Source: a virus | Taxonomy: Duplodnaviria; Heunggongvirae; Uroviricota; Caudoviricetes | Strand: one strand, 5' to 3' | Length of the DNA stretch: 64,000 bases | IMG/VR virus record: IMGVR_UViG_2799113093_000010 | Part shown: positions 1 to 64,000 of the stretch, piece after piece | Position numbering within the stretch: position 1 is the first letter of the stretch | Layout: every line of letters begins with the position of its first letter | Program-made: the position numbers and the translations under genes | Notes under the pieces: model-generated | Told to the model about the DNA's origin: nothing | The model's input: only the letters and a program-made list of their open reading frames with translations | The model's database searches: none

Positions 1-2458
1 CGACGCCGGAAGGCGTGCCGGGTATTGCTGGTGCACCAATGAACAGCCGGCCGCCGAACGCGAAGTTTCCTGGCGATTGACCGTCGGGGGTAAAAGCGCC
101 GTTGAACCACGAGCCGCGGCCACCGTCGCCCGATGGGGCGAGTAGCAAGGCTGGAGTTCCGGTGGGAGGGGTGGTCGAATTCGCGTAGTAGAGCTGCGCG
201 TCGTTTCTTCCCAGAGCAACGCCGGAGGCGTATCGGGGGAATCCGCTAGTGGTGGTGGTGTGATACCAGTTGTAGGTCCGATTGGACCCGCCGCCTGGGC
301 CTCCCGCGGTTTCCTTTTCTGTGTAGATGCCGCCGTTGGTGACAAGGACGCTGAGCGTCGTTACACCCCAGTCGATGTCTACGCCGCGCTCTATGCGCTT
401 GGCGACCCATTGGCCGGCCCGACCGCCTTCACCGGAATATCCAGCGCCGCCGTCGCCGCCGCCGCCAGCTCCTCCGGCTCCCAGCCCGACCAGGTAGAGG
501 TACCTGCTCGTCGACGGGATCGTGTAGGTGAACCACTGCCCGGAGTAGCTTGGGCCGCCGGTGTAATTGAAGTCGGTCCACTGACTTTCGATCAGAACCT
601 CACCGAGAGCACCCCATGCCGGATTCAATTCGACAGATGTTCCGACCGAGGACGGCAGCGAAGTCAGTGATGCCCCACCGTCTTGAGTGAAGAACAATGG
701 CACCGGCTGAACTGATTCGAGCACCGACAGCATCGCGTTGTTGGTCAAGATCGGAGCTGCGGTGCCACCCACCTGGAGGGCACCGATGAATACCGTCTCG
801 CCGCGATCGACCGCGAAGAATGGGTCGGGAATGGCGAACGTCTGCACCTTCGACGCAGTGACACTGGACTTTTGGTTGCCGAGGTTGGTGTCGAGCACGA
901 TGTAGCCGCCGGAATCAATACGGAATAGCCCGATGAATAGCTGGGTCATCGTGTTCGTTGTGATGCCAACCTTCACCGATTTGTAGACGCGGGCGACATC
1001 GGGCGTGATCGGGATGAGCACCAACTTGCCCAGTGGCGGCGTGAACGTGCTGGACGCGTTGATGATTGGGAACGACACGTCGTCGTGGGTGCCGGTCGAG
1101 AGCCATCGGGGGGATCGGCGCGGGAGGTTGATCAGGTCGCTGGCGTAGATCGCGGCTGCTTTGGCGTCGTCGGCGGTCTGCTTCAGCGCAGCTGTGGCGG
1201 TGGCGAAGTCGTCGGTGTTCTTGCCCGACGCCGTGGTCCCGAAGACGACATTCCAGAAGCCGTCAATGATCTTGCCGAAGTCGCCGCCGAGGCTGGCGCC
1301 ACCGACAGGCGAGGTCACCTGTCCGTGCGGGAGCTGCCCCAGGAGCTTGTTCACCGCGAGCTGGCCGAGGTTGTTCAACCCTGAGAGCCGGTTCTGCACG
1401 TCGATGAAGGTCGCGCCGACCGTGCCGCCGATGGTGTCCTTCAGGGTTTGGATGACCGAGTTGCCGATGTTGCCGAGCTGCGAGGCGTCGAACTTGCCGT
1501 CCAGTCCCAAAGCCGCCAGGCGGCTTTGGATATCGAGGATGCCGGTATTGACGACGCCGCCCACCGCATCGAACAGCGACTTGAACAGGCTGATGATGGC
1601 CGTCAGGCCGGCGACGAATTCCTGTGGCAGGAGCCCGAACTTGGATGCGGACGCGTCGTCGAACCACACCGTGCCGGCGGTGCATGTGTTCGACACGGAC
1701 AGCCGCAGCCGCACCGAGTCGATGTTCATGTCGGGCGGCACGGTGGTGGTGCCGGTCAGCTGGGTCCAGGACGAGTTGGCGGCCGGCCCGGTGATCTTGG
1801 CGAGCGGCAGCGTCCCTCGCGGGGCGCCGGCTTCAAACATGGCGTATTCCAGCTTGATTGCGTCACCTGACGCGGCCATGCCTTGCCATTGCGTCCACAC
1901 CGATCCGCGGAGCTGTTGGCGTGCTCCGACCGGGATGTAGTTGGACAGCAACTCCTTCTCGATGCCGTCGGCGTCGGTCTTCGCGGAGCCGGGTGAAGAC
2001 TTGCCGGCGGTCGCATCCCACGACCACAGGCCTTGTCCCGACATCGAGATCGCCCCGTCGAATTTGGGGTTGGTCAGCAGCTCCGATTCGAGTTCGCCGA
2101 CGATCGACGAGATGGACACCTGTGAGATCTGGGTTGGCAGGATCTGTCCAAACAGGTTGAGCACGTTGATCGGCTGGCCGCCGTTGATCAGCTGGTCGAT
2201 CAGGTTCCGCAGGACCTCGGCGCTGGCGCCGACGTTGTGCACCCAGTCGACCAGCTCGCCTATCGGGTCGGTTGCTATCCCGAGCAGGGTGTCGATGAGG
2301 CGCTGGAACTGCTCTTGGAACTGCTTCGGGATCGCCTTGCCGAGGATGTCGCCGAGCGCGTCGATCTGCTTCTTGAGCGCTGGGTCGACGGCGAGTTCGT
2401 TGGTGGGGTCGTAGTCGACCTTGAACCCATGTGGGACAAGGTCGACCGCGCGTGGCAC
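1..2458 (-). CDS. minor tail protein, 3'-truncated at window edge (>=818 aa)
   Basis: Uninterrupted minus-strand frame from GTG at 2458 down to position 1. It is not in the ORF track because no in-window stop exists. The frame has a GC3-rich codon pattern. The start overlaps the upstream stop (TAGTG). The C-terminal region is Gly-rich (GAGGAGGGGDGGAGYSGEGG), as in mycobacteriophage minor tail proteins. Confidence 0.6.
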   Translation of the reverse strand, partial: MPRAVDLVPHGFKVDYDPTNELAVDPALKKQIDALGDILGKAIPKQFQEQFQRLIDTLLGIATDPIGELVDWVHNVGASAEVLRNLIDQLINGGQPINVLNLFGQILPTQISQVSISSIVGELESELLTNPKFDGAISMSGQGLWSWDATAGKSSPGSAKTDADGIEKELLSNYIPVGARQQLRGSVWTQWQGMAASGDAIKLEYAMFEAGAPRGTLPLAKITGPAANSSWTQLTGTTTVPPDMNIDSVRLRLSVSNTCTAGTVWFDDASASKFGLLPQEFVAGLTAIISLFKSLFDAVGGVVNTGILDIQSRLAALGLDGKFDASQLGNIGNSVIQTLKDTIGGTVGATFIDVQNRLSGLNNLGQLAVNKLLGQLPHGQVTSPVGGASLGGDFGKIIDGFWNVVFGTTASGKNTDDFATATAALKQTADDAKAAAIYASDLINLPRRSPRWLSTGTHDDVSFPIINASSTFTPPLGKLVLIPITPDVARVYKSVKVGITTNTMTQLFIGLFRIDSGGYIVLDTNLGNQKSSVTASKVQTFAIPDPFFAVDRGETVFIGALQVGGTAAPILTNNAMLSVLESVQPVPLFFTQDGGASLTSLPSSVGTSVELNPAWGALGEVLIESQWTDFNYTGGPSYSGQWFTYTIPSTSRYLYLVGLGAGGAGGGGDGGAGYSGEGGRAGQWVAKRIERGVDIDWGVTTLSVLVTNGGIYTEKETAGGPGGGSNRTYNWYHTTTTSGFPRYASGVALGRNDAQLYYANSTTPPTGTPALLLAPSGDGGRGSWFNGAFTPDGQSPGNFAFGGRLFIGAPAIPGTPSGV

Positions 2459-3558
2459 TAGACCGGGACCACCAGAATGAACAGCTGGGCGTTGGCCTTG
2501 TCGAACATGTACGCGCCCGGCGAGCCGTCGTTGTACAGGTTCACGTAGACGGTGCCGGCGTTCCCGGTGTGGTTCGCCGTCACCAGGCCGAGGGTGTTGT
2601 CGGGGGTGATCGCTGCGACCGGGTCGGTGGGTGAGGACGCGTGCGGCGACATCTGCGCCCACTGGGAGGTGTTACCGAAGCCGCGCGCGATCAGCGGACC
2701 AGAGGTGGGGTTACCGAGGCGCACCTCGCAGCCGATGATGAATGGGTCCGAATTCAGCTGCACGCCAGTGGCCTTGACCTTGCCCCACACCATCGGCTTC
2801 CAGTTGAACGGCTGCGCCGGGATCGCGAAGCTGCCGATCGGTGCGCGGGTGGAGACGCCCTGGAAGTTGGTGAACGCGGCCTCGGGCACTGTGAAGGGGC
2901 GAGGAAGGATCGCGCCCACGTCGAGCGGTGCCCACTTGGTGCCGTTGAACGCCAGCACCTGGCCAAGCCGCGGCGGGGTGGTCATGTCCACGTCGGGCGC
3001 CGACGCGATGTTCGTGGACGGACCGACCGGGCCGCGCGGGACCCGCAGATGCGCGATCACCGACGGCGTGTACGGGGAACCGGACTGCGACATGTACGAG
3101 TCCTGCGCACCGTCGGGGTCCAGAAGCTCAACACCCCAAGTGATTTCAGGGACAGGACCGACAGGCCCTTGAGAGCCCATCATCAGCACCTTGTAGTGGT
3201 CGCCGAACCACACGTATGCGCGGGACCCGACCATTACCGGTGGGTCACCCTCGTAGTGGTTCATGACCCAGTACTTGCCGATGTCTTCCTCGGTGTTCGT
3301 GAGGTTGGTGGGTAGGTCCTCGGGGTCGTCGATGGTGGACAGCTGCAGCCGCATCGCGAACGCGTTCTGCCCGGCCGGCCCCTGCGGACCCACCAGGGCA
3401 GGGATGGTGAGAGTCGCCTGATCGCCGGAGATTTCGATGGTGGCGCTGAAGCCGTCCGGTGTTTCGCCGTCGGACAGCACCGCGAACACGTGCGTGGTCG
3501 TCGTGATCGACTTCAAGTACTGCATCAGCCCGAGAGTTGGGGCCACAGGAGCGCTCAT
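2458..3558 (-). CDS. minor tail protein (366 aa)
   Basis: Long GC3-biased ORF in the tail gene block downstream of the tape measure gene; Gly/Pro-rich repeats (PQGPAGQ). Confidence 0.5.
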   Translation of the reverse strand: MSAPVAPTLGLMQYLKSITTTTHVFAVLSDGETPDGFSATIEISGDQATLTIPALVGPQGPAGQNAFAMRLQLSTIDDPEDLPTNLTNTEEDIGKYWVMNHYEGDPPVMVGSRAYVWFGDHYKVLMMGSQGPVGPVPEITWGVELLDPDGAQDSYMSQSGSPYTPSVIAHLRVPRGPVGPSTNIASAPDVDMTTPPRLGQVLAFNGTKWAPLDVGAILPRPFTVPEAAFTNFQGVSTRAPIGSFAIPAQPFNWKPMVWGKVKATGVQLNSDPFIIGCEVRLGNPTSGPLIARGFGNTSQWAQMSPHASSPTDPVAAITPDNTLGLVTANHTGNAGTVYVNLYNDGSPGAYMFDKANAQLFILVVPV

Positions 3559-4164
3559 CTAGTAGTCCTCCGGTCGTGGTTCGATGACTTCGCGGACCTT
3601 CGCGACGGTGTGCCATTCGGCGACCACCGGTACTTCTTCGCCGTCTCGGCGAGCAGCTGCACCGCGGACGTCGGGCGGCCGGAGCCGGTCGCCGCTGAAA
3701 TCGCCTGGCTGCAGATCGCGTTCGACGTCGTCGGGGGCCTTCACGTCCACCCACGTGCATGCGTTCTCGTACACCCCGGGGCCGTTGACGCGCCGCTTCT
3801 TGATCAGCGCCGGCGCCGAGCGACGAAACCCGTATAGCGCTGCCGTCCAGGCGATCCCGAGGGTGCCGGCGGTCATGGCGTTCAGGTCGTGGACGGTGCC
3901 GTTCTGATCGACTGGGTACTCCATGACCTCCAGCAGCTCCAGATAGGCGCGCTGGATGTCGCGCATGTCGGCGACTTTGGCGGCCTTGTCGCGGTCGAGT
4001 CCGGCCGCCAATCCGACTGCCATATCTGGGTCGTCCCAGTCCTCGCAGTCGTCGGCCTCCTGGCATACCGCGAGGTCCCGTTCGGACAGGAGCGTCCCGC
4101 GGCTGTCGCGCTCGGCACCGATCTGCCACACCGGGACCGGCTGCGGCTCTTGGTATTCGGTCAA
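3559..4164 (-). CDS. minor tail protein / hypothetical (201 aa)
   Basis: ORF with acidic N-terminus, position in the tail block, and 4-nt overlap with the upstream gene. Confidence 0.4.
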   Translation of the reverse strand: MTEYQEPQPVPVWQIGAERDSRGTLLSERDLAVCQEADDCEDWDDPDMAVGLAAGLDRDKAAKVADMRDIQRAYLELLEVMEYPVDQNGTVHDLNAMTAGTLGIAWTAALYGFRRSAPALIKKRRVNGPGVYENACTWVDVKAPDDVERDLQPGDFSGDRLRPPDVRGAAARRDGEEVPVVAEWHTVAKVREVIEPRPEDY

Positions 4165-5993
4165 AACAGAGTCCCCTCCCCGAGGAAGTGAGACAGGGTG
4201 GTCCAGACGGCTTGCAGGGCGCGGAGCCCGCGGGCGGTGGGGTCCTGCTTGGCGGTGTCGTCGCCGATGGACAGATGCACGGTGACTGGCTCTGTGCGCG
4301 ACCAGGTGCGGCGTATGGCGGTGATCTGGTCGGTGAAGATGATCCCGTGCTGCTCGAAGCCGGCGCGGTCCCCGAGTCCGACGTCGACGTCGACCACATG
4401 GGGTCGCCCGTTGATGACGGAGACGGTGAATCCCTGCCAGGCCCGGGTGTTGAAATGCCCCAGGCGCAGGGTGACTATCCCGGCCAGGGTGTAGGCGGTG
4501 CCGCCGCCCTTCTCGAAGTGCTCCTGCCAGGCCAGGTCGCCGACGCGGAGCGCCCGCATCGGATCAGTAAATCTTTGCCAAGCAAAAAGGGTGTTGTCCA
4601 GCTGCCCTTGGTAGAGGTTGTCGAGTCCCTCGCTGCCGTACTGCTGGTAGGCGCCGATTCCGTAGCTGATGACCTGCGCCAGTTGCGAGAGCGCGTACCT
4701 GATCGCGAACGTCTGGGCCTGGTTGACGATCTGCGGGCTGCGAGAGCCCGTCATGATCGTCTTGACTTCGCCCTTGTGCTGTCGACGCTCAGATTCGATG
4801 ATTCCGCTGTACTGGCCCTCGTACCAGATGGTCTTCGGCTTCTCCGGTGCGACGCCGAGAAGCTTGCGGAACAGCGGATCAGTCTCGCCGTCCTGATCCT
4901 GATCGAGGTTGAACAGCGTCTCGGTGATCATGTCGTCGAGCGTTGCTCCGATGAGGTTGATAACCCCGTCCGCGGCGGTGCCCGTCGGGCCGGTGACCCC
5001 CGACTTGTCCTCAACAGCAAATACAACACAGTTGCGGTGCGGGCGGGTGAGATCGTTGACCAGATCCTCGGCAACGGTGCCGCGCGCCAGGTCCACCAGT
5101 TCGGTGTGCGGGGAGTCCTCGTCCTCCTCCAGCCAGGTGTATGCCCGGAAGCCGCAGCCGGCGTCCTTGAGCATGTCGTCCATCGCCGAGTGCCAGTCGG
5201 TCCACGCGGCGCCGATCACCGACAGCCGGGACTGGTCCAGCAGTGGGTTCACGAACGCCACCTGCAGCGGCCACGACAGGGGGTCCAGGCCGGTGATGCC
5301 GCCGTTGATCCAGGCGAACGGGTTGAACGCGTTGGTGGGGATCGACAGCAGCGGGAAGAACAACCGGGCCAGGTTGATGAACATCGAAATCGACAGGATG
5401 GTGCGGGTGTTGCCCGGCAGCACCCACATCTTGGGCAGCTGAATTTCCGGTGGAAAAACTGGATTCGCTGCGAACAGAAGGTTTTTCGCGTGCTGGCGGT
5501 TGGAGATCGCTTCCAGCTCCAGGGTGTGGATGCCGGAGCTGTCGCGCTTGGCGATGACGCCGGTGACCTTGCCGCCCCAGCGGGTGCGCCACGACGTCTG
5601 CGTCGGGATCGGGTCGACGACGAGGTGCAGGTCCTCGTGGATCTTCGTCTGCTGCAGGATGAACTCGGTCAGCCAATTGTCGTATCGGATAACGCAACTG
5701 GCCTGCCCTGAGTCCGTCCATAGCTCCTCGACGGAGGCCTGACGCTCGCCCTGGACCTGGGCGACCTGCTTCATGTTCTTGTCGAACAGCCGCACCAAAG
5801 GCCTCTGCCGCGAAGCTGATTCGATGACGTCGCGGCGCCCGCGCAGATACCGGTACGCCGACATCGGGTCCAGATCGGGGTTCGGCTTGTCTTTCTGGCC
5901 GACCATTCCCTTCCAGGACTTGTCGAGCCAGCGCGTGAACTCAAGCGGCGCGGTGATCAGTCCGTGATCGACGCCGTCGAGCAGAGTGCTCAC
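4161..5993 (-). CDS. minor tail protein (610 aa)
   Basis: Large ORF immediately after the Dit-like gene. Its size and position fit a Tal-like tail tip protein. Confidence 0.5.
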   Translation of the reverse strand: MSTLLDGVDHGLITAPLEFTRWLDKSWKGMVGQKDKPNPDLDPMSAYRYLRGRRDVIESASRQRPLVRLFDKNMKQVAQVQGERQASVEELWTDSGQASCVIRYDNWLTEFILQQTKIHEDLHLVVDPIPTQTSWRTRWGGKVTGVIAKRDSSGIHTLELEAISNRQHAKNLLFAANPVFPPEIQLPKMWVLPGNTRTILSISMFINLARLFFPLLSIPTNAFNPFAWINGGITGLDPLSWPLQVAFVNPLLDQSRLSVIGAAWTDWHSAMDDMLKDAGCGFRAYTWLEEDEDSPHTELVDLARGTVAEDLVNDLTRPHRNCVVFAVEDKSGVTGPTGTAADGVINLIGATLDDMITETLFNLDQDQDGETDPLFRKLLGVAPEKPKTIWYEGQYSGIIESERRQHKGEVKTIMTGSRSPQIVNQAQTFAIRYALSQLAQVISYGIGAYQQYGSEGLDNLYQGQLDNTLFAWQRFTDPMRALRVGDLAWQEHFEKGGGTAYTLAGIVTLRLGHFNTRAWQGFTVSVINGRPHVVDVDVGLGDRAGFEQHGIIFTDQITAIRRTWSRTEPVTVHLSIGDDTAKQDPTARGLRALQAVWTTLSHFLGEGTLF

Positions 5994-7003
5994 CGGGAGC
6001 GCTTGTACCTCTGCGGCAAAATGACGGTGATCTTCGCTTGGGGGTCGGAGTGCTTCACCCGGATCTGGGCGATGGTCTTGGGAGCGACGCCTGACATGAA
6101 CCGCTTGTCGAACCGCTTCCAGATCGGCTCACCAGAGGCGGCCAGGTCGTGCAGGAAGAAGTCGAGAATCTTTGACTGCCTGGCGATCTTGTAGAAGATG
6201 TTGTCGACCGGGTCGTTGGATGCGGTCAGCGTGCGGGCAGTCGGATCAGTGTCCACGAGCACGTAGCCGTCGTTGGCCGTGATCAGCGGCAGCGGCACCA
6301 TACGGTCGCTGTTCCCGTCCTCCACCCAGCAGGTGCCGGGCGGCACGATGAACTGGGGGTACGAGGTGAGGTCGCCGCGGTTGGCAAGCGTCACAACGCC
6401 TTCGCCGCCGCCTGTGAAGTGTGCGGCGTTCTCGTGGGTGTTCTGCCAGGTCTTCCAGAAGCTCGGCTTGCTGTAGTAAGGCTTCTGCGCGATCCACGTC
6501 AGATTCCACGAGGCGAAGTTGTTGCCGAACGCGACTGGGTCCCGCTTCTGGCTGCCGCTGACGGTCTTCGCCGGCCGCACCCGAAGCCACCTCCACCCGG
6601 AGTAGCGGGTGTACACGCCGAGCCAGCCGTCGCGTTCTTCGTCTTGGCCTTGCCACCAACGGGATTCGGCCATCCGGTACTGGTAGTTGTTGTACGGGAT
6701 GGCGCGGCCACCGATCTTCACGCCGAGGTTGATTTCACGCTTGAGGACGTTGACGCGTTCCACGGTGGCGCCCATCTCATAAGCGCCCTCGGACAGCAGC
6801 AGCTCGAACGGCCAGTGGTGCTCGCCGTCGAACTCCTCCGCGAGATGCACGCCCTGGCGACCGGCGAGCGGGCCGCCATACAGGTCGTAGCGGAACCCGT
6901 CCGGGGTGATGTACATGAGGCGGGTTTCCAAGCCCTGCAACGCAGGCCGCAGCTTGTCCCAGTCGTCGTAGGCGGCAAGCTCGGCCTGGCGGATGAATCT
7001 CAA
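5990..7003 (-). CDS. minor tail protein, distal-tail (Dit)-like (337 aa)
   Basis: First ORF after the tape measure gene, with a 4-nt overlap. This is the typical position for a distal tail protein. Confidence 0.5.
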   Translation of the reverse strand: MRFIRQAELAAYDDWDKLRPALQGLETRLMYITPDGFRYDLYGGPLAGRQGVHLAEEFDGEHHWPFELLLSEGAYEMGATVERVNVLKREINLGVKIGGRAIPYNNYQYRMAESRWWQGQDEERDGWLGVYTRYSGWRWLRVRPAKTVSGSQKRDPVAFGNNFASWNLTWIAQKPYYSKPSFWKTWQNTHENAAHFTGGGEGVVTLANRGDLTSYPQFIVPPGTCWVEDGNSDRMVPLPLITANDGYVLVDTDPTARTLTASNDPVDNIFYKIARQSKILDFFLHDLAASGEPIWKRFDKRFMSGVAPKTIAQIRVKHSDPQAKITVILPQRYKRSR

Positions 7004-10000
7004 GGCAGCCCCGGTAGCGCGGACGAGAAGCTGCGGTCCCGTGACACCATGGGGCCGCGGATGGAGTCGGTGATCTCCTTGTCGGAGTGGCCGACCTGAC
7101 CGTTGAACTGGATCCGGTTGTCGTTGACGATGGGCTGCTGGCTGTTCGGCAGGTAGTTACCGACCTGGGGAAGCACCGACATCACGGTGTCTCCGACCGA
7201 CGAGATGCCGCCACCGCCACCGAAATCGAATCCGCCGAGTCCGCTGGACTGGAACGCTCCGCGCTGCGGACCGCCGTAGGCGTTCTGCGCCATCCTGCCG
7301 AAGACGTTCGCGCCGCCGGTGAACAACTTCCAGATGCCCCAGTCCATCGGGTTCGAGAACACGGAGCCGTCGAGTCCGAGGAATTCGAGGCCGCCCTTGA
7401 GCATGTCCTTGACCAGGCCTGCACCGTTCATGCCGCTACTGCCTTCCTTGGCGGCGGTGAACTTGCCGCGCTGTGCGTCCTGGAGGTCCTGGCGGGAGTC
7501 GCCTGCTTCGCGGCGAGCCTTGTCGGCGTCGCGGCGGGCCTTCTCCACGTTGTTGTCGGCCTGCATGACCTCAAGGTCCGAGGCTGCGGCGGTGAGGTTC
7601 TTGCGCTTCTCCTCGGCCTCCTTGACGTGGGCGTCGGCGTCGCGGATGCGCTGATCGGCATCGGCGACACGCTCCTGCGCTTCGCGAATCTGCTTGGGGT
7701 CCTGGGCGAAATAGCCCGGCTGGCCTTGCTCGTTGTAGCCGGGCGTGCCGACGCCGGGACCGTAGAACGGCCCGAATCCGTTGACCAGCGGCCCGGTACG
7801 CCCCCGGAGGTCGTACGTCGAGCCGCTGGGGCCAACGTAGGGACCGCTGTAGCCGCCGGACGACGATCCGCCCGACAGCCGCCCGTAAGAGTTTGCCGCG
7901 GCACCCTTTTGGGACTGGATCTCCTTCAGGTATGCCTGCCGGCCGCCGGCGAACGCAGCGTCCGCCGACAATGCACCCGGGGCCTGCTGCAGCCAGAAGA
8001 TGTTCTTCCAGATGTCGTCGGACGCCCCGGGCGAGGACATCTTGGACTGCAGCCGCTTGAAGAACTCGGCGATGTTCTGGTTCGGGTCGTCACGGCCCGC
8101 ATAGCTGCCGTCCTGCTGGAAGATCCCGTGCCAAGCACCCCCGCCGCCGTCCTGCATGACGAGCCCCGACTCCTGCATCGCCGTCGAGAGGATCGCTTGC
8201 GTCTGCTCCGGGGTGAACCCACGCTTGGTCGCCTCCCCGATGATCGCCGAAGCGATCTCGTCCTTCGACGAGCCGGCCGACAGGTTCCCGACACCGGCCG
8301 GCCCCGTCGCGCCAGCCGAGTAAGCGCCTGCGGGGAGCTGGCCACCGCCACCCAGCGGCTGCGCTGCAGCGACGTGAATGTGGTTGCGGTGATGAGCCAT
8401 CTCAGCTTCGCCATAGATCGCGCGGGCCGCCGCCCCCTCAGCCCGCTGGCCGCCCACGTTGAACCAGACACGTTGCGGGTCATCGAAAATGATCTGCGTG
8501 AGCTGATCACGCATCGACCACAGAATGTCGAGGTTGCGGCTGGACGGGTCGACGTCGATCGCGGTGCCCTTGGGGTGGTTCTTGCCGTCGTCGTCGTGGT
8601 CGGTCTTGGCGGCGGTCAGGATTGCGCTCGGGTTCTGCGTCTTCAGTGCCTCCCAGATCGACAGGTTGACGGTGCCGCCGCCCATGCGGTTGATTTCGTC
8701 TTGAGTGACGCCGTTGTAGCCGCCCTGGTCGAACACGCCGAGCATGTGCCCGGTCTGCGCCCAGATGTCGATGGACCGCTTACCGCCCTTGAGGGGGATG
8801 AAAGCCTCACCGCCAGTGGATGGTTCGGCCCATTGCACCAGACCGGCGCCAGCCACTGGTGGCTGGATCAATGCGGTGCGGGGGAGCTTGCCGTCGGCGA
8901 ACGACGACACCGAGTTCCAGACGTCGAAGATTCCGCCGGTGGCGCGCGGCGGCATGATCAGTACCGGGATCCCCGATGGCGGGAGCACCGGCATGACGCC
9001 GTTGGGTGCCCCGGTTCCAGGGGGGCCGATGACGGGCTCGGGCATAGCGGTGTTGCTCGGGTACAGCTTGTCGCTCCAGCCGCCCGAGAGGGTTCCCTTG
9101 CCGAGGTCGTTGAGCTTGCGCTCGGCGTCCTTGGTGTCGACGGTGACCGGTATTTCGACCTTCTTGCCGGTCGTCTTGTCCCGCCACGCATCCAGAACCT
9201 TCTGCCCCTCATCGGTTTTGGGGACAACCTGGAACTTGCCGTCGGGCAGCTGCTTGACCTCCAACCCGATCTTGTCGAGCTTCGCGGTGACTTCGGGCTC
9301 GTTGGTGTCGATGAAGACGGTGGTCTTGTCCTCGCCCAGCGACACCTTCGCCTTACCCAATTGGTCGGTCAGCTTCGCTGCGGTCTTGGCGCCGTCGCTG
9401 ACCTTGTCGAAGTAGTTGCGGACATCGTCACCCCGCTCCTGAAACATCTTCTTGAGGTCCTGGCCCTGTTTCTGCAGGTCCTTGCCCCACCCGTAGAAGT
9501 CGTCGGCGCGGGTGCGCTCCTGCTGCGCCTTCTCGTCGTTGCCGAGAATGTCGTCCCACACTGCGCGAACCTGCATCCACGCTCCGGCCACGTCACCAGT
9601 GGCCGCAATGATGTCGCCGACCGCTTCCACCAAGTCGCCGGCGAACATACCGACGCCCTGCCCGGCGTAGATCGCGATATCGCCCATCGCCTGGAAGAAG
9701 CCGACCAGATCCGACTGATGGGTGGACACCCAGTCGCCGAGGTGCTGTAGGCCGTCGTCGACGAAGCTGAACACCTCGCTGGACAACGGCTGCAATGCGT
9801 CAGATGCCTTGTTCTTCAGTATTTCCCACTCGTCGGAGAACGTCTTGGTGGCGTCGACGTCCTGCTTGATGGTGGTGCCCGTGCGCTGCAGCGCTTCGTC
9901 GAGCTTGCCGACGTCGAACACGTTGCGCTTGATCGCGTCGACGAATGCCAGACCGCCGCGGCCACCAAACAGCTTGTCGCCCAGCTTGATCGCGTCCGCG

Positions 10001-11289
10001 TCCTTGCCGGCCTGCGCGAGGCGACGGATCTCGTCGACCATCTCGCGGAACACCTGCGGGCCGCTCTTGCCGTTCCTGGCGAGCGTCGTCATGGCCTTGG
10101 AGAGCGGTTCGACCATCCTCGCCGGGTCCAAACCGGCCTCATCGAACAGCCCGAGAAGCGCGGTGGTCTGCCCTATGTCCATGCCGATCTGCTTCATGGC
10201 AGGGCCGGCCTTCGCCGCGATGTCCACCAGAGTGTTGACCGGTATCTGCGTGGCCTGATACGCGTTCTTCAACGAATCAAGCACCGATACTTGGTCTTTG
10301 GCCTCGATGTTGAACATGTGGAACAGCGAGCCGAGCTTGGACACGTTCACCGGCTCGCCGCTGATCCGTCCCAGGTTCGCGATGTTCGTGGTGACATCGA
10401 TCAGGTCGGTGCTGGCCAAGCCGAGGGAGCGGTGCACCTCGCCGGTCATCTTCCCGATTTCCTCGGTGGCCAAAGGAACTTGGTTCGCGACGGCCATGGT
10501 CGCCCGCTTCAGCTCCTCCAGCTCCGGGCCGGTGGCGCCGGTCTGGAACCGCAGCTTGGTGGACAACGCGTCATACGATTCGCCGAGGTCGTACAGGACC
10601 TTCATCGCTCCGGCAGATGCCGCCACCAGCCCGGTGATCGCGCCGATGGTTACCGAACCCACGGTTGCGCCGAGCGCCGCGGCACCGTTCTCGGCACCCA
10701 TCAGGGCTTCGCCCAGCGACCCCGCGTTCTTCCCGAGGCGCCCGAGCACACTGCCGACCATTTCGCCGCCGGAACCCAGCTTGCTGACGGACTTCTCGGC
10801 GCGGTCAAGGGCACCGCCGAGGACGTTCGCTGCGGTGCCGGCCACCTGCCGCATGGAGTTGTCCGCGGCACGCATCGACCGTTCGTGGTCGCCTTCAGCC
10901 TTGCGGAGCTTGTCCAGAGCGTCGAGGTGGGTTCGTTGTGCGCGAGCGAACGCCTCCTCGGCGGTCTTCCGTTGCGCCGCAGTGGCCGTCGCCTTGGAGC
11001 GAACCTCCTCCAGTTTCGTCTCGGCGACCTGGACGCGGCCGGCGGCGTCAGCCTCGGCCTTGCGTGCCTTCGCGACAGCGAGGCTCGCGACCTCAACCTT
11101 CTTGAGGCTGCCTTCGGCCCGGACCGCACCCTGCTCGACGTTCTGCGCGAGCTGCGAACCCATCACCTTGCTGGACCGGGTGAACGTGTCCTGCGCGTTC
11201 GACGCGATCTGCTGGACACCCTTGTCCAGGTTCGATGCCTCCGGCCAGAGGGAAACGAGAACCCTTGCCAGCTCGATTGTGTCGGTCAT
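7000..11289 (-). CDS. tape measure protein (1429 aa) with embedded lytic transglycosylase (SLT) motif
   Basis: Very long Ala/Gly-rich coiled-coil protein located between the chaperone and minor tail genes. An internal segment ...AILSTAMQESGLVMQ...GIFQQ... (around 7950-8300) carries the SLT catalytic E-S motif. Confidence 0.9.
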   Translation of the reverse strand: MTDTIELARVLVSLWPEASNLDKGVQQIASNAQDTFTRSSKVMGSQLAQNVEQGAVRAEGSLKKVEVASLAVAKARKAEADAAGRVQVAETKLEEVRSKATATAAQRKTAEEAFARAQRTHLDALDKLRKAEGDHERSMRAADNSMRQVAGTAANVLGGALDRAEKSVSKLGSGGEMVGSVLGRLGKNAGSLGEALMGAENGAAALGATVGSVTIGAITGLVAASAGAMKVLYDLGESYDALSTKLRFQTGATGPELEELKRATMAVANQVPLATEEIGKMTGEVHRSLGLASTDLIDVTTNIANLGRISGEPVNVSKLGSLFHMFNIEAKDQVSVLDSLKNAYQATQIPVNTLVDIAAKAGPAMKQIGMDIGQTTALLGLFDEAGLDPARMVEPLSKAMTTLARNGKSGPQVFREMVDEIRRLAQAGKDADAIKLGDKLFGGRGGLAFVDAIKRNVFDVGKLDEALQRTGTTIKQDVDATKTFSDEWEILKNKASDALQPLSSEVFSFVDDGLQHLGDWVSTHQSDLVGFFQAMGDIAIYAGQGVGMFAGDLVEAVGDIIAATGDVAGAWMQVRAVWDDILGNDEKAQQERTRADDFYGWGKDLQKQGQDLKKMFQERGDDVRNYFDKVSDGAKTAAKLTDQLGKAKVSLGEDKTTVFIDTNEPEVTAKLDKIGLEVKQLPDGKFQVVPKTDEGQKVLDAWRDKTTGKKVEIPVTVDTKDAERKLNDLGKGTLSGGWSDKLYPSNTAMPEPVIGPPGTGAPNGVMPVLPPSGIPVLIMPPRATGGIFDVWNSVSSFADGKLPRTALIQPPVAGAGLVQWAEPSTGGEAFIPLKGGKRSIDIWAQTGHMLGVFDQGGYNGVTQDEINRMGGGTVNLSIWEALKTQNPSAILTAAKTDHDDDGKNHPKGTAIDVDPSSRNLDILWSMRDQLTQIIFDDPQRVWFNVGGQRAEGAAARAIYGEAEMAHHRNHIHVAAAQPLGGGGQLPAGAYSAGATGPAGVGNLSAGSSKDEIASAIIGEATKRGFTPEQTQAILSTAMQESGLVMQDGGGGAWHGIFQQDGSYAGRDDPNQNIAEFFKRLQSKMSSPGASDDIWKNIFWLQQAPGALSADAAFAGGRQAYLKEIQSQKGAAANSYGRLSGGSSSGGYSGPYVGPSGSTYDLRGRTGPLVNGFGPFYGPGVGTPGYNEQGQPGYFAQDPKQIREAQERVADADQRIRDADAHVKEAEEKRKNLTAAASDLEVMQADNNVEKARRDADKARREAGDSRQDLQDAQRGKFTAAKEGSSGMNGAGLVKDMLKGGLEFLGLDGSVFSNPMDWGIWKLFTGGANVFGRMAQNAYGGPQRGAFQSSGLGGFDFGGGGGISSVGDTVMSVLPQVGNYLPNSQQPIVNDNRIQFNGQVGHSDKEITDSIRGPMVSRDRSFSSALPGLP

Positions 11290-11723
11290 GTGGTTACTCC
11301 TTTCCGTTCAGGCCCGAGAACACGTCCCGGTGTGGGTGGGGTGCGGGCGTAGTTCTCCGCGATCAGGCGGTCGAACTCGTCCATGGGGAGGGCGTCGAAG
11401 CTGTCGACGCGCTTGGGGTCGCGGCGCGGCGCTTCCTCGGGAACGCCGGGGCGGGGCATCCGGCGTTGCAGGTCAACGAGTCCCGTCTTCTGCTCCATCT
11501 GGGTCGCCAGAAGATGGGCTTCTTTCGTCCAGCCGCCGGCGGACAGGAACACCGAGCTATTCGGCGGCGCGGCAAGGACTATCGCCGCGAACTCGGTGAG
11601 GTCGAGACGGGTCCCAACATCAGATGCCCGGAACCCGAGGGCCAGAAGGTCGCGCTGAACAGCCAGCCAGTGGTCACCAACAATGCTGGTCAGCGCACCT
11701 ATTTTTCCGCTGAAAGCTTCGCT
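11286..11723 (-). CDS. -1 frame extension of tail assembly chaperone (G-T frameshift product)
   Basis: The -1 frame is open from 11723 down to 11286 with no stop and overlaps the end of the upstream chaperone ORF. The slip site is G GAA AAA TAG at about 11699-11710. This is the classic programmed frameshift arrangement upstream of a tape measure gene. Confidence 0.55.
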   Translation of the reverse strand, partial: SEAFSGKIGALTSIVGDHWLAVQRDLLALGFRASDVGTRLDLTEFAAIVLAAPPNSSVFLSAGGWTKEAHLLATQMEQKTGLVDLQRRMPRPGVPEEAPRRDPKRVDSFDALPMDEFDRLIAENYARTPPTPGRVLGPERKGVTT

Positions 11724-12061
11724 TCAGCGAACCACTCGTCCAGGAACTCGCGCATCTCAGCGGCCGGCAGCTGAACTACCTGGCGCTGGATAGCCTTTGG
11801 CACCTGGGCGTGGTCCATCCACACGAACGCCTGGAACTGGTCCGGGGCGTTGTACAGCTCCCACCAGAACTCGGTGGTCGGCGGACGGACCGCGATGATG
11901 CTGGGGAACACGATGGTGTCGCCGGTGGACGTTTTGTACTTGAACAGCTTCGTGCCGACCGGGTACGGAGAAGGAGCCCCCGCCGGAGCGGGGGTTCCCT
12001 TCTCGCCAACCGCGGCGGCAGCCGTCTTGCGCGGTGCGCGGCGCGCAGTCGTCTCGCTCAA
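11699..12061 (-). CDS. tail assembly chaperone (G-like, about 120 aa)
   Basis: ORF between the major tail and tape measure genes. A TTG start at 12061 overlaps the major tail stop (TTGA), preceded by GGTGACGG. It ends with AAAAAT AG next to an open -1 frame. Confidence 0.65.
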   Translation of the reverse strand: MSETTARRAPRKTAAAAVGEKGTPAPAGAPSPYPVGTKLFKYKTSTGDTIVFPSIIAVRPPTTEFWWELYNAPDQFQAFVWMDHAQVPKAIQRQVVQLPAAEMREFLDEWFAEAKLSAEK

Positions 12062-12639
12062 ACCGTCACCACGCCGTCGTTCCAGTACTGGTACCCGTGG
12101 TTGCCGTTCTCGTCGGGGAACGGCTTCATCGTGCACTCGTACGAAGCCAGCTCGGAGTGGACCCACTTGAGTGGGCCGACCGAGGTGATACGGCCGATCG
12201 GGATCACCAGGCGCATGCTGATCAGGTTGTAGAACCCGTCGACGATCCAGGCGCCGGTGTCGAGCAGCTTGGAATTCAGCTTCGCGGCCAGCTCAGCGCC
12301 GCTGGTGGTGGTCGCCGGGGTGACGGTGACGTTGCTGCTGCCGTGGACAGCCTTCTGCACGTCGGCGTTCATGACCTGCAGCAGGTTGAACTTCAGCTGC
12401 AGGCCGTACTTCTCCTGCAGCACCGCAACCAGGTCGCCACCCCAGTTGTTCTCTTCCTTGTTCGACCGGTCCTCGGTGCGTTCCACACCGGTGGCACCGA
12501 CGTGACCAAGGTTCTTGAACGCCGTGTCGGGAGCACCGATCGCCGTGGTGGGCAGCGTGGCACCGACTGCGGCGCGCAGGATGCCGCCGGTGACCCGCGG
12601 GGACGGGGCGGCCAGCTCCAGCACATTGTTGAGAGCCAT
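12058..12639 (-). CDS. major tail protein (193 aa)
   Basis: Position upstream of the chaperones; size and composition fit; strong RBS GAGAGGAAAG before the ATG. Confidence 0.7.
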   Translation of the reverse strand: MALNNVLELAAPSPRVTGGILRAAVGATLPTTAIGAPDTAFKNLGHVGATGVERTEDRSNKEENNWGGDLVAVLQEKYGLQLKFNLLQVMNADVQKAVHGSSNVTVTPATTTSGAELAAKLNSKLLDTGAWIVDGFYNLISMRLVIPIGRITSVGPLKWVHSELASYECTMKPFPDENGNHGYQYWNDGVVTV

Positions 12640-12667
12640 GCGGGCTTTCCTCTCGTGAAATACGAAA

Positions 12668-12689
12668 GGCCGCCCCGGACGGGACGGCC
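12668..12689 (-). terminator. GC-rich hairpin followed by a U-rich tract upstream of the major tail gene (possible attenuator/terminator)
   Basis: The sequence GGCCGCCCCGGACGGGACGGCC forms an imperfect stem. On the minus transcript it is followed by UUUCGUAUUUC, then the RBS of the major tail gene. Confidence 0.3.
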
Positions 12690-12715
12690 TTATCTCTCCC
12701 GCGCGGGGCGGTGAG

Positions 12716-13153
12716 CTATGGGGTGATGGGTGAGCCGATGGGCTGGCCCTGGACGATCCAGGTCACCATCGATCGATAACGCGGGACGTTCGGAACGTCT
12801 GGGTCATTGAGGCTGTGCGGCAAGATGTCTGCGTTCGCGAAGCTCACGAACCAGCCGTCGACGGTGTCGCCGCGAGCCGCTACCAGCAGCGCGGTCGCCG
12901 TCCGGGAGGTCAGGGACGCGGCCACCTCGTCCGGGTCGTAGCTGTGCATGATCACCGACCGGCTGAACTCCAGCGGGTTGAGCTGGTGGCCGCCGCCGTC
13001 CTCTAACTGGAGAATCTGCGACGGCTTGGTGCGGTTGGCTGGCGTCGGACGGACCCGGGTACCTATCGGGACCGTTATCTCGGTGCGGCCCTTCAGGAAT
13101 ATGCGGGCCAGAGCCTGCACGTCGGGCGACAGGATCGGGGGGTAGAGGCCCAC
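12716..13153 (-). CDS. head-tail connector / tail terminator-like protein (about 145 aa)
   Basis: A GTG at 13153 overlaps the upstream stop (TAGTG). The upstream part of the 196-aa track ORF is R-rich junk. Confidence 0.45.
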   Translation of the reverse strand: MGLYPPILSPDVQALARIFLKGRTEITVPIGTRVRPTPANRTKPSQILQLEDGGGHQLNPLEFSRSVIMHSYDPDEVAASLTSRTATALLVAARGDTVDGWFVSFANADILPHSLNDPDVPNVPRYRSMVTWIVQGQPIGSPITP

Positions 13154-13407
13154 TACGTCTGCCACCTCAAGGACGCGAGGCCCTTCATCAGCAGCGCGTG
13201 CTTCGCTTCCTTGGCGCGGGCTTCCGGGGTTTCGGCTGCCACGAAGGCGCGGGGCCGCTGGGTGCCCGGCTTGTCCTGCAGCGTGACCTCGAAGCCGTCG
13301 CCGCACAGCTCGGCGAGCTTGTCGGCGTAGTCCTTGACCACCTGGGCGTGCATGTGCCGGATCTGCTTGTAGGCGGCCATGTTGTAGATGATCTTGGGTT
13401 CGGCCAT
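13153..13407 (-). CDS. head-tail connector hypothetical protein (84 aa)
   Basis: ATG at 13407 overlaps the upstream stop (ATGA). The sequence MAEPKIIYNM... looks protein-like, whereas the 205-aa track ORF is a composite. Confidence 0.45.
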   Translation of the reverse strand: MAEPKIIYNMAAYKQIRHMHAQVVKDYADKLAELCGDGFEVTLQDKPGTQRPRAFVAAETPEARAKEAKHALLMKGLASLRWQT

Positions 13408-13766
13408 CAGCCGATCCGCCTCAAATGCAATGCGCCGCCGAACAACCGGCTGTACCGCTTCCACGGGCCGTTGCGCCAGTCGCTGTCCGCGCCTGGTCCG
13501 ACGACCTCGAACCGGTTGCCGACGATGTCCACTTCGTCGCGGCTGCCGTACACCTCGGGGGTCTTGACCAGCATCCGCAGCTCGGTTTCGTACCGGGAGA
13601 TGGTGTCTGGCGATACCGGCTCCTTGGCGTTCCGCGGGTAGAAGCAGATCACCTTGCGCGGCACCGGAACATCGGAAACGTGCCCGATGGGGTTGCCGTG
13701 CGCGTCCTCGCCAGCGTCGTCGACAAACTGGTAGTGCTGGATGGTGTACGGCTCGGGGTAGATCAC
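13407..13766 (-). CDS. head-tail connector protein (119 aa)
   Basis: Clean ORF with translational coupling on both sides. Confidence 0.5.
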   Translation of the reverse strand: MIYPEPYTIQHYQFVDDAGEDAHGNPIGHVSDVPVPRKVICFYPRNAKEPVSPDTISRYETELRMLVKTPEVYGSRDEVDIVGNRFEVVGPGADSDWRNGPWKRYSRLFGGALHLRRIG

Positions 13767-14317
13767 CCAATGCCCTTGATCTGGTAGTTGACCAGCCGGC
13801 TCCGTTGGCTCTCAGTCAAAGCTGTGCCGACGTCGCCGCGCAGCTTGATCTTGAACGGTCCGCCGTCGACCTCCGACGCGATGGAGGTCGGCAACTCGAT
13901 GGCCTTGGATGCCAGCTCCAAGATGACGGTCTTCACGTCGTCGGGAACCTCGGGGTATCCGTGTGTGAACGTCACCTTCGCGTTGCGACGCGACGGATAG
14001 CCGTAGACCGGCCAGTAGTAGCGGCGCGGCCACGACACCGTGTTCCGGTGGATGAATCCGGCTGGGTCCCAGTCGTAGTCGGCTGGGTCGAGCGTCAGGT
14101 CCTCCACCGTCACCGTCTCGACGTCGGTGACGTGCAGGGAGGGAAGCAGGATGGTTCCGAGCTGGCCGACGGTGCACGGCAGTTCCTCCTCGCGGCGGCT
14201 GGGCGCGATGTGCCATCCGCACCAGGCGCGGACCGTGGCCTCAGCAGCGTCGAGGAAGAACTGCTGGTCGCCGCTCTCAAACTTCGCCAGGTCAGCGGTT
14301 GTGACCAGCTCGGACAC
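13763..14317 (-). CDS. head-to-tail adaptor protein (184 aa)
   Basis: Position after the capsid gene; size and acidic N-terminus fit gp6-like adaptors. Confidence 0.5.
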   Translation of the reverse strand: MSELVTTADLAKFESGDQQFFLDAAEATVRAWCGWHIAPSRREEELPCTVGQLGTILLPSLHVTDVETVTVEDLTLDPADYDWDPAGFIHRNTVSWPRRYYWPVYGYPSRRNAKVTFTHGYPEVPDDVKTVILELASKAIELPTSIASEVDGGPFKIKLRGDVGTALTESQRSRLVNYQIKGIG

Positions 14318-14320
14318 CTG

Positions 14321-14632
14321 TTACGCCCCTGCGTCGGTCGGTGCAGCGTCCTTGACAGGCTCCGGCTCCTTGGCCGGCGCTGCAGGAGCTGCGGCCTTGG
14401 CCGGTGCCCTCTTCGCCTCTGCCACAACCGGCTTGGACGCAGTGGCGGGTGGCGCCGGGACAGCCTTCTGCTGCGCGGACGGCTCGTCCTTCTTCTCGAC
14501 AGGCTCGCCCCAGGCGGCGAGCTTCTCGTCGATCGCTGCGGTGTCCAGCCCATACCGTGCAGCGGTTACACGGTTCTCCTTCAGGGCTGCGACGGTGTCG
14601 GCCTTGAAGTCACGAATCAGGTTTTCTGCCAT
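14321..14632 (-). CDS. hypothetical protein with Ala/Pro-rich C-terminus (103 aa)
   Basis: ORF between the capsid and adaptor genes. Confidence 0.45.
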   Translation of the reverse strand: MAENLIRDFKADTVAALKENRVTAARYGLDTAAIDEKLAAWGEPVEKKDEPSAQQKAVPAPPATASKPVVAEAKRAPAKAAAPAAPAKEPEPVKDAAPTDAGA

Positions 14633-14667
14633 GAGATTTGTCTCCTCTCAAAGGGTTTGGAGGTGAA

Positions 14668-14705
14668 CCCCCAGCCCGATCCGGCTCGAACGGACGGGCT
14701 GGGGG
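14668..14705 (-). terminator. perfect 11-bp GC hairpin immediately downstream of the major capsid gene (RNA stability element/attenuator)
   Basis: CCCCCAGCCCG ... CGGGCTGGGGG with a 16-nt loop. It lies between the capsid stop (14718) and the next RBS (GAGAGGAGA). No U-tract follows. Confidence 0.4.
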
Positions 14706-14717
14706 TCACCTGGTGGG

Positions 14718-16091
14718 TCAGAACGTCGGCGCGGTGAGGCCGCTGATCTCGACCACGGACTGCGGGTAGCGCTCCGCGGTGAAGGCCAGGTAGCCGTACA
14801 CCTGCAGAGTCACCTGCAGGTTGTGGCCGCCCACCTCGTTGAGCACCCGGGTGCGGATACCCGACTCGAACAGCAGCAGGTCCGGGGCGCGCAGCACGTA
14901 CACCACGTCCTCGTCCGAGTTGGTCCCCAGGGTGGTGGGGAGGTTCGGGTCGGTGACCACGGGCAGGCCCTGGATTTCACCGACAACCTGCTGCGAGGCA
15001 ACAGCGTCGAGGGTGGCGACGTTGTTGAACGAGCGGCCGGCCGGCAGAACCAGCGGACGCTTCTGGCTGTCCAGCTGCCCGGTCAGCCACGCCCAGCGAC
15101 GCGGGTGCATAACCACGACGGTCGGCGACAGGAACCGCAGGGTGTGGACGCGCTGGATAGCGTCGGCCAGAGCCCCGTAGAACTTCGTCAGATCGACGGC
15201 GGTGACCGCGATGGTCTGGATACCCGGGGTGTTGTGAACACCCTTGACCTGCCCGGCGGTACCGGAACCGGTCAGGGTGGCCAGGTCCACCTTGGTGCCG
15301 TAATCCGCGATGAGGTCCTGGAACACGACCTCGTCGAAGTTGATCGGCGACTGATCCAGCAGCTGGATCGCGATGTTCTGCTCGCCGGCGATCGTGCGAA
15401 CATCCGCACGGATCTGGGCGTCCTGCAGGTCCTGCGAGGCGACGGCCGCGTTGTCGGCAGTCTGGGCTCCGACCAACGTTCCCCGGGTGACCTTGGGGAT
15501 GTTGATGCTGTCGGTGCCGGCGGGCAGGGGCTGCTGGGTGAGCAGGTTCGCGAAGGCGCGACCGGAGCGGGCCAGCTCGATGTACTGGCTCACCAGGTAG
15601 ATCGGCGGCACGAAGTAGCCGCCGTTGCCGTCGACGCGGTCCAGGGCACGGTAGTTCGCACCCTTGACGTCCACGGCGTGCCGACGCAGCCGCTCAGCAG
15701 CCGAACCGTCGGTGTCCTGGTTCATCGAGTACAGGACGAGGTCCTTGAAGTAGGACCGGCCGCTGCCCTTCTCGTATGCCGCGGCTTCCTTCACCTCGGC
15801 GATGCGGGCCTGCGCCTTGCGGACGGCCTGCGCCTGCGAGTCGAGGCGCCCGGAGCGCTCGATCTCGTCGGACAGTTCCTTGACGCGCTCGTCAAGGCCA
15901 TCGCACTCGGTCTGCTTCTTCGCGATCTCCGCGGTCTTGGCGCGGAATTCGACATCTTCCTCGGCAGACAGGTCCTCGCGGGCCTCTTCCTTGACGATGT
16001 CAGTGATGGCCTGTCGTTCGGCCATCAGCTTGTCCAGCTCCTCGCCGGCCTTGGCGCGCAGTGCAAGGAGCCGCTTCAGACGTTCCTCCAT
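14718..16091 (-). CDS. major capsid protein, HK97-fold, with N-terminal coiled-coil delta/scaffold domain (457 aa)
   Basis: Follows the prohead protease. The first roughly 100 aa are charged coiled-coil (MEERLKRLLALRAK...), consistent with a capsid that has its own delta domain. Confidence 0.85.
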   Translation of the reverse strand: MEERLKRLLALRAKAGEELDKLMAERQAITDIVKEEAREDLSAEEDVEFRAKTAEIAKKQTECDGLDERVKELSDEIERSGRLDSQAQAVRKAQARIAEVKEAAAYEKGSGRSYFKDLVLYSMNQDTDGSAAERLRRHAVDVKGANYRALDRVDGNGGYFVPPIYLVSQYIELARSGRAFANLLTQQPLPAGTDSINIPKVTRGTLVGAQTADNAAVASQDLQDAQIRADVRTIAGEQNIAIQLLDQSPINFDEVVFQDLIADYGTKVDLATLTGSGTAGQVKGVHNTPGIQTIAVTAVDLTKFYGALADAIQRVHTLRFLSPTVVVMHPRRWAWLTGQLDSQKRPLVLPAGRSFNNVATLDAVASQQVVGEIQGLPVVTDPNLPTTLGTNSDEDVVYVLRAPDLLLFESGIRTRVLNEVGGHNLQVTLQVYGYLAFTAERYPQSVVEISGLTAPTF

Positions 16092-16147
16092 GATGGGGAA
16101 CTCCTTTCAGTGGTTTGCCCTTGTGGGCGTGGTGTTTTCGGGGGATG

Positions 16148-16192
16148 CGCGCCCAGTGCCAGGGCTGTCCGCGGTGCCCGCCCAGTGCCAGG
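16148..16192 (-). repeat. 17-bp direct repeat GCCCAGTGCCAGGGCTG x2 in the protease-capsid intergenic region
   Basis: Copies at 16148-16164 and 16176-16192, lying between the terminator and the capsid start. Confidence 0.6.
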
Positions 16193-16212
16193 GCTGCGGC
16201 AGATTCCGGGCA

Positions 16213-16243
16213 ACAAAAAACACCCCGGGGATGCCGGGGTGTT
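16213..16243 (-). terminator. rho-independent terminator on the minus strand between the protease and capsid genes
   Basis: Perfect 10-bp stem AACACCCCGG/CCGGGGTGTT with a 5-nt loop. On the minus transcript it is followed by UUUUUUGUUG. Confidence 0.6.
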
Positions 16244-16301
16244 GAGTTGGTTGCCTGGAACGTTTTGTGGCGCGCCGGAATTGGCGCAGAGGGGAAGAGA
16301 G

Positions 16302-17186
16302 CTAGGCGACGCGGGTTGGGTCGATCTGGTTCAGCGCGTCCTCCAGGGACATGGGCTTGCCGTCGTCGGGTGCGAGCCCTTGGCGGCGCAGCGCCTCGTG
16401 CATCGACATGCCCTTGCGCTTCGGGGCCACCGTCTCAGCAGCAGCGGCTGCCGCTTCGGCGGCGCGCGCCGCGATGGCCTGAGCCTGCTTGGCTGCCTCG
16501 ATCAGGCGAGTACCGTGCGGGGCCTTGCCGATGCCGTCGAGCACCTGGCGGGCGCGGCGCAGCAGGTCGCTGTCCGAGCGCACCTCGGCGAGCTGCTGCG
16601 GGGTGCTGTCCGCAATCACCTTGAGCGCCTGATCAATCGACTTCAGCTCCGCGCTGGTGGTCGGGTTTGCGCCGAAATTCACTACCGACACGTCACCCTT
16701 GTGCAAGGACACCTCGGTGATGGTGCGATGCGCATAGTCGTCGTCGGGGAAGGCGTCGGTGGCCGTCCACTTCTGGGTCTTCACCCGGAACGCGAACGAC
16801 ATCTCGTCCATGTCGCCGCGCCGCATCTTGGCTTCGAGCCGCTGCACGTCCGGGTCCGACCGGTCGAGCTTCGCCTCCACCTTCAGCCCATGGCTGTCGG
16901 TGGACAGGGCCAGGGTGCCGGACTTGGTGCGCGCCAGCGGCATTCCCTCATGGTTGATGAGCAGATGCAGGTCCGGCTTCTCGCGCAGGGTCTTGTCGAA
17001 CGCCGACTTGTCCAGCTGCTCGATCCAGCCGCCCTCTGCGGGGCCGCCATACATCTCGTATGGCTCGAACGTGGACGCATACCCGGTCAGAATCAGCTCG
17101 TCGGAATCGTCGCTGACGCGCAGCTCGAACTGCCGCGCGGGCAGATGACGTTCCTCGCGGACGTCAATGAGGTTGTTGCGGTTCAT
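16302..17186 (-). CDS. capsid maturation (prohead) protease, HK97 family (294 aa)
   Basis: Lies between the portal and capsid genes and overlaps the portal gene by 4 nt. Confidence 0.8.
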   Translation of the reverse strand: MNRNNLIDVREERHLPARQFELRVSDDSDELILTGYASTFEPYEMYGGPAEGGWIEQLDKSAFDKTLREKPDLHLLINHEGMPLARTKSGTLALSTDSHGLKVEAKLDRSDPDVQRLEAKMRRGDMDEMSFAFRVKTQKWTATDAFPDDDYAHRTITEVSLHKGDVSVVNFGANPTTSAELKSIDQALKVIADSTPQQLAEVRSDSDLLRRARQVLDGIGKAPHGTRLIEAAKQAQAIAARAAEAAAAAAETVAPKRKGMSMHEALRRQGLAPDDGKPMSLEDALNQIDPTRVA

Positions 17187-18493
17187 TGCTCGTTGTCCTC
17201 CTCGTCCGGTTCCTGCTCCACGTCGTCTTCGGCGTCGGGGATGTCGTCTTCCGGTTCGTTATCGGTGGGCTCCGGGTCTTCACCGCTCTGCTGCCCGTTC
17301 GCGGGTGTCCAGCCGAGCGGGCCAAAGTTGATGGGCTGAATTCGGCCGTCCCCGTATGGAACTGGCGGAAGGTCCTCGAAGGCGCGGATATCGTCGACGC
17401 TGTAGGCGCCCATCTCGCGGCCCATCTTGTACGCCTCGAAGCGGGACTTCATGTCGCCACGGAGCAGACCGTCCAGGTTGAACTTGACGAACGTGCCGCG
17501 GGGAAGCATCTGAGAGAACGCTTGCTCGATGCACGTCAGCCACGGCTGCAGCGTGAACTTCACGAACCCGAGGGTCTGCTGCTCGATGCCGGTGCCCCAG
17601 GAAGTGGTCTTGGCGACATCGCCTATCATGTGGGGAGGGATGCGGAACAGCATCGCGATCTCGCCCCGCTGATACTTTCGAACCTCAAGGAACTGAGATT
17701 CTGTGGGGGACAAAGCAATTGGACGCCACTTCACGCCCCCGGACAGGATCGCAGGACGTCGCCGGCCTTGGTGGCTGGCGATCCACTGCTGCATGATGTG
17801 CTTGGCCTGGTCCTGGTCAAGGTTCTCCGAGGTTTCCAGAACCGACGACGGGTTCGCCGAGTCTTTGAAATAGTTCAGGCCGTACCGTTCGGCGGCCAAC
17901 GCGATCCCGATGGCCGCGGCGGCACGCTGCACCGGTGACATACCGAGCGCGGCATCGGCGATGGGATACCGCTTCATATGCACCATGTCGCCGCTGCGGA
18001 TCGTCTCGCCGTCGACCCGATAGGTCGGCTCCATCCAGCTGCGCCTGTCGGTGACGGTGACGGTCACAAAGTCCGGGTGCACCGGCATCAAACCGCGCGG
18101 ATATCCCATGCTGTCCCGTGACACAACGAGATTGAAGGCGTTTCCGGTGACGGCCATGGCCTCCATCAGCATCCACAGCCACTCGAACAACGTGCAGTCC
18201 ACAAACGGCTGCTGCACAAACAAGGGCTGCGGATCCAACAAGACCCGGCGCTGGCCTTGCTGCTTGTATGCGACCAGTTGCAGGGACGCGATGGTGTCGG
18301 CGAGCAGGGTGACGCAGGCGGTGAACGCGGCGACCTGAGTTTCCCGGGCGCCGCGCGGGGTCACGCTGTAGCTGTTCGACCCCCACGGATACATGGCGTC
18401 GTCCTCGGCCGGCGACGGCACGAACGACGAGCTGGTCAGCACCCGCTCCTCGGCGGCCGGTGGCCGGGCGAAGGCGCGGGACAGGAAGCTCAC
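17183..18493 (-). CDS. portal protein (436 aa)
   Basis: Position after TerL; size; very acidic C-terminal tail (EDPEPTDNEPEDDIPDAEDD). Confidence 0.85.
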   Translation of the reverse strand: MSFLSRAFARPPAAEERVLTSSSFVPSPAEDDAMYPWGSNSYSVTPRGARETQVAAFTACVTLLADTIASLQLVAYKQQGQRRVLLDPQPLFVQQPFVDCTLFEWLWMLMEAMAVTGNAFNLVVSRDSMGYPRGLMPVHPDFVTVTVTDRRSWMEPTYRVDGETIRSGDMVHMKRYPIADAALGMSPVQRAAAAIGIALAAERYGLNYFKDSANPSSVLETSENLDQDQAKHIMQQWIASHQGRRRPAILSGGVKWRPIALSPTESQFLEVRKYQRGEIAMLFRIPPHMIGDVAKTTSWGTGIEQQTLGFVKFTLQPWLTCIEQAFSQMLPRGTFVKFNLDGLLRGDMKSRFEAYKMGREMGAYSVDDIRAFEDLPPVPYGDGRIQPINFGPLGWTPANGQQSGEDPEPTDNEPEDDIPDAEDDVEQEPDEEDNEQ

Positions 18494-18696
18494 TCGCTAA
18501 CCCCCGTACTCACAGCCATTTTCGGGGGGTCCAGCGCCAAACCGACCACGATCAGCGCGATTCCGCCGACAATCAGCCCCAACCACGGGGCAACCAGCCA
18601 GAATCCGCCCACAATCGCGGCGACACCGACCAGCTCCACCGTCACTGACAGCACCGAAATCAGCGAGATATGCGCTGGCGCAGCGGAATCCGCCAC
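18490..18696 (-). CDS. small membrane protein (68 aa, two predicted TM helices)
   Basis: Hydrophobic segments LISVLSVTVELVGVAAIVGGFWLVAPWLGLIVGGIALIVVGLAL. Coupled between the TerL and portal genes. Confidence 0.45.
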   Translation of the reverse strand: MADSAAPAHISLISVLSVTVELVGVAAIVGGFWLVAPWLGLIVGGIALIVVGLALDPPKMAVSTGVSE

Positions 18697-20306
18697 TACT
18701 CGCCGCCATCCTTAAGCCACTCCATGATCTCCTCCTCGGTGGGCCATTCGTGAATGTTCGGGACCTTCTTTGGTTCCTCCAGGCCATGGGACTCAGCCCA
18801 CGCCGCCGCGGCGCACGCCAGCAGCGGAGAAGCATCGACCGGCGACCCCTTGCGGTCGAAAACCCATGCGTCGCCGAGTGGTCGGGCGCCCGTCGACGCT
18901 GCCGCTGCATCCAGAGCAGGGGAGGGACGGTGCCGGATATTGCGTTGGATGACCTTGTCGAACAGGTCCCCGCAGCCCTTCGTGAGGTCTGAACCGCCCC
19001 ATTCCAGTACGGGGATACCGGCTTTCACCATGTCGGGGATGAGGCCGGACACGGGGGCGCCGCGCACCTGCGCCGCGACGGCCTGGAACTTGCCGACGCG
19101 TTCCTCGGTGGTGAACCAGGGGACTATCCAGTCGGTGCCGCGCTCGGCCGCCGCAATCTCGATGTGCAGCAGCCCATCTTGGCGCCGCGACGCGATTGCA
19201 ATGTAGGAACGGGACCGTTCGAAGTTCACATCAACTGCAGCCCACACAGGTGCCCCCTCAGCCCGCCTGGATTGCGGGTCGATCGTGGCCTCCCAGTGCT
19301 CGGCCGGGAGAATGCCGGGGGCGAGGGTGTCCACCCACTGGCACAGGTGCTCGGTCTTGAAGCCGGCGATGTCGGCGCGCTTGGCCTCCAACTTCGCGGC
19401 GAGCGCGTCCTCGTCCCAGCCGGGCAGCCATCCCATCGCCGGGTTGGCCATCGGCCAGAACTCGCGCTCGGTCGGGTCGGAGTCGTCGGGGACCGACCAC
19501 TCGAACAGGCCAGTCAGCGTTTCCGACGTGGTCCGCGAGAAGATGTCGGTCAGGCAGCCGTCGCGCAGCGACCGCAGCACCACCGACCGTTTGTCGCCGG
19601 CGTTCGATGCCGCAACAACCTGGCTGTTCTCCCGGGCAGTTGTGGTGGGCGCCACCGCATCCCAGGTGAGCCAGTCGTGGTGCTCACGCAGCTCGTCCAT
19701 CTCGGCAAGGTCCACCGACAGCGATCGGCCGGCCTTGCGGTTCGCGGCCATCGCCCGCCACACCCGCTTGCCGGTCAAGAACATGGCGTGCTTGCCGTTC
19801 GCGGTGCGGTGCCACCGGAACTCGGACTTCAGGACCGGGCATTCCTTGACGTCGTCGACGACCTCGCCCAGCGTCGCCTCGGCGTACTCCAGGCCCTGCG
19901 CGGTGACGAGCACAGTCTTGGCTGGCGGCGGCTTCCCGGGAACGAACTTGCCGGTCGGATTGACATACATTCGCCAGAGCCCAAGTCCCTTGAGCCACTG
20001 GGTCTTTCCGTTCTGGCGCGCGATGAGAACGACGACAGTGCGGAACCTGAATCCGGTGCCGGTGGCGCTCTTTTCCAGAGCGTGGATATACAGCCACTTC
20101 TGGTAGGGCAGCAGCTCCCAGTGCAGGACGTTCTCAAGGAAGTCAATGCACGAAAAGCCCCACGACGTAGCCGAATTGAGGCCGCAGCCGCACATGCAGC
20201 CGTCTGGGAGGCCTTTGTCGCAGTGCTCAGGTAGCGGTGGTGTGAATAGCCGTGGGGTGGTGGAACCCTTAAGCGTTCTGTCGAGAACGCCAGGCGGCGA
20301 GGTCAC
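18696..20306 (-). CDS. terminase large subunit (536 aa)
   Basis: Walker A-like motif VLIARQNGKT; C-terminal nuclease-like region; canonical position upstream of the portal gene. Confidence 0.9.
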   Translation of the reverse strand: MTSPPGVLDRTLKGSTTPRLFTPPLPEHCDKGLPDGCMCGCGLNSATSWGFSCIDFLENVLHWELLPYQKWLYIHALEKSATGTGFRFRTVVVLIARQNGKTQWLKGLGLWRMYVNPTGKFVPGKPPPAKTVLVTAQGLEYAEATLGEVVDDVKECPVLKSEFRWHRTANGKHAMFLTGKRVWRAMAANRKAGRSLSVDLAEMDELREHHDWLTWDAVAPTTTARENSQVVAASNAGDKRSVVLRSLRDGCLTDIFSRTTSETLTGLFEWSVPDDSDPTEREFWPMANPAMGWLPGWDEDALAAKLEAKRADIAGFKTEHLCQWVDTLAPGILPAEHWEATIDPQSRRAEGAPVWAAVDVNFERSRSYIAIASRRQDGLLHIEIAAAERGTDWIVPWFTTEERVGKFQAVAAQVRGAPVSGLIPDMVKAGIPVLEWGGSDLTKGCGDLFDKVIQRNIRHRPSPALDAAAASTGARPLGDAWVFDRKGSPVDASPLLACAAAAWAESHGLEEPKKVPNIHEWPTEEEIMEWLKDGGE

Positions 20307-20712
20307 TTACCGGGGCGCCTTCAGCGTCGTCGGTGTCGTCAGTGTCTCCGTCGAGCGGAGGCTCGGGCGGCTCCGCGTTGCCCGGTCCGCCCGCGGGAAT
20401 GTCGAGTCCGTAGAGCCGGGCCTGCTGGGCGAGAATCCGCCGGCACACTTCCGCCGAGCGGTGGTCCCCGGCCAGCGCCTTCGGGAAGTGCGCTTTGAAC
20501 AGGGCTTCAGTGCGCTCCACGTACACGTCGAACGCCTGATCCACCAGACGATCCCGGCGCCGGGCAGCCTTGGCCATCTCCCGCTTGATGATCGCGTCGA
20601 CACTCGCCACCGACGCCAGATCCACAGCCTCGGCGATCTGCCGATAGGTCGCGCCGGCCACGAACAGCTGCAGGACCTTCGCGTCCCGCTTCGCCCGCTC
20701 CGGCCCCTTCAC
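20269..20712 (-). CDS. terminase small subunit (about 147 aa)
   Basis: GTG at 20712 overlaps the upstream stop (GTGA). HTH-like N-terminus (ATYRQIAEAVDLASVAS) and acidic C-terminus. The upstream 180 aa of the 324-aa track ORF overlap the methylase gene in another frame. Confidence 0.6.
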   Translation of the reverse strand: MKGPERAKRDAKVLQLFVAGATYRQIAEAVDLASVASVDAIIKREMAKAARRRDRLVDQAFDVYVERTEALFKAHFPKALAGDHRSAEVCRRILAQQARLYGLDIPAGGPGNAEPPEPPLDGDTDDTDDAEGAPVSDLAAWRSRQNA

Positions 20713-21950
20713 GCGCCGCCAGCCAACGACACTTCGCGGCCGTCGAGCACCGGCACCACACCGGTGTGCTCCTCGAACCGGCGCGCGATCACATCGGCGT
20801 ACTTCGGGTCCAGCTCCACGCAGAACGCCCGCGCACCGAGGCCCTGCGCCGCGATGAGCGTCGACCCCGACCCGGCGAACGGATCGAACACCACGCCGCC
20901 CCGAGGGCAGGAGTTCGTGAGCATCGCGGCCACGAGAGCGACGGGCTTCATCGTGGGGTGCTGCTCGTTGCGGGCCGGCTTGTCGACCTGGAACACCGTG
21001 GCCTGGCTGTTGTCGCCGAACCAACGCTCGCCGCCGCGCCCCAAACGGCCATCGCCCCCCGGAGTGAATCCGTACAGTATCGGCTCGTGTTTGTAGTGGT
21101 AGTCCGATCGGCCCATGACGATCGTGTTCTTCACCCACACCAAGTTCTGCCGCACCAGCAGCCCGGCGTCGCGCATCGCGCCCTCGAACGTCACCCGCTC
21201 GGTATCGGCGTGCGCGACGTACACCGGCGCCCCGGGCGCGCACACCGCGGCGACCGTCGCGAACGCGTCATCGAGCAGCCCCCGCAGCCCAGCGGCTCCG
21301 TCGTTCTGGATCGTGAGCGCCTTCTTGGTCTTGCCGACGTAATCCACCCCGTATGGGGGGTCCGTCCAGACGCAGTCGGCGCGCACATCGCCGAATAGGC
21401 GCTCCACAACCAGGTCCGTGTCGGTCGACGAGCCCACCAGCAGCCGGTGCGGTCCCAGCTCCCACACCTTGCCCAGCTCGGACACCGGCTCTTCCGGGCT
21501 CGCCGGGACGTCATCGGGATCCGTCAGCGGCGCATCCGGGAACAGGTCGCGCCGCAGCTCCTCCAGATCGGCGTCCGAGTAGCCAGTGCCCTCCAGGTCC
21601 TCCAGCGAGTCCAGGAGCGCGAACAGCTCGTCGTCGTCATAGTCGCCCAGGTCCGCCAACTTGTTATCTGCAGCAACGATCGCCTTCGCACGCTGGTCAT
21701 CGACGTCAACGAACCAGACCGAAACCTCACTCCAGCCGAGTTTGCTGGCAGCCCGCAGCGTGTGGTTACCCGCCAGAACCTCGTTTTGGCGCCCCGTCAG
21801 CGAACCCCGATTGACCACGAGTGGCTTGTACTGGCCGTTCACAGCCAACGACTCCGCGATGGCGTCGATGCGACCGCGCCGAGGGTTGCCCTCAAACAAG
21901 CGCAGATCGGCCACGGACACCATTGCCGCGGAGTTAGCTGTGATCGACAC
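20709..21950 (-). CDS. ParB-like nuclease domain fused to N6/N4 DNA methyltransferase (413 aa)
   Basis: N-terminal ParB/Srx-like region. The C-terminal part carries DPPY (VWTDPPYGVDY) and an AdoMet-binding motif (VVFDPFAGSGSTLIAA). Confidence 0.8.
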   Translation of the reverse strand: MSITANSAAMVSVADLRLFEGNPRRGRIDAIAESLAVNGQYKPLVVNRGSLTGRQNEVLAGNHTLRAASKLGWSEVSVWFVDVDDQRAKAIVAADNKLADLGDYDDDELFALLDSLEDLEGTGYSDADLEELRRDLFPDAPLTDPDDVPASPEEPVSELGKVWELGPHRLLVGSSTDTDLVVERLFGDVRADCVWTDPPYGVDYVGKTKKALTIQNDGAAGLRGLLDDAFATVAAVCAPGAPVYVAHADTERVTFEGAMRDAGLLVRQNLVWVKNTIVMGRSDYHYKHEPILYGFTPGGDGRLGRGGERWFGDNSQATVFQVDKPARNEQHPTMKPVALVAAMLTNSCPRGGVVFDPFAGSGSTLIAAQGLGARAFCVELDPKYADVIARRFEEHTGVVPVLDGREVSLAGGA

Positions 21951-22318
21951 TCAGTCTCCGTTTCTGTTCGTTTTCGCAGGAGGGGGAGGCCCTATTGCCG
22001 GGCGCCGGGACCGGGTAAGGGTTGCCTCGGAGATTTGACCCCGCCCCCCCGGTCGCATATCCGCAGGTCGTGCGGCCTTTTCGGGTGGGCTGTGACGCGG
22101 GGTGTCTGTTACCGCTGTGCATAGCGGCTGACCTGCGGCTTTGTAGGCTCGCCCTAGCGCTTTGCTGGCCCTTGGGGAAAGTTTGCTGGCGCTCGGCGCT
22201 GCATGGGCGTGGGGTGTCGTCGGCTGCTGCTGAGGTCGCTCAGGAGGACGGTCTGCGTGGCTCTGGTGACCGTCTGCCTGGTGCGTGCGGCTCTGGCACA
22301 GCTAACTATCCGGTGCTG
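21951..22318. other. 368-bp noncoding region; candidate cos / packaging initiation region
   Basis: No plausible ORF. Flanked by the HNH gene on one side and the ParB-methylase, TerS and TerL genes on the other. Contains the G/C run GACCCCGCCCCCCCGGTCGC (22037-22056). Confidence 0.35.
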
Positions 22319-23227
22319 CTACCAGGCTTCGGACGGCTGACCTATCTGGATGTGGGGTTTGCTGTCGCCGCGCTGGGTGTTGCAGTGCAGGTGCGCTGGT
22401 CGGAAGTTGAGCGGGTCCATCGCCAGATCAGGGCGTTCCTTGACGGTCTGTGCGTGGTCCACGCTGAAGCTGTCCGGGTGCGGGAAGGTCAGCGAGTAGT
22501 CGATCGGCCGGTTGTCTAGCCAGCAGATCGCCTGCGTGGCTTCGCACTGGGCACGGAAGTCGGCCTTCAGCTTGCGGTAGGCGCGGCCTTCGGGACGTCC
22601 GGTGGTGTTGTTGAGGTACGGCATCGCAGCCGGGTCGAACGCTGCGGTCGGGTCAGGGTCGGCGCCGTCGTCGTAGTCCGGTGTCTGGTCGACGGTGGGT
22701 GGAGCGTCTGGGTGCTGCTCGTACCAGCGGTGGACAGCCTGCAGCATCCAGGACGGTCGTTCCTTCTTGGCGCGGGGTACCACGACGTCGCGGCCAGGAT
22801 CGATGACGATGACCTGGGCACCGAGCGCCTTGTAGCGGGTCAGGGTCTGGTCGCTGGGTGTGGAGTGGATGACGTACACGTTGGTGTCGGCGATGAGGCG
22901 CAGGGCGGCGTCGATAGCGGCTTGCCGTGCTGCCTGGGTGACCGTCTTCACGTGCTGCGTGTGGTCGTGCTGGCTGCCGTGCGGTGGGGTCAGGGTGCAA
23001 GCCAGGGCGTCGAAGTCGATCGTGATGTCACCGGTACGGGCGTTGGCCTGCACCCAGGTGGACTTGCCAGCAGCAGGCGGCCCGGTCACCACGAACAGCA
23101 CTACACGCCCTCGAACATGAGCGGTGTCTGGCTGTGCGTGCGGTCGTTGCAGTTCCCGGTCACCGTGATCTGCCCGCACGTGGCGCAATGCAGTACGGCG
23201 CCGCTCGTGCATGGATACCAGATCCAC
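22319..23227 (-). CDS. P-loop kinase/ATPase domain fused to HNH endonuclease
   Basis: Walker A VVTGPPAAGKST near the N-terminus. C-terminal HNH-like region (SVDHAQTV...HLHCNTQRGD). The start is uncertain; a GTG near VVLFVV is possible. Confidence 0.7.
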   Translation of the reverse strand: MDLVSMHERRRTALRHVRADHGDRELQRPHAQPDTAHVRGRVVLFVVTGPPAAGKSTWVQANARTGDITIDFDALACTLTPPHGSQHDHTQHVKTVTQAARQAAIDAALRLIADTNVYVIHSTPSDQTLTRYKALGAQVIVIDPGRDVVVPRAKKERPSWMLQAVHRWYEQHPDAPPTVDQTPDYDDGADPDPTAAFDPAAMPYLNNTTGRPEGRAYRKLKADFRAQCEATQAICWLDNRPIDYSLTFPHPDSFSVDHAQTVKERPDLAMDPLNFRPAHLHCNTQRGDSKPHIQIGQPSEAW

Positions 23228-23510
23228 GGGCCTGGACAGCTGACAGAACCTCTCGACTGGTTGGCCTGGTCTTTCATCGGATAAGGCCAGGTCGTGATCG
23301 CAGATGTTCTCGAGCTGTGGTGATACCGCTGAGTAGGCGCAGCAGGGGACGCTTCCACCGCGGTGCGGTCAGGTACCGCATGGTGGCCTGCACGTTGGTG
23401 AGCATTGCGAGCGTCCGTCCGACTGGGTCCTGCGCGACGGGCTGGCTGGTGTCGACGTGGACGATGCCGGTGCGCGGGTCCACCCCACGCCACGAGCTGA
23501 GGCGTGTCCA

Positions 23511-23945
23511 TCAGCGGGTGCTGGGTGGCTTCAGGGTGTCTGCGTCGCCGACGCACGGGCAGGAGTCCATGGTGTCGCCGCCGTGCCATGGATGTGCGGG
23601 CTCAGGGCACTCGCCGGGTGTGTGGGGCTGGTGGGGGCCGCAGTACCCGCACAGCGGGTCCGGTGCCGGAACGTCAGGGCGTTGCACGAGGACGTGGACC
23701 CGGTGCCAGGTGTACTCGGAGACGTCGCCGGCGACCTGACCGGACAGTGCTGTCAGCTGCTCCTGCTTGAGGGTGGCCAGGTTGAGGATGCTGTGTGCGT
23801 ACGTGACCAGGACAAGGCCCTCGGCGTTCGCCTTGTTCTCCCACCACTCGCGGTGCAGCCACAACCACACGTCGGAGTCGGCGTCCGGTGGCAGCGGGGT
23901 GATCTGGGTGTACTCGCGCTCGTCGATCGGCTCGGTGCTCACCAT
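23511..23945 (-). CDS. hypothetical protein (about 144 aa, Cys-rich C-terminus)
   Basis: Real start is probably MVSTEPIDE... (ATG at 23945). The upstream part of the track ORF is junk. Confidence 0.4.
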   Translation of the reverse strand: MVSTEPIDEREYTQITPLPPDADSDVWLWLHREWWENKANAEGLVLVTYAHSILNLATLKQEQLTALSGQVAGDVSEYTWHRVHVLVQRPDVPAPDPLCGYCGPHQPHTPGECPEPAHPWHGGDTMDSCPCVGDADTLKPPSTR

Positions 23946-24391
23946 GTCACCCGCTCGTGGGATCGGGGCGCGTAGTAGATGCGTGTTGGTGGACCCCACA
24001 GCAGCTCCAGCGGGAACTCGACGTCGTCGAACACGTAGGTGTCCCACTTGTGGGTTGGGGCGGCGCTCCGGGCCTTCATGGAGCGGAAGGTGACCTTGCC
24101 GCCAGAACGGTGCTCCACCACGGCGGCACTGTTCGTGTCGGTCACGCGCAGTTGGTCGATGTCCGGCGACAGGTGCTCGTGGACCAAACGCCGGAGCGCC
24201 TCACAGGCGATTGGCCAGTTCACCGTCTCGTAGCGCACCTTGCGCCCGCGCCGGATCTCGCCAGCGACGAGGTCGAGCAGCAGATGGGTCTTGCCGTACT
24301 GGCGGTCGCCCTTGATCTCGATGAGCGTGACCCGCTCGGGTGCGGTCACAGCGAGTCTTCGGGAGTGCGGGCGATAGCTGCGTTGGCCCAC
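23939..24391 (-). CDS. hypothetical protein with Walker A-like motif (GDRQYGKTHLL)
   Basis: ORF with a P-loop-like motif; start uncertain. Confidence 0.4.
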   Translation of the reverse strand: MGQRSYRPHSRRLAVTAPERVTLIEIKGDRQYGKTHLLLDLVAGEIRRGRKVRYETVNWPIACEALRRLVHEHLSPDIDQLRVTDTNSAAVVEHRSGGKVTFRSMKARSAAPTHKWDTYVFDDVEFPLELLWGPPTRIYYAPRSHERVTW

Positions 24392-24675
24392 ATCAGGGCC
24401 TCCTCCAGCTTCGTCATCGCCAGGGCCTTCTCGCGGCCCGGTGGCAGCACGGCGTCGAGCTGGTGTGCCAGCGCACTGGCACCCGTCCGTACAGCCTCGT
24501 GGACCTGGACCTTCGCATCGGAAGGGCGGTGGTAGTCGAAGCGGTTGTTGATGTCGGCCGTCGAAGCCGGGGTGTTGTGGAACACGACAGGATCTCCTTG
24601 TAGCCAGGTGTGGAAGGTGACGGCGATACCGGACTCGGCGATGGCCATCTGCATGTGCGCGTCGATCACGGGCAT
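24346..24675 (-). CDS. hypothetical protein (about 109 aa)
   Basis: The C-terminal portion of the 165-aa track ORF, starting MPVIDAHMQ..., looks genuine. Confidence 0.35.
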   Translation of the reverse strand: MPVIDAHMQMAIAESGIAVTFHTWLQGDPVVFHNTPASTADINNRFDYHRPSDAKVQVHEAVRTGASALAHQLDAVLPPGREKALAMTKLEEALMWANAAIARTPEDSL

Positions 24676-24956
24676 GGGACGGTCAACATGACCGTGAAGA
24701 ACATGGGGCGCGCGCCCGCGGCAGCGGTGAGGCTGGCCTGCACGTCGGCGGTGATCAGGTCCGAGTCCGTGCACAGCAAAGCTGGACGTATCTGGCGGGC
24801 ACGGAGCCGCAGCGCGGCGGTGCGGGTTGGGACGATCAGCCACTGCTTGCGGTCGACGCCCAGCGCGTCCAGAAGGCGTTCGCCCTGCTGCACCGTGCGG
24901 GCCAGCAGCACACCCGGCAGCTCCGTGCGCTGGAACGGCAACACCGCGGCGGTCAT
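24666..24956 (-). CDS. hypothetical protein (about 96 aa)
   Basis: ATG at 24956 overlaps the upstream stop (ATGA). The rest of the 210-aa track ORF is R/P-rich shadow. Confidence 0.35.
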   Translation of the reverse strand: MTAAVLPFQRTELPGVLLARTVQQGERLLDALGVDRKQWLIVPTRTAALRLRARQIRPALLCTDSDLITADVQASLTAAAGARPMFFTVMLTVPCP

Positions 24957-25450
24957 GACCCGGGCGGCGGATTCTGGGTGAACCAGTCCTGGTACCGCGA
25001 CGCGTCCAGGAACGGATACCGCTGCACCGTGGTCAGGTTGACCGTTGCGCCGCCGGCGGTCGGTGCCTTGATCGCGAACGGCCGCCACGTCCGGTCGCCG
25101 CGGTTGAACACCACGTTCGTGAACGAGATGTCGATGTACAGGTCTTCGGTCCAGCCCAGCAGCGGGGTGTTCGCGATCAGCTTCAGGTTGAGGGTGCCGT
25201 CGAGCTGCTTGAGTTGACCCTCGTCGAGACGTGCCGTGAAGGTGTCCAGCGCGAAGTCCGTCGGGCGCGGGTTGTAGTTCGGGGCGCGGAACGCCCACCC
25301 GGCCGGCACCCGGTACCGGAACAGCATGGTCGCGGTGACCGGGCGAATGTCCGGTTCGTTGTCCGGGTCCGTGACGCGGTCAGCGACGCCGGCCCACGCG
25401 TCATAGGAGACGGTGAACGACTCGGGCGAGGCGAGCGCCGGGCCGGTCAC
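24953..25450 (-). CDS. hypothetical protein (165 aa)
   Basis: Protein-like composition; coupled to neighbouring genes. Confidence 0.45.
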   Translation of the reverse strand: MTGPALASPESFTVSYDAWAGVADRVTDPDNEPDIRPVTATMLFRYRVPAGWAFRAPNYNPRPTDFALDTFTARLDEGQLKQLDGTLNLKLIANTPLLGWTEDLYIDISFTNVVFNRGDRTWRPFAIKAPTAGGATVNLTTVQRYPFLDASRYQDWFTQNPPPGS

Positions 25451-25794
25451 TTGCTGTCGGCGTCCTCAACGGCAGCGGAACCGATGCACAGGCCCTCGGG
25501 TGCGTCGTCGGGAAAGTGGCCGACCTCGCCGGGACCCATGTCGACGCCGTCCACGGTGACGGTGGCGGACAGACCGGTGTAGGCGTCGCCGGTGTGGACC
25601 GTCTCCAACACGTGCGGCTGATCGGTGTCGAAGGCCGGGATCACCGGGGCGTCAGCGGCGGCGACAGCCTCCGGGATCTCCTGAGTGGCAGCGAACGTGA
25701 ATGTGCCGTCGTCGGCCAGGTCGTGGGTGTAGGCCGCGACGGTCTGGCAGTAGATGACCTTGTCGTTGACGCGGACCTCAACGGTTGCGCTCAT
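25447..25794 (-). CDS. hypothetical protein (about 115 aa)
   Basis: Start at MSATVEVRVNDK...; the upstream track extension is junk. Confidence 0.4.
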   Translation of the reverse strand: MSATVEVRVNDKVIYCQTVAAYTHDLADDGTFTFAATQEIPEAVAAADAPVIPAFDTDQPHVLETVHTGDAYTGLSATVTVDGVDMGPGEVGHFPDDAPEGLCIGSAAVEDADSK

Positions 25795-26326
25795 CGGGTT
25801 CTCCTTCGGTGATGACGGGGGTGATGTCGGTGCGGTCGGACAGCATGTCCAGGGCGAGGTCGATGGGGACGCCTTGCAGCCATATCGGGACAGCAGGATT
25901 TGGCATCGCGTCGAGTCTCCTTGTGCCACAACATGTTTAAACTTCCCGTTGTGCGTGCGCAGCGCACCCTCTCCCTGGAGATAAGTCGGGTGTCCTGGGT
26001 GTCGGCCCCGTCTCCGTTCAACAGCAAGAACGGATACCGACTGGGGCCTGATAGCTGCGGCGCCCGCGCGAGGGGCTGGCCGGCGGCCGTGCGCTTATCG
26101 GTGATGTAGCCGGGTTGACGCGACGCACAGACGGGAAGTGGCCTCGGGAAACGAGAGAGCCCCGACCGCTGGGGGTTAGCAGTCGGGGCTCAGCTATCGG
26201 CGCGAAGATACAGCTTCGCTTGCCCACCTGTATAACACGTCACAGCGACCAGCGACGGCAACGCTCACCGAGTGGGTGTGTCGTGCTGATTCGACGCTGG
26301 TTATCCGTGCGGGAGCCTTTGCGTCA

Positions 26327-26581
26327 TCACACTTCCCGTAGCTGCGGTATTGCGCTGATCGGCAAATCCAAGGCGTGCCATAGCCGGAGCACTGTGAAGA
26401 TCCCTGGATTGCGGGTTCGGCCTTCCTCAATCTTCCGGATCGTTCCAAGCGATAGGTCGGTGGAGCGCACCAGATCGTCCAGAGTGACGCCGCGACTCCG
26501 GCGCGCGAAGGCAACATACTCGGCGAGGCTTTCCTCCGGACGTGGCGCGCGGCAGCGAGGCAGCTTCGTCTTGATGCTCAC
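26327..26581 (-). CDS. XRE-family helix-turn-helix transcriptional regulator (84 aa)
   Basis: HTH segment GVTLDDLVRSTDLSLGTIRKIEEGRTRNP. It heads the leftward late block and is divergent from the Dam gene. Confidence 0.7.
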   Translation of the reverse strand: MSIKTKLPRCRAPRPEESLAEYVAFARRSRGVTLDDLVRSTDLSLGTIRKIEEGRTRNPGIFTVLRLWHALDLPISAIPQLREV

Positions 26582-26703
26582 GCTGACCTCCCGTCCGACT
26601 CGTTCTGATCGCTACTATTTTAACGCCCGGTTCGTAGCGTTCTGCTTGTAGCGCCCAAGTATTAACGCTATGATAGTCGCAACTTTAGAGAACGGAGCGC
26701 AGG
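26582..26703. promoter_or_regulatory. divergent intergenic region (HTH gene leftward, Dam gene rightward), locally AT-richer with TTAACGC repeats
   Basis: TATTTTAACGCC and AGTATTAACGCTATGATAGTCGC; contains TATGAT, a -10-like hexamer. Confidence 0.35.
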
Positions 26704-27501
26704 ATGACCGAGGTAGTTGCGGCCCCGTCGAAACCGCCAGCGGCACTGCGGTATCCAGGGGCTAAGTGGTCGCTCGCGCACCTGATCGCCGAGAACTTTG
26801 GCCCTCACTACCACTACGTCGAACCCTACTTCGGCAGCGGCGCAATCTTCTTCTCCAAACCGCCGTCGCCTCACGAGGTGCTCAACGACCTGAACGGACA
26901 AGTCGTTAACCTGTGGAAGATGCTCAGGGACCGTACGGAAGACCTGTGCTGGGCGCTGGAAACAACGCCATGGAGCAGGGACGAGTACAGCATCTCCGAC
27001 GAAGTGACTGGCGATGACCTCGAAGATGCACGGCGTTTCGTCGTACGTGTCTGGCAGGCCCACGCAAGCGATCTCGCGAAGAAGACGGGGTGGAAGAACC
27101 GCGGTGTGCACCAACGGGCAGGCGGTATGTCGCACCGCTGGCAGAAGGTGCCCGACCAACTTCGAGCGCTTGCATGGAGATTGTCGGACGCGGAGATTGA
27201 GAACCGCGACGCCATATCGGTAGTCAAGCGATTCAACGGGCCTGATGTACTGATCTATGCCGACCCTCCTTACCTCCACGAGACACGGACACAGCGGATG
27301 TACGGCGAGGAAGTGGATATAGCTCACCACAAGGAGCTATTGGAAGCGTTAGAGGAGCATCGCGGGCCGGCGGTTATCAGCGGCTACTCGAACGACCTCT
27401 ACGACAAGACGCTTAAGAAGTGGCGTCGCGTAGCGATGAAGGCTCCCAAGGTTGAGAAGGGTGCAGCCCGCGCCGAAGTCATCTGGATCAAGTCAGTTTG
27501 A
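26704..27501 (+). CDS. Dam-family (alpha-class) N6-adenine DNA methyltransferase (265 aa)
   Basis: Motif I YFGSGAIFF near the N-terminus and DPPY (VLIYADPPYLHE) at about residue 185. Its order and spacing match Dam/DpnM. RBS GAGAACGGAG. Confidence 0.85.
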   Translation: MTEVVAAPSKPPAALRYPGAKWSLAHLIAENFGPHYHYVEPYFGSGAIFFSKPPSPHEVLNDLNGQVVNLWKMLRDRTEDLCWALETTPWSRDEYSISDEVTGDDLEDARRFVVRVWQAHASDLAKKTGWKNRGVHQRAGGMSHRWQKVPDQLRALAWRLSDAEIENRDAISVVKRFNGPDVLIYADPPYLHETRTQRMYGEEVDIAHHKELLEALEEHRGPAVISGYSNDLYDKTLKKWRRVAMKAPKVEKGAARAEVIWIKSV

Positions 27502-28288
27502 AGGCTCCCGGCCATAGGTGCGGGAAGTACTCCTTCGCCCTGGTCGCTGGGCTAACGATGGGCGGCTTCTCTAGGGCGAAGCGTGGGGTGACCCACTCAG
27601 CCCAATCCAGCGGTGGCCACCACTTCAGTTGTCCCCCACTGTTTGGAAACCACTGCCACAGCCTGTGTTTACGGCTCCCGATCTGGACAAATCCGTCGAT
27701 CCGAGTTTTCGTGGACTCCCAGGTGATTCCGCCAATGGGATTGAACCCGTACAGGTCCAATTTGTAGCAGGACAGCTGGAATTCGCTCCAATTCGAGCTA
27801 CGCGACAGGATGAGGTATTTACTGCCATCGAGGGCGATATCGTGTTCGGCCGCCGCTAGCTTGTGCCAGGTGGTGATCAGCTCGATGATCGCGGGCCCGG
27901 CCAACTGCGGCTCTGTCACCCAGTTAATCTGCCGATCCAGCAGGTACTCCCTGAACTTCGCGGCAGAGTTGCTGAGCTCGACGAATGCGGCCTTCATGGA
28001 GGCAGGCGCGAACGCCGCCATCTTGCACGAAACCCCGAAGTTCTTCCCGTGGGGGACAAATCGCGTCACGTCGAAAACCCCCTTGTTCTCGGCCGCAACT
28101 CCACCAATGATGCTCGCCAGTCCGCGCTCGAAGTCTCGGAACCCTGGCATAGAACCCTGTGTTGTCTGGTTCTGACCTGATCCGTCCCGGTAGGTGCTCA
28201 GCACCAGCCGAAGTGCTTCCAACTCAACAGGGTTCAGCGCTCTGTCGCGAATTGGCAAGAGCGCGGCGGCGGCTGCCTTGGAACTCAC
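27488..28288 (-). CDS. hypothetical protein, convergent with and overlapping the Dam gene by 14 nt (candidate restriction partner)
   Basis: Last gene of the leftward early block; 266 aa with no recognisable motif. Confidence 0.45.
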   Translation of the reverse strand: MSSKAAAAALLPIRDRALNPVELEALRLVLSTYRDGSGQNQTTQGSMPGFRDFERGLASIIGGVAAENKGVFDVTRFVPHGKNFGVSCKMAAFAPASMKAAFVELSNSAAKFREYLLDRQINWVTEPQLAGPAIIELITTWHKLAAAEHDIALDGSKYLILSRSSNWSEFQLSCYKLDLYGFNPIGGITWESTKTRIDGFVQIGSRKHRLWQWFPNSGGQLKWWPPLDWAEWVTPRFALEKPPIVSPATRAKEYFPHLWPGAFKLT

Positions 28289-28383
28289 CCTGACCGCCTA
28301 TTTCGCCTAGTCCACACTGAGAGGTTCATAGATCTGTTCCTACAGCACACCACTGACAAACAGTCTCTTGGGGCGTCCGACCC

Positions 28384-28779
28384 TCAGCGACGGCGCTGGG
28401 CGACCGTGTGTAGGGCGAGTAGCGCGCCAGCAAGACCCGGGGCATCGACGATCGGGATCCGCGACGGGAACCCTGCAAGAGCGAGCCGGTTGTCCTGGTC
28501 GATGAACACCTCGCCGTCCGCGCACGGCTGCTCACTCAGCGGCACCCGCACTGACCAGCCTCCGTACCCGTCTGGGTCGATGTTGGGCAGCTGCACCAGC
28601 ACGTAGCCCTCACTGGCGAGCAGCGCCGGCAGGACGGAGGCGATCCGGTCGGCGACCTCGTCGGCCGAGCGGACATGCATGTAGGCCGGAGGGTCGCTGA
28701 TGAAGCGTGGTGTGACGTGGCGGCTCACCAGATCGGGTATGCCTGCGATCAGCCGGGTCAGCACCGCGCGGGCCGTCAT
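28384..28779 (-). CDS. hypothetical protein (131 aa)
   Basis: Coupled (4-nt overlap) immediately downstream of the nucleotidyltransferase gene. Confidence 0.45.
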   Translation of the reverse strand: MTARAVLTRLIAGIPDLVSRHVTPRFISDPPAYMHVRSADEVADRIASVLPALLASEGYVLVQLPNIDPDGYGGWSVRVPLSEQPCADGEVFIDQDNRLALAGFPSRIPIVDAPGLAGALLALHTVAQRRR

Positions 28780-29603
28780 GGACTGGTTGTACTCGCCCCC
28801 ACCGACAGGCCACCGACCTCAGCGGCAGGCGTCGCCCAGTGCTCCGTGTACATGTCAACGAGCCAGTCGTCGACCTTCGCCCAGTTGGCTTCCTCGGGCA
28901 GGTCGGCCGTGTTGACCAGATGCTCAAGGTCGCAGGTGATCTCGTCGAGCCGGTCCATCACCTCACGAAGTGACACTTCGCCAGCCCGGACCCGCAGCAG
29001 ATACTCGCGGTGCTCGGCGAGCATCGGCAGGTTGACCCGACCGTCCCGCATCGCTTCGCATCCCTGCAGCCCGAGGCGGATCGCGTGGTAGGCGTACTTG
29101 GTGTCGAAGCCGTACTGGGCGACCAGCTCGGGCCGGTTGGTATGCCGGTGGTGGGTTCCCTCGATCCCGCCACGCTGGCGGTTCAGGTAACCCAGGAAGC
29201 GCTCGCCGGCTGCCTTCGTCACGAACATGTCCGATGCTGCCTGCAGCTGCTCGCCGGCGCGGGTTCTGGTCACGACCTCCGCGTCCGGGAGCCACAGCAG
29301 CAACAGCACCGTCGGATTGCCTGCGGCGGCCAGCCTTGTCCACTTCCGCAGCGAGTAGATGACCAAGTCGAGGTCACCCGGTCCAGAGCGGGCTCCGTCA
29401 GGCTGCGTGCGGTAGATGTACTGCTCGAACTTCTCCAGGCCGATCACGGCCTCGGCTGGTTCGATGCAGATACCCATCTCGTCGCGGTCATCGTCACCGG
29501 TCGTGACGCCGTGCAGGCCAGAGCCGACCTGCCCGAGCAGGATGGTGTTGGCGACCGCGATCTCCCGGTGCCGTGGTGTTCCGTGCCGCTCTTCGGTGCT
29601 CAT
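28776..29603 (-). CDS. Pol-beta superfamily nucleotidyltransferase (275 aa)
   Basis: N-terminal signature LGQVGSGLHGVTTGDDDRDEMG (GS...DxD) plus a third acidic strand (DLDLVIY) about 40 aa later. Confidence 0.6.
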   Translation of the reverse strand: MSTEERHGTPRHREIAVANTILLGQVGSGLHGVTTGDDDRDEMGICIEPAEAVIGLEKFEQYIYRTQPDGARSGPGDLDLVIYSLRKWTRLAAAGNPTVLLLLWLPDAEVVTRTRAGEQLQAASDMFVTKAAGERFLGYLNRQRGGIEGTHHRHTNRPELVAQYGFDTKYAYHAIRLGLQGCEAMRDGRVNLPMLAEHREYLLRVRAGEVSLREVMDRLDEITCDLEHLVNTADLPEEANWAKVDDWLVDMYTEHWATPAAEVGGLSVGASTTSP

Positions 29604-29623
29604 CAGTTGACTCTCCTAGTAGG

Positions 29624-30043
29624 TCATCGGTTCGTGCCGCGAGGTGGTCTACCCAGGGGGCAGGTGAGTGACTGTTCCCAGCACCACTCGGCGGGAGGTG
29701 GGCGGCGGCAGCGTAGGCATAGCTCGGGGTCGACGCGGCGAGGCGAGAACATGTGAGCGACGTCGGCGTGGGCGACGACCAGCGATGCGAGTAGGAGTGA
29801 GTGGACAACGACCTTCCCGCTGGGTAGTTGGACCGGCACGTGGGGTTCCAGGACGCGGACCGGGATGCCGCCTAAGGCCGTGTAGGTGCTCCCGCAGGTC
29901 GAGGTGTATGGACTGGTGGATGCGACGATGGCCTCCAACTGTTCCTGGGTGAGGTACAGGGTGCCCTCGATGTACTGGCGATGCTCCAGCTTCGCGGATG
30001 GGGCGTAGTCGCTGACCATCTGGATTACGTCGGCTAAGTCCAT
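29624..30043 (-). CDS. hypothetical protein (about 139 aa)
   Basis: ORF starting MDLADVIQMV... Confidence 0.4.
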   Translation of the reverse strand: MDLADVIQMVSDYAPSAKLEHRQYIEGTLYLTQEQLEAIVASTSPYTSTCGSTYTALGGIPVRVLEPHVPVQLPSGKVVVHSLLLASLVVAHADVAHMFSPRRVDPELCLRCRRPPPAEWCWEQSLTCPLGRPPRGTNR

Positions 30044-30471
30044 GGGTCCGCCCGCCAATGGTTCATGTTGTTGCCAGGGTGTCGGTGGTCGCCGCGGCGG
30101 CTGATCTGCTGCCAGTCCATCCGCAGCGGCAGCAGCGGCGGCCGATCAATCAGGAGGTCCACCGCCGCCAGTTCTTCCAGGCAGTCCAAGGTCGGCAGCC
30201 CGTGAGGAAACCCGTGGTCGATCGGCTCGGCCATCTTCAGGCGGTATTCCGCCGGCCACACATCGCAACGAGCACCTCCACGGAACTCCAGCGTCAGGTA
30301 GAAGCCCTGGCTGTCGAAATCGACGTGCAGCGTGACCATCTCCATGCCCCGGGCTTTGGCGGTGCGGTTGTCGCGCAGGTTGGGTCCGAGACGCCACCAG
30401 CAGTCGTTTGGGCTGGGCAGCCGGCGCGCGATCACCGGCTTCGGCTCCGACACGGGTGCGACGTCACTCAT
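30034..30471 (-). CDS. hypothetical protein (145 aa)
   Basis: ORF; coupled to neighbours. Confidence 0.4.
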   Translation of the reverse strand: MSDVAPVSEPKPVIARRLPSPNDCWWRLGPNLRDNRTAKARGMEMVTLHVDFDSQGFYLTLEFRGGARCDVWPAEYRLKMAEPIDHGFPHGLPTLDCLEELAAVDLLIDRPPLLPLRMDWQQISRRGDHRHPGNNMNHWRADPWT

Positions 30472-31369
30472 TTGGCTGCAGTCCTCGGAATCCCATCCAG
30501 AACCGCACCCCGGGCGCCAAGGTGATCAACGCAAGCATCTTGTGCTCTGGGTGGAAGTAGATTTCCACTGTCACCGGCATGTTGGGGAAGTGGTCGACGT
30601 TGTCTCGGCTGACAAGAGCGAAGGGTAAGCGTCTCTCTCCATCGAGCAGCGCGTACGCGACGGGGCGCTTGATAATGACGGCACCGTGTCCCTGGCATTC
30701 GATGAACAAACGCGCTGTTGTCCAGGATTGGTCGTGTTCGGCGACGCATCTCAGATGCATCTCGGCGGTTTCAATCCGCGCCGTCGGGATCGGGCCGCGC
30801 TCGGATGGCTCGTAGGTGGCCGAGAGCCGGTGCTGCGGCACGATGACGGAGCGCGCCCACTGAATTTCAGATCGGACCGGCGCCGCGGGTACCGGTGGCA
30901 GCTCCGGCTCCCGCAGATACTCGATGCCCAGCGAGGCAGCGTCGTCGTTGAACGACCATCGGCCGCCCGAGCCACCAGCACCGCCCTGCGCCGTCACGGT
31001 GCCGGGTGCTCCCCGTGTCACCCACGCGCTTTGGACGCGCGCGTAGCCGCCGCGCAGGGGCGGCATCGGCTGTCCGTTGAGCTGTATCCCGTCGGTGTCT
31101 CGTCGGTCGGCGCGAGTGTCCACGTCGCCGCCGGCGGTGGCGAACACGTCGCCCTGGCGTCGGTCGGCGGTCGTCACTGGCGACCCTGACTTACCTGTCA
31201 CGCCGGGGCAGCCGTTCTGGGTGAGCCCATGCCAAGGAGCTCCACACTGGGAGCACTCGTCCTGGTTGATGTTGTTGTCGTAGCCCGACCGCTCCCGATA
31301 CGGACGATCCATCTGCTCATCGATCAGCGCGCCGATCGCATCGATGACATCGTCCTCAGGGTTTCTCAT
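30464..31369 (-). CDS. hypothetical protein (about 301 aa) with N-terminal Cys cluster (CSQCG...GCPG)
   Basis: ATG at 31369 overlaps the upstream stop (ATGA). The first 58 aa of the track ORF are R-rich junk. Confidence 0.45.
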   Translation of the reverse strand: MRNPEDDVIDAIGALIDEQMDRPYRERSGYDNNINQDECSQCGAPWHGLTQNGCPGVTGKSGSPVTTADRRQGDVFATAGGDVDTRADRRDTDGIQLNGQPMPPLRGGYARVQSAWVTRGAPGTVTAQGGAGGSGGRWSFNDDAASLGIEYLREPELPPVPAAPVRSEIQWARSVIVPQHRLSATYEPSERGPIPTARIETAEMHLRCVAEHDQSWTTARLFIECQGHGAVIIKRPVAYALLDGERRLPFALVSRDNVDHFPNMPVTVEIYFHPEHKMLALITLAPGVRFWMGFRGLQPNE

Positions 31370-31671
31370 CGGTGCGCTTTCTCCCAGGCACATAGCCGAT
31401 CCCAGGCGACCATCAAGTTGAGGTTCGGGGGTCCGGCGAGTTGGCCGTCGACGACGTGCAGCGCGGTGTATCCGGGGGAGAAGTGGGTGAGGCCCGTCTG
31501 GCTGGATACACCGCCGCCGTACGCGTCGCCCTCGATCTCCCACTCGACGACCGGTCCGCCGTCCGGTGCCACAATCACGATGCGCTCCACGACCGTCGTA
31601 TCAGCGACGCGGTGGGCTAGCTGCACCAGACGCCACGCCAGCCAGCGGCGGATGCCTAGCTTCCGGATCAT
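31366..31671 (-). CDS. hypothetical protein (101 aa)
   Basis: ORF; coupled. Confidence 0.4.
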   Translation of the reverse strand: MIRKLGIRRWLAWRLVQLAHRVADTTVVERIVIVAPDGGPVVEWEIEGDAYGGGVSSQTGLTHFSPGYTALHVVDGQLAGPPNLNLMVAWDRLCAWEKAHR

Positions 31672-32108
31672 TGGCCCTCCCTGATGAGCGCGGCCAGCAG
31701 GGTGGCTGTCTCCGCAATGACGTCGAGTGAGATGGCCATGGCTTCGTCGATGCTGTTGGGGTTCTGCTGGAGAGTGCTGGCCGCTGCGGCGAGACTGCTG
31801 ATGCCGCCCACTATCAGCGCCCGACGTTCTATGGCCGCCGCCTTCGGGTCATCAGCCCGGTACAGATAGACGGAGTCCGCATAGGCGTAATCGTTGGCGC
31901 GGCGCCGGAAGTGGTCGTCCTTCTGGTCGTAGTCGGCGCGTCGGAAGCGGAGCAGTTCCTTGTCGTCGGCGTCGACCACCACGATGTCCCGGGCGAGGAT
32001 GCGGGCTACGGTGCCACGTTTGACGATGCTGGTGTAGTAACGCCGGTCCTGCACCTGGATGACTTCGGCGCCGACGGTCATCCAGTCCGGCAGTCCGTCC
32101 GCACTCAT
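31668..32108 (-). CDS. hypothetical protein (about 146 aa)
   Basis: ATG at 32108 (MSADGLPDW...) overlaps the upstream stop (ATGA). Confidence 0.4.
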   Translation of the reverse strand: MSADGLPDWMTVGAEVIQVQDRRYYTSIVKRGTVARILARDIVVVDADDKELLRFRRADYDQKDDHFRRRANDYAYADSVYLYRADDPKAAAIERRALIVGGISSLAAAASTLQQNPNSIDEAMAISLDVIAETATLLAALIREGQ

Positions 32109-32320
32109 GGACGGTCCTTGACGATCTGGGCGATCAGCTCCGGTGAGCAGCCAACCGCGCCGGCGAGCGACGCGTACGTCCACTCGGATCGCTTCTCGGC
32201 CCACAACTCGCGCACCAGGTCGTTGCGCTGGGTCCGGTGCTGACGCGCCACCTGCGACGAGTCGAACGACATCCGGTGATGCTCGCGGGCCTGCTGAGCA
32301 CGTGGGTCCACCGTCACCAC
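32105..32320 (-). CDS. small helix-turn-helix protein (71 aa)
   Basis: HTH-like segment TYASLAGAVGCSPELIAQIV. Confidence 0.45.
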   Translation of the reverse strand: MVTVDPRAQQAREHHRMSFDSSQVARQHRTQRNDLVRELWAEKRSEWTYASLAGAVGCSPELIAQIVKDRP

Positions 32321-33042
32321 CCGAACTCGGTGGGCACGTACACCTGGGTTTGGGAGCGTATGAAATCCGACTCGCGGGGCGGCTGGTCGGACTCAGTAAC
32401 CCGGATCAGGAGCCGCCAACCGCGGGTCTTGGCTGCAGTCGCGGTGTGGATGTTCCACCAGTCCCACGACAGCCACTGGCCGGGCGCGGCGTCCAGGAAG
32501 TCGTGATCGTCCAGGTGCTCGGCGGCGTTCACCGCCTCCGACATCTCGCGGTACAGGCCCGAGTCCTCGCCGTGCTCCAGCCCGATGATGAACGGGCAGC
32601 GCATGAACCGGGTTGGGCAGTCGTTACCGACATGGATGGTGTGGAACCGCGGCGCATACCCCCGAGACTCCAGGTCCGCTTGAATCGACAGCGACGGCGC
32701 ACCCGTGTTCGAGGCGCTCGCCGACATCAGGCTTGCCTCGTGGTCCGTATCGCCGACCCGGCGTGGCACGCCGTCGGTGTGCCAGCCCGGGATCGCAGGG
32801 ATGAACCCGGGCAGCAGCATCGACACCTTCGTATCGACATGCACGTGCTTGTGGTCGCCGACGATCGGTGCCTGCTCCAGACAGCGGCGCACCGCGGGTC
32901 CCCCGAACAGAAGCGCGTTCTCCAGGCTCGCGCGCTCCAAGTTCGGGGTCGCCGGGATGCACATCAGGTCGCGGAACCCGAACACGTCGGTAACCGACGG
33001 TCCGAGTTCCACCGGCGTGACGTTGAACGTGTACGACTTCAC
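32314..33042 (-). CDS. putative Fe(II)/2-oxoglutarate dioxygenase (PhyH-like), paralog A (about 242 aa)
   Basis: GTG at 33042 overlaps the Ro60 stop (GTGA). Motifs GWHTDG (HxD), distal FHTIHVGN, and an Arg about 9 aa later. Paralogous to 42247..42954. Confidence 0.45.
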   Translation of the reverse strand: MKSYTFNVTPVELGPSVTDVFGFRDLMCIPATPNLERASLENALLFGGPAVRRCLEQAPIVGDHKHVHVDTKVSMLLPGFIPAIPGWHTDGVPRRVGDTDHEASLMSASASNTGAPSLSIQADLESRGYAPRFHTIHVGNDCPTRFMRCPFIIGLEHGEDSGLYREMSEAVNAAEHLDDHDFLDAAPGQWLSWDWWNIHTATAAKTRGWRLLIRVTESDQPPRESDFIRSQTQVYVPTEFGW

Positions 33043-34766
33043 AGGTCGCCGCGGGAGAAATCGGCCAGCAGCTGCGGCACTGCGGAGTCGAACCCGGACA
33101 CGTCGAGCTGCCCCGGGTCGGTCGGATCCGCGATGCTGTTGCCGGTCGCGGTCATCGCGACAACCACCAGGCGTGCATCGATGCCCATGGTGTCCCGGTA
33201 CTCGCGGAGCGCCTGGTGCGGATGCATCGACCCGTAGAACGTCTCGTTGTCGGTGTAGACGTGGAACGTGTCGATCTCGATCCGGTTCTTGCGCGCCCAG
33301 ATCATCGGCAGCGCGCAGTCGGTGTTCCCGAAGTCCAGCTCGCCGGTGTAGCGGCACACGTCGTCGAGACGCCGGCGCGGGGTGATGTCCAGCGGCGCCA
33401 CCGCCGTCGCATACCCGCGGAAGTGGCCGGTGCGCGAATGCACGTAGCTGCCAGGCCCGGCGGTGAAGCCGATGATCTGGTGATCCGTCTCGACGTTGGC
33501 AGTGACCAGCGCCAGGGCGGCTGCGGCCTCGCGGCACGACACCGGCAGCCCGGACACCGACCGCGTCATCGACCCGGACACGTCCAGAGCCAGCAGCGTC
33601 CGCTTACCGGCAGGCTCGACCGCGCCATAGGCGTTGTAGAACGCGGCATCGAGCGCGTCGACGATCCGCGCCACCGGCATCCAAGTGGAGTCGCCGCGCG
33701 CCGAGTGGCCCGACGCGTAGGTGCGCAGCGCCACCAGCGCGTTGATCGGATGCACGCGGCCCTTCCGCAGCCGCTCGGAGTCCTGCAGCTGCGCGGCGAC
33801 CTTGTTCCCGATGGTGCCGGCGAGGACACCGAGGCGAGTCAGGCGCGGCAGCTGCCGCATCAGCGCAGTCTGGGGCAGACCGTGCTCGATCAGCGCCTCC
33901 CACACCTCCGGCTTGGTGAGCGCGGCGTCGGGCAGCGCCTCCCACGGAAGAGCGTTGCCACGCTTGATGATCTTCACCCAGTCCCGCGCCGTGGTGGCAC
34001 GCTGCGCGTCCTCGAAGTCGGCGATGATCGCCAGCGGGTGGCCGTCGCTCAGCTCGATATCGGGCAGCTTGGGGCGTGCGGTGTTCCGGTCGCCGGCCTT
34101 CAGCTCGTCCGGGTTCAGCTCGCGGACCTTGTCGGCGTAGTCGTTGAGGCCCTTGCCGACAGCCCAGTTGAACGCGAGGCGCCGCGCCGGGTCCTTCGTG
34201 ACGGGCGAGGAGAGCCGCAGCAGGTCGCGGTGCATCCATCCCTCGCGCTGCCGGTACTTGACCAGCTGGTAGGCGACACGGTCGACGCCCTTGTCCAGAT
34301 ACCAGGAGCCGACCGCACGCTTCATCGCCGGACCCCAGCCACGGAACTGCTCCATGTACTTCACGAACAGGTACAGGTGGGTGCCGGTGCGCGCCACGCT
34401 GGGCAGAGCGGCAGCCGCGGCGCGGCGTCCCTCCACGTCATCGGAGGCTGCGGCGACCGCGAGCGCGAACAGCGCCGGGTTCTGCTTCGGCGCCCGGCCA
34501 GCGACCGACACCTCCACGATGTGCTGCACCAGCCGCACCGGATCCGCGGCGGCGGCACGGAACACCACCTCGGCGTTCTCCCGAGTCAGCTCGGCCGCGT
34601 TGGTGTAGTAGGTGCCGCCGTCGGTACCCAGCGTCAGGAACCGGTGCAGCCTCACCTCGTCGGACACCGCGAACGCGAACCCGCCGGCCGCGTTCTTCAC
34701 CTGCCGGGGGTCCGCCTTCACCGTCTGCGCGGTGCGGCGGGTGCTGATCGTCGAAAGAACGTCCAT
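33039..34766 (-). CDS. rsr: Ro60 ortholog (Rsr): TROVE domain plus C-terminal vWA domain (about 575 aa)
   Basis: TROVE-like N-terminal region (MDVLSTISTRRTAQTVKADPRQVKNAAGGFAFAV..., HLYLFVKYMEQFRGWG). vWA MIDAS motif LALDVSGSMT. RBS CAGAGGAGA before the ATG at 34766. The 115-aa upstream extension in the track ORF overlaps the ncRNA array and is rejected. Confidence 0.8.
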   Translation of the reverse strand: MDVLSTISTRRTAQTVKADPRQVKNAAGGFAFAVSDEVRLHRFLTLGTDGGTYYTNAAELTRENAEVVFRAAAADPVRLVQHIVEVSVAGRAPKQNPALFALAVAAASDDVEGRRAAAAALPSVARTGTHLYLFVKYMEQFRGWGPAMKRAVGSWYLDKGVDRVAYQLVKYRQREGWMHRDLLRLSSPVTKDPARRLAFNWAVGKGLNDYADKVRELNPDELKAGDRNTARPKLPDIELSDGHPLAIIADFEDAQRATTARDWVKIIKRGNALPWEALPDAALTKPEVWEALIEHGLPQTALMRQLPRLTRLGVLAGTIGNKVAAQLQDSERLRKGRVHPINALVALRTYASGHSARGDSTWMPVARIVDALDAAFYNAYGAVEPAGKRTLLALDVSGSMTRSVSGLPVSCREAAAALALVTANVETDHQIIGFTAGPGSYVHSRTGHFRGYATAVAPLDITPRRRLDDVCRYTGELDFGNTDCALPMIWARKNRIEIDTFHVYTDNETFYGSMHPHQALREYRDTMGIDARLVVVAMTATGNSIADPTDPGQLDVSGFDSAVPQLLADFSRGDL

Positions 34767-34793
34767 CGGTGTCTCCTCTGAAATGCGGGTGGG

Positions 34794-34869
34794 GGCAGCG
34801 CGGGCGTGTGAATGACAGCCGGGTTGGTTCCGTTCGAAGGGGATAACCGACCGTCGTCCTGCTCGCGCC
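34794..34869 (-). ncRNA. truncated Y-RNA-like unit (YrlB-like; Ro-binding helix motifs without tRNA-like domain)
   Basis: Carries the GAGCAGGACGACGGUCGGUUAUCC and CACACGCCC motifs shared with the three units upstream. It lacks a T-arm and D-arm. It lies immediately 5' of the rsr RBS. Confidence 0.35.
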
Positions 34870-34902
34870 ACCCCCAACTGGGGCTGTGGCTCGTGTCGCG
34901 AG

Positions 34903-35047
34903 GCGGTGTGGGCGTGTGTTTGCCGACCGGTGTTTTTAGGCGTCCTAGGCCGCTGGACGACGGGGCCGCTATGCAGTCCCGGCAGGATTCGAACCTGCGT
35001 ATCCCGCTCCCGATGCGATAACCGATTGAGCGTCCTGCTCACACCGC
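34903..35047 (-). ncRNA. Y-RNA-like tRNA-mimic ncRNA, unit 3 (YrlA-like)
   Basis: Read on the minus strand it shows, in order: a 5' helix strand with GAGCAGGACGC...CGGUUAUC; a T-arm GCAGG-UUCGAAU-CCUGC; a capped acceptor-like hairpin; a D-arm GUCC-AGCGGCCUA-GGAC; and a 3' strand (CACCGGUCGG...CACACGCCCACACCGC) complementary to the 5' end. Confidence 0.5.
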
Positions 35048-35063
35048 TACGCGACGTTTGTGG

Positions 35064-35205
35064 GGTTGATGCGGGCGTGTGTGTGCTGACCGGGGTTAAG
35101 TGCTCTGCCAACTGAGCTACAGCCGCGAAGCGACTGACGGGACTCGAACCCGCGACCTCTCCATTAGAAGTGGATAACCGACCTGCGTCCTGCTCGCATC
35201 AAACC
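35064..35205 (-). ncRNA. Y-RNA-like tRNA-mimic ncRNA, unit 2 (YrlA-like)
   Basis: T-arm CGCGGG-UUCGAGU-CCCG. Acceptor-like 7-bp hairpin CAGUCGC-UUCG-GCGGCUG with a UUCG tetraloop. D-arm UAGCUCAGUUGGCAGAGCA. Its termini pair (GGUUUGAUGCG / CGCAUCAACC). It carries the conserved GCAGGUCGGUUAUCC motif. Confidence 0.55.
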
Positions 35206-35222
35206 GCTATTGAGTTGTCTGA

Positions 35223-35358
35223 GGATGGCGTGGGCGTGTGGAGTGCTGACCGGTGTTTGATCATTGCTCTGCCAGTTGAGCTATACCCCGCGAGCGGGGT
35301 AGCGGGATTCGAACCTGCGACGGTGATAACCGACCTGCGTTCTGCTCACGCCATCCGC
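35223..35358 (-). ncRNA. Y-RNA-like tRNA-mimic ncRNA, unit 1 (YrlA-like)
   Basis: T-arm GCAGG-UUCGAAU-CCCGC. Perfect 7-bp acceptor-like hairpin UACCCCG-CUCG-CGGGGUA. D-arm UAGCUCAACUGGCAGAGCA. Terminal helix GGAUGGCGUG / CACGCCAUCC. GGUCGG / CCGGUC pairs with G-U wobbles next to GUUAUC. Confidence 0.55.
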
Positions 35359-35442
35359 TATGAAGTTGTGTCAGGGTTCGTGCGTCAGTTAACTCATCGA
35401 GGTACCTTCCGCGTGTTCTCTGGGGTGTTGCTTACCTGTCCA

Positions 35443-35470
35443 ACTGTATGGATTTACAGCCTGGTGGCAA
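35443..35470 (-). promoter_or_regulatory. candidate sigma-A-type promoter for the Y-RNA/rsr transcript (TTGCCA-N16-TACAGT on the minus strand)
   Basis: The -35 element TTGCCA is the reverse complement of 35465-35470. The -10 element TACAGT is the reverse complement of 35443-35448. It lies in a 175-bp noncoding stretch upstream of unit 1. Confidence 0.3.
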
Positions 35471-35551
35471 CCCATTTACGGATGCCGCTGCAAACCGTTA
35501 GCCTGGCCGCAGCCACGTTCGGTATGTCGATTTCAGCGAACACGCAGGTAG

Positions 35552-35986
35552 TCACCCGATCGGCTTCGCGGCCTGGATACGGCGTTGCTGACGGCGCCGG
35601 TTGTACGCCTGCACGTCCGCCCACCGATACCGCGGCCCGTCCGGCGTCTCCACCGCCAGCACCCCGTCCTTGCCCTGCCGGGCGCGGCTGTTCCACTGGC
35701 GCACCGCCGCGGCCGACAGGTGCACCAGCGCCGCCACGTCCGTAGCGGTGAGCAGGTCGTCGTCGTCCGGCTGGTTCACCATCGGCACCATCCAGTAGCG
35801 ACCCTGGTCCTGCCACTGCCGATCCAGATCGGCCACCGCCGACAACGCTTCGTGATCGGGATCCAGATACGCCAGATACTCGACCAGGATCTCCGCGGTC
35901 CGCCGATAGGAGCGTGCGATCCGGCGAGCCTCATCGACCGGCGAATCCCCCGGGTAGCGGTACACCTTCGATTCATCGCTCAAGAC
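35552..35986 (-). CDS. helix-turn-helix DNA-binding protein (about 144 aa)
   Basis: GTG start at 35986. HTH-like segment LLTATDVAALVHLSAAAVRQW. The upstream part of the track ORF is R/H-rich junk. Confidence 0.45.
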   Translation of the reverse strand, partial: VLSDESKVYRYPGDSPVDEARRIARSYRRTAEILVEYLAYLDPDHEALSAVADLDRQWQDQGRYWMVPMVNQPDDDDLLTATDVAALVHLSAAAVRQWNSRARQGKDGVLAVETPDGPRYRWADVQAYNRRRQQRRIQAAKPIG

Positions 35987-36369
35987 AGGCGCTCCTTCCC
36001 GCCGTAGGCGAGCAGCAGACCGATGCCGGGTAACCCGTCTCGAACCACGTCGGCGGTGTAGGTGCCGTCGATGGCCTTGTCGCACCACGCGGACACGGTG
36101 ACCAACGTGACGGTTCGCCGCGCCGGGTACACCGCCCACGTCTCCTGCGGGAACTGAAGTGCGCCCGGCAGCTGGGCCGGCGCGACCTCGAACGGCTTGT
36201 CACCGAGCCATTCCTTGACATCGAGCAGAGGTGCCTCGCCGGCCAGCGCGGTGGCGAGCCGGTAGAACTTCTCGGCTGTTTCGCGCTCCAGGTCCTCCAG
36301 GTCCTCCAGGTTGGCGGTCACGGGAGTAGCCGCCACAGCGTTGGCTGGCATTTCTGGCAGACGCCCCAT
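35980..36369 (-). CDS. hypothetical protein (about 129 aa)
   Basis: Start MGRLPEMPANA...; acidic LEDLEDLERE segment. Confidence 0.4.
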   Translation of the reverse strand: MGRLPEMPANAVAATPVTANLEDLEDLERETAEKFYRLATALAGEAPLLDVKEWLGDKPFEVAPAQLPGALQFPQETWAVYPARRTVTLVTVSAWCDKAIDGTYTADVVRDGLPGIGLLLAYGGKERLS

Positions 36370-36575
36370 TCGGTGAGGGCGCAACACACCTGGCACGTTG
36401 GGTTTCCGCCGGCGTCCGGGTCGTCGGTGTCCCAAGGGCTGGGGCAGCGCAGGTGCGCGACCGTAGGCGGGATAAGGCTCTTGCACGTGGAGCCCTGGTC
36501 CGGTGGTTCAGCGCGCTCCACCCGCACGAAGAGGTCCCCGTCCTTGATCGCGACGGGGCAGCGTTCGCACTTCAC
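36318..36575 (-). CDS. Cys-rich zinc-ribbon-like small protein (about 85 aa)
   Basis: GTG at 36575 overlaps the upstream stop (GTGA). Cys pairs CERC...CKS...CQVCC...CQKC. Confidence 0.4.
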   Translation of the reverse strand: MKCERCPVAIKDGDLFVRVERAEPPDQGSTCKSLIPPTVAHLRCPSPWDTDDPDAGGNPTCQVCCALTEWGVCQKCQPTLWRLLP

Positions 36576-37576
36576 GCCGACTCCTTCACCGTCGACGCAC
36601 GCCGATCCTCCGGCGCCCGGTGCGGCTCCGGGCCTTCGGTGAGCGCCAACACCACCACGTCGGCGAGCTGCAAACCGAGCCGAGCCGCATCCGCACCAGG
36701 CTTCGCCGCGTCCTCCTTCACCCGCTCGGTGCCGGAGCGAAGCTGATCGAGCCGCCAATACGCCTCAGCCAGCAGCCATTTCAAGATGTCCATCTGAACC
36801 CTCTCCTTCTGTGCGTCGGTGATCAGTCCCTGCAGCCACTCGTATTCGTGTTCCTGCCACCACGACCCGCATGCCGTGCAGTCGTAGGTGGTGGTGCCGT
36901 CCCAGCGGCCGACCGCATGCGCATGGCACTGCGGGCATTCGCCGTTGTCGTGAGCGCGGAGCCGCTCCAAACCCATCTCCAGATAGACAGCGCGGGACAC
37001 GTCCGCGATAGCGAGCGCCACCTCCACGCCGTCCATCTCGGTCAGCTCCCGCGGCTGCCCGGTCGAAGCCCAGCCGTCGTCGCCGTCCGGGACCGGCGCC
37101 CACCGCACCATCGCTTGCTCCTGCTGGGCCAACAGCACGGCGAGGTTCGGTTCGAGCACCTTCACGGCGCGCTCGACGGTGGCCTTCTCGTGCGCGGGGA
37201 ACCCGAGGCGGCCGTGACGCTGCTTGCCGTCCAGATTCAGGGCCTGCTCCACCATCTCGACGGCACGATCGGACAGCTCAACGATCCGCTGCTGCAGCGC
37301 CTCCCGGCGCGTGTTGATCGGGATGGTCAGCTCCCGGGTCATCGCCACCCGAGCACCTTGGGATGGCCGGCGCTCGCCGATTCCCTCGTGCAGGCGGCGC
37401 CAGTCCCGCGGCAATCCCTTGATGGCGCGCCGCAGTTTCTCCAGGCAGCCGTCGCACAGCGGGCCGTCGATGATCATGCCGCCCTGCGGATCACCGGTTT
37501 CCGGGTGACGGTGCACCATGTCCCGGTTCACACACCGCGGACCCCAGGCGCACCGATGCTTGTCGTACACGGTCAC
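36572..37576 (-). CDS. hypothetical protein with Cys-rich N-terminus (about 334 aa)
   Basis: GTG at 37576 overlaps the upstream stop (GTGA). Cys motifs CAWGPRC...CDGC and later CPQCHAH...CTAC. Confidence 0.45.
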   Translation of the reverse strand: MTVYDKHRCAWGPRCVNRDMVHRHPETGDPQGGMIIDGPLCDGCLEKLRRAIKGLPRDWRRLHEGIGERRPSQGARVAMTRELTIPINTRREALQQRIVELSDRAVEMVEQALNLDGKQRHGRLGFPAHEKATVERAVKVLEPNLAVLLAQQEQAMVRWAPVPDGDDGWASTGQPRELTEMDGVEVALAIADVSRAVYLEMGLERLRAHDNGECPQCHAHAVGRWDGTTTYDCTACGSWWQEHEYEWLQGLITDAQKERVQMDILKWLLAEAYWRLDQLRSGTERVKEDAAKPGADAARLGLQLADVVVLALTEGPEPHRAPEDRRASTVKESA

Positions 37577-37899
37577 GGGAACTCCACCTCCGGGCGCGGA
37601 GGGCACGTCACGTGCAGCAGCTGGTTGACCGTCGTGAACCCCTGCACCTGGCGCGGATTCTCGAAGTCGATCTGCACCGTCTGATAGCGCTCCCCGATTT
37701 GGATGAACTGGCCGCACCGATCACACAGCGGTCGCGGCACCGCATCTCCAAGGGCAACGAGGTGCAGCTTGCTATCGGCCAACCGCACCAACCGCTGGCC
37801 ACAGCACGGAGACACCCAGCCGCCGCCGTGGAGCGCCGCAACCACGTCCACAGGGGTCCGGCCGCACTTGCACGTCACCGCAAGGCCAGGCGTCGTCAC
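37573..37899 (-). CDS. Cys-rich small protein (about 108 aa)
   Basis: GTG at 37899 overlaps the upstream stop (GTGA); RBS GGAGGGAA; Cys motifs CKC...CC...CDRC. Confidence 0.45.
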   Translation of the reverse strand: MTTPGLAVTCKCGRTPVDVVAALHGGGWVSPCCGQRLVRLADSKLHLVALGDAVPRPLCDRCGQFIQIGERYQTVQIDFENPRQVQGFTTVNQLLHVTCPPRPEVEFP

Positions 37900-38336
37900 G
37901 TTCCCTCCTGTTCCCAGGCGTGGTCGCAAGTAATGCAGGTCCGCAGCACATACCGGCGCTGCGGAAAATCGACCCATACCCAGTCGTCGACCCACGTGTC
38001 GTATTCGGGGATCGTCAGGTGATGGCCGGCCTCGGTCCCGCACAGGTCGCAGCGCACCCACCCCATGAATCGGATCGAGATGCGGAACGGTGACGTCTTT
38101 CTGTGGAACCAGTCCGGCGAGTTCTCCCGCGCGTTCGGCGGCCACACCCGGATATCGATCGCCGCTGGAAACCACATCGGCGCGAGGTCCACTTCGTCTC
38201 CGGGGTGCAGCGTGTCCTCCACCACGCAGCGGATGGGGGCGTCGTGGCTTATCACCACCTCGTAGGGGAGCGGCCACTGCTTCCCGTTGCGCTGCAACAA
38301 CATCTGATACCGCTCAATCGGATAGGCGGTCATCAA
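37896..38336 (-). CDS. hypothetical protein (146 aa)
   Basis: Protein-like ORF, Trp-rich. Confidence 0.45.
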   Translation of the reverse strand: MMTAYPIERYQMLLQRNGKQWPLPYEVVISHDAPIRCVVEDTLHPGDEVDLAPMWFPAAIDIRVWPPNARENSPDWFHRKTSPFRISIRFMGWVRCDLCGTEAGHHLTIPEYDTWVDDWVWVDFPQRRYVLRTCITCDHAWEQEGT

Positions 38337-38710
38337 GCACCCGCCCGCTCTGCCAGAGTGAACCGTCTCGTCAGCTCAGCGAAGATCAGCTCAGAAACCC
38401 GCTCGATGCTGCCCTGTGTGTGGAGGAAGGCAGCCGGCGCCTTGGCTCTCTCGATGGTCAGCTCTCGCGAAATCAAGCTCAGCACAGCTATTTCCATCGC
38501 CCGCTCCTTCTCCTTACGTTCGGCGTCGGCGCGGAGTTCGCTCGCCGCCTTCCGCAGCTCGACCGGCGACCAACGGACTTCCTCCCCGTACTTGTATCCA
38601 CCGACAGCCGCGTGGAAGACGTTCATCACGCGGGACATGATGTCGGCAGTCTTCTCCAGGTCGTTCGCCATCTCGCGGAGTGCTTCGGGCGTCACAACGG
38701 ACTCGTTCAT
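38333..38710 (-). CDS. hypothetical protein (about 125 aa)
   Basis: ATG at 38710 (MNESVVTPEALREM...) overlaps the upstream stop. Confidence 0.4.
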   Translation of the reverse strand: MNESVVTPEALREMANDLEKTADIMSRVMNVFHAAVGGYKYGEEVRWSPVELRKAASELRADAERKEKERAMEIAVLSLISRELTIERAKAPAAFLHTQGSIERVSELIFAELTRRFTLAERAGA

Positions 38711-38919
38711 TTCATCAGCTCTTTCTGTTGGGTCTTGATGTAATCGGTTGCAATGGCGTCGGTTACATGCCTGACAGCCGCCGCGTGATCGCCGTACGCC
38801 GCCTCGTGCATCGAGTAACCGGGCCGGAAAACCAGCCAAGGAAACAACACCGGCGCGCCGTGCTCGTAGATCGCGAACTCCCCAGGACGCCTGGTCCGTA
38901 TCCGCCAGCGCACCTTCAC
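38707..38919 (-). CDS. hypothetical small protein (about 70 aa)
   Basis: GTG at 38919 overlaps the upstream stop (GTGA). Confidence 0.3.
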   Translation of the reverse strand: MKVRWRIRTRRPGEFAIYEHGAPVLFPWLVFRPGYSMHEAAYGDHAAAVRHVTDAIATDYIKTQQKELMK

Positions 38920-39308
38920 CGCACACCTGCCGGGTGATGCACGCACGACCGGATCAGATGCTCCACCTTCGTCATCTCCGCACCACACGTCGAGCACGTC
39001 GACGGGTATCCGGTCAGCACCGTCCGATACAAGCGGCGCGCGATAAGCATCTTCGCCAGGACGCGCGTGCCCTCAGCGCAAGGGCCGCAAAACAATTCGA
39101 CCTGATCACCGTTCGCGTTGGTATTCGGCCCGTCGCACATGTCCAAGGCGTGTGCCTCGATCACGAACGTGGCCGGCTCCCCGCACATCTTGTCGCCGTG
39201 CCGGTGCTGGCAGCCGACGCCGCGGCCCTTCCACTCCGACTCCATGCCCGACAGCTGAGAGTCCACGAGCGCCGCCATCTCGGCTTCCGACAACCGTTCC
39301 GTGGTCAT
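38916..39308 (-). CDS. hypothetical Cys-rich protein (about 130 aa)
   Basis: Start MTTERLSEAEMAAL...; several Cys/His residues (CQHRHGDKMC...CGPC...CSTC). Confidence 0.4.
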   Translation of the reverse strand: MTTERLSEAEMAALVDSQLSGMESEWKGRGVGCQHRHGDKMCGEPATFVIEAHALDMCDGPNTNANGDQVELFCGPCAEGTRVLAKMLIARRLYRTVLTGYPSTCSTCGAEMTKVEHLIRSCVHHPAGVR

Positions 39309-39468
39309 CTTGGTACCCCGAGCAATTCGCGGATCTTCTGCACGTGGTGATCTGCACCATAGAGTCGCGCGGCCAACTCCTCCCTGGTTTTCGACAGCCG
39401 CGCCAACTTCAGCTCGCACTCGGCGCGCATCAGCAGCTCCACCATCTCCGGTAGCGCCCACTCGGGGA

Positions 39469-39909
39469 TCACGACTCGGCCCCGGCCTCGATGAGCTTCT
39501 CAGCCCAGGCGACAGCGACCGCCGCGACCTGAATCAGCTCCGCGCACAGGTTGAATCGCAGCGCTCCCGCCGCCTCCGCACCCATCCGATGCGTCTTCAG
39601 GTCCAGATGAGTTGCGGCGTCGATCGCCTCCGCGACCTCCTCCACAAGGATGTGCCCCCACGTCACCTCGCCCTCTTGGGCGGCCTTCTGGCATAGGTAT
39701 TTTGCACGGATCGCGGTGGGGATCCCGTACTCCTGGGCCATGCGTTCCGGGGTGCATCCGCCCTGGCGTTGCGTGAGCACGGTGTCCACGTTGTGGTGGT
39801 TCTGGTTGCCCCACTTCGCGGTCTGCGCCAGGCGCTCGTAGACGATCATCTGCAAGACGCGACGAGTGGGGGAGGTGGTCGTGTCGACGGCCGGTTCGAT
39901 GGGCATCAC
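39469..39909 (-). CDS. hypothetical protein, possibly MazG-like all-alpha NTP pyrophosphohydrolase (146 aa)
   Basis: EE..E..D-type acidic helix ILVEEVAEAIDAATHLD; weak evidence. Confidence 0.3.
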   Translation of the reverse strand: MMPIEPAVDTTTSPTRRVLQMIVYERLAQTAKWGNQNHHNVDTVLTQRQGGCTPERMAQEYGIPTAIRAKYLCQKAAQEGEVTWGHILVEEVAEAIDAATHLDLKTHRMGAEAAGALRFNLCAELIQVAAVAVAWAEKLIEAGAES

Positions 39910-40469
39910 GACTCACCGCATCCCGCGTCGCCGAACTCATCCCACGGGACGAACCGGTCAACGTAGTGGCGCGGCGACGCACCCGGCCACGCAGGTCCGC
40001 TGCACCAGAAGCCCCACAGCCGGGTACGCGGCCCAGTGACGATCAACGTCCAGCAGGGCAGCGCGCGTAGGCGCGGCCGGATACGGGTGCGCTCCACGGA
40101 CGTGGCCGGCGCCTTGACCAGCTCGACGCGGTGCCGCCATAACGCCGGCCGGAATACCAGCGGGCGGTCGCCCCAGAACAAGCGCCATAGCTCCGGTGCC
40201 GACCGAACCGAGCGGCCGTCGTCGGTGACCTCGATGTACTGCCCCCACAACACCAGCGACAGAAACCACCACGGATGGTCATGAAGCGCCCGGTCATCGT
40301 CGTCGCGTAGGAACTTGTGGAGGTAGACGTTCAGCCAACGGTTCCTCGGGATCACGTACCAGCGCAGCAGGTACGGGGGTTCGCCTTCCGAGCCGATGGG
40401 CTGGTGGGGTTCCAGCCGGACCCACTTCCGCAGCCATCGGTGGTTGTTCGGTCCTGTGGTGGTGCTCAT
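39906..40469 (-). CDS. hypothetical protein (about 187 aa)
   Basis: Start MSTTTGPNNHRWLRKW...; Trp-rich. The upstream 118 aa of the track ORF are P/R-rich junk. Confidence 0.4.
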   Translation of the reverse strand: MSTTTGPNNHRWLRKWVRLEPHQPIGSEGEPPYLLRWYVIPRNRWLNVYLHKFLRDDDDRALHDHPWWFLSLVLWGQYIEVTDDGRSVRSAPELWRLFWGDRPLVFRPALWRHRVELVKAPATSVERTRIRPRLRALPCWTLIVTGPRTRLWGFWCSGPAWPGASPRHYVDRFVPWDEFGDAGCGES

Positions 40470-40638
40470 CGGTTCTCCTTGGCTGCTGGTTGGTTGGGTC
40501 GTTGCTTCTGGTGCAGTGGCATCACGCCGTCGCGGCGGATCCGGTACGAGCGCTGGCAGGTTGGGCAGTAGGCGCGGCCTTTGCGCGGTCGGGTGAGCGG
40601 GACCTTGCCGCTGCCGGCGCATACCTCGTCGCGGGCGT

Positions 40639-41283
40639 TCACCGCTGGTCCTGGAGGCGCCCGAAGGCGCGGAGCACGGCAGCGGCGGCCTCAACGGAGT
40701 CCCACGCGGAACGGTCTCCGCTGTTGCGGTCCGGGTGGGCTCTAGCTCGTGCGGCTCGGTAGACCTTGTCGAGCGGCGAATTTTTGTCGCCAGCGGCAAG
40801 CCGGAGGTGGAGTTCAGCGTCATCGGCGGATTGGCCTCCGGGGGCTGGAGCTCCTGCGGAAGGGAGTTGCTTCCACCCGTCGTACTGCTGCCCGGTTTGG
40901 GTGACGCCGTAACGGTCCACCTTGCGGAGCGCTTCGAGCGCGAGGGCGATGGCGCGGAGGTTGTCCTGCCAGTTGGTGAACGTGTCGCAGGGGAACGACA
41001 GTGGTCCTGTGCGGGATTCGATGTTCAGGATGACGCCGGGGTGCTCGGGTTTGGCTGTGGCGCGGGGCATCCCGTCGATACGGAAGTCTTGCTCGCGCAT
41101 CGCGATTTGGAGGATGGCTGGCGCGTTCTGCCTGCCGCTTCCGAGGTACCAGAGTTCCCGGTCGAGCAGGTTGAGGGTTTCGCTCCACTGCGCGGAGAAG
41201 TTCGAGCGGCGGCGTTCCTGGGTGAGCTGGTGCGGCCAGGCGGTGATCGGGCGCAGGGTCATGTTCGTGGGGTAGCTCGTCAT
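40639..41283 (-). CDS. J-domain (DnaJ-like) protein (about 214 aa)
   Basis: C-terminal J-domain with HPD motif (KVYRAARARAHPDRNSGDRSAWDSVEAAAAVL). ATG at 41283 overlaps the stop of the initiator-like gene (ATGA). Confidence 0.6.
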   Translation of the reverse strand: MTSYPTNMTLRPITAWPHQLTQERRRSNFSAQWSETLNLLDRELWYLGSGRQNAPAILQIAMREQDFRIDGMPRATAKPEHPGVILNIESRTGPLSFPCDTFTNWQDNLRAIALALEALRKVDRYGVTQTGQQYDGWKQLPSAGAPAPGGQSADDAELHLRLAAGDKNSPLDKVYRAARARAHPDRNSGDRSAWDSVEAAAAVLRAFGRLQDQR

Positions 41284-42218
41284 GCGGACTCCTTGGGTGC
41301 TTCGGGGTTGCATTGGCAGCGGCGGAGGCTGTCGTGGTCGTTGTCGATCCAGCCGCGTCCCCCGCAGTCGGTGCAGGCGGCGATGCGGGCGCGGCGTTCG
41401 GCTTTCTCGCGGGCGGGGCGTTCGGCGTCCCAGGCTTCGCGGCGTTCGCGGTGGCGCTGGCATGCGCGGCACGGGTCGTCGGTGCCGCCGGGGTGCTTTG
41501 GGCAGAATTCGGGGGGCGGCGCGGAGCGCTCCCCAACCCAGGTACCTACGGAAGGTGAGATAACACCCTGACCCTCACCCTGACCCGACCCTGAGGCGAA
41601 CCCTTCTCCAAAGGGTTTCGGGAAGGGTTCCATTTCCCCAGGTGGCGGAAACCCTTCCGATAACCCTTCATCAAAGCCTTCTGTAAAGGGTTCAGGAAAG
41701 GGTTCCGATAACCCTTGGGTAAGGGTTCCCAAGTGCGCCAACGCTTCCGCGTGTGCCCGCTTCAAGTTGTCACGGAGCTTCACTGCCTTCGGGCTTTCGC
41801 CCGCGATGGAGGGCAGCGGTACTCGCTCCAGCTCCTCGGCGAGGATGTACGCGAGTTTCGGCGACTCCACGTGGCCCGCCGAGCGGAGCGCGGACAGCAT
41901 CACGTTGGGCTGCTTTCCGACCTCGTCTCGGCGCATGAACGACCGCACCAAGGTTTCCCCGGTGTCCTCGTCGGTGAACACGTACCGGCTGCGCTCCAGC
42001 CGGACCAAGGCCTCCTCGACGGCCGACTCCTGGGGTATGCGCCCGCGCTGGCGGAGGGCCTTCCGCCAGCGCCGCATGTTGATCGGCTGCACCCCGGCGT
42101 AGTTCATGGCCGGTTGTGCGATCAGCACACAGAACAGGAGCTTGTCGAACACCTCCTGCGCGCAGAAGTCCTCATCGGTCCACATCGAGAACCACATGCG
42201 CCCGTACTCGCGAGGCAC
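41280..42218 (-). CDS. putative replication initiator-like protein with internal repeat-encoded linker and C-terminal zinc ribbons (about 312 aa)
   Basis: GTG start at about 42218 after the RBS GGAAGGGGAG. N-terminal globular domain. Low-complexity linker EPFPEPFTEGFDEGLSEGFPPPGEMEPFPKPFGEGF encoded by the repeat array at 41560-41730. C-terminal Cys pairs CPKH...CRAC and CTDC...CQC. Confidence 0.45.
   Translation of the reverse strand: MPREYGRMWFSMWTDEDFCAQEVFDKLLFCVLIAQPAMNYAGVQPINMRRWRKALRQRGRIPQESAVEEALVRLERSRYVFTDEDTGETLVRSFMRRDEVGKQPNVMLSALRSAGHVESPKLAYILAEELERVPLPSIAGESPKAVKLRDNLKRAHAEALAHLGTLTQGLSEPFPEPFTEGFDEGLSEGFPPPGEMEPFPKPFGEGFASGSGQGEGQGVISPSVGTWVGERSAPPPEFCPKHPGGTDDPCRACQRHRERREAWDAERPAREKAERRARIAACTDCGGRGWIDNDHDSLRRCQCNPEAPKESA
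41599..41727. repeat. iteron-like array: 9 copies of AAGGGTT/AACCCTT in both orientations; extended consensus GGAAGGGTTCC
   Basis: Copies at 41599, 41611, 41623, 41650, 41662, 41686, 41698, 41710 and 41721. An adjacent CCCTGA hexamer tandem lies at 41566-41594. Confidence 0.7.
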
Positions 42219-42246
42219 TACCGCTCCCCTTCCGTCTTGTTGTTGT

Positions 42247-42954
42247 TCACCAGCCGAACTCCGTGGGTACATACACCTGCGTCTGGGACCGGATGAATCC
42301 CGAATCCAACGGGGGCTGGTCTGATTCCGTCACCCGGATGAGGAGCCGCCATCCACGCCAATCCGCAGGCGTCGCGGTGTGGACGTTCCACCAATTCCAC
42401 GAAAGCCACTGCTCCAGAGGAGAATCCAGATACGCGCCTCGCTCGGAATATGGCGCGCTCTCAACCTTTTGTGACAGTTCGCGATACAGGCCCGAGTCCT
42501 CGCCATGTTCCAGGTCAACGACCCACGGTTTGCGCATGAACCTTGTTGGGCAGTGGTTTCCGACATGGATGGTGTGGAACCGGGGCCGGTACCCCTTCGC
42601 ATCTTGGGCGCCCTGAGCCTTCATAGATGGAGGGCCAGCGTTGAACGGTGATCCGACCTGCTCCGTTACGGTGTGGAGACGTGGGACGCCATCGGTGTGC
42701 CAGCCCGGTATCGCCGGGATGAAGCCCGGCAGCAGCAGAGATACCTTCGTGTCCACGAACACGTGCTCGTGGTCACCGACTATCGGGGCTTGCTCCAAGC
42801 AGCGCCGCACCGCAGGGCCACCGAACAGCACCGCGTTCTGCAGGCTCGCGCGCTCCAGGTTTGGTGTGGCCGGCAGGCACCCCCGCTCCTGCGCGTAGAA
42901 CTCGACGTGCGCGCCGTGCTTTGGCGGCTCAACGTTGAATGTGTAGGCGGTCAC
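42247..42954 (-). CDS. putative Fe(II)/2-oxoglutarate dioxygenase (PhyH-like), paralog B (about 235 aa)
   Basis: GTG at 42954 overlaps the upstream stop (GTGA). Motifs GWHTDG, FHTIHVGNHCPTRFM. About 70% aa identity to 32314..33042, with near-identical 3' ends. Confidence 0.45.
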   Translation of the reverse strand: MTAYTFNVEPPKHGAHVEFYAQERGCLPATPNLERASLQNAVLFGGPAVRRCLEQAPIVGDHEHVFVDTKVSLLLPGFIPAIPGWHTDGVPRLHTVTEQVGSPFNAGPPSMKAQGAQDAKGYRPRFHTIHVGNHCPTRFMRKPWVVDLEHGEDSGLYRELSQKVESAPYSERGAYLDSPLEQWLSWNWWNVHTATPADWRGWRLLIRVTESDQPPLDSGFIRSQTQVYVPTEFGW

Positions 42955-43388
42955 CGGACTACCTGCCACGGCTTGTCGTCGCGGACCTTCCAGCCGAGGC
43001 CGGGGAGCTCGGGCCCACTTTCGACTTCCACCTGCTTGTCGCTCGGCGGCTGGACCACGAGCCATGTCAACCTCTGTTCAGCGTCCGAGTAGTAGCGGCG
43101 GGCGAAGCGCCCGTCCCCGTGGGTAGCGACGGTGCCCTCGGGCAGGCCCAGCCGGGAGGTGTTGATGGCGCAAAGGATTACGCGGAGGACCTCGGCGCGG
43201 CCTGCATAATGAAGGCCGCCGTTCGCCTGGTTGCAGTTGGCCTTCAGCCAAGCTCCGGTGAGTAGCTTGTCCAGCGCGATCGTGGCCGCCAGTCTCTCGC
43301 GGTCGTTGATGGTGACGCGGCCATCTAGATACCCCGGGGTGTTGTCGGTCTGTTGTTCTGCGGCGGTGATCATTTCGCTGAGGTCCAT
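42951..43388 (-). CDS. hypothetical protein (about 145 aa)
   Basis: RBS CAAGGAGAACCC before the ATG at 43388. Confidence 0.45.
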   Translation of the reverse strand: MDLSEMITAAEQQTDNTPGYLDGRVTINDRERLAATIALDKLLTGAWLKANCNQANGGLHYAGRAEVLRVILCAINTSRLGLPEGTVATHGDGRFARRYYSDAEQRLTWLVVQPPSDKQVEVESGPELPGLGWKVRDDKPWQVVR

Positions 43389-43437
43389 GGGTTCTCCTTG
43401 GTCGATGCTGTTGTCCGTCGGGCATGTCGGCGGCGCC

Positions 43438-43758
43438 TCATCGCGGAACCCAATGGATGAGTCCCTGCCAGGTGCTGCGGTATTCGTCAACGGCCTTCTG
43501 CGCCCGGTCGCGGCTCCAGTCGCAGGACTTCCACCACTCGACGGCGTGCCACACGCTGCGAAGGTCCTTCAGGGGAGCGGCTTCCCAGTCGGCGTGCAGC
43601 TGGTTGAAGCGATCAACCAGCGCCCGGGTGTCCCGAGCAGCTCGACTACCAGGAAACGATGCGTCGAGAGTGTCAGCCATCTCATGCAAGCTGCCCATGG
43701 CTCCCAGGACGTCGTCGAGGTCCTTGCAGTACAGGTAGTCGAAGCTGCCGCCGCTCAC
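43438..43758 (-). CDS. hypothetical protein (106 aa)
   Basis: Protein-like, Trp-rich ORF. Confidence 0.45.
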   Translation of the reverse strand: MSGGSFDYLYCKDLDDVLGAMGSLHEMADTLDASFPGSRAARDTRALVDRFNQLHADWEAAPLKDLRSVWHAVEWWKSCDWSRDRAQKAVDEYRSTWQGLIHWVPR

Positions 43759-44111
43759 CGGGCGTCTCCTGCCCAGCCGTGGCAGCAGCCATCGCAGCCA
43801 TGAATCCCCATGCCCTCATAGGGATTCGACGGCGGATACAGGTCGTCGATCACGTCCGCGCTAATGGGTGGCCGCCACTCCTTCGCAGCCTTCGTCCAGA
43901 ACTCGAACTGGTCCGGGTCCGGGTGCCCGACACCATGAGGGCAGGTGCGCTCGAACAGCTTTCGGTCGTTGCGCCACACCAGCGGCCACGTCCGCATGTG
44001 GTGATCGGACGGGTTGTGGATCACGCACCGCGTCCCGACGCAGTTGTCCATCGGGTGCACGTTCACCAGCAGGTTCCCCTCGGTGCCGGTCACGAACGGC
44101 TTTTCGCTCAT
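43755..44111 (-). CDS. hypothetical Cys/His-rich protein (118 aa)
   Basis: CHG...CDGCCHGW motif; coupled to neighbours. Confidence 0.45.
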   Translation of the reverse strand: MSEKPFVTGTEGNLLVNVHPMDNCVGTRCVIHNPSDHHMRTWPLVWRNDRKLFERTCPHGVGHPDPDQFEFWTKAAKEWRPPISADVIDDLYPPSNPYEGMGIHGCDGCCHGWAGDAR

Positions 44112-44572
44112 GCCGGCACCGCCTGCCCGGCCGCGCGGTAGGCGAGTGCCTGAACCACCCGCTGCGGCAACGGCTCCGGTGTCTTGTTGATCGCGGTCTT
44201 GCGGACCACCTCAACCCGGCCGTTGGGATGCACCCACCACAGCCCGCATCCGTACACCGGTGGCTGGTCGATCAGCCCGGCCGGGACGGCGTACACGTAG
44301 CGGTGCACGACCTTCCGCCACGGATGCACCTTGCGCCACGATTCACGGCCTGCGTCGGCCTTGGACACCTTGATCTCGATCGTGGTCCGTTCGAGAGTGT
44401 CGAACATCAGCGCATCGATGCGGCGGGTCTGCGGCTCCAGCAGCGTGAACTTGCCGGCGTCGGGGTTGTCGGCGTTCCAGTCCACGTAGTCGTCGACGAT
44501 CACCACCTCGGGCACCAGGGCGGCCGAACGGTGATGCCAGCGCAGCGCGTCCAGGACGTCTTTCGCGGTCAT
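44108..44572 (-). CDS. hypothetical protein (about 154 aa)
   Basis: ATG at 44572 with RBS GGAG. The upstream 244 aa of the 398-aa track ORF overlap the phosphoesterase gene and are rejected. Confidence 0.45.
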   Translation of the reverse strand: MTAKDVLDALRWHHRSAALVPEVVIVDDYVDWNADNPDAGKFTLLEPQTRRIDALMFDTLERTTIEIKVSKADAGRESWRKVHPWRKVVHRYVYAVPAGLIDQPPVYGCGLWWVHPNGRVEVVRKTAINKTPEPLPQRVVQALAYRAAGQAVPA

Positions 44573-44586
44573 CTGCTCCGACGCGG

Positions 44587-45216
44587 TCACCACTCGGCTC
44601 CCAGCTGCTCGATGCCTTCGGCGAGCACGTCGATGTTGACCGGCGACATGTGCCAGGCGTCCACGCCGACATGGAGCTGCCGCTGGTGCACGTGCGGCAG
44701 GAAACTCGACCGAGAATGGGTGTGCCCGTGCAGCAGCCACTCGCCCTCGTCCCGAAGCCGATACTGGTTGTACCGCTGCTCCGTGGTGTGGTCGCCGCGG
44801 TACGGCAGATGCGACAGCAGCGCAGTGTGGCCGCCGACACGGCGCCGCGCGAACGGCTGCACCGAATGGAACACCTCCAGGTACAACGGCTGCCACTTGT
44901 GGGCGTCCCGATACATGGGGTGCACCCGGTCGTGGTTGCCGGGCACGAGGTGCTTCTCGCCGGGCCGGGCCGCGATCCATTCCAGCGCGTTCCGTTGTGC
45001 TGCTGACGATCCGGCACTGATGTCGCCCAACACCCACACCTGATCGCCAGGCTGAACAACGGCGTCCCAGTTGTGGGCGAGCAGGCCGTCGTTCCAAGCG
45101 ACCGCAACGTCCTGGGACATCTTCCAGGAGAGAAGGACACCAGCTCGCTCGGCGCGATCCAACGCCACCAGCAGATGTCCGATATGGAGGTCGGAGGTGA
45201 ACCAGACAGTCGTCAT
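44587..45216 (-). CDS. calcineurin-like metallophosphoesterase (209 aa)
   Basis: Motifs WFTSDLHIGH, GDISAG, GNHD and GHTH. Confidence 0.75.
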   Translation of the reverse strand: MTTVWFTSDLHIGHLLVALDRAERAGVLLSWKMSQDVAVAWNDGLLAHNWDAVVQPGDQVWVLGDISAGSSAAQRNALEWIAARPGEKHLVPGNHDRVHPMYRDAHKWQPLYLEVFHSVQPFARRRVGGHTALLSHLPYRGDHTTEQRYNQYRLRDEGEWLLHGHTHSRSSFLPHVHQRQLHVGVDAWHMSPVNIDVLAEGIEQLGAEW

Positions 45217-45647
45217 CGCGTGCTCCCCACCAAGACTTCGCTAGGGGAACTGCTGGGTTGCACCAGCATCCGTGTACGGCGCTCGGGCCGCGGGAACAGG
45301 CCATCCATGCCGGGTGGATCGCGGCGTGGACGTGGTTCCCCGTTTCCGCCGTCGTCCGGGCCGCGGAACTCGATGCAGTGGTACTGGTCCCCGAATCGGT
45401 ACTCGGGTTGCTCCATCCACTCGGTTGGCGTCTTGCCGTTCAGGGCGGCGCAGATCAGAGGGCAGCCGCCGGGGAACTCGGTGGGCGCCGTCTTGCGCTT
45501 GCCCTCTTCGTAGCGGCGCCAGGCCAGCTCGGCAGGGTTATGGCAGCGGTAACACCAGTTCTCCATCCAGCCATGGCCCTCGGTGCCGTTCGAGAACGGT
45601 GAACGGTCGCGGGCAGTGTCCATAATCTCGGCGTAGGTCCGCATCAC
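45213..45647 (-). CDS. hypothetical protein (144 aa)
   Basis: ORF; stop overlaps the phosphoesterase start (ATGA). Confidence 0.4.
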   Translation of the reverse strand: MMRTYAEIMDTARDRSPFSNGTEGHGWMENWCYRCHNPAELAWRRYEEGKRKTAPTEFPGGCPLICAALNGKTPTEWMEQPEYRFGDQYHCIEFRGPDDGGNGEPRPRRDPPGMDGLFPRPERRTRMLVQPSSSPSEVLVGSTR

Positions 45648-45856
45648 TGGTGGCCCGTCACGAGTTCAAGCTCGTCGGCCTTGTACCAGCGGAATGCGTC
45701 GGCCAGACGCTTGGCTGCGTCAGGGTGGTCGGCGTCGGGCCGCAGGTAGTACAGGCCGTCTTCCACTCCGCGTCGTGGAACGACAGCGACCCGGTATACC
45801 TTCTTGCCCTTGCCGATTCGCACCAGAGCGTTTCGGGGAATCCGCTTCTTCGCCAT
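45644..45856 (-). CDS. hypothetical small basic protein (about 70 aa)
   Basis: Start MAKKRIPRNALVRIGKGKK...; coupled. Confidence 0.4.
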   Translation of the reverse strand: MAKKRIPRNALVRIGKGKKVYRVAVVPRRGVEDGLYYLRPDADHPDAAKRLADAFRWYKADELELVTGHQ

Positions 45857-46179
45857 CACGCCGCCCACTCGCGAACAGTCGTCCCGTCCGGGCATTCGAG
45901 AATTAGCGCGGGGTCCTCGGGCCGGTCGGGTCGACCACCGAATCTGACTGGCCACCGCCACACGCGCGTAGGGTCGGCGTGCAGGAGCGAGAGCACCCAC
46001 CCTTCGCCGACGTCGCGAAGTGAGGGGTCGGAGTCGAATACGGCTCGTACCCATAGGCGTTCACCAGTGGGCGACTCGACGATCACGGTTGCGCCGTTGA
46101 GCGCATCGAATTCCTCGGTGAATGCGCCCTCGACTTCCAGTAGGTCGTCGCTGGCTCCGTACAGAACTATTTCGCTCAT
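45856..46179 (-). CDS. hypothetical protein (107 aa)
   Basis: Acidic ORF. Confidence 0.4.
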   Translation of the reverse strand: MSEIVLYGASDDLLEVEGAFTEEFDALNGATVIVESPTGERLWVRAVFDSDPSLRDVGEGWVLSLLHADPTRVWRWPVRFGGRPDRPEDPALILECPDGTTVREWAA

Positions 46180-46180
46180 G

Positions 46181-46393
46181 TCAGTTCACTCCGTAGGTGG
46201 CGATCTTGTGGGGGTGGTGTGCGCCGAAGAACAGGGCCTCGATGCATGCGGCGCAGCACTTCTGGATGGTTGGTCCGTCGACCATGAATGGGCTGTTTAT
46301 GGTGCGGCCGTTGACTTCGGCGGCAGGGAGGACGCCTTGTCCGGCGCAGCACAGGCAGTCGTCGCCGGTGTCGGGTAGGTCGTCGATCGCCAT
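46181..46393 (-). CDS. Cys-rich small protein (70 aa)
   Basis: CLCCAG...CCAAC motifs. Confidence 0.35.
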   Translation of the reverse strand: MAIDDLPDTGDDCLCCAGQGVLPAAEVNGRTINSPFMVDGPTIQKCCAACIEALFFGAHHPHKIATYGVN

Positions 46394-46601
46394 CTGGTTA
46401 TCTCCTTGGAGTTGAGGCTGTTTGGGTTATCCGCCGCCGGATATTTCGCCGGCGTCGTGTCTGACATTCGGATTGACGGCGTTGGCGATGGCCTGGCAGT
46501 CGGGGCAGACGCTGATCACGAACCTGGCGCGGAACTCGCCGTCGCACAGCTGGCAGAAGAAGTAGAACCAGGTCAGGGATGGCTTGCGGAGCATCAGTTG
46601 G

Positions 46602-46793
46602 TCACCAGCACTCTCCGTTGTGGACGAGGCGGCAGCTGCCGCACACGTCCTGAAGATTGATGGGCTCCAGTGGGTCTGGGCAGTCGGCGTGGACGACGTT
46701 GTCGTCGTCGTACCGGCACGAGTCACCGACGTGAATCGGCTCGGCGCAGTTCTCGCACTCGCCCTCGTATTTGGCGGTGAACACGGCCGTCAT
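46602..46793 (-). CDS. Cys-rich small protein (63 aa)
   Basis: CENC...C...C...CGSC motif set. Confidence 0.4.
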   Translation of the reverse strand: MTAVFTAKYEGECENCAEPIHVGDSCRYDDDNVVHADCPDPLEPINLQDVCGSCRLVHNGECW

Positions 46794-47062
46794 AGCAGCC
46801 CCTCGACAGGCGGGTGCTCACCGAGCACGGCATCCATCTCTATATCGGCCGCACCCGAGCCTGGGAACCGGAACGTCGTGCGGACCCGCTCAGTGACGAC
46901 CACCCGGTGGCCCTGCAGCGACTTGTGGCGCTTCGCGAAACCGTCCGCCTTGCCGCGGTCGGAATGCGGGAACACCCACTCGGGCTTGCCGCCGTCCGCC
47001 GGCTGGCAGTCGGCGCACTCCGCTACCCACAGCCAATCCGACCCCTTCGTCTGTCCGGTCAT
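46790..47062 (-). CDS. hypothetical protein (90 aa)
   Basis: ORF; ATGA coupling. Confidence 0.4.
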   Translation of the reverse strand: MTGQTKGSDWLWVAECADCQPADGGKPEWVFPHSDRGKADGFAKRHKSLQGHRVVVTERVRTTFRFPGSGAADIEMDAVLGEHPPVEGLL

Positions 47063-47337
47063 CGACGGTGCTTCCGGCGCTGCCGACGATTCGGGCCGAG
47101 GTGCACCGCCTGCCGAGGCTGGTTGGCCGGCGGTGTCTGCTTCGGCGGGATCGTGCGGAACGAGACGCGGGTGATGTCGCTGTCCGGCAGATACGTTGCG
47201 GCGACGGGCACGTAGTAGGCGCCGAACATGTCGGGTCCGAACGGATGGGTGTCTCGCATGATGTGGTCGGCGATGTCCCCGCGGTAGTTGAGGGTGTTCC
47301 GGTTCGCGCCGGGGAACAGGTCGGTGAAGTCAGCCAT
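47059..47337 (-). CDS. hypothetical protein (about 92 aa)
   Basis: Start MADFTDLFPG...; upstream extension rejected. Confidence 0.4.
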   Translation of the reverse strand: MADFTDLFPGANRNTLNYRGDIADHIMRDTHPFGPDMFGAYYVPVAATYLPDSDITRVSFRTIPPKQTPPANQPRQAVHLGPNRRQRRKHRR

Positions 47338-47818
47338 CGGTTGCCGCCTTTCGGTCGAGTTCTTCGCATGCGATACACAGGGTTTTGGTGACCCCGAGCC
47401 GGGTTCCCTTGCACGCGTTCGGCTTGCCGCGCTGCTCGCAGTCGGGCGGCGCGGTCCAGCCGTTGATGTAGTCGCGGGAGATACCGATCTGCCGGGCCGC
47501 GTCCTTGGTGAGCTTGCGGTCCTCGCTATCCCAGTCACACTGCGGCTCCAGCCATTCCGCGAACGCCCGGACCTTTTCGAGGTCAATAGCGCGAGGTTGG
47601 CCGGGCCACTCGTGCGGATCTTCTTCCTGCACCTTCGTGACGAGACGGCCGGAAGGGACGTTGCACACCATCCACACGGCAGCGTTGAGGCTCAACTCGT
47701 CGGTGTCGCGGTTCACCATGATGCAAGGGGCCGCAGCCAGGTGTTCGGTCAGCTGGACGGCGGACACCGTGACCGTCTGGCCTTCTTCGTTGGGGATATC
47801 GAGCTGGATTATCGTCAT
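47330..47818 (-). CDS. hypothetical protein (162 aa)
   Basis: Protein-like ORF. Confidence 0.45.
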   Translation of the reverse strand: MTIIQLDIPNEEGQTVTVSAVQLTEHLAAAPCIMVNRDTDELSLNAAVWMVCNVPSGRLVTKVQEEDPHEWPGQPRAIDLEKVRAFAEWLEPQCDWDSEDRKLTKDAARQIGISRDYINGWTAPPDCEQRGKPNACKGTRLGVTKTLCIACEELDRKAATDG

Positions 47819-48099
47819 GCCGGCAGCTCCGGCTCCAGCGTCGCCAGGACAGGCTTGATGATCCGCGCGGGATCGATGTCGACGGCGAGTTCCGCTGTGA
47901 TAGGGGAGAATTCGTCGGAAGTGATACCTACCCCGATGCGGACGGTGACCTGGTCGCGTTCGAGCTTGGCGGGCCGGTTGGCGCGGTACCCGACGATGCG
48001 GACACCGCTCACGGGCTTCAGCCCGTTCTCATCGACGCGCCCGTAGTGGCTGCGGGTGGCTTCCAGGATCAGGTAACCGGTGGCGGTGTGCTTGGTCAT
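47815..48099 (-). CDS. hypothetical protein (94 aa)
   Basis: ORF; coupled. Confidence 0.4.
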   Translation of the reverse strand: MTKHTATGYLILEATRSHYGRVDENGLKPVSGVRIVGYRANRPAKLERDQVTVRIGVGITSDEFSPITAELAVDIDPARIIKPVLATLEPELPA

Positions 48100-48473
48100 C
48101 GAGCACCTGCCTTCTTCGACCCGAACAGGCGCCCGAACTCCACCATCGGCTCCATCGGCGAATACACGTCACCCGGGCACGCCTCGACCAACACCTCGTC
48201 GCCCCAACGCTTCGCGGCGGCACGACCCCACTGCTTGACCTTGTCGTCGCGGCAGTCGGTGGGCTGCATACTCGCCAGCCAGCCGAACTGATCGGTGAGG
48301 TACTTGCGACACACGTCCGCGGCCCGCGGCATCTGCGGCACGTACAGCTCGTGACCCACCATGAACGACAGCAGCCGCTGCACGTCGCCGAGCGTCGAGA
48401 TCAATCCTTCGGGTAGCCCGTTGGCGACAGTGAGCACTGCCGCCAACGGGAACCGCTCCTTGCGGACACCCAT
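48096..48473 (-). CDS. hypothetical protein (125 aa)
   Basis: ORF. Confidence 0.4.
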   Translation of the reverse strand: MGVRKERFPLAAVLTVANGLPEGLISTLGDVQRLLSFMVGHELYVPQMPRAADVCRKYLTDQFGWLASMQPTDCRDDKVKQWGRAAAKRWGDEVLVEACPGDVYSPMEPMVEFGRLFGSKKAGAR

Positions 48474-49298
48474 TTAGATAGCCCGGATAACTTCTGGCGC
48501 AGGACCGTAGACCAGCTTCAGGGTTTCGGGCAGCTTGGCCACTTCGGCGTCGAACGCAGCGTCCTTGACGTCTGCGGCCCGATCCAGCTTGTAGCCCAAC
48601 TCCAACCCCTGCGAACTGGTCCGGTACCGCAGCAGCGCACTCAGCTCGAAGCTCGCGCCCCGCTCATAGACGGGGAGACGCAGCTCGAACCGCTCGGGCA
48701 CCTCGACCGTGCCGCCCTTGCCGCCGGCGGTGGCCGTGGTTTCCTCTCGGTACTCGAACTGAATCTCGCCGGAATTCACCCGCTGCCCGGACTCGAACGA
48801 CACGTTGCGCTTCGTCTGGAATGTCTGCGCAACCTCCATCAGGTCCGCGGCCGGAGGCGCGGTGATGCACGACAGCCCGTCCTCCAGGTGCTCCGCGAAC
48901 TTGAGCTGCGACAGAAGCTGGCCGTTCTTGCTGGACCAGTGCTGCCACTCCCGGGACACCTGGAGGTCCAACACGATTCGGTGATCGCGCCAGCCGTTGT
49001 AGTTGAGCACCGCCGTCACGGTGTCGTTGGACCGGTTGGCGAACGCAATCGCATCCAGCTCAGCGAGCTGGGTGAGCAGCAAGTTGAAGCTGCCCACGTC
49101 GAGTACGAGGCTGGTGCCGCGGTCGCGGCGCGGATTCGGTAGGTACTCCTCCAGCGACTCGAACTCCCGAGTCTCGTCGTCTCGGGTCACGTAGGACACA
49201 AGGTGCTGGTTGTCGGGTACCACCGAGTCGATACCACGCGCTCCGGCGCGGGTCAGCTCGGCGACAGCGTCAGCCTCGGTACGGATTTCGTCGGTCAT
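48474..49298 (-). CDS. hypothetical protein (274 aa)
   Basis: Long protein-like ORF. Confidence 0.45.
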   Translation of the reverse strand: MTDEIRTEADAVAELTRAGARGIDSVVPDNQHLVSYVTRDDETREFESLEEYLPNPRRDRGTSLVLDVGSFNLLLTQLAELDAIAFANRSNDTVTAVLNYNGWRDHRIVLDLQVSREWQHWSSKNGQLLSQLKFAEHLEDGLSCITAPPAADLMEVAQTFQTKRNVSFESGQRVNSGEIQFEYREETTATAGGKGGTVEVPERFELRLPVYERGASFELSALLRYRTSSQGLELGYKLDRAADVKDAAFDAEVAKLPETLKLVYGPAPEVIRAI

Positions 49299-49302
49299 AG
49301 AG

Positions 49303-49671
49303 TCACGCTTCCTTTACGGCGGGAGGGGTGGCCGGCACGGATGGCACGGCCTGGATGGAGGAGAAATCGAGCTGGCTCGGATCGGACCGGGATACGTTGC
49401 CGTCCTTGTCCACGAACCACAGCGATGTCTGCCGAGATGCCTTCGGCGGGTTGACCACCACGTCGTCCTCGATGGTCAACATGACGGTGTTCTTCTGTTC
49501 GGCGACCTTCAGCTTGAGCGTCAACGTCCCGGACTTTCCGGTCGCCTTGACCGCCTCGACCACGTCGTGGAGGCCCTGCGTCAGCTCCTCGTGGACGCGG
49601 CCCTTGTTCAGCTCCCGCAGGAAGTCGGCGAACGGCCGAACGAACTTCGGGTCCTCATCGGGTGTGGTCAT
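49303..49671 (-). CDS. hypothetical protein (122 aa)
   Basis: ORF. Confidence 0.4.
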   Translation of the reverse strand: MTTPDEDPKFVRPFADFLRELNKGRVHEELTQGLHDVVEAVKATGKSGTLTLKLKVAEQKNTVMLTIEDDVVVNPPKASRQTSLWFVDKDGNVSRSDPSQLDFSSIQAVPSVPATPPAVKEA

Positions 49672-49970
49672 TCGGGGTCGCCGCCCTTCTTCAGTCCGTA
49701 GGTGAGGAACTGGGCGAAGGCGCTGTCCCGCAGGTGTTCTGGGAGCAGGGTTTCGATCATCATTCGCGCGGTGGACTGGGCCAAGAAGTAGCCGACCCGA
49801 AGTGCGGCTTCGCCCTGCTCACGTATGCCCGTCTCCTGCTTGACGGCGATTTGGTGGACCACCGGCAATACGGAGTCGATGACGATCTGTTCCTCCGGGG
49901 TTGGCTTATGCATCCGCTTCCGCGGTGGCCCATCCACCTCGGGGGGTGGGCTGATCTCTGTGTCCAACAT
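49668..49970 (-). CDS. hypothetical protein (100 aa)
   Basis: ORF. Confidence 0.4.
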   Translation of the reverse strand: MLDTEISPPPEVDGPPRKRMHKPTPEEQIVIDSVLPVVHQIAVKQETGIREQGEAALRVGYFLAQSTARMMIETLLPEHLRDSAFAQFLTYGLKKGGDPE

Positions 49971-49994
49971 GGGTTTTCCTCTCTTGGTTGGGTG

Positions 49995-50882
49995 TTACTT
50001 GGTGGGTGCGGGGATCGTGGCGAGTGCGCCGGTGCCGGGCCAGCAGCCCCATGGCGACATGCTCTTGTCCAGGGCCTTGGTGATGCAGTTGGCGACGATC
50101 ACGTTGGGGTCGTTGGACACCGAGGACGCGAGGATGCGGTTGGCGTCGGCCTGTGCCTGCGCGGTCTGCTTCGCCTGCTCGGCCTTGGCGGTGTTGGCGC
50201 GCTCCGCGTTCAGCTCATTGATGCGCTGCTCGGTGCCCTGGTCGTACTCGATCGTGGGGACCGCGACGTCGATCACGTCGACCTGCGCACCTACCAGGCC
50301 GCGGAGCTTGCCGGCGGCGTCCTTCGCGAATACCTCCAGCGGTAGCCCGTTGGCCCATTTGGTGGCCAGCGGATCGAGCTGGGAGAACACGTCGTTCAGT
50401 GCGACCTGCAGGTTGCGGGTGATCAGGTTGGTGCGGACGTTGTCGAAGGACCGATATTGCACGTACAGGTCTGCGGCGGCGTCCTGCTTGATCTGCCAGC
50501 GCACCGACACGTCGGCGTCGGCGGTCGAGCTGTTCCCGAGCCGGACCTTGATGCGGTGGTCGCCCTCGTACTTGTCGATTTGGACGGCGGCGTCCATCTC
50601 GTCAACCGTCGCCCAGGGCTTCTTCCAGTGCAGCCCGTTGGAAAGGGTTTCCCCCGAGGGCTTCCCGAACACCGTCTCGATGCCGACCTTGCGGGTGCCG
50701 ACCACGGTGAAGCACCCGAGGAACAGGAACACCAGCGCCAGGATCACGCCGAGGAATCCGGCACCCATGGATGCGACGGCGCCTTCGGAGTCGTGGACAA
50801 GGAACTTCGTTCCTATACCGCCGAACAGCAGCAGCAGCGCTATGCCGCCTATGACAAGGAATGTGATGAATTCCCAGGACAT
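49995..50882 (-). CDS. SPFH/band-7 (prohibitin-stomatin-like) membrane protein (295 aa)
   Basis: N-terminal TM helix FITFLVIGGIALLLLFGGI followed by a band-7-like body and an Ala/Gln-rich coiled coil (RANTAKAEQAKQTAQAQADANR). Confidence 0.6.
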   Translation of the reverse strand: MSWEFITFLVIGGIALLLLFGGIGTKFLVHDSEGAVASMGAGFLGVILALVFLFLGCFTVVGTRKVGIETVFGKPSGETLSNGLHWKKPWATVDEMDAAVQIDKYEGDHRIKVRLGNSSTADADVSVRWQIKQDAAADLYVQYRSFDNVRTNLITRNLQVALNDVFSQLDPLATKWANGLPLEVFAKDAAGKLRGLVGAQVDVIDVAVPTIEYDQGTEQRINELNAERANTAKAEQAKQTAQAQADANRILASSVSNDPNVIVANCITKALDKSMSPWGCWPGTGALATIPAPTK

Positions 50883-50886
50883 TTGG

Positions 50887-52104
50887 TTAGTTCTCCTTCT
50901 GTTGGGTGGGGAAGTCGGCCGCGAGAAGTGCGGTCGCCTCGTCTTCGGACAGGTCGTTAAGGTCCGAAATCTCTCGGTTGATCACCGTTTTGATCTGGGC
51001 GTACGTCGTGGCCGCCGCCTCCTTGGTGCGGAGCGAGTAGCCGGCGTTGCCCAGGAGCCCGCGCAGGGTGCCCAGGTCCTTCTTGGTGGCGAGGTACTCG
51101 CCTTGCGAATTGACCTCTGCAGCAGGGTCATCGGACGTTGCGGCGCCGGACGGTGGCGGCGTGGAAAGCACACCGTCCGGCGCGGGGACCTCCTCGGCCG
51201 CGGGCTCTGTAGCACCGACACCCTGTTCCGGGTGCTCTGAGGTGGGTGCCAGATCACCGGCTGACGGTGCCTCGGGGTCCTTCTGTGTTGGCTTCGTGGG
51301 TTCGGCAGCGCGCGAAGTGATGTCGGCTTCGGTCAGCTGCGCGGTGGACGTGAAGACCTCGGTCTTGTCCATCCCGTCGCGGGTAATGGAGGTGTAGGTG
51401 ATACCCATCTGCGCGACGTCGCCGGCGTCCCAGGAGCCGCGCTTCTTCCCGATCTTGGCTTCCATCTGTGCCTGGGTGATACCCAGCTCCTGCCGGAACT
51501 TCGACACCATGGTTTCGATGCGGTCCTTGAGCGGAACGCCCTCGCCGTTCTCCAGGGTGTTGCGGCACAGGTCCTGCGCCATCTCGGTGAACCACTTCGG
51601 GAGGATCGCCGAGATGCATTCGCGGACAGCGCGAGCACCGGCGTTGTTGTTGTTGTTCGTGATGTCGCCGAGGTCGGTCAGCTCCTCGCGTCGGCCGCGC
51701 GCCATGCGGGCGTGCGGGACGATGAAGGTGCGGGTGGCGCGAGTGTTGGTCTGGACATCCCATGCCCATGCCTGGATCTCAGACTCGGCCTTGACGTCGT
51801 CGCGGTGCAGCTCGTTGACGCCGTATTGGACGTTGCCCCACAGTCGGGCCAGCTCGCGCATGAGGTGCACGGACGGGCCGGTGCCGCGGTTGGGTACCTG
51901 GTAGAACGCCTGCGCGGCCATAGCCATGCGGCTGCAGGTGTCCCGCATCTCGGCTTCGGCGCGGTTGAGGTCGCGTGGAATCTGCTGGGCCACAATCACG
52001 GCGGACTGCACTTCGGCGACGGCGCGGGACTGCTCCACCGAGGTCACCTGACTGATGGCGGTGCGCGGTGCGGCGGCGATGGGCTGGTAAGGGGTGACGG
52101 TCAT
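50887..52104 (-). CDS. RecT-like single-strand annealing protein (about 405 aa)
   Basis: Immediately downstream of, and coupled to, a PD-(D/E)xK exonuclease gene (RecE/RecT-type pair). Start MTVTPYQP...; long acidic Pro-rich C-terminal tail. Confidence 0.5.
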   Translation of the reverse strand: MTVTPYQPIAAAPRTAISQVTSVEQSRAVAEVQSAVIVAQQIPRDLNRAEAEMRDTCSRMAMAAQAFYQVPNRGTGPSVHLMRELARLWGNVQYGVNELHRDDVKAESEIQAWAWDVQTNTRATRTFIVPHARMARGRREELTDLGDITNNNNNAGARAVRECISAILPKWFTEMAQDLCRNTLENGEGVPLKDRIETMVSKFRQELGITQAQMEAKIGKKRGSWDAGDVAQMGITYTSITRDGMDKTEVFTSTAQLTEADITSRAAEPTKPTQKDPEAPSAGDLAPTSEHPEQGVGATEPAAEEVPAPDGVLSTPPPSGAATSDDPAAEVNSQGEYLATKKDLGTLRGLLGNAGYSLRTKEAAATTYAQIKTVINREISDLNDLSEDEATALLAADFPTQQKEN

Positions 52105-53000
52105 GCTTCGAGATCTCCTTCTTGCTGGTAGATGGCGTAACTGGGTAGGGACACGGAGTGGATGCCGTCGCCGTAGCCGGGCCACTGGTCGGTGCCGGCG
52201 CAGTGGGCGTAGACGTCGATGGCTTTCCGGTTTCGGCGTCGTCCGAGGTCGACGTCGCGGGCGTCCAGCTCGACGACCGTCACTGGGTATGGGGCGGTCT
52301 TGGACTGGACGATGAACACGAACGCGGCGTCGTCGGCGATCTCGGTGGCGGCCAAGCCGTCGAGGTACCAGGCGACTTGCATGTGGTAGCCGTATTCGGC
52401 TGCCGCCTTGGAGAAGTGGCCTGGGTATGCGGAGGTCGCGGTCTTGTAGTCGACGACGATCAGCCGGTTGCGTCCGGGGTTGGGCAGCCAGTCGGGCCGG
52501 AATCGGAGTCGTACACCGGTGGCCGGGTCGTGCCAGTACCCGGACAGCTCGGGGGTGCCGTCCGATAGCAGCATGCGTGCGATCGGATGCTCGTGCACCT
52601 TGGCCGCCATCGCCTTGGCCTTCTCGACCTCCGCGATGTGCACAGGCACCTGGCCGCGAGCGCGGGCCTCGTCAACTGCCTGCTTCCATCCGGCCGTCGA
52701 CGTCGGCGCGTCCGATACCGAGCCGTCTTTCTTCAACCCGTGCACGGCCGGGTCGAGGACTGCTATGTCGCTGCCCTCGCCGAGCACGTACTTGTGGGCC
52801 AGGTGTCCGAAGTCGTACTGCGGCTTTGGTTTCGGCGGCTCGTTTCGCTGGTGGTCGAACAGTTCCGGGCTCGACGGCGGCAGGAGGCCGCGGGCACCGG
52901 AGGACGAGAGGCTGAAGCGGTCGGCGTGGTACACCTCGTCCGGGATGCCGGCATACACGCCGTCTGCTGCCGGGATCTCGATGTCCTCGGTGGTGGTCAC
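52101..53000 (-). CDS. RecE/RecB-family PD-(D/E)xK exonuclease (299 aa)
   Basis: Motif LIVVDYKTAT (D...DYK) plus downstream QVAWY. Confidence 0.65.
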   Translation of the reverse strand: MTTTEDIEIPAADGVYAGIPDEVYHADRFSLSSSGARGLLPPSSPELFDHQRNEPPKPKPQYDFGHLAHKYVLGEGSDIAVLDPAVHGLKKDGSVSDAPTSTAGWKQAVDEARARGQVPVHIAEVEKAKAMAAKVHEHPIARMLLSDGTPELSGYWHDPATGVRLRFRPDWLPNPGRNRLIVVDYKTATSAYPGHFSKAAAEYGYHMQVAWYLDGLAATEIADDAAFVFIVQSKTAPYPVTVVELDARDVDLGRRRNRKAIDVYAHCAGTDQWPGYGDGIHSVSLPSYAIYQQEGDLEA

Positions 53001-53353
53001 GCGTTGCGTCCCTTCGGCAGGTAGTTGTTGTGCAGCACCAGCTCCCGGCCGTCAGGCAGCTTCACCGGTGTGCCGGTGGGGGTTTGGCCATGCTTGATGG
53101 TCAAACCGACCGACTCGGCCCACGCGGGTCGCGTGGTCGCAAAGTGGTGGCAGCTACGGCAAATCCAGATGATGTTGGCCGGGCACCAGCCGCCGCCTTG
53201 GGAACGGTTCTCCCGGTGGTGCATGTCGACGGCCTTCTTCTTGCCGCAGTACTCGCACAGCCCGGTCGGGTTGCGGCCCTTCACGTGCTCGCGGGTGTTC
53301 TCCTCGTTCCAGACGGAGATATACGGCTCGGCCCAGACGTCGTCGACGGTCAT
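52997..53353 (-). CDS. HNH endonuclease (about 118 aa)
   Basis: Motif CEYCGKKKAVDMHHRENRSQGGGWCPANIIWICRSCHH (Cys4 plus HH). Confidence 0.7.
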   Translation of the reverse strand: MTVDDVWAEPYISVWNEENTREHVKGRNPTGLCEYCGKKKAVDMHHRENRSQGGGWCPANIIWICRSCHHFATTRPAWAESVGLTIKHGQTPTGTPVKLPDGRELVLHNNYLPKGRNA

Positions 53354-53553
53354 TCGCCGCTGTCCTGGCTCGGGCGTACCACGTTGTCGCGGACCCACTT
53401 ACGTGCCGCGGCTGCGGCTGCAGCCTTGGTGGGGTGTGGCTCGCTGTTGTAGTGGATGGTTCCGCGCGGGGATGTCCACTGCCACGACCAGCCCTTGTTG
53501 TCGCGCCGCTCGTAGGGGATAACAACGCCGGGGATGTCAGCCTTGCTCATGCT
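53350..53553 (-). CDS. hypothetical small protein (67 aa)
   Basis: Start MSKADIPGVVIPYERRDNKGW...; the upstream 228 aa of the track ORF are R-rich junk. Confidence 0.4.
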   Translation of the reverse strand, partial: SMSKADIPGVVIPYERRDNKGWSWQWTSPRGTIHYNSEPHPTKAAAAAAARKWVRDNVVRPSQDSGE

Positions 53554-54356
53554 GCGGTGTCTTTCTTCTTGAGGCGAATCAGAGCGCGCTGCACGGACTT
53601 TGGTTTCACGCCGCCCATCCGCTCGGCGATCTGCTGCTCGTCGGTGATCCCGAGGTCGAGGTAGTCGCGGTACAGCTCCATGGCGTCCTGGGGCCGCTTG
53701 CCGCGGAGATGGTGTTTGGCGGCTGGGTCGTCGATTTCGTCGTCGCTCCAGGCGATCGGTGGCACCCAGCCGGCGCGCTCGGCGTGTGCCCGGGTTCGCT
53801 GGTGTCCGCCGTCCTTCTCCTGTAGCTCCAGGTAGAGGGCGGCGACCCGTCGGGCGATCCCGACCGTGACGTTCTTGCGTGAGCCGCGGTACAGGTCTTT
53901 CAGCGCGAGGGTGCTGGGAAGGTCGAGGCGGCGCGCTAATTCGTCCCGTGACCAACCAACCGCGGCGAGCGCTCGCAGGCGCCGAACTGTTCCCGTGGGA
54001 TCGATCCGTGCACCTTCGGCCATTTCCGGTCCGAATGGGCACTTCGGGATGGCGACGGCGAGGATGGTGGCCGCGTTGTCGCGGCGGATACGCCGGTTGG
54101 TCCCCTGCGCCAACAACGCGATCGACCGAGAGTTGAGGCTGCACAGCTTGGCGATGCGTGCCTTTCCTACGCCGGCGGCTACGAGCCGGTGCAGATGTTC
54201 CCGCGCTGGTGTCGCGTCGATCATCATGTGTTCCCAACGGCCGTAGGCGATTTGACGCCGCCGATGCGCGGTGTAGTGGGTGTTGCAGAGGCCGCGAGCG
54301 CCTGCCGGCTCGGTGCAGCCCTCGAATCCGCAGATGCCGCTCACTGCCCGCCCCAC
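53547..54356 (-). CDS. DNA-binding protein with Cys cluster and HTH-like region (269 aa)
   Basis: N-terminal CGFEGC...C motif; basic/helical body; C-terminal segment SVQRALIRLKK. Confidence 0.45.
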   Translation of the reverse strand: MGRAVSGICGFEGCTEPAGARGLCNTHYTAHRRRQIAYGRWEHMMIDATPAREHLHRLVAAGVGKARIAKLCSLNSRSIALLAQGTNRRIRRDNAATILAVAIPKCPFGPEMAEGARIDPTGTVRRLRALAAVGWSRDELARRLDLPSTLALKDLYRGSRKNVTVGIARRVAALYLELQEKDGGHQRTRAHAERAGWVPPIAWSDDEIDDPAAKHHLRGKRPQDAMELYRDYLDLGITDEQQIAERMGGVKPKSVQRALIRLKKKDTAA

Positions 54357-54492
54357 CCCACCCAGTTGGCTCCGAGCGCGAAAACCACAGCGGGCACCAG
54401 CCAGATACCGTCAGCCGTTCCCGCGCCGGCGATCACGCAGGTGAATGAGAGCCCGAGCGGCACGATCAAGGCGATGTTCCGGGCACGCTGCT

Positions 54493-54789
54493 TCACGACG
54501 CGTCTCCAAGCGGGCTCGGTGCCTGGCCGCGCGCAAACCGCTGGATGCTGTTGCGGGCGTGGTTGCTTCGTGCCTGGCGACGCAGTGCGGCGGCGTTCTC
54601 GCGCCGGGCCTGACGCGCAGCCCGGTTCTTTCGGCGGCGCTCCTGCACCACCTCCTCTGGCACCGTGCCGGCGTAGGTGTTCATCAGCTGCAGCGCGAAC
54701 AGCACCCCGTGGCCCAGCGACCGCATGTCGGCGTTCGCTTTCTTGTGCAGTGTGGTGAGCGGCGATTCCGGCTTTGGGTTGGTGTTCAC
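54493..54789 (-). CDS. hypothetical basic protein (about 98 aa)
   Basis: GTG at 54789 overlaps the DnaQ-like gene stop (GTGA). Confidence 0.35.
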   Translation of the reverse strand: MNTNPKPESPLTTLHKKANADMRSLGHGVLFALQLMNTYAGTVPEEVVQERRRKNRAARQARRENAAALRRQARSNHARNSIQRFARGQAPSPLGDAS

Positions 54790-55385
54790 TTCGACTCCTG
54801 ACGTGCGACAGCGAGGGTGTGGAGGACTTTGAAGCAGGCGGCCGTGGCGTAGACATCGCCGAGCGCGGTGTGCTCTGCCTTGTTCTCGATGTGGAGGCGC
54901 TCGCACACGGAGTGCAGGCCCGGAATCTTGCGGGGGTCGATCCCGAAAACACCTGCTGCGTAGGCAGATATGTCGGGCATGCGGTACTTCCACAGCTCGC
55001 ACGCCGGCGGCGGTGCGTCGCGACCGAAATACGTGGCGTACGCCAGGTCGTGCCCGGCCTTGATCATCCGAGCGTCGAAGCTGGGGTTCGCCGCGGCGAG
55101 CACGTTGCCCTTCAGCATCTCGATGAGCTGCTGGTATCGGACCCAGGTCCCGGACACACTCTCGCTGTACTTATAGACCTCCCGCTCGTAATAGCGGTTG
55201 ATGCGCAAGGCATCGCCGTCGGCGCGTCCCATCTCCGGGCCCGCGAGGAATGGCACGAAGTACAACTCCTGTCCGGTGTCCACGTTCAGAGCAGCGACCT
55301 CGATCGGGAAGTGCTTTCCGTGAATCAGGCCGGTGGTTTCGACGTCGACCACGATCAGCTGGCCGGTCACGCTGCGGCCTGCCAA
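54786..55385 (-). CDS. DnaQ-like (DEDDh) 3'-5' exonuclease (199 aa)
   Basis: Exo I motif LIVVDVETTG; Exo III HTALGDVYATA. Confidence 0.7.
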   Translation of the reverse strand: MAGRSVTGQLIVVDVETTGLIHGKHFPIEVAALNVDTGQELYFVPFLAGPEMGRADGDALRINRYYEREVYKYSESVSGTWVRYQQLIEMLKGNVLAAANPSFDARMIKAGHDLAYATYFGRDAPPPACELWKYRMPDISAYAAGVFGIDPRKIPGLHSVCERLHIENKAEHTALGDVYATAACFKVLHTLAVARQESK

Positions 55386-55526
55386 ATCTGCTTCGGGGTT
55401 CCGTGTTTGGCGGCTAGCTCGTCCCAGATCGGGTGTGGGCTGGCGGGTTTCGGCTTCTCGGGCTGCTCGCCGAAAAGGATGCGGCGCAGACGCGGATGGT
55501 TGTCGAGCATGGGTATGGGTTCTCCT

Positions 55527-55898
55527 TCAGATGGTGGTGTCGAAAGCAAGCTGGCCGGTGCCTGTGCCGCCGAGGCGGTAGTACATTTCCCCGATCCCCT
55601 TGGGGGTCAGGTGAATCTGTTTGGGTCGTTCTTTGGTTTCCCCTGTGGGCGTTAGGTATTCGCCGCCGGGGTAGAGCTTCAGATAGCCGAGGTCGACGGC
55701 TTCTTCGTAGGCGATCCAGCGGTGGTCACGGCCTCGGAAGATCCACTCCTCGCTGGCCATCGCCTCGAACAGTTGGTCGCGGCCGACGGTGATCGGCGGT
55801 ACCAGCGAGAGCATGTACGCGGCTGCCGCGATGGTGTGGTCGCCGACGAGATCGGCAAGGAGCCTTGGTAACTCGGGGCGTTGAATGATCCGAGCCAT
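55527..55898 (-). CDS. hypothetical protein (about 123 aa)
   Basis: Start MARIIQRPELPRLL... Confidence 0.4.
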   Translation of the reverse strand: MARIIQRPELPRLLADLVGDHTIAAAAYMLSLVPPITVGRDQLFEAMASEEWIFRGRDHRWIAYEEAVDLGYLKLYPGGEYLTPTGETKERPKQIHLTPKGIGEMYYRLGGTGTGQLAFDTTI

Positions 55899-55994
55899 GT
55901 CGCGCTCACCGCCCACCAGCCACATACACCCAGTAGCCCCCGGCGATCAGGCCCAGCACCCACGCCGTCCAGCCGAGCCCGCGCAATAGCAGCT

Positions 55995-56339
55995 TCATAC
56001 CGTCCGCCCCGAATCTCGCGTAGCGCCATAGGCGTTCGCGATCCGCCGCAGCATCGGGATGTGCTCCGGGCAGTACAGGTAGGAGGACTGCGCGATCACC
56101 TGCCCGGCCTGGTATCTGCTTAAGCCGTCGTTGACGATGGCGTTCACCAGGATCCGCACCCCTGTCAGATCGGGGGAGGCTGTGAGCACCACGCACACCT
56201 TCTGCCCGTTGAGGGCGGTGTAGGTATCGACCGGGTCTGCGTGCGCCCCGGGTGGTTCGGCGAGCAGCATGGCTGCCAGCGCTGCGCCCGCTGCCAGGAA
56301 CCCGGTCACCACATGGCGTCCGGCGTTGCGGCGCTTCAT
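55995..56339 (-). CDS. secreted small protein with signal peptide (114 aa)
   Basis: N-terminal MKRRNAGRHVVTGFLAAGAALAAMLLAEPPGAHA. Followed, with an ATGA overlap, by a 30-aa hydrophobic peptide ORF (55906..55998). Confidence 0.45.
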   Translation of the reverse strand: MKRRNAGRHVVTGFLAAGAALAAMLLAEPPGAHADPVDTYTALNGQKVCVVLTASPDLTGVRILVNAIVNDGLSRYQAGQVIAQSSYLYCPEHIPMLRRIANAYGATRDSGRTV

Positions 56340-57202
56340 CGGAGCTGCTCGGGCTTCGGAGCAGCCACCTGCGGGAAGTTGGTCTTGTTCCAGCCGCCCT
56401 TGGTCTGCTGGAGCTTCGCCACGTTGTGCCCGGCCAGCCAGTGGTTGAAAGCGATCACGAAGTAGCCGACCGCCTCGCCGTCGGGCATCTTGAAGCCCTC
56501 GCCACGCACCCGGTCCAGCCGGTTACGCAGCGCCAGGATCGGTGACCCGCTCTGCAGGCCAACCCCGTCGAGTACCCGCTGGAAGAACGCTGCCGTGACC
56601 TCGATGCCGTGGACCCGCGCGATACCGGCGAACACCGCCATCACCAGGCCGCGTCGGGCCTTGATCCGCGTGTACTGGCTACCGCGCCGGATCAGCTCGA
56701 ATACCTCCGGGTTGTCGTGGCCCCACTGCACGATGTCGGTGGAAGTGACTGCCCCGGTGGCTTTCTCGGTGTAGAACCAGCCGCGTTCCCAGGTGATCAG
56801 GGTCTTGATCGCGGAGGCATCCGACTTGGATGCGTCGATGCCGGCCAGGTTGAGCTGGTCGGCGGCCGACCGTTTGGTGCCCTGATCCATGGTCGTCTGC
56901 GCCTCGGGCGGCAGACCCCAGATCACGAGCGACTCGATCGTCGCGCCGCACAAGATGATGGCGTGGAGCCGGTGCTGACCGTCCAGCAGCGTTCCGTCGA
57001 CCGCGAACTTGATGGCCTCGCCGTTCAGTTGCCAACGGCCGCACTCGATATCGGCGGCGAACTGCAGGACCTTGTTCTCCGCCAGCGGCCGGTTGTGGGT
57101 GTTGTACTTCAGGTACTGCTCGGCCACCACCGGGTCGATAGGGACGATCTCGGTTGTGATCTCAGGCTGGGGCGGTCGCCGCAGCGGGATAGCATTGGTC
57201 AC
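56336..57202 (-). CDS. ParB/Srx-like (DUF262-type) DNA-binding/nuclease domain protein (288 aa)
   Basis: DGQHRL motif in the N-terminal domain. Confidence 0.5.
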   Translation of the reverse strand: MTNAIPLRRPPQPEITTEIVPIDPVVAEQYLKYNTHNRPLAENKVLQFAADIECGRWQLNGEAIKFAVDGTLLDGQHRLHAIILCGATIESLVIWGLPPEAQTTMDQGTKRSAADQLNLAGIDASKSDASAIKTLITWERGWFYTEKATGAVTSTDIVQWGHDNPEVFELIRRGSQYTRIKARRGLVMAVFAGIARVHGIEVTAAFFQRVLDGVGLQSGSPILALRNRLDRVRGEGFKMPDGEAVGYFVIAFNHWLAGHNVAKLQQTKGGWNKTNFPQVAAPKPEQLR

Positions 57203-58134
57203 GAAGCATCTCCTTGGTTGGGTGTTGAGGGGAACTTCTCGATGACGCGTTGCACCGCGTCACGCGCGCGGACTAGGTCGCTGAGCCGTAACCCGGCGAT
57301 CTGGTCCGCGTACTTGTCGAAGCGGTCGTCGGACGTCAGTGCCTCCAGCCGCTTCACCGCCTTCGCGAGCGCCAAGGTGGCGTCGTCGAAGGAGTCCGTG
57401 AGCGGCTTCCGGCGCGCCTGCGCGGGCGCAGGCTCGGGTTCAGCCGCGGGTTCCAACAGCTCGTCGCAGTAGCGGTGGACGTCGTCGAACTCGTCGAACC
57501 GCTGCCGGTCGTCGTCGGTTGCGTTGTCGTACAGCACCGCTCGGGCACCGCAGGGGCACATCGCCATCGAGGTGATCTGCGGCTCGACACCCTGGACCGC
57601 CGGCGCGTTGCTCTGCACGATGTAGCCGTCGCCGCTGATGCGCAGCGACGGTGCGAATGGCCCGGAGCCTGTCCCGCCTTGAGACATCGGGGCAGGCTCC
57701 GGCTGCACTGGGGTGACCGGCAGGTCGGGGACCACCGAGAGATGAGGCCGCGCGGGCTGCGCAGCGGCGTACGTCTTGCCGTCGGTCCCGGTGACCGCCG
57801 CAGGTGTTCCATTTGAAACACCTGGCGTGATCGAGCGGTGCACCGTGGCCGGGCTGACCCCAGTGGCCGCTGCGATGGCGCGGGTCGAAAGGCCGGCGTC
57901 GCGCAGCGACTGCACCACCTCGGTGCGGGTTTCACGCGGGAGGCGGAACCAGGTCGAGCCGAACTCACGCTCGCAGTAGGTGTCCCAGCTCGTGTAGCCG
58001 AGGACTGCCCAGGCTCGCTGCGTGTACGCCTTCACGACGAGTTCCCAGGCGCGGTCGATGCAGGTGCGGATGCTCTCGGTGAGATCTCGTGCTGCGCTTG
58101 GCGACATCGCAGTAGCGCTGACGTTGCTCATCAC
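57199..58134 (-). CDS. helix-turn-helix DNA-binding protein (311 aa)
   Basis: Sigma-r4-like HTH LRDAGLSTRAIAAATGVSPATVHRS. Confidence 0.5.
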   Translation of the reverse strand: MMSNVSATAMSPSAARDLTESIRTCIDRAWELVVKAYTQRAWAVLGYTSWDTYCEREFGSTWFRLPRETRTEVVQSLRDAGLSTRAIAAATGVSPATVHRSITPGVSNGTPAAVTGTDGKTYAAAQPARPHLSVVPDLPVTPVQPEPAPMSQGGTGSGPFAPSLRISGDGYIVQSNAPAVQGVEPQITSMAMCPCGARAVLYDNATDDDRQRFDEFDDVHRYCDELLEPAAEPEPAPAQARRKPLTDSFDDATLALAKAVKRLEALTSDDRFDKYADQIAGLRLSDLVRARDAVQRVIEKFPSTPNQGDAS

Positions 58135-58385
58135 GCGGCCAGATCGTTCAGCGCGGGCAGCAGGTCGACCGGCCGGACCTTGAGCGCCGCGGCAGCTCGC
58201 AGCAGCGTCTTGACCGTGATGTTTTCCGAGTTGATCTGTGCGGACAGGGTGCTGCGGGCGATCTGGGTGCGCCGGGCCAGCTCGGCGATGTTGACGCGCT
58301 GCCGACCCATCTCTGCGCGGATTGCCGTCGCGCAGTCGTCGTCCGCTCGCGGCGGACCAACTAATTTCGGTATGGATGCGTGCAC
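58131..58385 (-). CDS. Cro-like XRE HTH regulator (84 aa), first gene of the leftward early block
   Basis: HTH segment VNIAELARRTQIARSTLSAQINSEN. Divergent from the CI-like gene. Confidence 0.65.
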   Translation of the reverse strand: MHASIPKLVGPPRADDDCATAIRAEMGRQRVNIAELARRTQIARSTLSAQINSENITVKTLLRAAAALKVRPVDLLPALNDLAA

Positions 58386-58476
58386 ACGTTCAACATGCCC
58401 GAAATCCGGTCAAACATCAAGTCAAAACGCAACCCATTGAAAATATGGACATTGGCGCCTGATGATGTGAACTCTC
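58386..58476. promoter_or_regulatory. divergent CI/Cro-type control region with inverted and direct repeats
   Basis: GTCAAA appears twice (58409, 58422). The inverted repeat TCAAACATCA (58410-19) / TCATGTTTGA (58467-76) brackets the intergenic region. TTGAC is repeated at the start of the CI-like gene. Confidence 0.4.
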
Positions 58477-58824
58477 ATGTTTGAGTTGACGTTGACCGGA
58501 TCCGGGCATACTGTTCGTGATATGACCACTTTGATGGAAACGTGGCCCGAGCCAGATCGGGCAACGATTGGTGAGCGTCTACGCGCTTACATGGGGGTGC
58601 ACAAGATCAGCCGCGCGAAGCTCTCGCTCGCAAGCGGAATCTCCCGCACGGCTTTGGGGCTCAAACTTGACGGACTCAGCCCCTACACAACTGAGGACTG
58701 CAAGGCGATCGGCGACGCTCTCAACAAGAGCTGGTTTTGGGTATTGACCGGCCAAGAGCTGCCCGCACCAGACCCCGGCGACGGTGGCCCCGGAGTGCCC
58801 GGTAACTCCGAATCAGAAGGTTAG
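58477..58824 (+). CDS. CI-like XRE-family repressor (115 aa; start may be the internal Met at 58522)
   Basis: HTH segment IGERLRAYMGVHKISRAKLSLASGISRTALGLKLDG. Divergent from the Cro-like gene. Its 3' end runs into attP. Confidence 0.6.
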   Translation: MFELTLTGSGHTVRDMTTLMETWPEPDRATIGERLRAYMGVHKISRAKLSLASGISRTALGLKLDGLSPYTTEDCKAIGDALNKSWFWVLTGQELPAPDPGDGGPGVPGNSESEG

Positions 58825-58850
58825 GGGTTCGAATCCCTTCGGGCGCACCA
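58806..58850 (+). other. attP common core: 3' 45 nt of a tRNA (anticodon loop to CCA; anticodon CCG, tRNA-Arg-like)
   Basis: Sequence CUCCGAA (anticodon loop with CCG), UCAGA, variable loop AGGUU, T-arm AGGGG-UUCGAAU-CCCUU, acceptor 3' strand CGGGCGC, then A and CCA. There is no matching 5' acceptor strand upstream. It lies 69 bp from the integrase gene's 3' end. Confidence 0.6.
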
Positions 58851-58918
58851 TCTATCAGGCGAAATTGGTATCTATAGGGCAGGCGACACGCCCATGAACT
58901 GATACTTTCCCGCTACTT

Positions 58919-60082
58919 TCAGGCGCTACTTTCCCAGTACTGCTCAAGGGCGCCGCGAGCATCCGGTCCCTGGGTCTGCCGCTGTAGGTAGTGAGCCTCG
59001 GTGGTCGCCAGCTTGGCGTGGGACAGCTGCTGCTGGGCCTTGTCCGGGCCGTGGGCGTCGCGGATGACCGTGGCAACTGTGCGCCGGAAGCTGTGCGGCG
59101 TGACCCAGTTCAGTTCTTCGGGCAGGGCCGCGCGGAGGGCTCGCCGTAGGTTGGCCAGGCTTACCCATCCGCCATCTCGATTGACGAACACGGGTCCGTC
59201 CATACCCGACTCCCCGATGAGTGCTGTCAGCGTCTCTACACCGAACTTGGGCAAGATCACGGTGTGCGCGGGGGCATCGGACTTCCGCTCTTCCTGACGA
59301 TGTAGGGGCTTTCCTGCGATGCGACCGTGGTCGATCAAGGTACCGGTGATGGTGAGCGTCGGCGGGTCGGCAAGAAGGTCTACATCGCACCACCGAGTGG
59401 CAAGTACTTCATTCGGGCGGCACCCGGTGGCTACGAGCAGGTCTACGAACGCGGGCAGAAGGCGTCCAGGGCGCGGCCCCGGCGCCTTCCGCTCGGCGTA
59501 CTCGCGAACGGCGGCACGGATCTGTCTAAGCTCTGTCGCGTCGGCTGAGCGAGGCTTTCTCCTGCCGGTGCCGACTGTCTTCGTCTCGCGTATCGGATTG
59601 ACGGGCACCACGTCGAACCGGCACGCCATTGAGTACATCCCCGTCAGCACCATCCGCAGCCGTTTGGCCTGACTCTTAGATGCCATGCCTTGGATGTAGT
59701 TGTGAGCGTCTTGAGTCTCCAGCTCGATGACTCGCAAGGATCCCAGCTGCGCTGCGCCGTGCGTCCTCCAGACCGCCCGATACTGATCAACCGTCTGTTG
59801 CTTAACGCCGTCCTCGGCAGCCTTTGTTTCGACCCATAGGTCGAACAGGTCGCCGAGGGCGGTTTTTTCGTTCACCAGCTGACCAGTTTTCGGTGTCCGG
59901 CGTTTCGCCAAGTGCCGTTGTAGGACGCGTCGAGCATCCTCGGCTGACTTCTCGCTGGACCGCTCTACCCGGCGTCGCTTGCCGTCCGAATCGCGTACGT
60001 AGGTGCTCGCGAAAAACTTTCCACCAGAGGACCGTTGGGTAATGCGGCCATGCTCGCCGGGGCGGAGACGTTCTCTAGGCAT
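58919..60082 (-). CDS. int: tyrosine integrase (387 aa)
   Basis: Catalytic-domain motifs TPHSFRRTVAT and LSHAKLATTEAHY (R...HxxR...Y). Confidence 0.9.
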   Translation of the reverse strand: MPRERLRPGEHGRITQRSSGGKFFASTYVRDSDGKRRRVERSSEKSAEDARRVLQRHLAKRRTPKTGQLVNEKTALGDLFDLWVETKAAEDGVKQQTVDQYRAVWRTHGAAQLGSLRVIELETQDAHNYIQGMASKSQAKRLRMVLTGMYSMACRFDVVPVNPIRETKTVGTGRRKPRSADATELRQIRAAVREYAERKAPGPRPGRLLPAFVDLLVATGCRPNEVLATRWCDVDLLADPPTLTITGTLIDHGRIAGKPLHRQEERKSDAPAHTVILPKFGVETLTALIGESGMDGPVFVNRDGGWVSLANLRRALRAALPEELNWVTPHSFRRTVATVIRDAHGPDKAQQQLSHAKLATTEAHYLQRQTQGPDARGALEQYWESSA

Positions 60083-60824
60083 CCGGCTCGATCTCCCATC
60101 CGCGGTTTGCCATTTCTGCCGTGAGGCGTTCTAGGTCCGCCCGATCAAGGTCGGCCATTGAGCGGATCGCGGCCGGGTTGGCGTCGACAAAGGTCGCTTG
60201 CTGCTCCTCTGACATCGCCGCCACCCTCTCAGCTAGGGCGATGGAATCCTGCAAGATATTCCGTCGGCGTGACAGTTTGATCCGTCGCAGGTTGTCGCGC
60301 TCATCGTCGATCCGGTGGGGGTCTGTTGACCCGTCGATGGAAGACCGGCTGATCTCGCCAGAGAACCACCGCGCAGCCACTATGGACCGGGCGGGCTGCT
60401 GTGGAAGTAGGTCCACTTCGCCATCCGGTAGGGCTGGATAGAGCAACGCGAGAGGTGGCATGTTCATAGCCGCAGCCAAGACGATGAGTTCGGCAACATC
60501 CAGCTTTCCCGACCGGTTGTTGTTCTCGATCTTGGATATTGCAATGCGGCTAATCGGATACCCAAGCGCCGCAGTGCGTTCCCCCATCGCCTCGGCTGTC
60601 AGGTTGTACCGGCGCCGGTAGTCGTAGAGAACCTTTCCTACGCGCGTCGCAATCGCCAACTGCCAGGCCTTCGCATCTACATCAACATGTGGCACCGCCT
60701 TAGTGTCGCATGAGTTCGACCAGAATGCGCCACGCCCGCGCGTATTCGATTGTATTCGGGTCCGTCCGCGCGTAGCATGTAAAGCGACCCCAGGGGCTGT
60801 GTATGGACCAGAATGCAATTTCAT
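60075..60824 (-). CDS. XRE-HTH regulator upstream of and co-directional with int (start uncertain, probably near 60680)
   Basis: HTH segment LTAEAMGERTAALGYPISRIAISKIEN. The first roughly 45 aa of the track ORF are R-rich and overlap a repeat-bearing regulatory region. Confidence 0.5.
   Translation of the reverse strand: MKLHSGPYTAPGVALHATRGRTRIQSNTRGRGAFWSNSCDTKAVPHVDVDAKAWQLAIATRVGKVLYDYRRRYNLTAEAMGERTAALGYPISRIAISKIENNNRSGKLDVAELIVLAAAMNMPPLALLYPALPDGEVDLLPQQPARSIVAARWFSGEISRSSIDGSTDPHRIDDERDNLRRIKLSRRRNILQDSIALAERVAAMSEEQQATFVDANPAAIRSMADLDRADLERLTAEMANRGWEIEPDA
60708..60816. promoter_or_regulatory. 11-bp direct repeat GACCAGAATGC x2 in the regulator/xis divergent region
   Basis: Copies at 60708-60718 and 60806-60816. 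Followed by the xis RBS AAGGAGG. Confidence 0.35.
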
Positions 60825-60867
60825 AGCCGTCTACCAGGGGATTTTCTAGAGCTAAGGAGGCTCAGCA

Positions 60868-61065
60868 ATGGATGAATTAGCCGCGCAGATTAACGCGCGT
60901 CTCTATCCGCTCGAAGAGGTTATGGACCGGTTGCTAGTTGGCCGCACCAAGCTCTATGAGTTGATAGCTAGCGGCCAGCTACGCAGCTTCAAAGTCGGCA
61001 AGAGGCGGGTGGTGTCGGACGCTGCCCTCCGCGAATTTATCGCCGCACTGGACACCGCAGCATGA
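60868..61065 (+). CDS. xis: excisionase (MerR-like HTH) (65 aa)
   Basis: Motif PLEEVMDRLLVGRTKLYELIASGQLRSFKVGKRRVV. Strong RBS. Adjacent to int. Confidence 0.7.
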   Translation: MDELAAQINARLYPLEEVMDRLLVGRTKLYELIASGQLRSFKVGKRRVVSDAALREFIAALDTAA

Positions 61066-61212
61066 AGCACCTGGCGCAGGAATCTCATCCCGATTTAGGT
61101 CTCGATCCTGCCGCCGACCTGACCGAAGACATGCGAATGGCCCCCGTAATTCCTGGTGCGTCAACACCGGGCGAGGGCCACTCCGACTACCCATCTGAGA
61201 ACAGGAGTCACC

Positions 61213-61905
61213 ATGAATCTACAGCCATCTGAGCGTTCACGGCAAGCTCTGTGCTGCGAATGCGGCCAGCTGCGAACATGTGTCCACCCCCGTAACCACG
61301 TGCTCGGTGGCTTGGGGCTCTACACGCCATTCGGTGACGGGCACCGCGAGGTGTGCGAGCTGAAATGCGACCACTGCGGACGACGTACCCGCCATGCCCT
61401 TCTCATGCGCGCTTACCAAGACCATGACGAGTGCATGCAGAAAGTGGCCCTCGGTGACCCCCACGATGGTTACACGGATGCCGAGTTGGATCGGTTGCGC
61501 GATAACTACCGAAACGGTCTGCCCCGCAACCCGTTTCTTGAGCACATGTTCTACACGGCGGACCTAGAGAAGGCGCGCGCCGCAGGCGATACGACCGCCA
61601 GAACGCTATGCGGAGAGGTTGTTGAGATAGACGACAGCCGCTTCGACTACGGGGCTATGCATGAGGTTCAGGACTACCGGGCGCCGGGCGAGGTTCGGGA
61701 CCAGGAATACGAAGACCCCAAGACGGGCCTGTGGTGGGTTGAGCAGGAATGCGTTGACTGCCTACGCATTTCGAATCAGATGGCCGCGAGATCCAAGCGT
61801 GATGAGCTATTGGGCGCTTTGTCGAACCTCCTAGCCAACCTACAGAACTATGACACGGCTTCGGTGGAACGGCTGCTGTCGGCGGTACAGGCGGTGGCAC
61901 GGTGA
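61213..61905 (+). CDS. hypothetical Cys-rich protein (about 230 aa)
   Basis: RBS GAGAACAGGAG before the ATG at 61213; motif CCECG...C...CDHCG. Confidence 0.45.
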   Translation: MNLQPSERSRQALCCECGQLRTCVHPRNHVLGGLGLYTPFGDGHREVCELKCDHCGRRTRHALLMRAYQDHDECMQKVALGDPHDGYTDAELDRLRDNYRNGLPRNPFLEHMFYTADLEKARAAGDTTARTLCGEVVEIDDSRFDYGAMHEVQDYRAPGEVRDQEYEDPKTGLWWVEQECVDCLRISNQMAARSKRDELLGALSNLLANLQNYDTASVERLLSAVQAVAR

Positions 61906-62213
61906 ACGTCAAATCGATGCCCATACAGGACATTCACGACGAGTTGTTCCGCCGCATGGTGGAGAACTATGACGCCACGGTTCCGTGCCAGCATCACGGC
62001 GGCTGTGACCGTCCGGCGAAGTGGGTGGCGGTGTTTCACGGAACCTGCCCAAGCGTCGCAGTGTGCACCCGCCACATGAAAGCGTGGGTGGCGACGATGA
62101 CCGAGGGGGTACGTGAGGGCCAGGACCTGGCGTGCTACCAGTGTCATCGGCGCTTCTTTTTCACCCTTAGTGAGCTGGTCACGTTCCACCGCCTCGACAG
62201 GGCAGGTGGGTGA
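61902..62213 (+). CDS. hypothetical Cys/His-rich protein (103 aa)
   Basis: GTG start overlaps the upstream stop (GTGA). Confidence 0.4.
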   Translation: MNVKSMPIQDIHDELFRRMVENYDATVPCQHHGGCDRPAKWVAVFHGTCPSVAVCTRHMKAWVATMTEGVREGQDLACYQCHRRFFFTLSELVTFHRLDRAGG

Positions 62214-62399
62214 GTGCACTTGGACTACGCCGAAGAGCTAGGGAGCCCCGCACGGGCCACCGCATACACGGTGACAGGCGCTGATCTGCGCGACTGCCCC
62301 GAGTGCGGTGAGCCTGCGGGGCTCCCGTGTAAGTGGCCTAACGGGCGGCGACGAAACATGCCCTGTTGGTCGCGGTGGCACCCTAAGGAGGCCGCGTGA
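62214..62399 (+). CDS. hypothetical small protein (61 aa)
   Basis: CPECGEPAGLPC motif. Confidence 0.35.
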   Translation: MHLDYAEELGSPARATAYTVTGADLRDCPECGEPAGLPCKWPNGRRRNMPCWSRWHPKEAA

Positions 62400-63151
62400 G
62401 CGAGTGGCATCGGCACACATGGAACAAAGGCATGCTCCGCTCTACGGACTTCTCGGCGGCGGACAAGCTGGCGCTGTGCTTCTGCGCGGTCTACTCGACG
62501 TACGGCACCGAGGACACGTTTAGCGTGCGCCAGAGCACCATTGCGGCCAATACAGGGCTAAGCGAGCGGTCGGTCCGGCACGCATTCAAGTTGGCCCGAG
62601 AGCTGGGCTGGCTGGAGCTGGTCACGGAGCGTCAGCGCGGCAGCCGAGGGAAGTCGGATCAGTATCGGCTAGTAATACCCGACACTGTGTCGCCTACTTG
62701 CCCCGTAGAAGTACCGGCAGAATATGCCGCTACTCCGATCGGTTTACCGGCAGAGAATGCACCCGAGTACCGGCAAAATATGTCAAAAGTACCGGAAGAG
62801 ACCGAAGCTCCTACCAGCGGAAATGACGCGCCTTTAGGTTATGTACTTAGGTTTTTAGAGGAGGGTGCGGCGACGCCGCCCCCCGCCCCCCTTCTCGATC
62901 ATCTCGGACAACCCCGCTGTCGTAAGCACTTCGGCGTAGAGAACCCACCCGACTGTCCGCCGTGCGGTCTGGAACGCGAACGCAAAGAGACCCTTGATCG
63001 ATTCAAGGCCGACCGCATCGAGGCAGAGCGCCGCGCCATCCGGGCCGCTATCGACAGCTGCCCCAACAAATGCGACGACGCGGGACGGCTAGACGACCTA
63101 TCCGATTGCCCCCTGCACCCGAACTTCCGACAGAAGAGGGACGTGGCATGA
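62396..63151 (+). CDS. winged-helix DNA-binding protein (251 aa)
   Basis: wHTH-like segment FSVRQSTIAANTGLSERSVRHAFKLARELGWLELV; C-terminal Cys cluster. Confidence 0.5.
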   Translation: MSEWHRHTWNKGMLRSTDFSAADKLALCFCAVYSTYGTEDTFSVRQSTIAANTGLSERSVRHAFKLARELGWLELVTERQRGSRGKSDQYRLVIPDTVSPTCPVEVPAEYAATPIGLPAENAPEYRQNMSKVPEETEAPTSGNDAPLGYVLRFLEEGAATPPPAPLLDHLGQPRCRKHFGVENPPDCPPCGLERERKETLDRFKADRIEAERRAIRAAIDSCPNKCDDAGRLDDLSDCPLHPNFRQKRDVA

Positions 63152-63315
63152 CGCAATTACGCCTGTATCAGAACTGCCCCATCTGCTACCGGTTGGTCAA
63201 CTCCTACGAATCGGCACCACGCCGATACGGCCATGACGCCTGCGGTAAGGCCCTTTTGAGCTGGAACTGGGAAGCCATGGACGACGACACCACTACCGAA
63301 AGCCAAGCGCAATGA
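63148..63315 (+). CDS. hypothetical small Cys protein (55 aa)
   Basis: ATGA coupling; motif CPICY...C. Confidence 0.35.
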   Translation: MTQLRLYQNCPICYRLVNSYESAPRRYGHDACGKALLSWNWEAMDDDTTTESQAQ

Positions 63316-63584
63316 CCAATGATGACGACGATCTGACAGCCGAAGAATGGGCCGAGGTATGCGTAGTGGCAGCCAGATTCGATTGGATCGTCACGCCTCC
63401 AACGAAGGCCGCCGATCTACTGCCGAAGATGCTGGAGATAAACGCACTCCAAAAGCTGGAGAACGAAATCATGGATGCCCACGGCGACTGGTTAGCGAGC
63501 ACCCGTCAGTACTTCGAGGAACGCGGGTGGCCCTGGACCACAGAGGAACTCAATAGGCGCTACCAGTTGGGGCAATGGCAGTGA
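63312..63584 (+). CDS. hypothetical protein (90 aa)
   Basis: ORF. Confidence 0.4.
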   Translation: MTNDDDDLTAEEWAEVCVVAARFDWIVTPPTKAADLLPKMLEINALQKLENEIMDAHGDWLASTRQYFEERGWPWTTEELNRRYQLGQWQ

Positions 63585-63991
63585 GCCGACTTGCTGAGGC
63601 GCGTGAACAGGCAGCGCAGGCGAAAGCTCAAGCGCTGGAGGATCAGCCGTGGTCCACGTTGTGTGATGTCTACGCGAGTGAGGGGGGTGTGGTGGCAGTG
63701 CCCACCCCCGCCGCGTCGGAGTTGATGGGTCGGCGGATGGCGTTCGACATGCTGGCATCCTCAGGTAACGCCGAGGACGTGCACCGCGTGTTCTACGAGT
63801 ACGTCTCGATTGTGGGTTCGCCCGCGTATGTGCTGCCGGTAGTGACCGGGGCGCTGATGGTGCTGGCGATAGAGATCTGCCAGGCCATGATTGGCGAGCT
63901 GGAGAACAAGAGCGACCCCGATCAACGCATCCATCTGGCCGACGCCGCGCGCATCGCGTGGTCTCTGCGGCTTGAGGGGGGCTCCGTTTGA
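63575..63991 (+). CDS. hypothetical protein (138 aa)
   Basis: ORF. Confidence 0.4.
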   Translation: MAVSRLAEAREQAAQAKAQALEDQPWSTLCDVYASEGGVVAVPTPAASELMGRRMAFDMLASSGNAEDVHRVFYEYVSIVGSPAYVLPVVTGALMVLAIEICQAMIGELENKSDPDQRIHLADAARIAWSLRLEGGSV

Positions 63992-64000
63992 AGAAGGCCG

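Follow-up and report, generated by a model that had tools for sequence, protein, structure and literature searches.

The whole stretch of DNA analysed, 64,000 nucleotides long and called the window here, carries on its minus strand a portal gene (PF04860), followed by the genes of a prohead protease and of the major capsid protein, also on the minus strand. The last two are separated by a 210-nt gap that opens at the stop codon of the protease gene. In the direction of transcription, the features of the gap and its flanks are:

16302..17186, minus strand: prohead (capsid maturation) serine protease gene (PF04586 Peptidase_S78, E 2.4e-33)
16203..16260, minus strand: extended H1 helix, part of the minimum-free-energy fold of the gap (-33.0 kcal/mol folded alone)
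16219..16243, minus strand: H1, a perfect 10-bp stem (7 GC pairs) with a 5-nt loop (-17.5 kcal/mol)
16211..16220, minus strand: U tract UUUUUUGUUG, the first two U being the last two bases of the H1 stem
16148..16203, minus strand: H2–H3 core matched by covariance model R1, with an outer helix CUGCCGC / GCGG-A-CAG around H2
16180..16194, minus strand: H2, GGCAC-loop hairpin GCCC-U-GGCAC-U-GGGC (repeat copy 1)
16151..16165, minus strand: H3, identical second GGCAC-loop hairpin (repeat copy 2)
16117..16128, minus strand: H4, small hairpin GCCC-ACAA-GGGC (-7.4 kcal/mol), 9 nt upstream of the ribosome-binding site
16101..16108, minus strand: Shine-Dalgarno sequence GAAAGGAG, read from the sequence
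16082..16101, minus strand: H5, hairpin predicted by folding, with the capsid AUG in or adjoining its loop
14718..16091, minus strand: major capsid protein gene, HK97 type with an N-terminal coiled-coil domain (PF05065 Phage_capsid, E 8e-17)
14662..14710, minus strand: hairpin of about 21 bp, 7 nt past the capsid stop codon, without a U tract (-39.7 kcal/mol; z-score of the region -4.4)

The protease is 66% identical to the capsid maturation protease of prophiGD43A-5, and the capsid protein shares 81% identity with capsids of IMG/VR prophages and 68–70% with those of Bipper, prophiT37-1 and prophiGD43A-5. A gap of about 130–220 nt is kept in most of 100 loci, namely those among 164 retrieved in which both the protease and the capsid gene could be placed. 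The Shine-Dalgarno region is kept among relatives as GAAAGGA. A small open reading frame in the gap (46 codons, TTG start, 16076–16216) was dismissed as not credible because relatives show indels there.

H1, on the minus strand from 16243 to 16219, reads AACACCCCGG-CAUCC-CCGGGGUGUU and is followed by UUUUGUUG. A sequence-only reading of this DNA had described a perfect 10-bp hairpin with a U tract between the protease and capsid genes, which is confirmed at 16219–16243, followed by UUUUUUGUUG. The distance of 90 nt to the capsid start given at that time has to be corrected, as H1 ends 127 nt and the U tract 119 nt before the capsid ATG at 16091. The hairpin had also been called a textbook rho-independent terminator, and from its sequence it would qualify as one: the anatomy of intrinsic terminators (a GC-rich stem of at least about 6 bp, a loop of 3–8 nt and a U-rich tract directly after the stem) is complete and in the transcribed orientation, and it is conserved with compensatory changes in mycobacteriophage relatives. 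Read on the plus strand, the palindrome is without a T tail, and H1 is thus unidirectional. Under strict conditions (9 or more stem pairs, 6 or more of them GC, and 5 or more T in 8), both strands of the window together contain only four terminator-like sites, compared with 0.7 ± 0.8 in 40 dinucleotide shuffles.

Homologues of H1 in ten leaders of the mycobacterial clade show compensatory changes at five pairs (e.g. AU:4/GC:4 and CG:4/GC:3/AU:1), the hairpin being kept in mycobacteriophage clusters J and Y and in Mycobacterium abscessus prophages. These homologues were judged by reading the sequences, since a strict terminator scan of all the gaps under-counts them because A–U pairs at the base of the stem use up the T run. 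In relatives the U tract takes the forms UUUUUUCGUG, UUUUUCGUG, UUUUUCGGG and UUUUUGCAUG, or the weaker UUUGUCGUG and UUUCGUCGUC. It is missing from the Streptomyces and Nocardia clades, so that an H1 with a U tract is specific to the mycobacterial clade and the leader cannot have had termination as its ancestral role. At one locus (L169), H1 itself has the GGCAC form, with an 11-bp stem and UUUUGCGUUGG after it, and this connects H1 with the first GGCAC hairpin in those Streptomyces and Nocardia leaders that have three hairpins.

In the minimum-free-energy fold of the gap, UUCCAGGCAAC.. upstream of H1 pairs with the U tract and with the following GUUGCCCGGAA; according to this model, the extended helix can form only after read-through. 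Similar outer pairing around H1 is seen by eye, without statistics, in prophiGD43A-5 and Bipper. A long-range pairing proposed by RNAalifold, between a conserved UUCC motif before H1 and the ribosome-binding site, was rejected because UUCC is kept in Streptomyces-type leaders where the sequence flanking the ribosome-binding site is non-complementary.

H1 resembles canonical (L-shaped) rho-independent terminators, among them the internal ones that a modified polymerase reads through in phage late operons, in its perfect GC-rich stem, short loop, immediate U run and sense orientation. It differs from them in its position within the head operon, where it immediately precedes the most needed gene and no promoter follows it, and in having a sister-clade homologue in which a GGCAC loop is found instead of a U tract. 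Mycobacterial RNA polymerase reportedly requires U tracts for intrinsic termination. A terminator immediately upstream of the most needed gene is counter-intuitive, and this counts against the explanation proposed below. A second hairpin with a U-rich tail is found 27 nt upstream of the major tail protein gene, which suggests that the late operon is partitioned by hairpins of this kind.

No sigma-70-like promoter match was found in the 210-nt gap, which contains zero TA dinucleotides and therefore no TANNNT -10 element; this element is likewise absent from the gaps of eight of nine relatives. With no promoter in the gap, the capsid gene must be transcribed through H1. The sequence-only reading had left a choice between attenuated read-through from the upstream genes and a separate capsid transcript. 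Read-through fits the promoterless gap, whereas the separately promoted transcript finds neither a -10 element nor a sigma-70-like match. A related proposal is that the repeats downstream of H1 act in the DNA, either as operator or activator sites or as an unconventional late promoter, and so give rise to a separate capsid transcript after the terminator. A pair of identical sites spaced by 29 bp, roughly three turns of the helix, would suit such a role in this position between a terminator and the most expressed gene, and TGGCAC is the -24 element of sigma-54 promoters. However, the sigma-54 -12 element (TTGC, 5 nt after TGGCAC) is absent from the gap and is not conserved in relatives: TGGCAC is followed here by TGGGC-GGGCA and TGGGC-GCGCA and in relatives by variable sequence, neither of which gives TGGCAC-N5-TTGCW. 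To our knowledge, actinobacteria have no sigma-54. Together with the behaviour of the repeats across relatives, described next, this makes control at the DNA level very unlikely.

The repeats themselves are as the earlier reading had them, two exact copies of the 17-mer GCCCAGTGCCAGGGCTG after the hairpin (16151–16167 and 16180–16196); the sole other match in the window needs three mismatches, 0.45 matches being expected by chance. They extend to 22 nt at 95% identity (16146–16167 / 16175–16196), with a spacing of 29 nt. On the minus strand each copy forms a GGCAC-loop hairpin, H2 and H3, both of them weak (4 bp plus U.U, -7.5 kcal/mol). The 28 nt CAGCCCUGGCACUGGGCGCGCAUCCCCC of the H3 region are identical in phage Bipper, the region being about 70% identical overall. 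The outer helix around H2 is also present in the minimum-free-energy fold and in the Streptomyces consensus. Model R1, built from 17 Streptomyces-type leaders only, was searched against 128 kb (the window, both strands) and had its best match at 16148–16203 on the minus strand, with 29.1 bits and an E of about 0.002 by a rough calibration, the next match having 22 bits. The window contains two GGCAC hairpins of the capsid-leader kind, both in the capsid leader. Other GGCAC hairpins in it (e.g. 36721–36741 and 23658–23672) lie in probable coding sequence and are without U.U or C-G closure.

The same hairpins are concentrated in the protease–capsid gaps of 86 distinct relatives from Mycobacterium, Nocardia and Streptomyces. 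Counting stems of at least 4 bp, 123 GGCAC hairpins are found in 16.8 kb of gap, whereas the flanking sense strand has 47 in 573 kb and the antisense strand 43 in 590 kb. At least one is present in 55 of the 86 distinct gaps, mostly in two or three copies, 45–146 nt upstream of the ATG and always on the capsid sense strand. Pairing arms flank 78% of GGCAC occurrences inside the gaps and 16% outside. The apical loop GGCAC is invariant and closed by U.U or C-G, on a variable stem of 4–13 bp; it persists in prophages of Mycobacterium, Nocardia and Streptomyces that share no more than 52–61% identity in their capsids, while the stems turn over. The stem covariation score of 110 distinct units is 0.459, compared with 0.161 ± 0.013 for shuffled ones (0/500 reach 0.459) and with at most 0.20 for slid partners, and the stem pairs 4-18, 5-17 and 6-16 each show five to six pair types. 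The units were pre-selected (at least three of the four inner pairs) and are phylogenetically related, which inflates the percentage paired, not the diversity of pair types. As a test of the strand on which the structure forms, single non-Watson–Crick stem positions were counted; G.U/U.G outnumber A.C/C.A by 16 to 8 (p = 0.15), which is only suggestive.

These patterns do not bear out the idea that the repeats are regulator sites in the DNA. Compensating arms, a fixed core, constant orientation and variable spacing instead mark an RNA hairpin with a sequence-specific loop, not to a duplex DNA operator. Palindromic arms that vary around a fixed asymmetric centre are the reverse of what a dimeric DNA operator shows, the spacing (29, 31 or 45 nt) and the number of copies (1 to 4) change between relatives, and in Nocardia prophages a GGCAC hairpin is also found past the capsid gene.

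Several partners of the loop within the RNA or the ribosome were considered and set aside. Kissing between GGCAC loops was rejected, GGCAC not being self-complementary, and so was pairing of the loop with H4, as the GUGCC required occurs in H4 of cluster-J-like leaders, not here nor in Bipper. The 16S rRNA 530 loop has the sequence GUGCCAG, and the complementarity of CUGGCAC to it is unlikely to matter. The constraint lies within the hairpin, because the U turns to C exactly when its hairpin partner turns to G (23 C-G closures). A likeness of the antisense CAGUGCC to the iron-responsive element fails, the register of stem and loop being wrong and the motif always sense to the capsid gene. Mimicry of an anticodon loop or a T-loop by the GGCAC hairpin was also discarded, since it would place a G at position 33.

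Across IMG/VR, two tandem CCTGGCACTGG were found at 77 sites, 47 of them followed by a capsid homologue. Two others stand before an ORF resembling a tail assembly chaperone and one is at a contig end, the rest being coding repeats of Pro-Gly-Thr-Gly. A looser pattern returned mostly such coding repeats, with a hairpin context in 15 of 120 loci. In two prophages the capsid leader is duplicated before the chaperone and tape-measure genes. The closest capsid relatives (81%) are prophages whose hairpin loops are AGCUC, UGCUC, CGCUC, AGAUC and AGGUC instead of GGCAC. The type of loop does not track capsid or protease similarity, and nothing was found to co-vary with it among the relatives compared. 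This leaves two options, a looser loop rule (N-G-N-N-C) or a partner from outside the head module.

This distribution bears on autogenous control, in which translation of the capsid gene would be repressed or timed by one of two proteins attaching to the GGCAC hairpins: the capsid protein, through an N-terminal domain that resembles a scaffold, or the protease. Models for it are the self-regulation of the P22 scaffolding protein and the binding of RNA-phage coat proteins to their operators. The motif occurs in IMG/VR almost only with this capsid lineage, which would follow if the module also encoded the partner, and a start codon within a conserved hairpin would offer a handle for translational control. 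The exclusive linkage to the capsid is, however, equally explained by vertical inheritance of a cis element; the loop type follows neither of the candidate proteins, and the leader duplicated before a tail chaperone gene has no obvious place in such a circuit. We therefore regard autogenous control as improbable. In Mu Com–mom translational activation and at the coat operators of RNA phages (MS2, PP7), a protein recognises a hairpin near a sequestered translation start (compare H5 here) in a late or structural gene, but those systems rely on a single site, whereas tandem sites 45–146 nt upstream are found here. We know of no Com-like or coat-like RNA binder in these phages.

The remaining structures of the leader surround the capsid cistron. 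At the position of H4, relatives have GCCC-AACA-GGGC, CCCCAA..UUGGGG, GUGCCCAAA..UUUGGGCA or GCCCCG-AGC-GGGGC, and RNAalifold scored two pairs only. In H5, the bases immediately 5' of the AUG pair with codons 2–4; its arms vary by clade (CUCC..GGAG, CUCGUC-AUG-GACGAG, CGCUCAUGGAUGAGCG), and in 43 of 66 distinct relatives some or all bases of the capsid start codon are paired. At the other end of the gene, most relatives have a perfect stem of 10–19 bp located 5–25 nt past the capsid stop codon, the loop of which is GGCAC in six Nocardia loci. The capsid cistron is thus bracketed, here and in most relatives, by leader hairpins on its 5' side and by a strong hairpin past its stop codon.

Such bracketing could be achieved without any dedicated factor, H1–H4 and the post-capsid hairpin serving as passive intercistronic barriers to RNases (3'–5' exonucleases, RNase J, RNase E) or as blocks to Rho loading, with GGCAC kept because it helps the hairpin to fold or because a general host RNase cuts there. 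In favour of this, hairpins stand on both sides of the capsid cistron and ahead of the major tail gene, the untranslated gap, rich in C, would otherwise offer Rho a good substrate, other loop sequences are tolerated in the sister clade, and a leader copied before a different gene in two prophages is what a generic expression module would produce. On the other hand, any loop would do for a barrier, but it is GGCAC that persists as the stems change, and the weakness of H2 and H3 would make them poor exonuclease barriers. Passive hairpins are for these reasons an unlikely explanation, though a better one than the other alternatives. The intercistronic RNase III sites of T7 and the segmental mRNA stabilisation of puf and mal offer similar examples of conserved hairpins between late or structural cistrons, and by analogy the hairpins described here could cut the polycistronic RNA into segments with stabilities of their own. 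For RNase III sites, however, H2 and H3 (4–5 bp) are far too short, and it is the loop that is conserved here, not an internal bubble.

Short tandem hairpins with a sequence-specific loop, within a long operon that contains terminator-like hairpins, also recall processive antitermination of the nut type. In that case, a phage or host protein assembled on the nascent GGCAC hairpins would make RNA polymerase resistant to downstream terminators, namely the post-capsid hairpin and the pre-tail hairpin, along the long structural operon; the second leader before the chaperone and tape-measure genes of two prophages would be a possible reloading site. The boxB hairpin of lambda nut, bound by N, likewise has a stem of about 5 bp, a specificity loop of about 5 nt and variable stems, and acts in nascent phage RNA. 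Nevertheless, GGCAC is unlike the GNRA-like pentaloop of boxB (GNRNA), there are two to four copies, and the sites are about 4–5 kb into the operon, not near a promoter. The GGCAC hairpins also lie downstream of the adjacent terminator, H1, and so cannot suppress it. Antitermination is therefore improbable as the function of these hairpins.

Two further systems invite comparison. ANTAR targets, known in mycobacteria, also consist of two adjacent small hairpins with conserved loop positions near a terminator or a ribosome-binding site. These targets have hexaloops in which the first position is A and the fourth G, whereas the loop here is GGCAC, or the heptaloop UGGCACU, and does not have this pattern. 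The SAS and ESAS motifs of Cluster K mycobacteriophages are likewise short, conserved and repeated upstream of genes, with a presumed role in expression. SAS are linear, 13 bp long and overlap the ribosome-binding sites of many genes genome-wide; the GGCAC hairpin, in contrast, is structural, confined to the capsid leader and found across several host genera.

The whole window gave zero Rfam matches at the gathering threshold, and a search of 16050–16340 at E up to 10 gave only sub-threshold noise (SNORA77, anti-hemB) and no ANTAR family; the best match, SNORA77, scored 22.6 bits compared with a gathering score of 42. The Cluster J paper makes no mention of a terminator, promoter or stem-loop in the protease–capsid gap (PMC3706429), and the D29/L5 RNA-seq paper contains nothing on the capsid leader. 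Literature searches returned no RNA-seq paper on cluster J or Y phages or these prophages, and nothing relevant on CTGGCACTGG or CUGGCACUGG, their complements, TGGCAC capsid stem-loops or conserved stem-loops of actinobacteriophages. The capsid leader with GGCAC hairpins is not in Rfam, and no paper describing it was found in the searchable literature.

The explanation that we favour, with modest confidence, is that the 210-nt gap is a structured 5' RNA leader of the capsid message, in which a leaky H1 and GGCAC sites for a factor give a discrete capsid mRNA. The leader of GGCAC hairpins probably controls the capsid mRNA. The leader would be embedded in a late polycistronic transcript that runs through terminase, portal, protease and capsid and onward. 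In the mycobacterial clade, H1 with its U tract would act as a hairpin of the intrinsic-terminator type; having no promoter after it, it must be leaky or overridden. It may stop part of the transcription and may also provide the 3' hairpin that closes the terminase–portal–protease segment. H2 and H3 would be the recognition sites of one putative RNA-binding or RNA-cleaving factor, encoded by the phage or by the host, which would set the stability, processing or translation of the capsid mRNA. The leader hairpins, together with H4, the start-codon hairpin and the post-capsid hairpin, would delimit this mRNA and set its stability and translation, and the most abundant virion protein could thereby be made from a message common to low-copy proteins. 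What the sequences show is the features themselves, with their conservation, their covariation, their specificity for strand and position, and the lack of a sigma-A -10 element. Termination in vivo, a factor that binds the hairpins and any influence on stability or translation are what we infer.

A bolder version of this proposal can be put forward only tentatively. In it, the GGCAC array would represent an undescribed class of cis-regulatory RNA, restricted to the capsid cistron of siphoviruses of Actinobacteria that form a widespread lineage (Mycobacterium clusters J and Y, together with prophages of M. abscessus, Nocardia and Streptomyces). The GGCAC loop would be recognised by a protein dedicated to it, on the 5' side of the capsid mRNA and in some clades also on the 3' side, and that mRNA would thereby be excised, stabilised or switched on in translation.

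How unequal amounts of head proteins are obtained from one late transcript is understood in few model phages and hardly at all in actinobacteriophages. The leader described here is a conserved and compact RNA element placed exactly where the decision on the amount of capsid protein must fall. It is common to phages that are cultivable and genetically tractable (Bipper, Omega and other cluster J phages, on M. smegmatis), which makes the question directly testable. The GGCAC hairpin also provides a simple sequence marker for the start of the capsid gene when annotating this phage lineage. If a specific factor exists, the hairpin and its factor would make a portable module for the control of expression in mycobacteria and Streptomyces. 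If, in addition, the bolder version were true, these phages would have a post-transcriptional way to make capsid subunits by the hundred from an operon that also encodes proteins needed in 12 copies.

The head genes of the window share about 70% DNA identity with the M. abscessus prophages prophiGD43A-5 and prophiT37-1, and with mycobacteriophages of cluster Y (Bipper, Typha) and cluster J (Omega, others), and elsewhere in the window the two prophages match at about 78%. These matches indicate a mycobacterial temperate phage or prophage, one without a close sequenced relative among isolated phages. The stretch at about 34167-34766 is 77% identical to mycobacteriophage genes annotated as 'Ro-like RNA binding protein' (Sparky, prophiGD43A-5 gene 52). 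The late genes are arranged as follows:

18696-20306, minus strand: large terminase (phrog_9)
17183-18493, minus strand: portal (PF04860)
16302-17186, minus strand: S78 prohead protease (PF04586)
16092-16301, minus strand: untranslated gap of 210 nt, the protease-capsid interval
14718-16091, minus strand: HK97-type major capsid protein (PF05065)
beyond the capsid gene, minus strand: head-tail adaptors, tail terminator, major tail protein and tail chaperone

The terminase-portal gap (18490-18696, minus strand) is filled exactly by a very hydrophobic ORF of 68 codons; a small gene is annotated there in Bipper and Omega, and not in prophiGD43A-5. The 210-nt gap contains a series of hairpins:

16243-16219, minus strand: H1, read as RNA AACACCCCGG-CAUCC-CCGGGGUGUU, then UUUUUUGUUG
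16194-16180, minus strand: H2, GCCC-U-GGCAC-U-GGGC
16165-16151, minus strand: H3, identical to H2
16128-16117, minus strand: H4, GCCC-ACAA-GGGC
16108-16101, minus strand: ribosome-binding site, GAAAGGAG
16101-16082, minus strand: H5, in which the bases directly 5' of the AUG pair with codons 2-4

H2 and H3 correspond to the two exact 17-mers described as direct repeats in the sequence-only reading; the repeat in fact reaches 22 nt at 95% identity with a spacing of 29 nt. The distance of 90 nt given there from hairpin to capsid gene has to be corrected, H1 ending 127 nt before the capsid ATG. The window contains four hairpin-plus-T-run sites of the strength of H1, where shuffled sequence gives 0.7 +/- 0.8, and the H1 terminator taken alone is ordinary. 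H5 holds the capsid start codon within a conserved hairpin whose arms vary by clade (CUCC/GGAG, CUCGUC/GACGAG, CGCUCAU/AUGAGCG), a pairing that may in turn constrain the conserved M-[ED]-E-R capsid N-terminus. The 3' flank of H3 (16146-16156, CUGGGCGCGCA) is complementary at 10 of 11 positions to capsid codons 11-14 (16050-16060, UGCGCGCCAAG), and such a possible long-range pairing would surround H4, the ribosome-binding site and the AUG. Ahead of the leader's first hairpin, at 16251-16261 in the window and at the homologous site in most relatives, lies a short motif, (A/G)UUUCC, ACUUCC or AUUCCA, that is present in the mycobacterial, Nocardia and Streptomyces clades; its complementarity to the ribosome-binding site is inconsistent.

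In each of the four annotated relatives the protease-capsid gap measures 182-221 nt and its parts follow the same order. A further 160 loci of capsid relatives were fetched, half from GTDB genomes and half from IMG/VR (80 each); of 164 loci in all, 100 allowed both the protease stop and the capsid start to be located, and in most of these 100 the gap is 130-220 nt long. In the gaps read, the repeat is a hairpin with a fixed GGCAC loop and varying stems (GGCC/GGCC, GCCC/GGGC, GGUC/GAUC, GUCG/CGAC, CUC/GAG and others), mostly in two or three copies per leader and in four copies in one. By this comparison the gap is a conserved element of predicted structure. In the sister clade nearest by capsid (81%), AGCUC, UGCUC, CGCUC, AGAUC or AGGUC loops, all with G second and C fifth in the loop, occupy the same positions; non-GGCAC loops are found at the H2/H3 positions in the gaps of relatives' loci L001, L002, L026 and L085-L092, and in the first hairpin of L112, L118 and L128, and they can coexist with GGCAC within a single leader. 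Either N-G-N-N-C is the feature that counts, or the putative partner differs in that clade. In capsid relatives at a greater distance (33-44% identity; L051, L057, L071, L076, L078, L083) this gap has another repeated motif, with two or three copies of CGCCGGAG(C) as well as GGCCACCAC. Repetition of short motifs in the capsid leader, each clade having sequences of its own, may be a more general habit.

Across 86 distinct loci, GGCAC hairpins with a stem of at least 4 bp numbered 123 in 16.8 kb of protease-capsid gaps (sense strand), 47 in 573 kb of flanking sequence (sense strand) and 43 in 590 kb of antisense strand, an enrichment in gaps of about 90-fold. At least one was found in 55 of the 86 gaps, the loops lying 45-146 nt upstream of the ATG. 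In a gap-free alignment of 110 distinct 21-nt units, which are phylogenetically related and were selected for at least three of four inner pairs, the covariation score was 0.459, against 0.161 +/- 0.013 in shuffles (none of 500 as high) and at most 0.20 in every slid register. Five or six standard pair types occur at each of the stem pairs 4-18, 5-17 and 6-16, and next to the loop 84 units have U.U and 23 have C-G. The strand test of G.U against A.C (16 versus 8, p = 0.15) is only suggestive of RNA, for which the unchanging orientation and the asymmetry of the loop argue more strongly. The proposal of the sequence-only reading, of DNA sites at the repeats or a separately promoted capsid transcript, appears improbable.

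Membership was also assessed with a covariance model built from 17 Streptomyces-type H2-H3 cores and zero mycobacterial sequences, in which an outer helix (GCUGUCG/CGACGGC) encloses H2 and H3 follows. With filters off, its top match in the window was 16148-16203 on the minus strand (29.1 bits, E about 0.002), taking in the window's own outer helix, CUGCCGC/GCGG-A-CAG; the second-best match (22 bits, 46481-46543, plus strand) has no GGCAC loops. The whole of IMG/VR has 77 sites with CCTGGCACTGG twice in tandem within 6-36 nt; 47 of them have a homologue of the window's capsid at most 1.8 kb downstream, and one, arranged in the same way, lies at a contig end. Two more, in the Streptomyces-type prophages L170 (9305-9346) and L296 (minus strand, 1925-1967 of the reversed locus), are near-identical copies of H2, H3 and the ribosome-binding site (one mismatch in about 85 nt), about 8.7 kb downstream of the capsid leader and before a 155-aa ORF. 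This ORF, whose first 50 residues have no Pfam match, has the tail genes on one side and the tape-measure region on the other and is read as a tail assembly chaperone. The remaining sites are Pro-Gly-Thr-Gly repeats within coding sequence of unrelated viruses. On these counts the element is all but exclusive to the head-gene lineage of the window, yet movable.

The H1 stem covaries in ten mycobacterial-clade leaders (AU:4/GC:4; CG:4/GC:3/AU:1; GC:4/CG:3) and is followed by a U run (UUUUUUCGUG, UUUUUCGUG, UUUUUCGGG, UUUUUGCAUG; weaker in Bipper, UUUGUCGUG, and L026, UUUCGUCGUC), the window having the best tract of all. The Streptomyces and Nocardia clades lack a U tract at their first hairpin, a long stem with GGCAC, sometimes AGCUC; in L169 the first hairpin carries GGCAC on 11 bp, and UUUUGCGUUGG comes after it. 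We conclude that H1 is a homologue of the first GGCAC hairpin that gained terminator features in the mycobacterial clade, which would make termination a clade-specific addition and not the ancestral role of the leader. The separate capsid promoter also proposed earlier found no support: a consensus scan of the gap was empty, and the lack of any TA dinucleotide in its 210 nt rules out TANNNT, a motif also absent from the gaps of eight of nine relatives. Mycobacterial SigA promoters depend on TANNNT, and with none in the gap transcription of the capsid gene must, on this prediction, start upstream of the terminase gene and pass through H1, which could then not be an efficient unconditional terminator. 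That the GGCAC hairpins are nut-like antitermination sites is in our estimate a long shot.

Two further hairpins follow in the late operon. One (14662-14710, minus strand; about 21 bp, -39.7 kcal/mol, no U tract) lies 7 nt past the capsid stop, a place that most capsid relatives occupy with a perfect stem of 10-19 bp; six Nocardia prophage loci (L012-L016, L030) have GGCAC as the apical loop here, on stems that covary. The other (12666-12691, minus strand), an 11-bp GC hairpin, AAGGCCGUCCC-GUCC-GGGGCGGCCUU, then the U-rich UCGUAUUUCA, lies between the tail terminator and major tail protein genes, 27 nt before the ATG of the latter, and resembles the AAGGCC...GGCCUU form of H1 in relatives. Together with the capsid leader, these hairpins thus split the late operon into four segments: terminase-portal-protease, capsid, connector genes and tail genes. 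The strongest terminator-like hairpin of the window (26157-26191, minus strand; 14-bp stem with 10 GC pairs, then UCUCGUUUCC) is located at the edge of a lower-GC stretch (26-28 kb), possibly marking the end of another leftward transcription unit.

At the level of sequence, the data show a leader that is RNA-level and capsid-specific. In the picture that we rank as most likely, and hold at slightly better than even, H1 would be a leaky terminator or 3'-end hairpin, and the GGCAC hairpins putative recognition sites for one factor that would govern how the capsid message is processed, how stable it is or how it is translated. This picture agrees with the 3' hairpin that brackets the message and with the start-codon hairpin. 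Hairpins that are purely passive are an unlikely reading of the same arrangement, and autogenous control by the capsid or the protease, a special case of recognition by one factor, is less probable still. No Rfam family matches the window or the gap, and the element is undescribed in the searchable literature, a scope that covers few subscription journals, so that an earlier description is possible. The conserved GGCAC hairpin leader is apparently an RNA motif not described before, with a putative partner, and phages that carry it are experimentally tractable.

Follow-up and report, generated by a model that had tools for sequence, protein, structure and literature searches.

A probable BalI/MscI-type restriction-modification module with an accessory XRE-family regulator, carried as cargo by a Mycobacteroides abscessus prophage

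The window, by which we mean the whole stretch of 64,000 nucleotides analysed here (IMG/VR virus record IMGVR_UViG_2799113093_000010), contains a compact module made up of a methylase gene (M, 265 aa, ATG start), an endonuclease gene (R, 266 aa, GTG start) and a small XRE-family gene (C, 84 aa), with the features listed in Table 1. M and R converge, while C diverges from M. Both larger open reading frames, together with the overlap of their 3' ends, stand in the open reading frame list just as a preliminary description of this DNA had reported them. The same description regarded M as the only plus-strand gene between two leftward blocks, and the NCBI gene calls on identical DNA agree, M being the sole opposite-strand gene between ~23.5 and 33.8 kb of the window.

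Table 1. Features of the module and its immediate surroundings (positions in the window; a dot marks a feature without strand; L numbers denote related cassettes described in the text)
Feature	Position	Strand	Basis and remarks
Terminator-like hairpin, 14-bp stem	26157..26191	-	Downstream of the HTH gene; outside the block common to L001
XRE-family HTH protein, candidate controller (C)	26327..26581	-	HTH_19, E 8.4e-8; divergent from M
Divergent C/M regulatory region	26582..26703	.	122 bp; seven-cassette alignment; promoter and operator roles putative
D12-class (alpha) N6-adenine DNA methyltransferase (M)	26704..27501	+	PF02086, PADLOC MTase_II, orthology to BalI/MscI partner methylases; predicted target TGGCCA
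M/R 3' overlap	27488..27501	.	14 nt, convergent; from the ORF coordinates; identical 14-nt overlap in L001, L088, L089, L090 and L091
Type II restriction endonuclease (R), BalI/MscI family, PD-(D/E)XK fold	27488..28288	-	PADLOC REase_II; MscI homology
Spacer between the early gene (28384..28779) and R	28289..28383	-	95 bp; sequence not conserved with other cassettes

We are confident that these open reading frames are genes and not chance occurrences, because their GC3 is 0.72-0.74, their best family matches reach E ~1e-123 and their pairwise dN/dS against the related cassette of locus L001 is low (M 0.032, R 0.055, C 0.083, at dS of 1.3-1.7). Such low values also imply purifying selection, with M, R and C all kept as functional genes.

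The methylase carries motif I YFGSGAIFF (FxGxG) at about residues 42-50 and motif IV DPPY at about residues 187-190, separated by the target-recognition region in the order that defines the D12 (alpha) class, and its residues 17-239 match PF02086 (MethyltransfD12; E 8.2e-33, 114.6 bits against a cut-off of 22). The PADLOC MTase_II model PDLC03244 matches it at E 1.7e-123. The preliminary description had assigned it to the Dam family, which holds at the level of the alpha/D12 class, with motif I followed by motif IV. On the other hand, we rejected the enzyme as a Dam (GATC) orthologue, since it scores far under the cut-offs of both TIGR00571 (53.5 bits against 114.85) and NF008152/PRK10904 (25 bits against 441). 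The Dam and DpnM sequences of the PDB align only to its N-terminal ~80 residues. Much closer are the partner methylases of two restriction endonucleases: it shares 79% identity over 251 aa with the MscI-type partner methylase of M. luteus, whose gene is convergent with that of an MscI-type endonuclease on a Micrococcus luteus plasmid, and 70% over 268 aa with the Curtobacterium albidum partner P0149. Its homologues are named merely 'DNA adenine methylase', and the annotations of Mycobacteroides abscessus subsp. massiliense include an identical methylase.

The 266-aa protein had been described as belonging to no recognisable family. This is correct for Pfam, PHROGs and NCBIfam, in which no match was found, and incorrect in view of the full-length match to the REBASE-derived PADLOC model PDLC03417 (REase_II; residues 13-263, E 1.9e-122) and of the MscI family to which the protein belongs. 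Searches of the PDB sequences with phmmer and with the family profile returned just spurious repeat-protein or Vpx/Dps matches, and Foldseek against the PDB gave nothing significant. A restriction-enzyme fold, which the preliminary description had proposed to look for, was found: the protein has the alpha-beta-beta-beta-alpha-beta core of the PD-(D/E)XK superfamily, and its structural neighbours include ThaI, NaeI, EcoRV and SwaI, which are all blunt cutters. In BFVD, one uncultured-phage protein has a fold resembling that of the endonuclease (E 1e-11, TM 0.6, 16% identity).

The endonuclease is intact at every family-invariant position, namely E54 (helix 50-61), E67, D73 (start of strand 74-76), S87-x-K89 (strand 83-92) and E104 (strand 103-107). 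Candidate catalytic residues are E54 or E67, D73, S87-x-K89 and E104, which would lie on the elements that bear the PD-(D/E)XK active site. The motif is non-canonical in having a serine (S87-x-K89) where PD-(D/E)XK has an acidic residue; HinP1I and MspI have Q and N, respectively, at the (D/E) position. A possible alternative start, TTG at 28258, coincides with the point where the homology between cassettes begins, and the first ~10 codons of R are context-specific, as is the region upstream of them.

Cluster look-ups placed two named enzymes within the same endonuclease family: P0258 (261 aa), recorded as 'MscI restriction endonuclease, Micrococcus sp. NEB 502', and P0021 (BAA11515.1 / P71102), recorded as 'restriction endonuclease [Curtobacterium albidum]'. 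The window endonuclease shares 67% identity with MscI over 254 aa and 54% with BAA11515/P71102 over its full length, and these two are 56% identical to each other. According to a taxonomy look-up, 'Brevibacterium albidum' is the same taxon as Curtobacterium albidum (taxid 2036). Brevibacterium/Curtobacterium albidum is the source of BalI, and from this species match BAA11515, whose record says just 'restriction endonuclease', would be the BalI enzyme. BalI is an isoschizomer of MscI, both cutting TGG^CCA to leave blunt ends. The recognition site of MscI is TGGCCA (PMC7720504). Since the window enzymes fall inside the span of two systems sharing one specificity, our best prediction for the target of the window system is TGGCCA with m6A protection, which we consider likely, bearing in mind that a specificity read from 54-79% identity to characterised enzymes could have drifted.

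The likeness to MscI and BalI extends beyond the family-invariant residues, all of which are present in the window endonuclease, to the gene arrangement, the genes of the M. luteus locus being likewise convergent and end-overlapping. Differences are that the window system is carried by a temperate phage and that a DUF6262 domain is added at the N terminus of the MscI-type methylase, in place of which the window has a stand-alone divergent XRE gene. The BalI-type methylase (P0149, 280 aa) is without the DUF6262 domain.

It had also been suggested that the recognition motif might be under-represented in the phage genome. TGGCCA, of which the prophage has 19 sites, is indeed depleted, with an observed/expected ratio of 0.58 in the phage and of 0.66 and 0.39 in related loci, but AGGCCT is depleted as strongly, so that the depletion is not specific to TGGCCA and speaks for it weakly. 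In a palindrome-avoidance scan of the flanks of the loci with a convergent methylase (see below), no A-containing palindrome stood out. The papers on M. abscessus methylomes report no 6mA motif, and a literature search on BalI, M.BalI and M.MscI found nothing relevant.

The reading of M and R as a restriction-modification pair, one of the two offered by the preliminary description, is borne out by the endonuclease family match, by the MscI homology and by the linkage of the two genes across the family. A species-level scan (one genome per species) gave 181 loci, 80 of which were fetched; with L001 and L002, 82 were examined. A D12 methylase adjoins the endonuclease homologue in 80 of the 82, the exceptions being L075, which is a 1.6-kb contig, and L027, with no methylase within the 12.7 kb fetched. 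Two groups can be distinguished among these loci. In 28, mainly from Actinomycetota, the methylase is convergent and tail-to-tail with an endonuclease at least 40% identical to that of the window, the methylases being 63-96% identical. The other 52, mainly from Chloroflexota, have a divergent and more distant D12 methylase, and their endonucleases are 33-39% identical to that of the window.

The closest cassettes share the HTH-M-R order and a C/M spacer of 109-122 bp. Orthologues of the XRE protein, 73-86% identical, occupy the same position in L001, L003, L088, L089, L090 and L091, and the recognition-helix region is invariant, with an invariant segment TDLSLGTIRKIEEGRTRNPG. These cassettes are found in three unrelated contexts: on Mycobacteroides chromosomes with a MarR gene on one side and a resolvase on the other (L001; L088, M. 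chelonae; L089; L091, M. abscessus), on a prim-pol/DUF3987 island of Mycolicibacter arupensis (L090), and in the window prophage. The DNA similarity between the window and L001 begins at ~26322, at the HTH stop codon, and ends ~10 codons inside R. The XRE gene thus belongs to the restriction-modification module and co-transfers with M and R. The preliminary description had raised the possibility of a C-protein-like controller, and this gains ground from the conservation of both the gene position and the intergenic footprint along with M and R in non-phage loci; a regulatory action would fit this pattern.

The footprint lies at ~26634..26682 and reads GTAGCGT-N7-GTAGCG-N12-CGCTAT followed by GATAGT. 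In the seven-cassette alignment GTAGCGT, GTAGCG and CGCTA(C/T)GATAGT are invariant, and the spacers diverge in L090. The last conserved element contains a TANNNT hexamer, TATGAT (26669..26674), ~30 nt upstream of the M start codon, and a ribosome-binding site for M, GGAG, is found at 26693..26696. We infer that the conserved repeats form a putative operator overlapping an M promoter with a -10 of the TATGAT type. A scan with the sigma-70 consensus returned no promoter for M, C or R, and none in the C/M intergenic region. Some of the GTAGCG repeats are direct repeats spaced by 14 bp, an unusual arrangement for the site of an XRE dimer.

As in C proteins, the product is a small XRE-type HTH protein encoded within a restriction-modification module, but its gene does not precede R in a common transcript: it lies beyond M and is divergent, as in the exception represented by Kpn2I. 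Among solved structures its best match is a generic XRE protein, 2ofy (E 7e-4), and it has no significant similarity to the solved C proteins (C.BclI, E 0.96).

The structural genes of the window (2.4-20.3 kb, minus strand) share 76-77% nucleotide identity with prophiT37-1, prophiGD43A-5 and Typha/Bipper-like mycobacteriophages. Both prophiT37-1 and prophiGD43A-5 are M. abscessus prophages of cluster MabK (PMC8092301, PMC9934374). A tyrosine integrase is encoded at 58919..60082, and five contigs encode the exact endonuclease protein, among them an NCBI contig of 857 kb (GCA_900133725.1). Considering the integrase, the MabK-like structural genes, the 857-kb contig and the annotated identical methylase together, we conclude that the window is an integrated prophage, temperate and MabK-like, from Mycobacteroides abscessus subsp. 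massiliense. The phage also encodes a second, unrelated methylase at 20709..21950.

Within this prophage the cassette is self-contained cargo, in all probability horizontally acquired. Its GC content is 0.594 against 0.652 in the rest of the window. Moreover, three sites are nearly absent from the backbone (observed/expected counts: CTCGAG 1/22.7, TCCGGA 1/17.5, GAGCTC 3/26.9), whereas of the three TCCGGA sites in the window two, and of the four GAGCTC sites one, are inside the 2-kb cassette, which indicates that the cassette has not acquired the avoidance pattern of the backbone. We considered the avoidance of CTCGAG, TCCGGA and GAGCTC as a clue to the restriction site and rejected it, since the cassette itself contains TCCGGA and GAGCTC and homology favours TGGCCA. 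The prophage prophiGD43A-5 is syntenic on both sides of the cassette and has other genes between the equivalents of ~25.4 and ~30.1 kb of the window, which marks this as a variable cargo region; both prophiGD43A-5 and prophiT37-1 combine a related backbone with different genes at the cassette position. R, which had been taken for the last early gene, is rather a part of the cassette and not native to the phage, the similarity to L001 ending inside it. A cassette-free copy of the prophage was sought via the neighbouring 131-aa gene, and every contig with that gene has the cassette.

In MabK prophages, toxin-antitoxin genes have been described as cargo amid the early lytic genes; they often lie on the opposite strand, and lysogens express them (PMC8092301, PMC9934374). 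The same two papers contain no restriction-modification cassette, 'restriction' appearing just in general remarks. A tblastn search with the endonuclease against 50,697 GenBank phage records gave no match, and neither did a megablast search of phages with the cassette or an IMG/VR scan for relatives; tblastn against plasmids gave one match, in M. luteus. The module is an ordinary kind of bacterial defence in an uncommon carrier.

Taken together, we consider it highly probable that the three genes constitute a complete BalI/MscI-type type II restriction-modification system, in which the XRE protein would be an accessory regulator, and that an M. abscessus prophage carries the whole as cargo. 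The closest precedent for its layout is Kpn2I, in which C, M and R are separate transcription units and C and M diverge over a short intergenic region; R has a weak promoter that does not depend on C, the strong promoter of M is repressed by C, and the methylase accumulates early and then falls to a low steady state (PMC6237814). The layout of the window is the same, with conserved repeats over the putative M promoter. The proteins, on the other hand, are unrelated, the Kpn2I site is TCCGGA, and the window HTH protein is not detectably a homologue of C.Kpn2I or of the C family. A further difference is that C.Kpn2I binds within the coding sequence of its own gene, where it forms a roadblock, while the window repeats, with their putative regulatory role, are intergenic.

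On this basis we propose the following working for the target specificity, the action of the regulator, the expression timing of each gene and the defence phenotype. The methylase would place an N6-methyl group on the adenine of the predicted TGGCCA site, in the host chromosome as well as in the phage DNA, and the PD-(D/E)XK endonuclease would cut the unmethylated site, predictably at TGG^CCA with blunt ends. A lysogen would in this way destroy incoming unmodified DNA, such as that of other phages and plasmids, and the module would also penalise the loss of the prophage. The 84-aa XRE protein would most likely bind the GTAGCG repeats and repress both the methylase promoter and its own, as does C.Kpn2I, giving a burst of methylase upon entry of the phage into a naive cell and a low steady level thereafter. 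R, which has no conserved promoter of its own, would probably depend on weak transcription and/or read-through from the upstream phage genes. Since entry into a naive cell confronts a temperate phage with the problem of establishment that a plasmid-borne restriction-modification system also meets, such a circuit would be pre-adapted to its carrier.

The penalty on prophage loss could also be the main effect of the module, with phage defence as a by-product. Post-segregational killing by type II restriction-modification systems is established, and here cells freed of the prophage would dilute out the methylase and then be cut by residual endonuclease, so that the module would stabilise the prophage or itself. 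In line with this, the module moves alone across unrelated contexts (next to a resolvase, on a prim-pol island, at an IS-flanked plasmid locus and in a prophage), the cassette is compositionally foreign, and the overlapping convergent genes are inherited as a unit. Addiction and defence are, however, not exclusive, one molecular mechanism yielding both, and we regard it as unlikely that addiction is the principal effect.

The position of R in relation to the early operon deserves attention as well. R shares its strand with the early genes and lies 95 bp downstream of them, and we found neither a promoter-like nor a terminator-like site in this spacer, so that transcription of the early operon can run on into R. 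Such read-through would be antisense to M and sense into C, and might shift the R:M ratio during lytic growth. Past C, the terminator-like hairpin, with its 14-bp stem, may end leftward transcription ahead of the late genes. One could therefore imagine R, as the final gene of the early operon, cleaving the unmethylated chromosome of a naive host while the methylated phage DNA is spared, with host shut-off and a supply of nucleotides as the outcome. Against this, the phage is temperate, with its integrase and its occurrence in an 857-kb contig, and uncontrolled cleavage of the host would block lysogeny; furthermore, the same cassette is kept in chromosomes without an upstream phage operon. We find this use of R quite improbable. 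Also improbable is a broader proposal in which the stand-alone XRE protein would be an undescribed type of restriction-modification controller, unrelated to the canonical C family and acting on 14-bp-spaced GTAGCG repeats and the promoter-less R would be wired into the early lytic operon, giving the module a double duty: in the lysogen, quiet defence and addiction dominated by the methylase, and in lytic growth, the cutting of a newly entered host's unmethylated chromosome.

The XRE protein might instead be a phage regulator, of late genes or of immunity, that merely adjoins the M/R pair without controlling it. It resembles a generic XRE protein, its matches among solved structures include an 'immunity repressor protein' (E 0.018), its gene sits at the early/late junction on the main coding strand of the phage, and no such gene accompanies most convergent-clade loci. 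These points are outweighed by the orthologues at the identical position, with the 109-122 bp spacer, in non-phage chromosomal and island loci, by the DNA similarity to these loci that begins exactly at the XRE stop codon, and by the intergenic footprint that is conserved along with the gene, all of which make a resident phage regulator very unlikely. An orphan methylase, the other alternative of the preliminary description, which would protect the phage DNA from host restriction or regulate genes next to a 266-aa protein that is not its nuclease partner, is scarcely credible: solitary methylases are often carried by phages, this phage does hold its second methylase, and the methylase family (more than 1100 proteins) outnumbers the endonuclease family (132 in one search, 181 loci in the species scan), so that some relatives may be solitary, but the orphan reading is contradicted by the MscI homology of the 266-aa protein, its restriction-enzyme fold, its intact invariant positions, the purifying selection on it and the D12 methylase found beside its homologues at 80 of the 82 loci.

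Phage therapy is directed at M. abscessus, among whose clinical isolates phage susceptibility and transformability vary widely and unpredictably. If the restriction-modification reading is true, a strain that gains a prophage-borne system of the TGGCCA type would become restrictive towards therapeutic phages and plasmids that lack the modification, and its genome would bear an additional m6A mark. The TGGCCA prediction is cheap to check because the homologous enzyme, MscI, is commercial. We consider the relevance of the module modest and limited to phage therapy and genetics in M. abscessus and to the swapping of regulators.

With respect to the latter, a single endonuclease family is found with four regulatory arrangements, namely no regulator in the BalI type, the DUF6262 domain fused to M in the MscI type, a divergent XRE gene of its own in the Mycobacteroides type and the classical C-R operon in a distant clade, which makes it a tidy example of regulator swapping in restriction-modification systems and does not change the understanding of how these systems work. 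In the other convergent-clade loci, candidates for a divergent HTH gene are mostly spurious high-GC open reading frames, L022 being a possible exception; the absence of an HTH gene from most of these loci indicates that the endonuclease family does not require a controller. The classical C systems (PvuII, EcoRV, Esp1396I, AhdI, BclI), built on a C-R operon and a C-box, have in common with the proposed circuit the purpose of delaying or limiting R relative to M. They differ from it in that C does not precede R in the window, which precludes the classical joint transcript of the two, and in that the window is without a C-box of the GACT/AGTC type. Their architecture is found instead in the distant clade, where 40 of the 52 divergent loci have an XRE open reading frame of 70-105 aa immediately upstream of R on the same strand. 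With its product weakly similar to C.AhdI (E 8e-4) and C.BclI (E 7.5e-3), this XRE-R arrangement is a classical C-R operon.

We found that the homology between different cassettes begins exactly at a TTG codon (window 28256..28258, minus strand), the eleventh codon of the annotated ORF of the restriction endonuclease R (...TTGCCAATTCGCGAC...). The N-termini of MscI and of the Curtobacterium enzyme lie only 2-3 residues ahead of the equivalent position. The true start of R may lie at this TTG and not at the GTG of position 28288.

At the structural level, a Foldseek search of BFVD returned only one viral protein with a predicted fold clearly similar to that of the endonuclease, namely A0A6J5LH57 from an uncultured Caudovirales phage (270 aa; E 1e-11, TM 0.6, 16% identity). 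A0A6J5LH57 may represent a further phage-borne restriction enzyme of the same structural group as R.

The relatives of the cassette differ in their regulatory partners. MscI-type partner methylases, such as the one encoded on an M. luteus plasmid (locus L087) and the family protein P0135, carry an extra N-terminal DUF6262 domain of about 110 aa, which stands where the cassette in the window has its separate XRE gene. RefSeq labels the whole MscI-type methylase "DUF6262 family protein", and we propose that the domain may bind DNA and act as a regulatory part fused to the enzyme. In the distant clade (loci L028 to L082), which comprises Chloroflexota and other distant relatives, the endonuclease family is accompanied by a divergent D12 methylase, and a small XRE ORF (consensus RFGEKLRxLR..TLKELA..LGY.AHGYISELE.GKK.PT) is found directly upstream of R, for example at 5083..5304 in L047 and 5728..5994 in L030. 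This arrangement is a classical C-R operon. Few palindromes are as strongly depleted in the flanks of these loci as TGGCCA, which has an observed/expected ratio of 0.39.

To the left of the window cassette, a strong terminator-like hairpin (see the table) sits in the non-coding gap of about 400 bp that separates the HTH gene from the next leftward phage gene, and falls beyond the block common to other cassettes.

Features of the window and of a related plasmid locus
Feature	Location	Strand	Details
Terminator-like hairpin	window 26157..26191	-	14-bp stem, 10 G-C pairs
DNA methylase unrelated to cassette methylase M	window 20709..21950	-	ParB_N domain and N6_N4_Mtase (PF01555, E 5e-19)
109-aa protein, Acb2/Tad1 hairpin domain	window 24346..24675	-	PF24729, E 1.6e-22
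AAA_33 protein	window 22319..23227	-	counterpart in the syntenic prophage prophiGD43A-5 annotated polynucleotide kinase
RlaP nucleotidyltransferase	window 28776..29603	-	PF10127, described as "RNA repair pathway"
Ro60/TROVE protein	window 33039..35111	-	E 8e-49 and 6e-60
Tyrosine integrase	window 58919..60082		
MscI-type partner methylase with DUF6262	L087 3761..4906	-	M. luteus plasmid pCW.Ay

Outside the cassette (whole window minus 26300..28300), we observed a very strong avoidance of CTCGAG (1 site against 22.7 expected), TCCGGA (1 against 17.5) and GAGCTC (3 against 26.9), and CTAG was also low (27 against 60.5). The hexamer avoidance probably reflects host restriction systems of XhoI-, Kpn2I/BspEI- and SacI-like specificity.

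Besides M, the phage encodes a second methylase, probably a solitary phage enzyme, whose gene adjoins the terminase region. Its homologues carry the annotation "DNA methylase" in Gordonia and Arthrobacter phages as well as in MabL prophages of M. abscessus. The Acb2/Tad1 domain family is associated with anti-CBASS and anti-Thoeris sponges, which take up cyclic-nucleotide immune signals, and for this reason the 109-aa protein may be the product of a counter-defence gene, located about 2 kb from the defence cassette. The RlaP, Ro60/TROVE and AAA_33 genes are all RNA-related, and taken together they suggest that phages of this group have a module for RNA repair or of the Ro type.

Finally, the integrase gene is followed, up to position 64000, by a region of lower GC content (0.60-0.62) whose plus strand carries HTH_36 and DUF6315-like ORFs; the stretch 58919..64000 may correspond to the immunity/attachment end of the prophage or to a neighbouring element.

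What the first reader, a model, noticed from the sequence alone, without database searches (positions are those of the whole stretch)
32314..33042. Two diverged paralogous putative Fe(II)/2OG dioxygenase genes, one translationally coupled to Ro60
32314..33042 and 42247..42954 encode about 240-aa proteins that are about 70% identical, with near-identical 3' nucleotide ends. Both carry GWHTDG (an HxD motif like the WHxD of PhyH/EctD-type enzymes), a distal His in FHTIHVGN, and an Arg 8-11 residues later. That is the classic 2-His-1-carboxylate plus 2OG-anchoring Arg pattern. Copy A starts with GTGA overlapping the Ro60 stop, so it is co-expressed with Rsr and the Y RNAs. One speculative reading is that a dioxygenase coupled to an RNA-binding Ro module is an RNA or nucleotide oxidative modifying or demodifying activity, like AlkB or a hydroxylase. 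Copy B sits 9 kb away, just upstream of the replication-initiator-like gene. The two copies could also act as a substrate for recombination that inverts or deletes the intervening 9 kb.
Basis: partly seen in the sequence, partly recalled or inferred. Interest (0 to 1): 0.65.

Follow-up and report, generated by a model that had tools for sequence, protein, structure and literature searches.

The report
Two phage 2OG-oxygenase-like paralogs
A Mycobacteroides abscessus prophage carries two diverged copies of a widespread, unnamed phage gene that very probably encodes an iron/2-oxoglutarate-dependent oxygenase. The copy next to the Ro60 RNA-binding gene is a one-lineage mosaic insertion, not a conserved Ro partner, so the finding is real but fairly ordinary.

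Summary
Both ORFs exist on the minus strand: A 32314-33042 (242 aa) and B 42247-42954 (235 aa). They are 67% identical in protein (E 6e-120) and under purifying selection (dN/dS 0.22).

They belong to PHROG 1843, an unannotated family with no Pfam or NCBIfam model. It has about 980 representatives at 50% clustering and occurs in actinophages, T4-like, Aeromonas, Bacillus and jumbo phages.

FHTIH and R145 are not conserved.

The 3' ends are not near-identical in nucleotides: 77% identity, longest exact run 23 nt. The copies are direct repeats, so recombination could delete but not invert.

The GTGA overlap with Ro60 is real. Copy B has the same overlap with its own upstream gene, as do most junctions here.

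Sister prophages carry one copy, in the copy-B position. Ro60 lies within 10 kb in 5 of 96 family loci and is never adjacent. The substrate is unknown. A hint of RNA-repair linkage (RtcB in cluster M and Gordonia phages) remains untested.

The parts
32314..33042 (-). Copy A, 242 aa 2OG-oxygenase-like protein (identical to P0001). GTG start in a GTGA overlap with the Ro60 stop. Its stop overlaps the start of the next 71-aa ORF.
32773..32781 (-). Copy A codons H88-T89-D90, the invariant HxD metal-binding motif
   Evidence: read from the sequence; invariant in A1 and A2
32413..32448 (-). Copy A codons H199 to R210: distal His on strand VII and the 2OG-binding Arg 11 residues later on strand VIII. 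R214 is at 32401-32403.
42247..42954 (-). Copy B, 235 aa paralogue (P0008 cluster). GTG start in a GTGA overlap with the upstream ORF. Keeps H86-x-D88 (42691-42699), H192 (42379-42381) and R203 (42346-42348).
33039..34772 (-). Ro60 orthologue (TROVE + Ro60 vWA domains), immediately upstream of copy A
34921..35347 (-). Three YrlA-like (Y RNA) matches, all below the Rfam gathering score: 35240-35347 (34 bits), 35095-35161 (39 bits) and 34921-35016 (20 bits). They lie upstream of Ro60. A promoter-like hexamer pair sits at 35470-35443.
32105..32320 (-). 71-aa ORF directly downstream of copy A. Its homologue directly follows Ro60 in prophiGD43A-5 (gene 53), which has no dioxygenase gene between them.
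28776..29603 (-). RlaP-family nucleotidyltransferase (PF10127), same strand, 2.7 kb downstream of copy A
41280..42272 (-). Replication initiation protein (phrog_3171) directly downstream of copy B. The true start is probably a few codons inside this ORF.
42951..43490 (-). 179-aa ORF upstream of copy B, conserved in this position in sister prophages
44587..45216 (-). Metallophosphoesterase, a recurrent neighbour of the family in actinophages (35 of 96 loci)

Best explanation
Both ORFs are functional paralogues of a large, unnamed phage protein family (PHROG 1843). The family is a very divergent branch of the Fe(II)/2-oxoglutarate-dependent oxygenase superfamily.

Inferred mechanism. Fe(II) is held by H88, D90 and H199 (copy A numbering). 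The C5 carboxylate of 2OG is bound by R210 on strand VIII, with R214 nearby. 2OG is decarboxylated to give an Fe(IV)-oxo species that hydroxylates a substrate. The invariant Asp rather than Ala/Gly points to a hydroxylase or oxidase, not a halogenase.

Substrate. It is not identified. The family is found in phages of Actinobacteria, Proteobacteria and Firmicutes, so it must be something common to many bacteria. My split is: small molecule or nucleotide about 40%, RNA about 20%, protein about 20%, other about 20%.

Origin of the two copies. They are not a recent in-genome duplication. Copy B is the resident gene in the conserved position (metallophosphoesterase, two small ORFs, oxygenase, replication initiator). 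Copy A is an allele from the sister prophage clade (prophiGD43A-5-like) that was inserted as a single-gene mosaic module between Ro60 and the small ORF that normally follows it.

Co-transcription of copy A with Ro60 is likely. Functional dependence on Ro60 and the Y RNAs is not indicated.

Shown: the ORFs, paralogy, purifying selection, fold, residue conservation, synteny and phylogeny. Inferred: metal and 2OG binding, catalysis, co-transcription.
For: Fold:
- AF2 model pLDDT 91.2, pTM 0.88.
- Foldseek gives the same kind of hits.

Motif:
- In 102 homologues down to 24% identity, the only invariant columns are L76, H88, D90, H199, R210 and R214.
- H199 lies on the strand at 199-201 and R210 on the strand at 208-218.
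- hhalign against a YbiX profile aligns H199 with H158 and R210 with R168.
- A few members give faint Pfam hits to HalD, 2OG-FeII_Oxy_5 and PhyH.

Both copies are maintained: dN/dS 0.22, dS 1.15.

Origin:
- In an NJ tree, A groups with P0002-P0005 and B with P0006, P0007, P0009 and P0010.
- These relatives carry one copy, in the copy-B position.
- Window 43141-40264 is 96.7% identical to L022. Copy A matches the GD43A-5 gene only within the ORF limits.

Ro60 independence:
- Ro60 is within 10 kb in 5 of 96 loci and never adjacent.
- The Ro-adjacent arrangement is seen only on contigs carrying P0001 itself.
Against: - There is no significant sequence-level link to any curated 2OG family. Pfam and NCBIfam are empty. 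PDB profile searches are empty. hhalign probability is only 35%.
- No biochemical data exist for any member that I could find.
- Homologues lie 0.4-3 kb from RtcB and tRNA arrays in cluster M and Gordonia phages. Together with copy A's place between Ro60 and RlaP, this leaves room for an RNA-related role that I rate as the less likely option.
Confidence: 0.72

Rival explanations
1. Copy A, and perhaps the whole family, is an RNA-directed oxygenase that works with Ro60, the Y RNAs and other RNA-repair enzymes. It would be, for example, an AlkB-like oxidative demethylase or a tRNA hydroxylase.
For: - 4-nt overlap with Ro60, with YrlA-like RNAs upstream and RlaP 2.7 kb downstream on the same strand and no terminator-like site on that strand between them.
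- In 15 loci from cluster-M-like mycobacteriophages and Gordonia Smoothievirus/Yvonnetastic, an RtcB RNA ligase lies 0.4-3 kb upstream of the homologue, often after an 18-22 tRNA array.
- 32 of 96 loci have a tRNA or tmRNA within 10 kb.
Against: - Orthologues in sister prophages are not next to Ro60.
- 91 of 96 loci have no Ro60 within 10 kb.
- RtcB occurs in 617 phage records, including 221 Mycobacterium phage records, against only 33 Mycobacterium phage records with the family. Most RtcB phages therefore lack it.
- T4-like and other contexts show no RNA-repair neighbours.
- The family is mildly acidic: median pI 6.2, copy A pI 5.4 with net charge -10.5. This is unlike typical nucleic-acid oxygenases.
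- There is no match to the AlkB Pfam model, and the hhalign alignment to AlkB is meaningless.
- The Arg spacing is R-x3-R, not AlkB's R-x5-R.
- tRNA co-location has no base-rate control.
Confidence: 0.17
2. The protein is a hydroxylase of the prolyl-hydroxylase / PKHD type that modifies a conserved host protein, such as a translation factor or ribosomal protein.
For: - The only sequence-profile alignment with any signal is to YbiX, a PKHD-type hydroxylase (E 4e-4).
- The broad host range of carrier phages fits a universal protein target.
Against: - No PF13640 hit in any of 102 members.
- No conserved partner or target gene lies nearby.
Confidence: 0.15
3. The two copies are mainly a recombination substrate, and the intervening 9 kb is inverted or deleted by recombination between them.
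For: Two homologous segments of about 710 bp lie 9.2 kb apart.
Against: - Same strand, so only deletion or duplication is possible, not inversion.
- 70% nucleotide identity and a longest exact run of 23 nt.
- The interval carries Ro60 and the replication initiator.
- Both copies are under purifying selection.
- None of the 96 related loci shows a second family copy within 10 kb, and no hybrid gene was noticed.
Confidence: 0.02
4. The proteins are catalytically dead cupin-fold proteins with a structural or binding role only.
For: - No curated enzyme family matches.
- Tandem-duplicated relatives carry a second repeat that has lost the HxD.
Against: H88, D90, H199 and R210 are 100% conserved in 102 diverse members, and both window copies keep them. 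That pattern is not expected without catalysis.
Confidence: 0.04

Closest known systems
PhyH/EctD-like small-molecule Fe(II)/2OG oxygenases (ColD 8xpf, EvdO2 4xac, ThoJ 6zyl, SnoK 5epa, EasH 4nao, EctD 4nmi, PhyH 2a1x)
   Same: - Double-stranded beta-helix core.
- W-H-x-D motif.
- Distal His followed 11 residues later by the 2OG-binding Arg.
- Single domain of about 230-280 aa.
   Different: - 8-13% identity for these seven hits.
- No PF05721 hit; 1 of 102 members at E 0.05.
- A family-specific N-terminal segment (A43, G47, G48), a 95-131 insert, and a strictly conserved C-terminal R229-x-Q-x-x-V-Y...G-W end.
- Phage-borne, with no biosynthetic cluster around it.
Prolyl-4-hydroxylase / PKHD-type hydroxylases (PHD 6t8m, PPHD 4iw3, E. 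coli YbiX, PiuC 9qn0)
   Same: - HxD...H...R(+10/11).
- hhalign aligns the distal His and the Arg with those of YbiX.
   Different: - hhalign probability is only 35%, and only the C-terminal half aligns.
- No PF13640 hit.
- No known protein substrate.
AlkB family nucleic-acid demethylases (AlkB 3khb, ALKBH2/3/5)
   Different: - No PF13532 hit.
- Different Arg spacing (R-x3-R against R-x5-R).
- Acidic rather than basic.
- The hhalign alignment is meaningless.
Phage TET/JBP 5-methylpyrimidine dioxygenases (5mYOX; PMC13229309)
   Same: Phage-encoded Fe(II)/2OG dioxygenases.
   Different: - No PF12851 hit.
- No C5-methyltransferase, ParB or glycosyltransferase turned up in the neighbourhoods inspected.
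Bacterial rsr-yrlA-rtcBA RNA-repair operon
   Same: Ro60 with tRNA-like Y RNAs upstream and an RNA-repair nucleotidyltransferase (RlaP) nearby. This matches the known pattern of Y RNAs next to Ro60 in bacteria and mycobacteriophages (PMC4201824).
   Different: No RtcB or RtcA in the window. A 2OG oxygenase is not a described component of that operon, and the adjacency is confined to one prophage lineage.

Membership tests
Fe(II)/2-oxoglutarate-dependent oxygenase superfamily | Double-stranded beta-helix (jelly-roll) core fold | tested here: met
   [not shown]
Fe(II)/2-oxoglutarate-dependent oxygenase superfamily | Conserved 2-His-1-carboxylate triad, HxD/E...H | tested here: met
H88, D90 and H199 are invariant in 102 homologues down to 24% identity.
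Fe(II)/2-oxoglutarate-dependent oxygenase superfamily | Basic residue binding the 2OG C5 carboxylate about 10 residues after the distal His, on strand VIII | tested here: met
   R210 (H199 + 11) is invariant and lies in strand 208-218. It aligns with YbiX R168.
Fe(II)/2-oxoglutarate-dependent oxygenase superfamily | Triad side chains converge on one metal site in three dimensions | not testable with these tools
   Model coordinates are not exposed. Only secondary structure and fold matches were available.
Fe(II)/2-oxoglutarate-dependent oxygenase superfamily | Fe(II)-dependent oxidative decarboxylation of 2OG | not testable with these tools
   Needs biochemistry.
PhyH (PF05721) | Match to the family profile at its gathering score | tested here: not met
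   No hit for A or B even at E <= 10. 1 of 102 members at E 0.05.
AlkB (2OG-FeII_Oxy_2, PF13532) | Profile match and the R-x5-R 2OG/substrate motif | tested here: not met
   No Pfam hit. The family has R210-x3-R214. hhalign to E. coli AlkB gives probability 0.3%.
TET/JBP 5mYOX (PF12851) | Profile match; neighbouring C5-methyltransferase, ParB or glycosyltransferase | tested here: not met
   No Pfam hit. No such neighbours in the loci inspected.
P4H / PKHD hydroxylases (PF13640) | Profile match | tested here: inconclusive
   No Pfam hit. hhalign to a YbiX profile gives probability 35%, E 4e-4, over the distal His-Arg half only.
PHROG 1843 (function unknown) | Full-length profile match | tested here: met
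   E 3.6e-63 (A) and 6.2e-60 (B), covering 2-222 of 222 profile positions.
Ro60 / Y RNA RNA-repair module | Conserved genomic linkage of the gene with rsr across lineages | tested here: not met
   Ro60 within 10 kb in 5 of 96 loci, all one prophage group, at about 9 kb and never adjacent. Adjacency occurs only on P0001 contigs.

The most novel reading that the evidence does not exclude
In actinobacteriophages this oxygenase family is a so far unrecognised component of RNA-repair or tRNA-maintenance modules. It is placed next to RtcB and tRNA arrays in cluster M and Gordonia phages, and between Ro60/Y RNA and RlaP here. It would oxidatively remove a damaging or toxin-installed modification from tRNA or tRNA-like RNA. 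Copy A would then be a paralogue specialised for Ro60/Y-RNA-bound substrates.
Probability: 0.13. Interest if true: 0.75.

Novelty: new member of a known kind. Interest (0 to 1): 0.36.

Why it matters
The family is large: about 980 clusters at 50% identity, found in 458 phage records including many T4-like coliphages. It has no Pfam model and no known function.

Recognising it as a probable Fe(II)/2OG oxygenase with a defined active site (H88, D90, H199, R210) gives annotators a usable label. It also gives experimenters four residues to mutate.

If the RNA-repair linkage seen in actinophages proved functional, it would add an oxidative step to phage tRNA-repair systems. As it stands, this is a fold-level annotation of an accessory phage gene plus a case of gene-sized mosaicism. 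It is not a new kind of system.

Tried and rejected
Searches that gave nothing:
- Pfam, NCBIfam and PDB sequence or profile searches gave nothing significant.
- A second homologue search with the A2 profile returned only unannotated proteins.
- hhalign of the family profile against single E. coli TauD and AlkB sequences was uninformative. The TauD alignment did pair the WHTD motifs, but at E 0.11.
- A YbiX homologue search gave only sequences 80% or more identical, so the profile was shallow.
- The afdb50 fold library was unavailable.
- BFVD returned only uncharacterised phage and giant-virus proteins.
- Longer family members carried no informative fused domain.
- Literature searches found nothing on this family.

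Neighbourhood analysis:
- Clustering ORFs within 4 kb of the gene in 96 loci found only lineage-restricted partners: a metallophosphoesterase, and a 166-aa ORF cluster in 27 loci whose representative spans the gene annotated DUF4326 in sister prophages.

Ideas rejected:
- TET/JBP T-dioxygenases were considered and rejected.
- The recombination-substrate idea was rejected on orientation and identity.
- Recent tandem or segmental duplication was rejected: the flanks are unrelated, dS is 1.15, and the two copies fall in different clades.

Full report
**Observation**

The window has about 65% G+C. It is a prophage of Mycobacteroides abscessus subsp. massiliense: the copy A protein is identical to P0001, which comes from that organism. 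The nearest deposited phage is prophiGD43A-5, about 77% nucleotide identity over Ro60.

Both ORFs are intact on the minus strand.
- Copy A is 32314-33042, 242 aa.
- Copy B is 42247-42954, 235 aa.
- BLASTP gives 67% identity and E 6e-120.
- The GTG of copy A overlaps the Ro60 TGA as GTGA.
- Copy B has the same GTGA overlap with its own upstream ORF, 42951-43490.
- Gene calls on the source contig show 4-nt overlaps at most junctions of this gene string. The overlap therefore indicates an operon, not a special partnership.

Ro60 is a true TROVE + vWA_Ro60 protein.

Three YrlA-like matches lie upstream of Ro60 on the same strand. They score 39, 34 and 20 bits, E 9e-7 to 0.23, all below Rfam's gathering score of 69. 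ARAGORN finds no tRNA in the window.

**What was not confirmed**

The 3' ends are not near-identical at the nucleotide level.
- Identity is 70% over the aligned codons and 77% over the last 55 codons.
- The longest exact run is 23 nt and lies mid-gene.
- Similarity falls to background at both ORF borders.

pS is 0.59 (dS 1.15) and dN/dS is 0.22. The split is therefore old and both copies are under purifying selection.

Both copies are on the same strand. They are direct repeats and could at most mediate deletion, and they are a poor substrate for that.

**What the proteins are**

No Pfam or NCBIfam model matches either protein, even at E 10. Both match PHROG 1843 (function unknown) end to end, E 4e-63 and 6e-60.

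The family is large.
- tblastn finds it in 458 phage records: 193 Escherichia, 60 Aeromonas, 33 Mycobacterium, 26 Klebsiella, 22 Gordonia and others. Almost all are annotated as hypothetical, with an occasional 'oxidoreductase' or 'phytanoyl-CoA dioxygenase'.
- A profile search of 1.84 billion cluster representatives finds 983 at E <= 1e-3.

An AlphaFold2 model built on a 48-sequence alignment is confident: pLDDT 91.2, pTM 0.88.
- Foldseek agrees at weaker significance.

**Active site**

In 102 homologues reaching 24% identity, the only invariant columns are L76, H88, D90, H199, R210 and R214.

H199 (WWNIH) sits on the strand at 199-201. R210 (GWRLLIR) sits on the long strand at 208-218. This is the canonical HxD...H...(+11)R arrangement of PhyH, EctD, TauD and P4H-type enzymes (established knowledge of those families).

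A profile-profile comparison with E. coli YbiX homologues aligns H199 with H158 and R210 with R168. The probability is only 35% and E is 4e-4.

Position 134 is Y/I/H/L/V/F, position 137 is V/L/I, and position 145 is mostly E/Q.

So the dioxygenase assignment holds, with a corrected site.

**Origin of the two copies**

- In a neighbour-joining tree, copy A is sister to the prophiGD43A-5-like clade (P0002-P0005, 75-77% identity).
- Copy B falls with P0006, P0007, P0009 and P0010 (83-91% identity).
- All of those relatives that could be inspected carry a single copy in the copy-B position: metallophosphoesterase, two small ORFs, oxygenase, then a replication-initiator-like gene.
- Window 43141-40264 is 96.7% identical to another M. 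abscessus prophage, L022.
- Copy A matches the GD43A-5 gene (77.5%) only between its own start and stop.
- In prophiGD43A-5, Ro60 is followed 6 nt later by the homologue of the 71-aa ORF, with no oxygenase gene between them.

Copy A is therefore a gene-sized mosaic insertion from a sister lineage, not a local duplication.

**Is the family linked to Ro60?**

- Among 96 loci fetched with 10-kb flanks, Ro60 is present in five. All are GD43A-5-like, Ro60 lies about 9 kb away, and it is never adjacent.
- No locus has two copies.
- The Ro-adjacent arrangement occurs only on contigs carrying P0001 itself, about 10 contigs of one prophage.
- From the other side, Ro60 matches 182 phage records, mostly the roughly 155-kb mycobacteriophages. 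The family matches only 33 Mycobacterium phage records.

The linkage is lineage-specific.

**What else lies near the family**

- Clustering neighbours within 4 kb found only a metallophosphoesterase (35 loci) and a few small ORFs. All are confined to actinophages.
- In T4-like phages the gene sits among early accessory genes: between e.2 and e.3 in VR7, and between endonuclease IV and ndd elsewhere.
- Other contexts include an integrase, or NAD-salvage genes.

One pattern deserves recording.
- In cluster-M-like mycobacteriophages and prophages, the gene lies 1-3 kb downstream of an RtcB RNA ligase, which in most of them follows an array of 18-22 tRNAs.
- In Gordonia Smoothievirus and Yvonnetastic it lies 0.4-1 kb downstream of an RtcB that is only 57-59% identical.
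- 32 of 96 loci have a tRNA or tmRNA within 10 kb.
- In the window, copy A sits between Ro60/YrlA and an RlaP nucleotidyltransferase (PF10127) 2.7 kb downstream.

Evidence against an RNA-repair role:
- RtcB is found in 617 phage records, including 221 Mycobacterium phage records, against only 33 Mycobacterium phage records with the family. Most RtcB phages therefore lack it.
- I had no base-rate control for tRNA proximity.
- The linked loci reduce to three or four independent lineages.
- The family is mildly acidic: median pI 6.2, copy A 5.4.

I therefore keep the RNA-repair reading as a minority hypothesis, about 0.15.

**Comparison with known systems**

The proteins work like PhyH/EctD/P4H-type 2OG oxygenases, but they do not meet the profile definition of any curated family. 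PhyH, AlkB and TET/JBP are not met; P4H/PKHD is inconclusive. Phage TET/JBP thymine and 5mC dioxygenases (PMC13229309) form a different family. Y RNAs next to Ro60 in mycobacteriophages are already known (PMC4201824), and so are RlaP and TROVE in phage RNA repair (PMC7824862).

**Verdict**

The enzymatic assignment is supported with a corrected active site. The Ro60 coupling is an accident of mosaicism as far as the evidence goes.

This is a new, uncharacterised member of a known superfamily, of moderate interest. It is worth a family annotation and a simple biochemical test.

Noticed in passing
window 34921-35347 (-); L001 20601-20679: Three YrlA-like Y RNA candidates lie upstream of Ro60, all below the Rfam gathering score. 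One overlaps a weak tRNA-model hit at 35129-35197 (20.7 bits). The homologous place in prophiGD43A-5 is annotated 'tRNA-Thr(tgt)'. That annotation is probably the tRNA-like domain of a Y RNA, not a real tRNA. ARAGORN finds no tRNA in the window.
   Followed up: partly
window 28776-29603 (-): An RlaP-family nucleotidyltransferase (PF10127, E 2e-33) lies on the same strand 3.4 kb downstream of Ro60. No terminator-like site on that strand lies between them, and there is no RtcB anywhere in the window. This would be a Ro60/Y RNA/RlaP set without a ligase.
   Followed up: partly
L103 (MrMagoo) 1-6717; L110 (Aphelion) 3342-5681; L009, L010, L027-L032, L034, L039, L041, L042, L044-L046: Homologues of the oxygenase lie 0.4-3 kb downstream of an RtcB RNA ligase in cluster-M-like mycobacteriophages, in most of them after an 18-22 tRNA plus tmRNA array, and in two Gordonia phage groups. 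In L051 the gene starts 94 nt after a 14-tRNA array. No base-rate control was possible.
   Followed up: partly
window 44587-45216 (-) and 35 of 96 related loci: A calcineurin-like metallophosphoesterase (phrog_547) is the most recurrent neighbour of the family in actinophages. It lies within about 1-2.5 kb on either side of the gene. Its role is unknown.
   Followed up: partly
window 40264-43141 vs L022 9814-12691: This block (copy B, the replication initiator and the next gene) is 96.7% identical to another M. abscessus prophage, while the flanking DNA is only about 70% identical or unrelated. It is a sharp mosaic boundary typical of actinophages.
   Followed up: yes
P0173, P0182 (metagenomic relatives, 455-462 aa): These are tandem-duplicated family members. 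The first repeat keeps HxD...H...R. The second has lost the HxD (IPIWRSG / LSAWRTG). P0173 starts with a hydrophobic segment that looks like a signal peptide.
   Followed up: no
window 40639-41472 (-): The ORF translation contains 'RARAHPDRNSGD', which looks like the HPD motif of a J domain. It lies just downstream of the replication initiator. It was read from the ORF list only and not tested against any profile.
   Followed up: no
BFVD hits, (ranks 15, 32, 37, 49): Several cyanophage proteins named 'DNA endonuclease V / DenV' give weak fold matches to this 2OG-oxygenase-like model. Those names may be annotation errors carried over from neighbouring genes.
   Followed up: no
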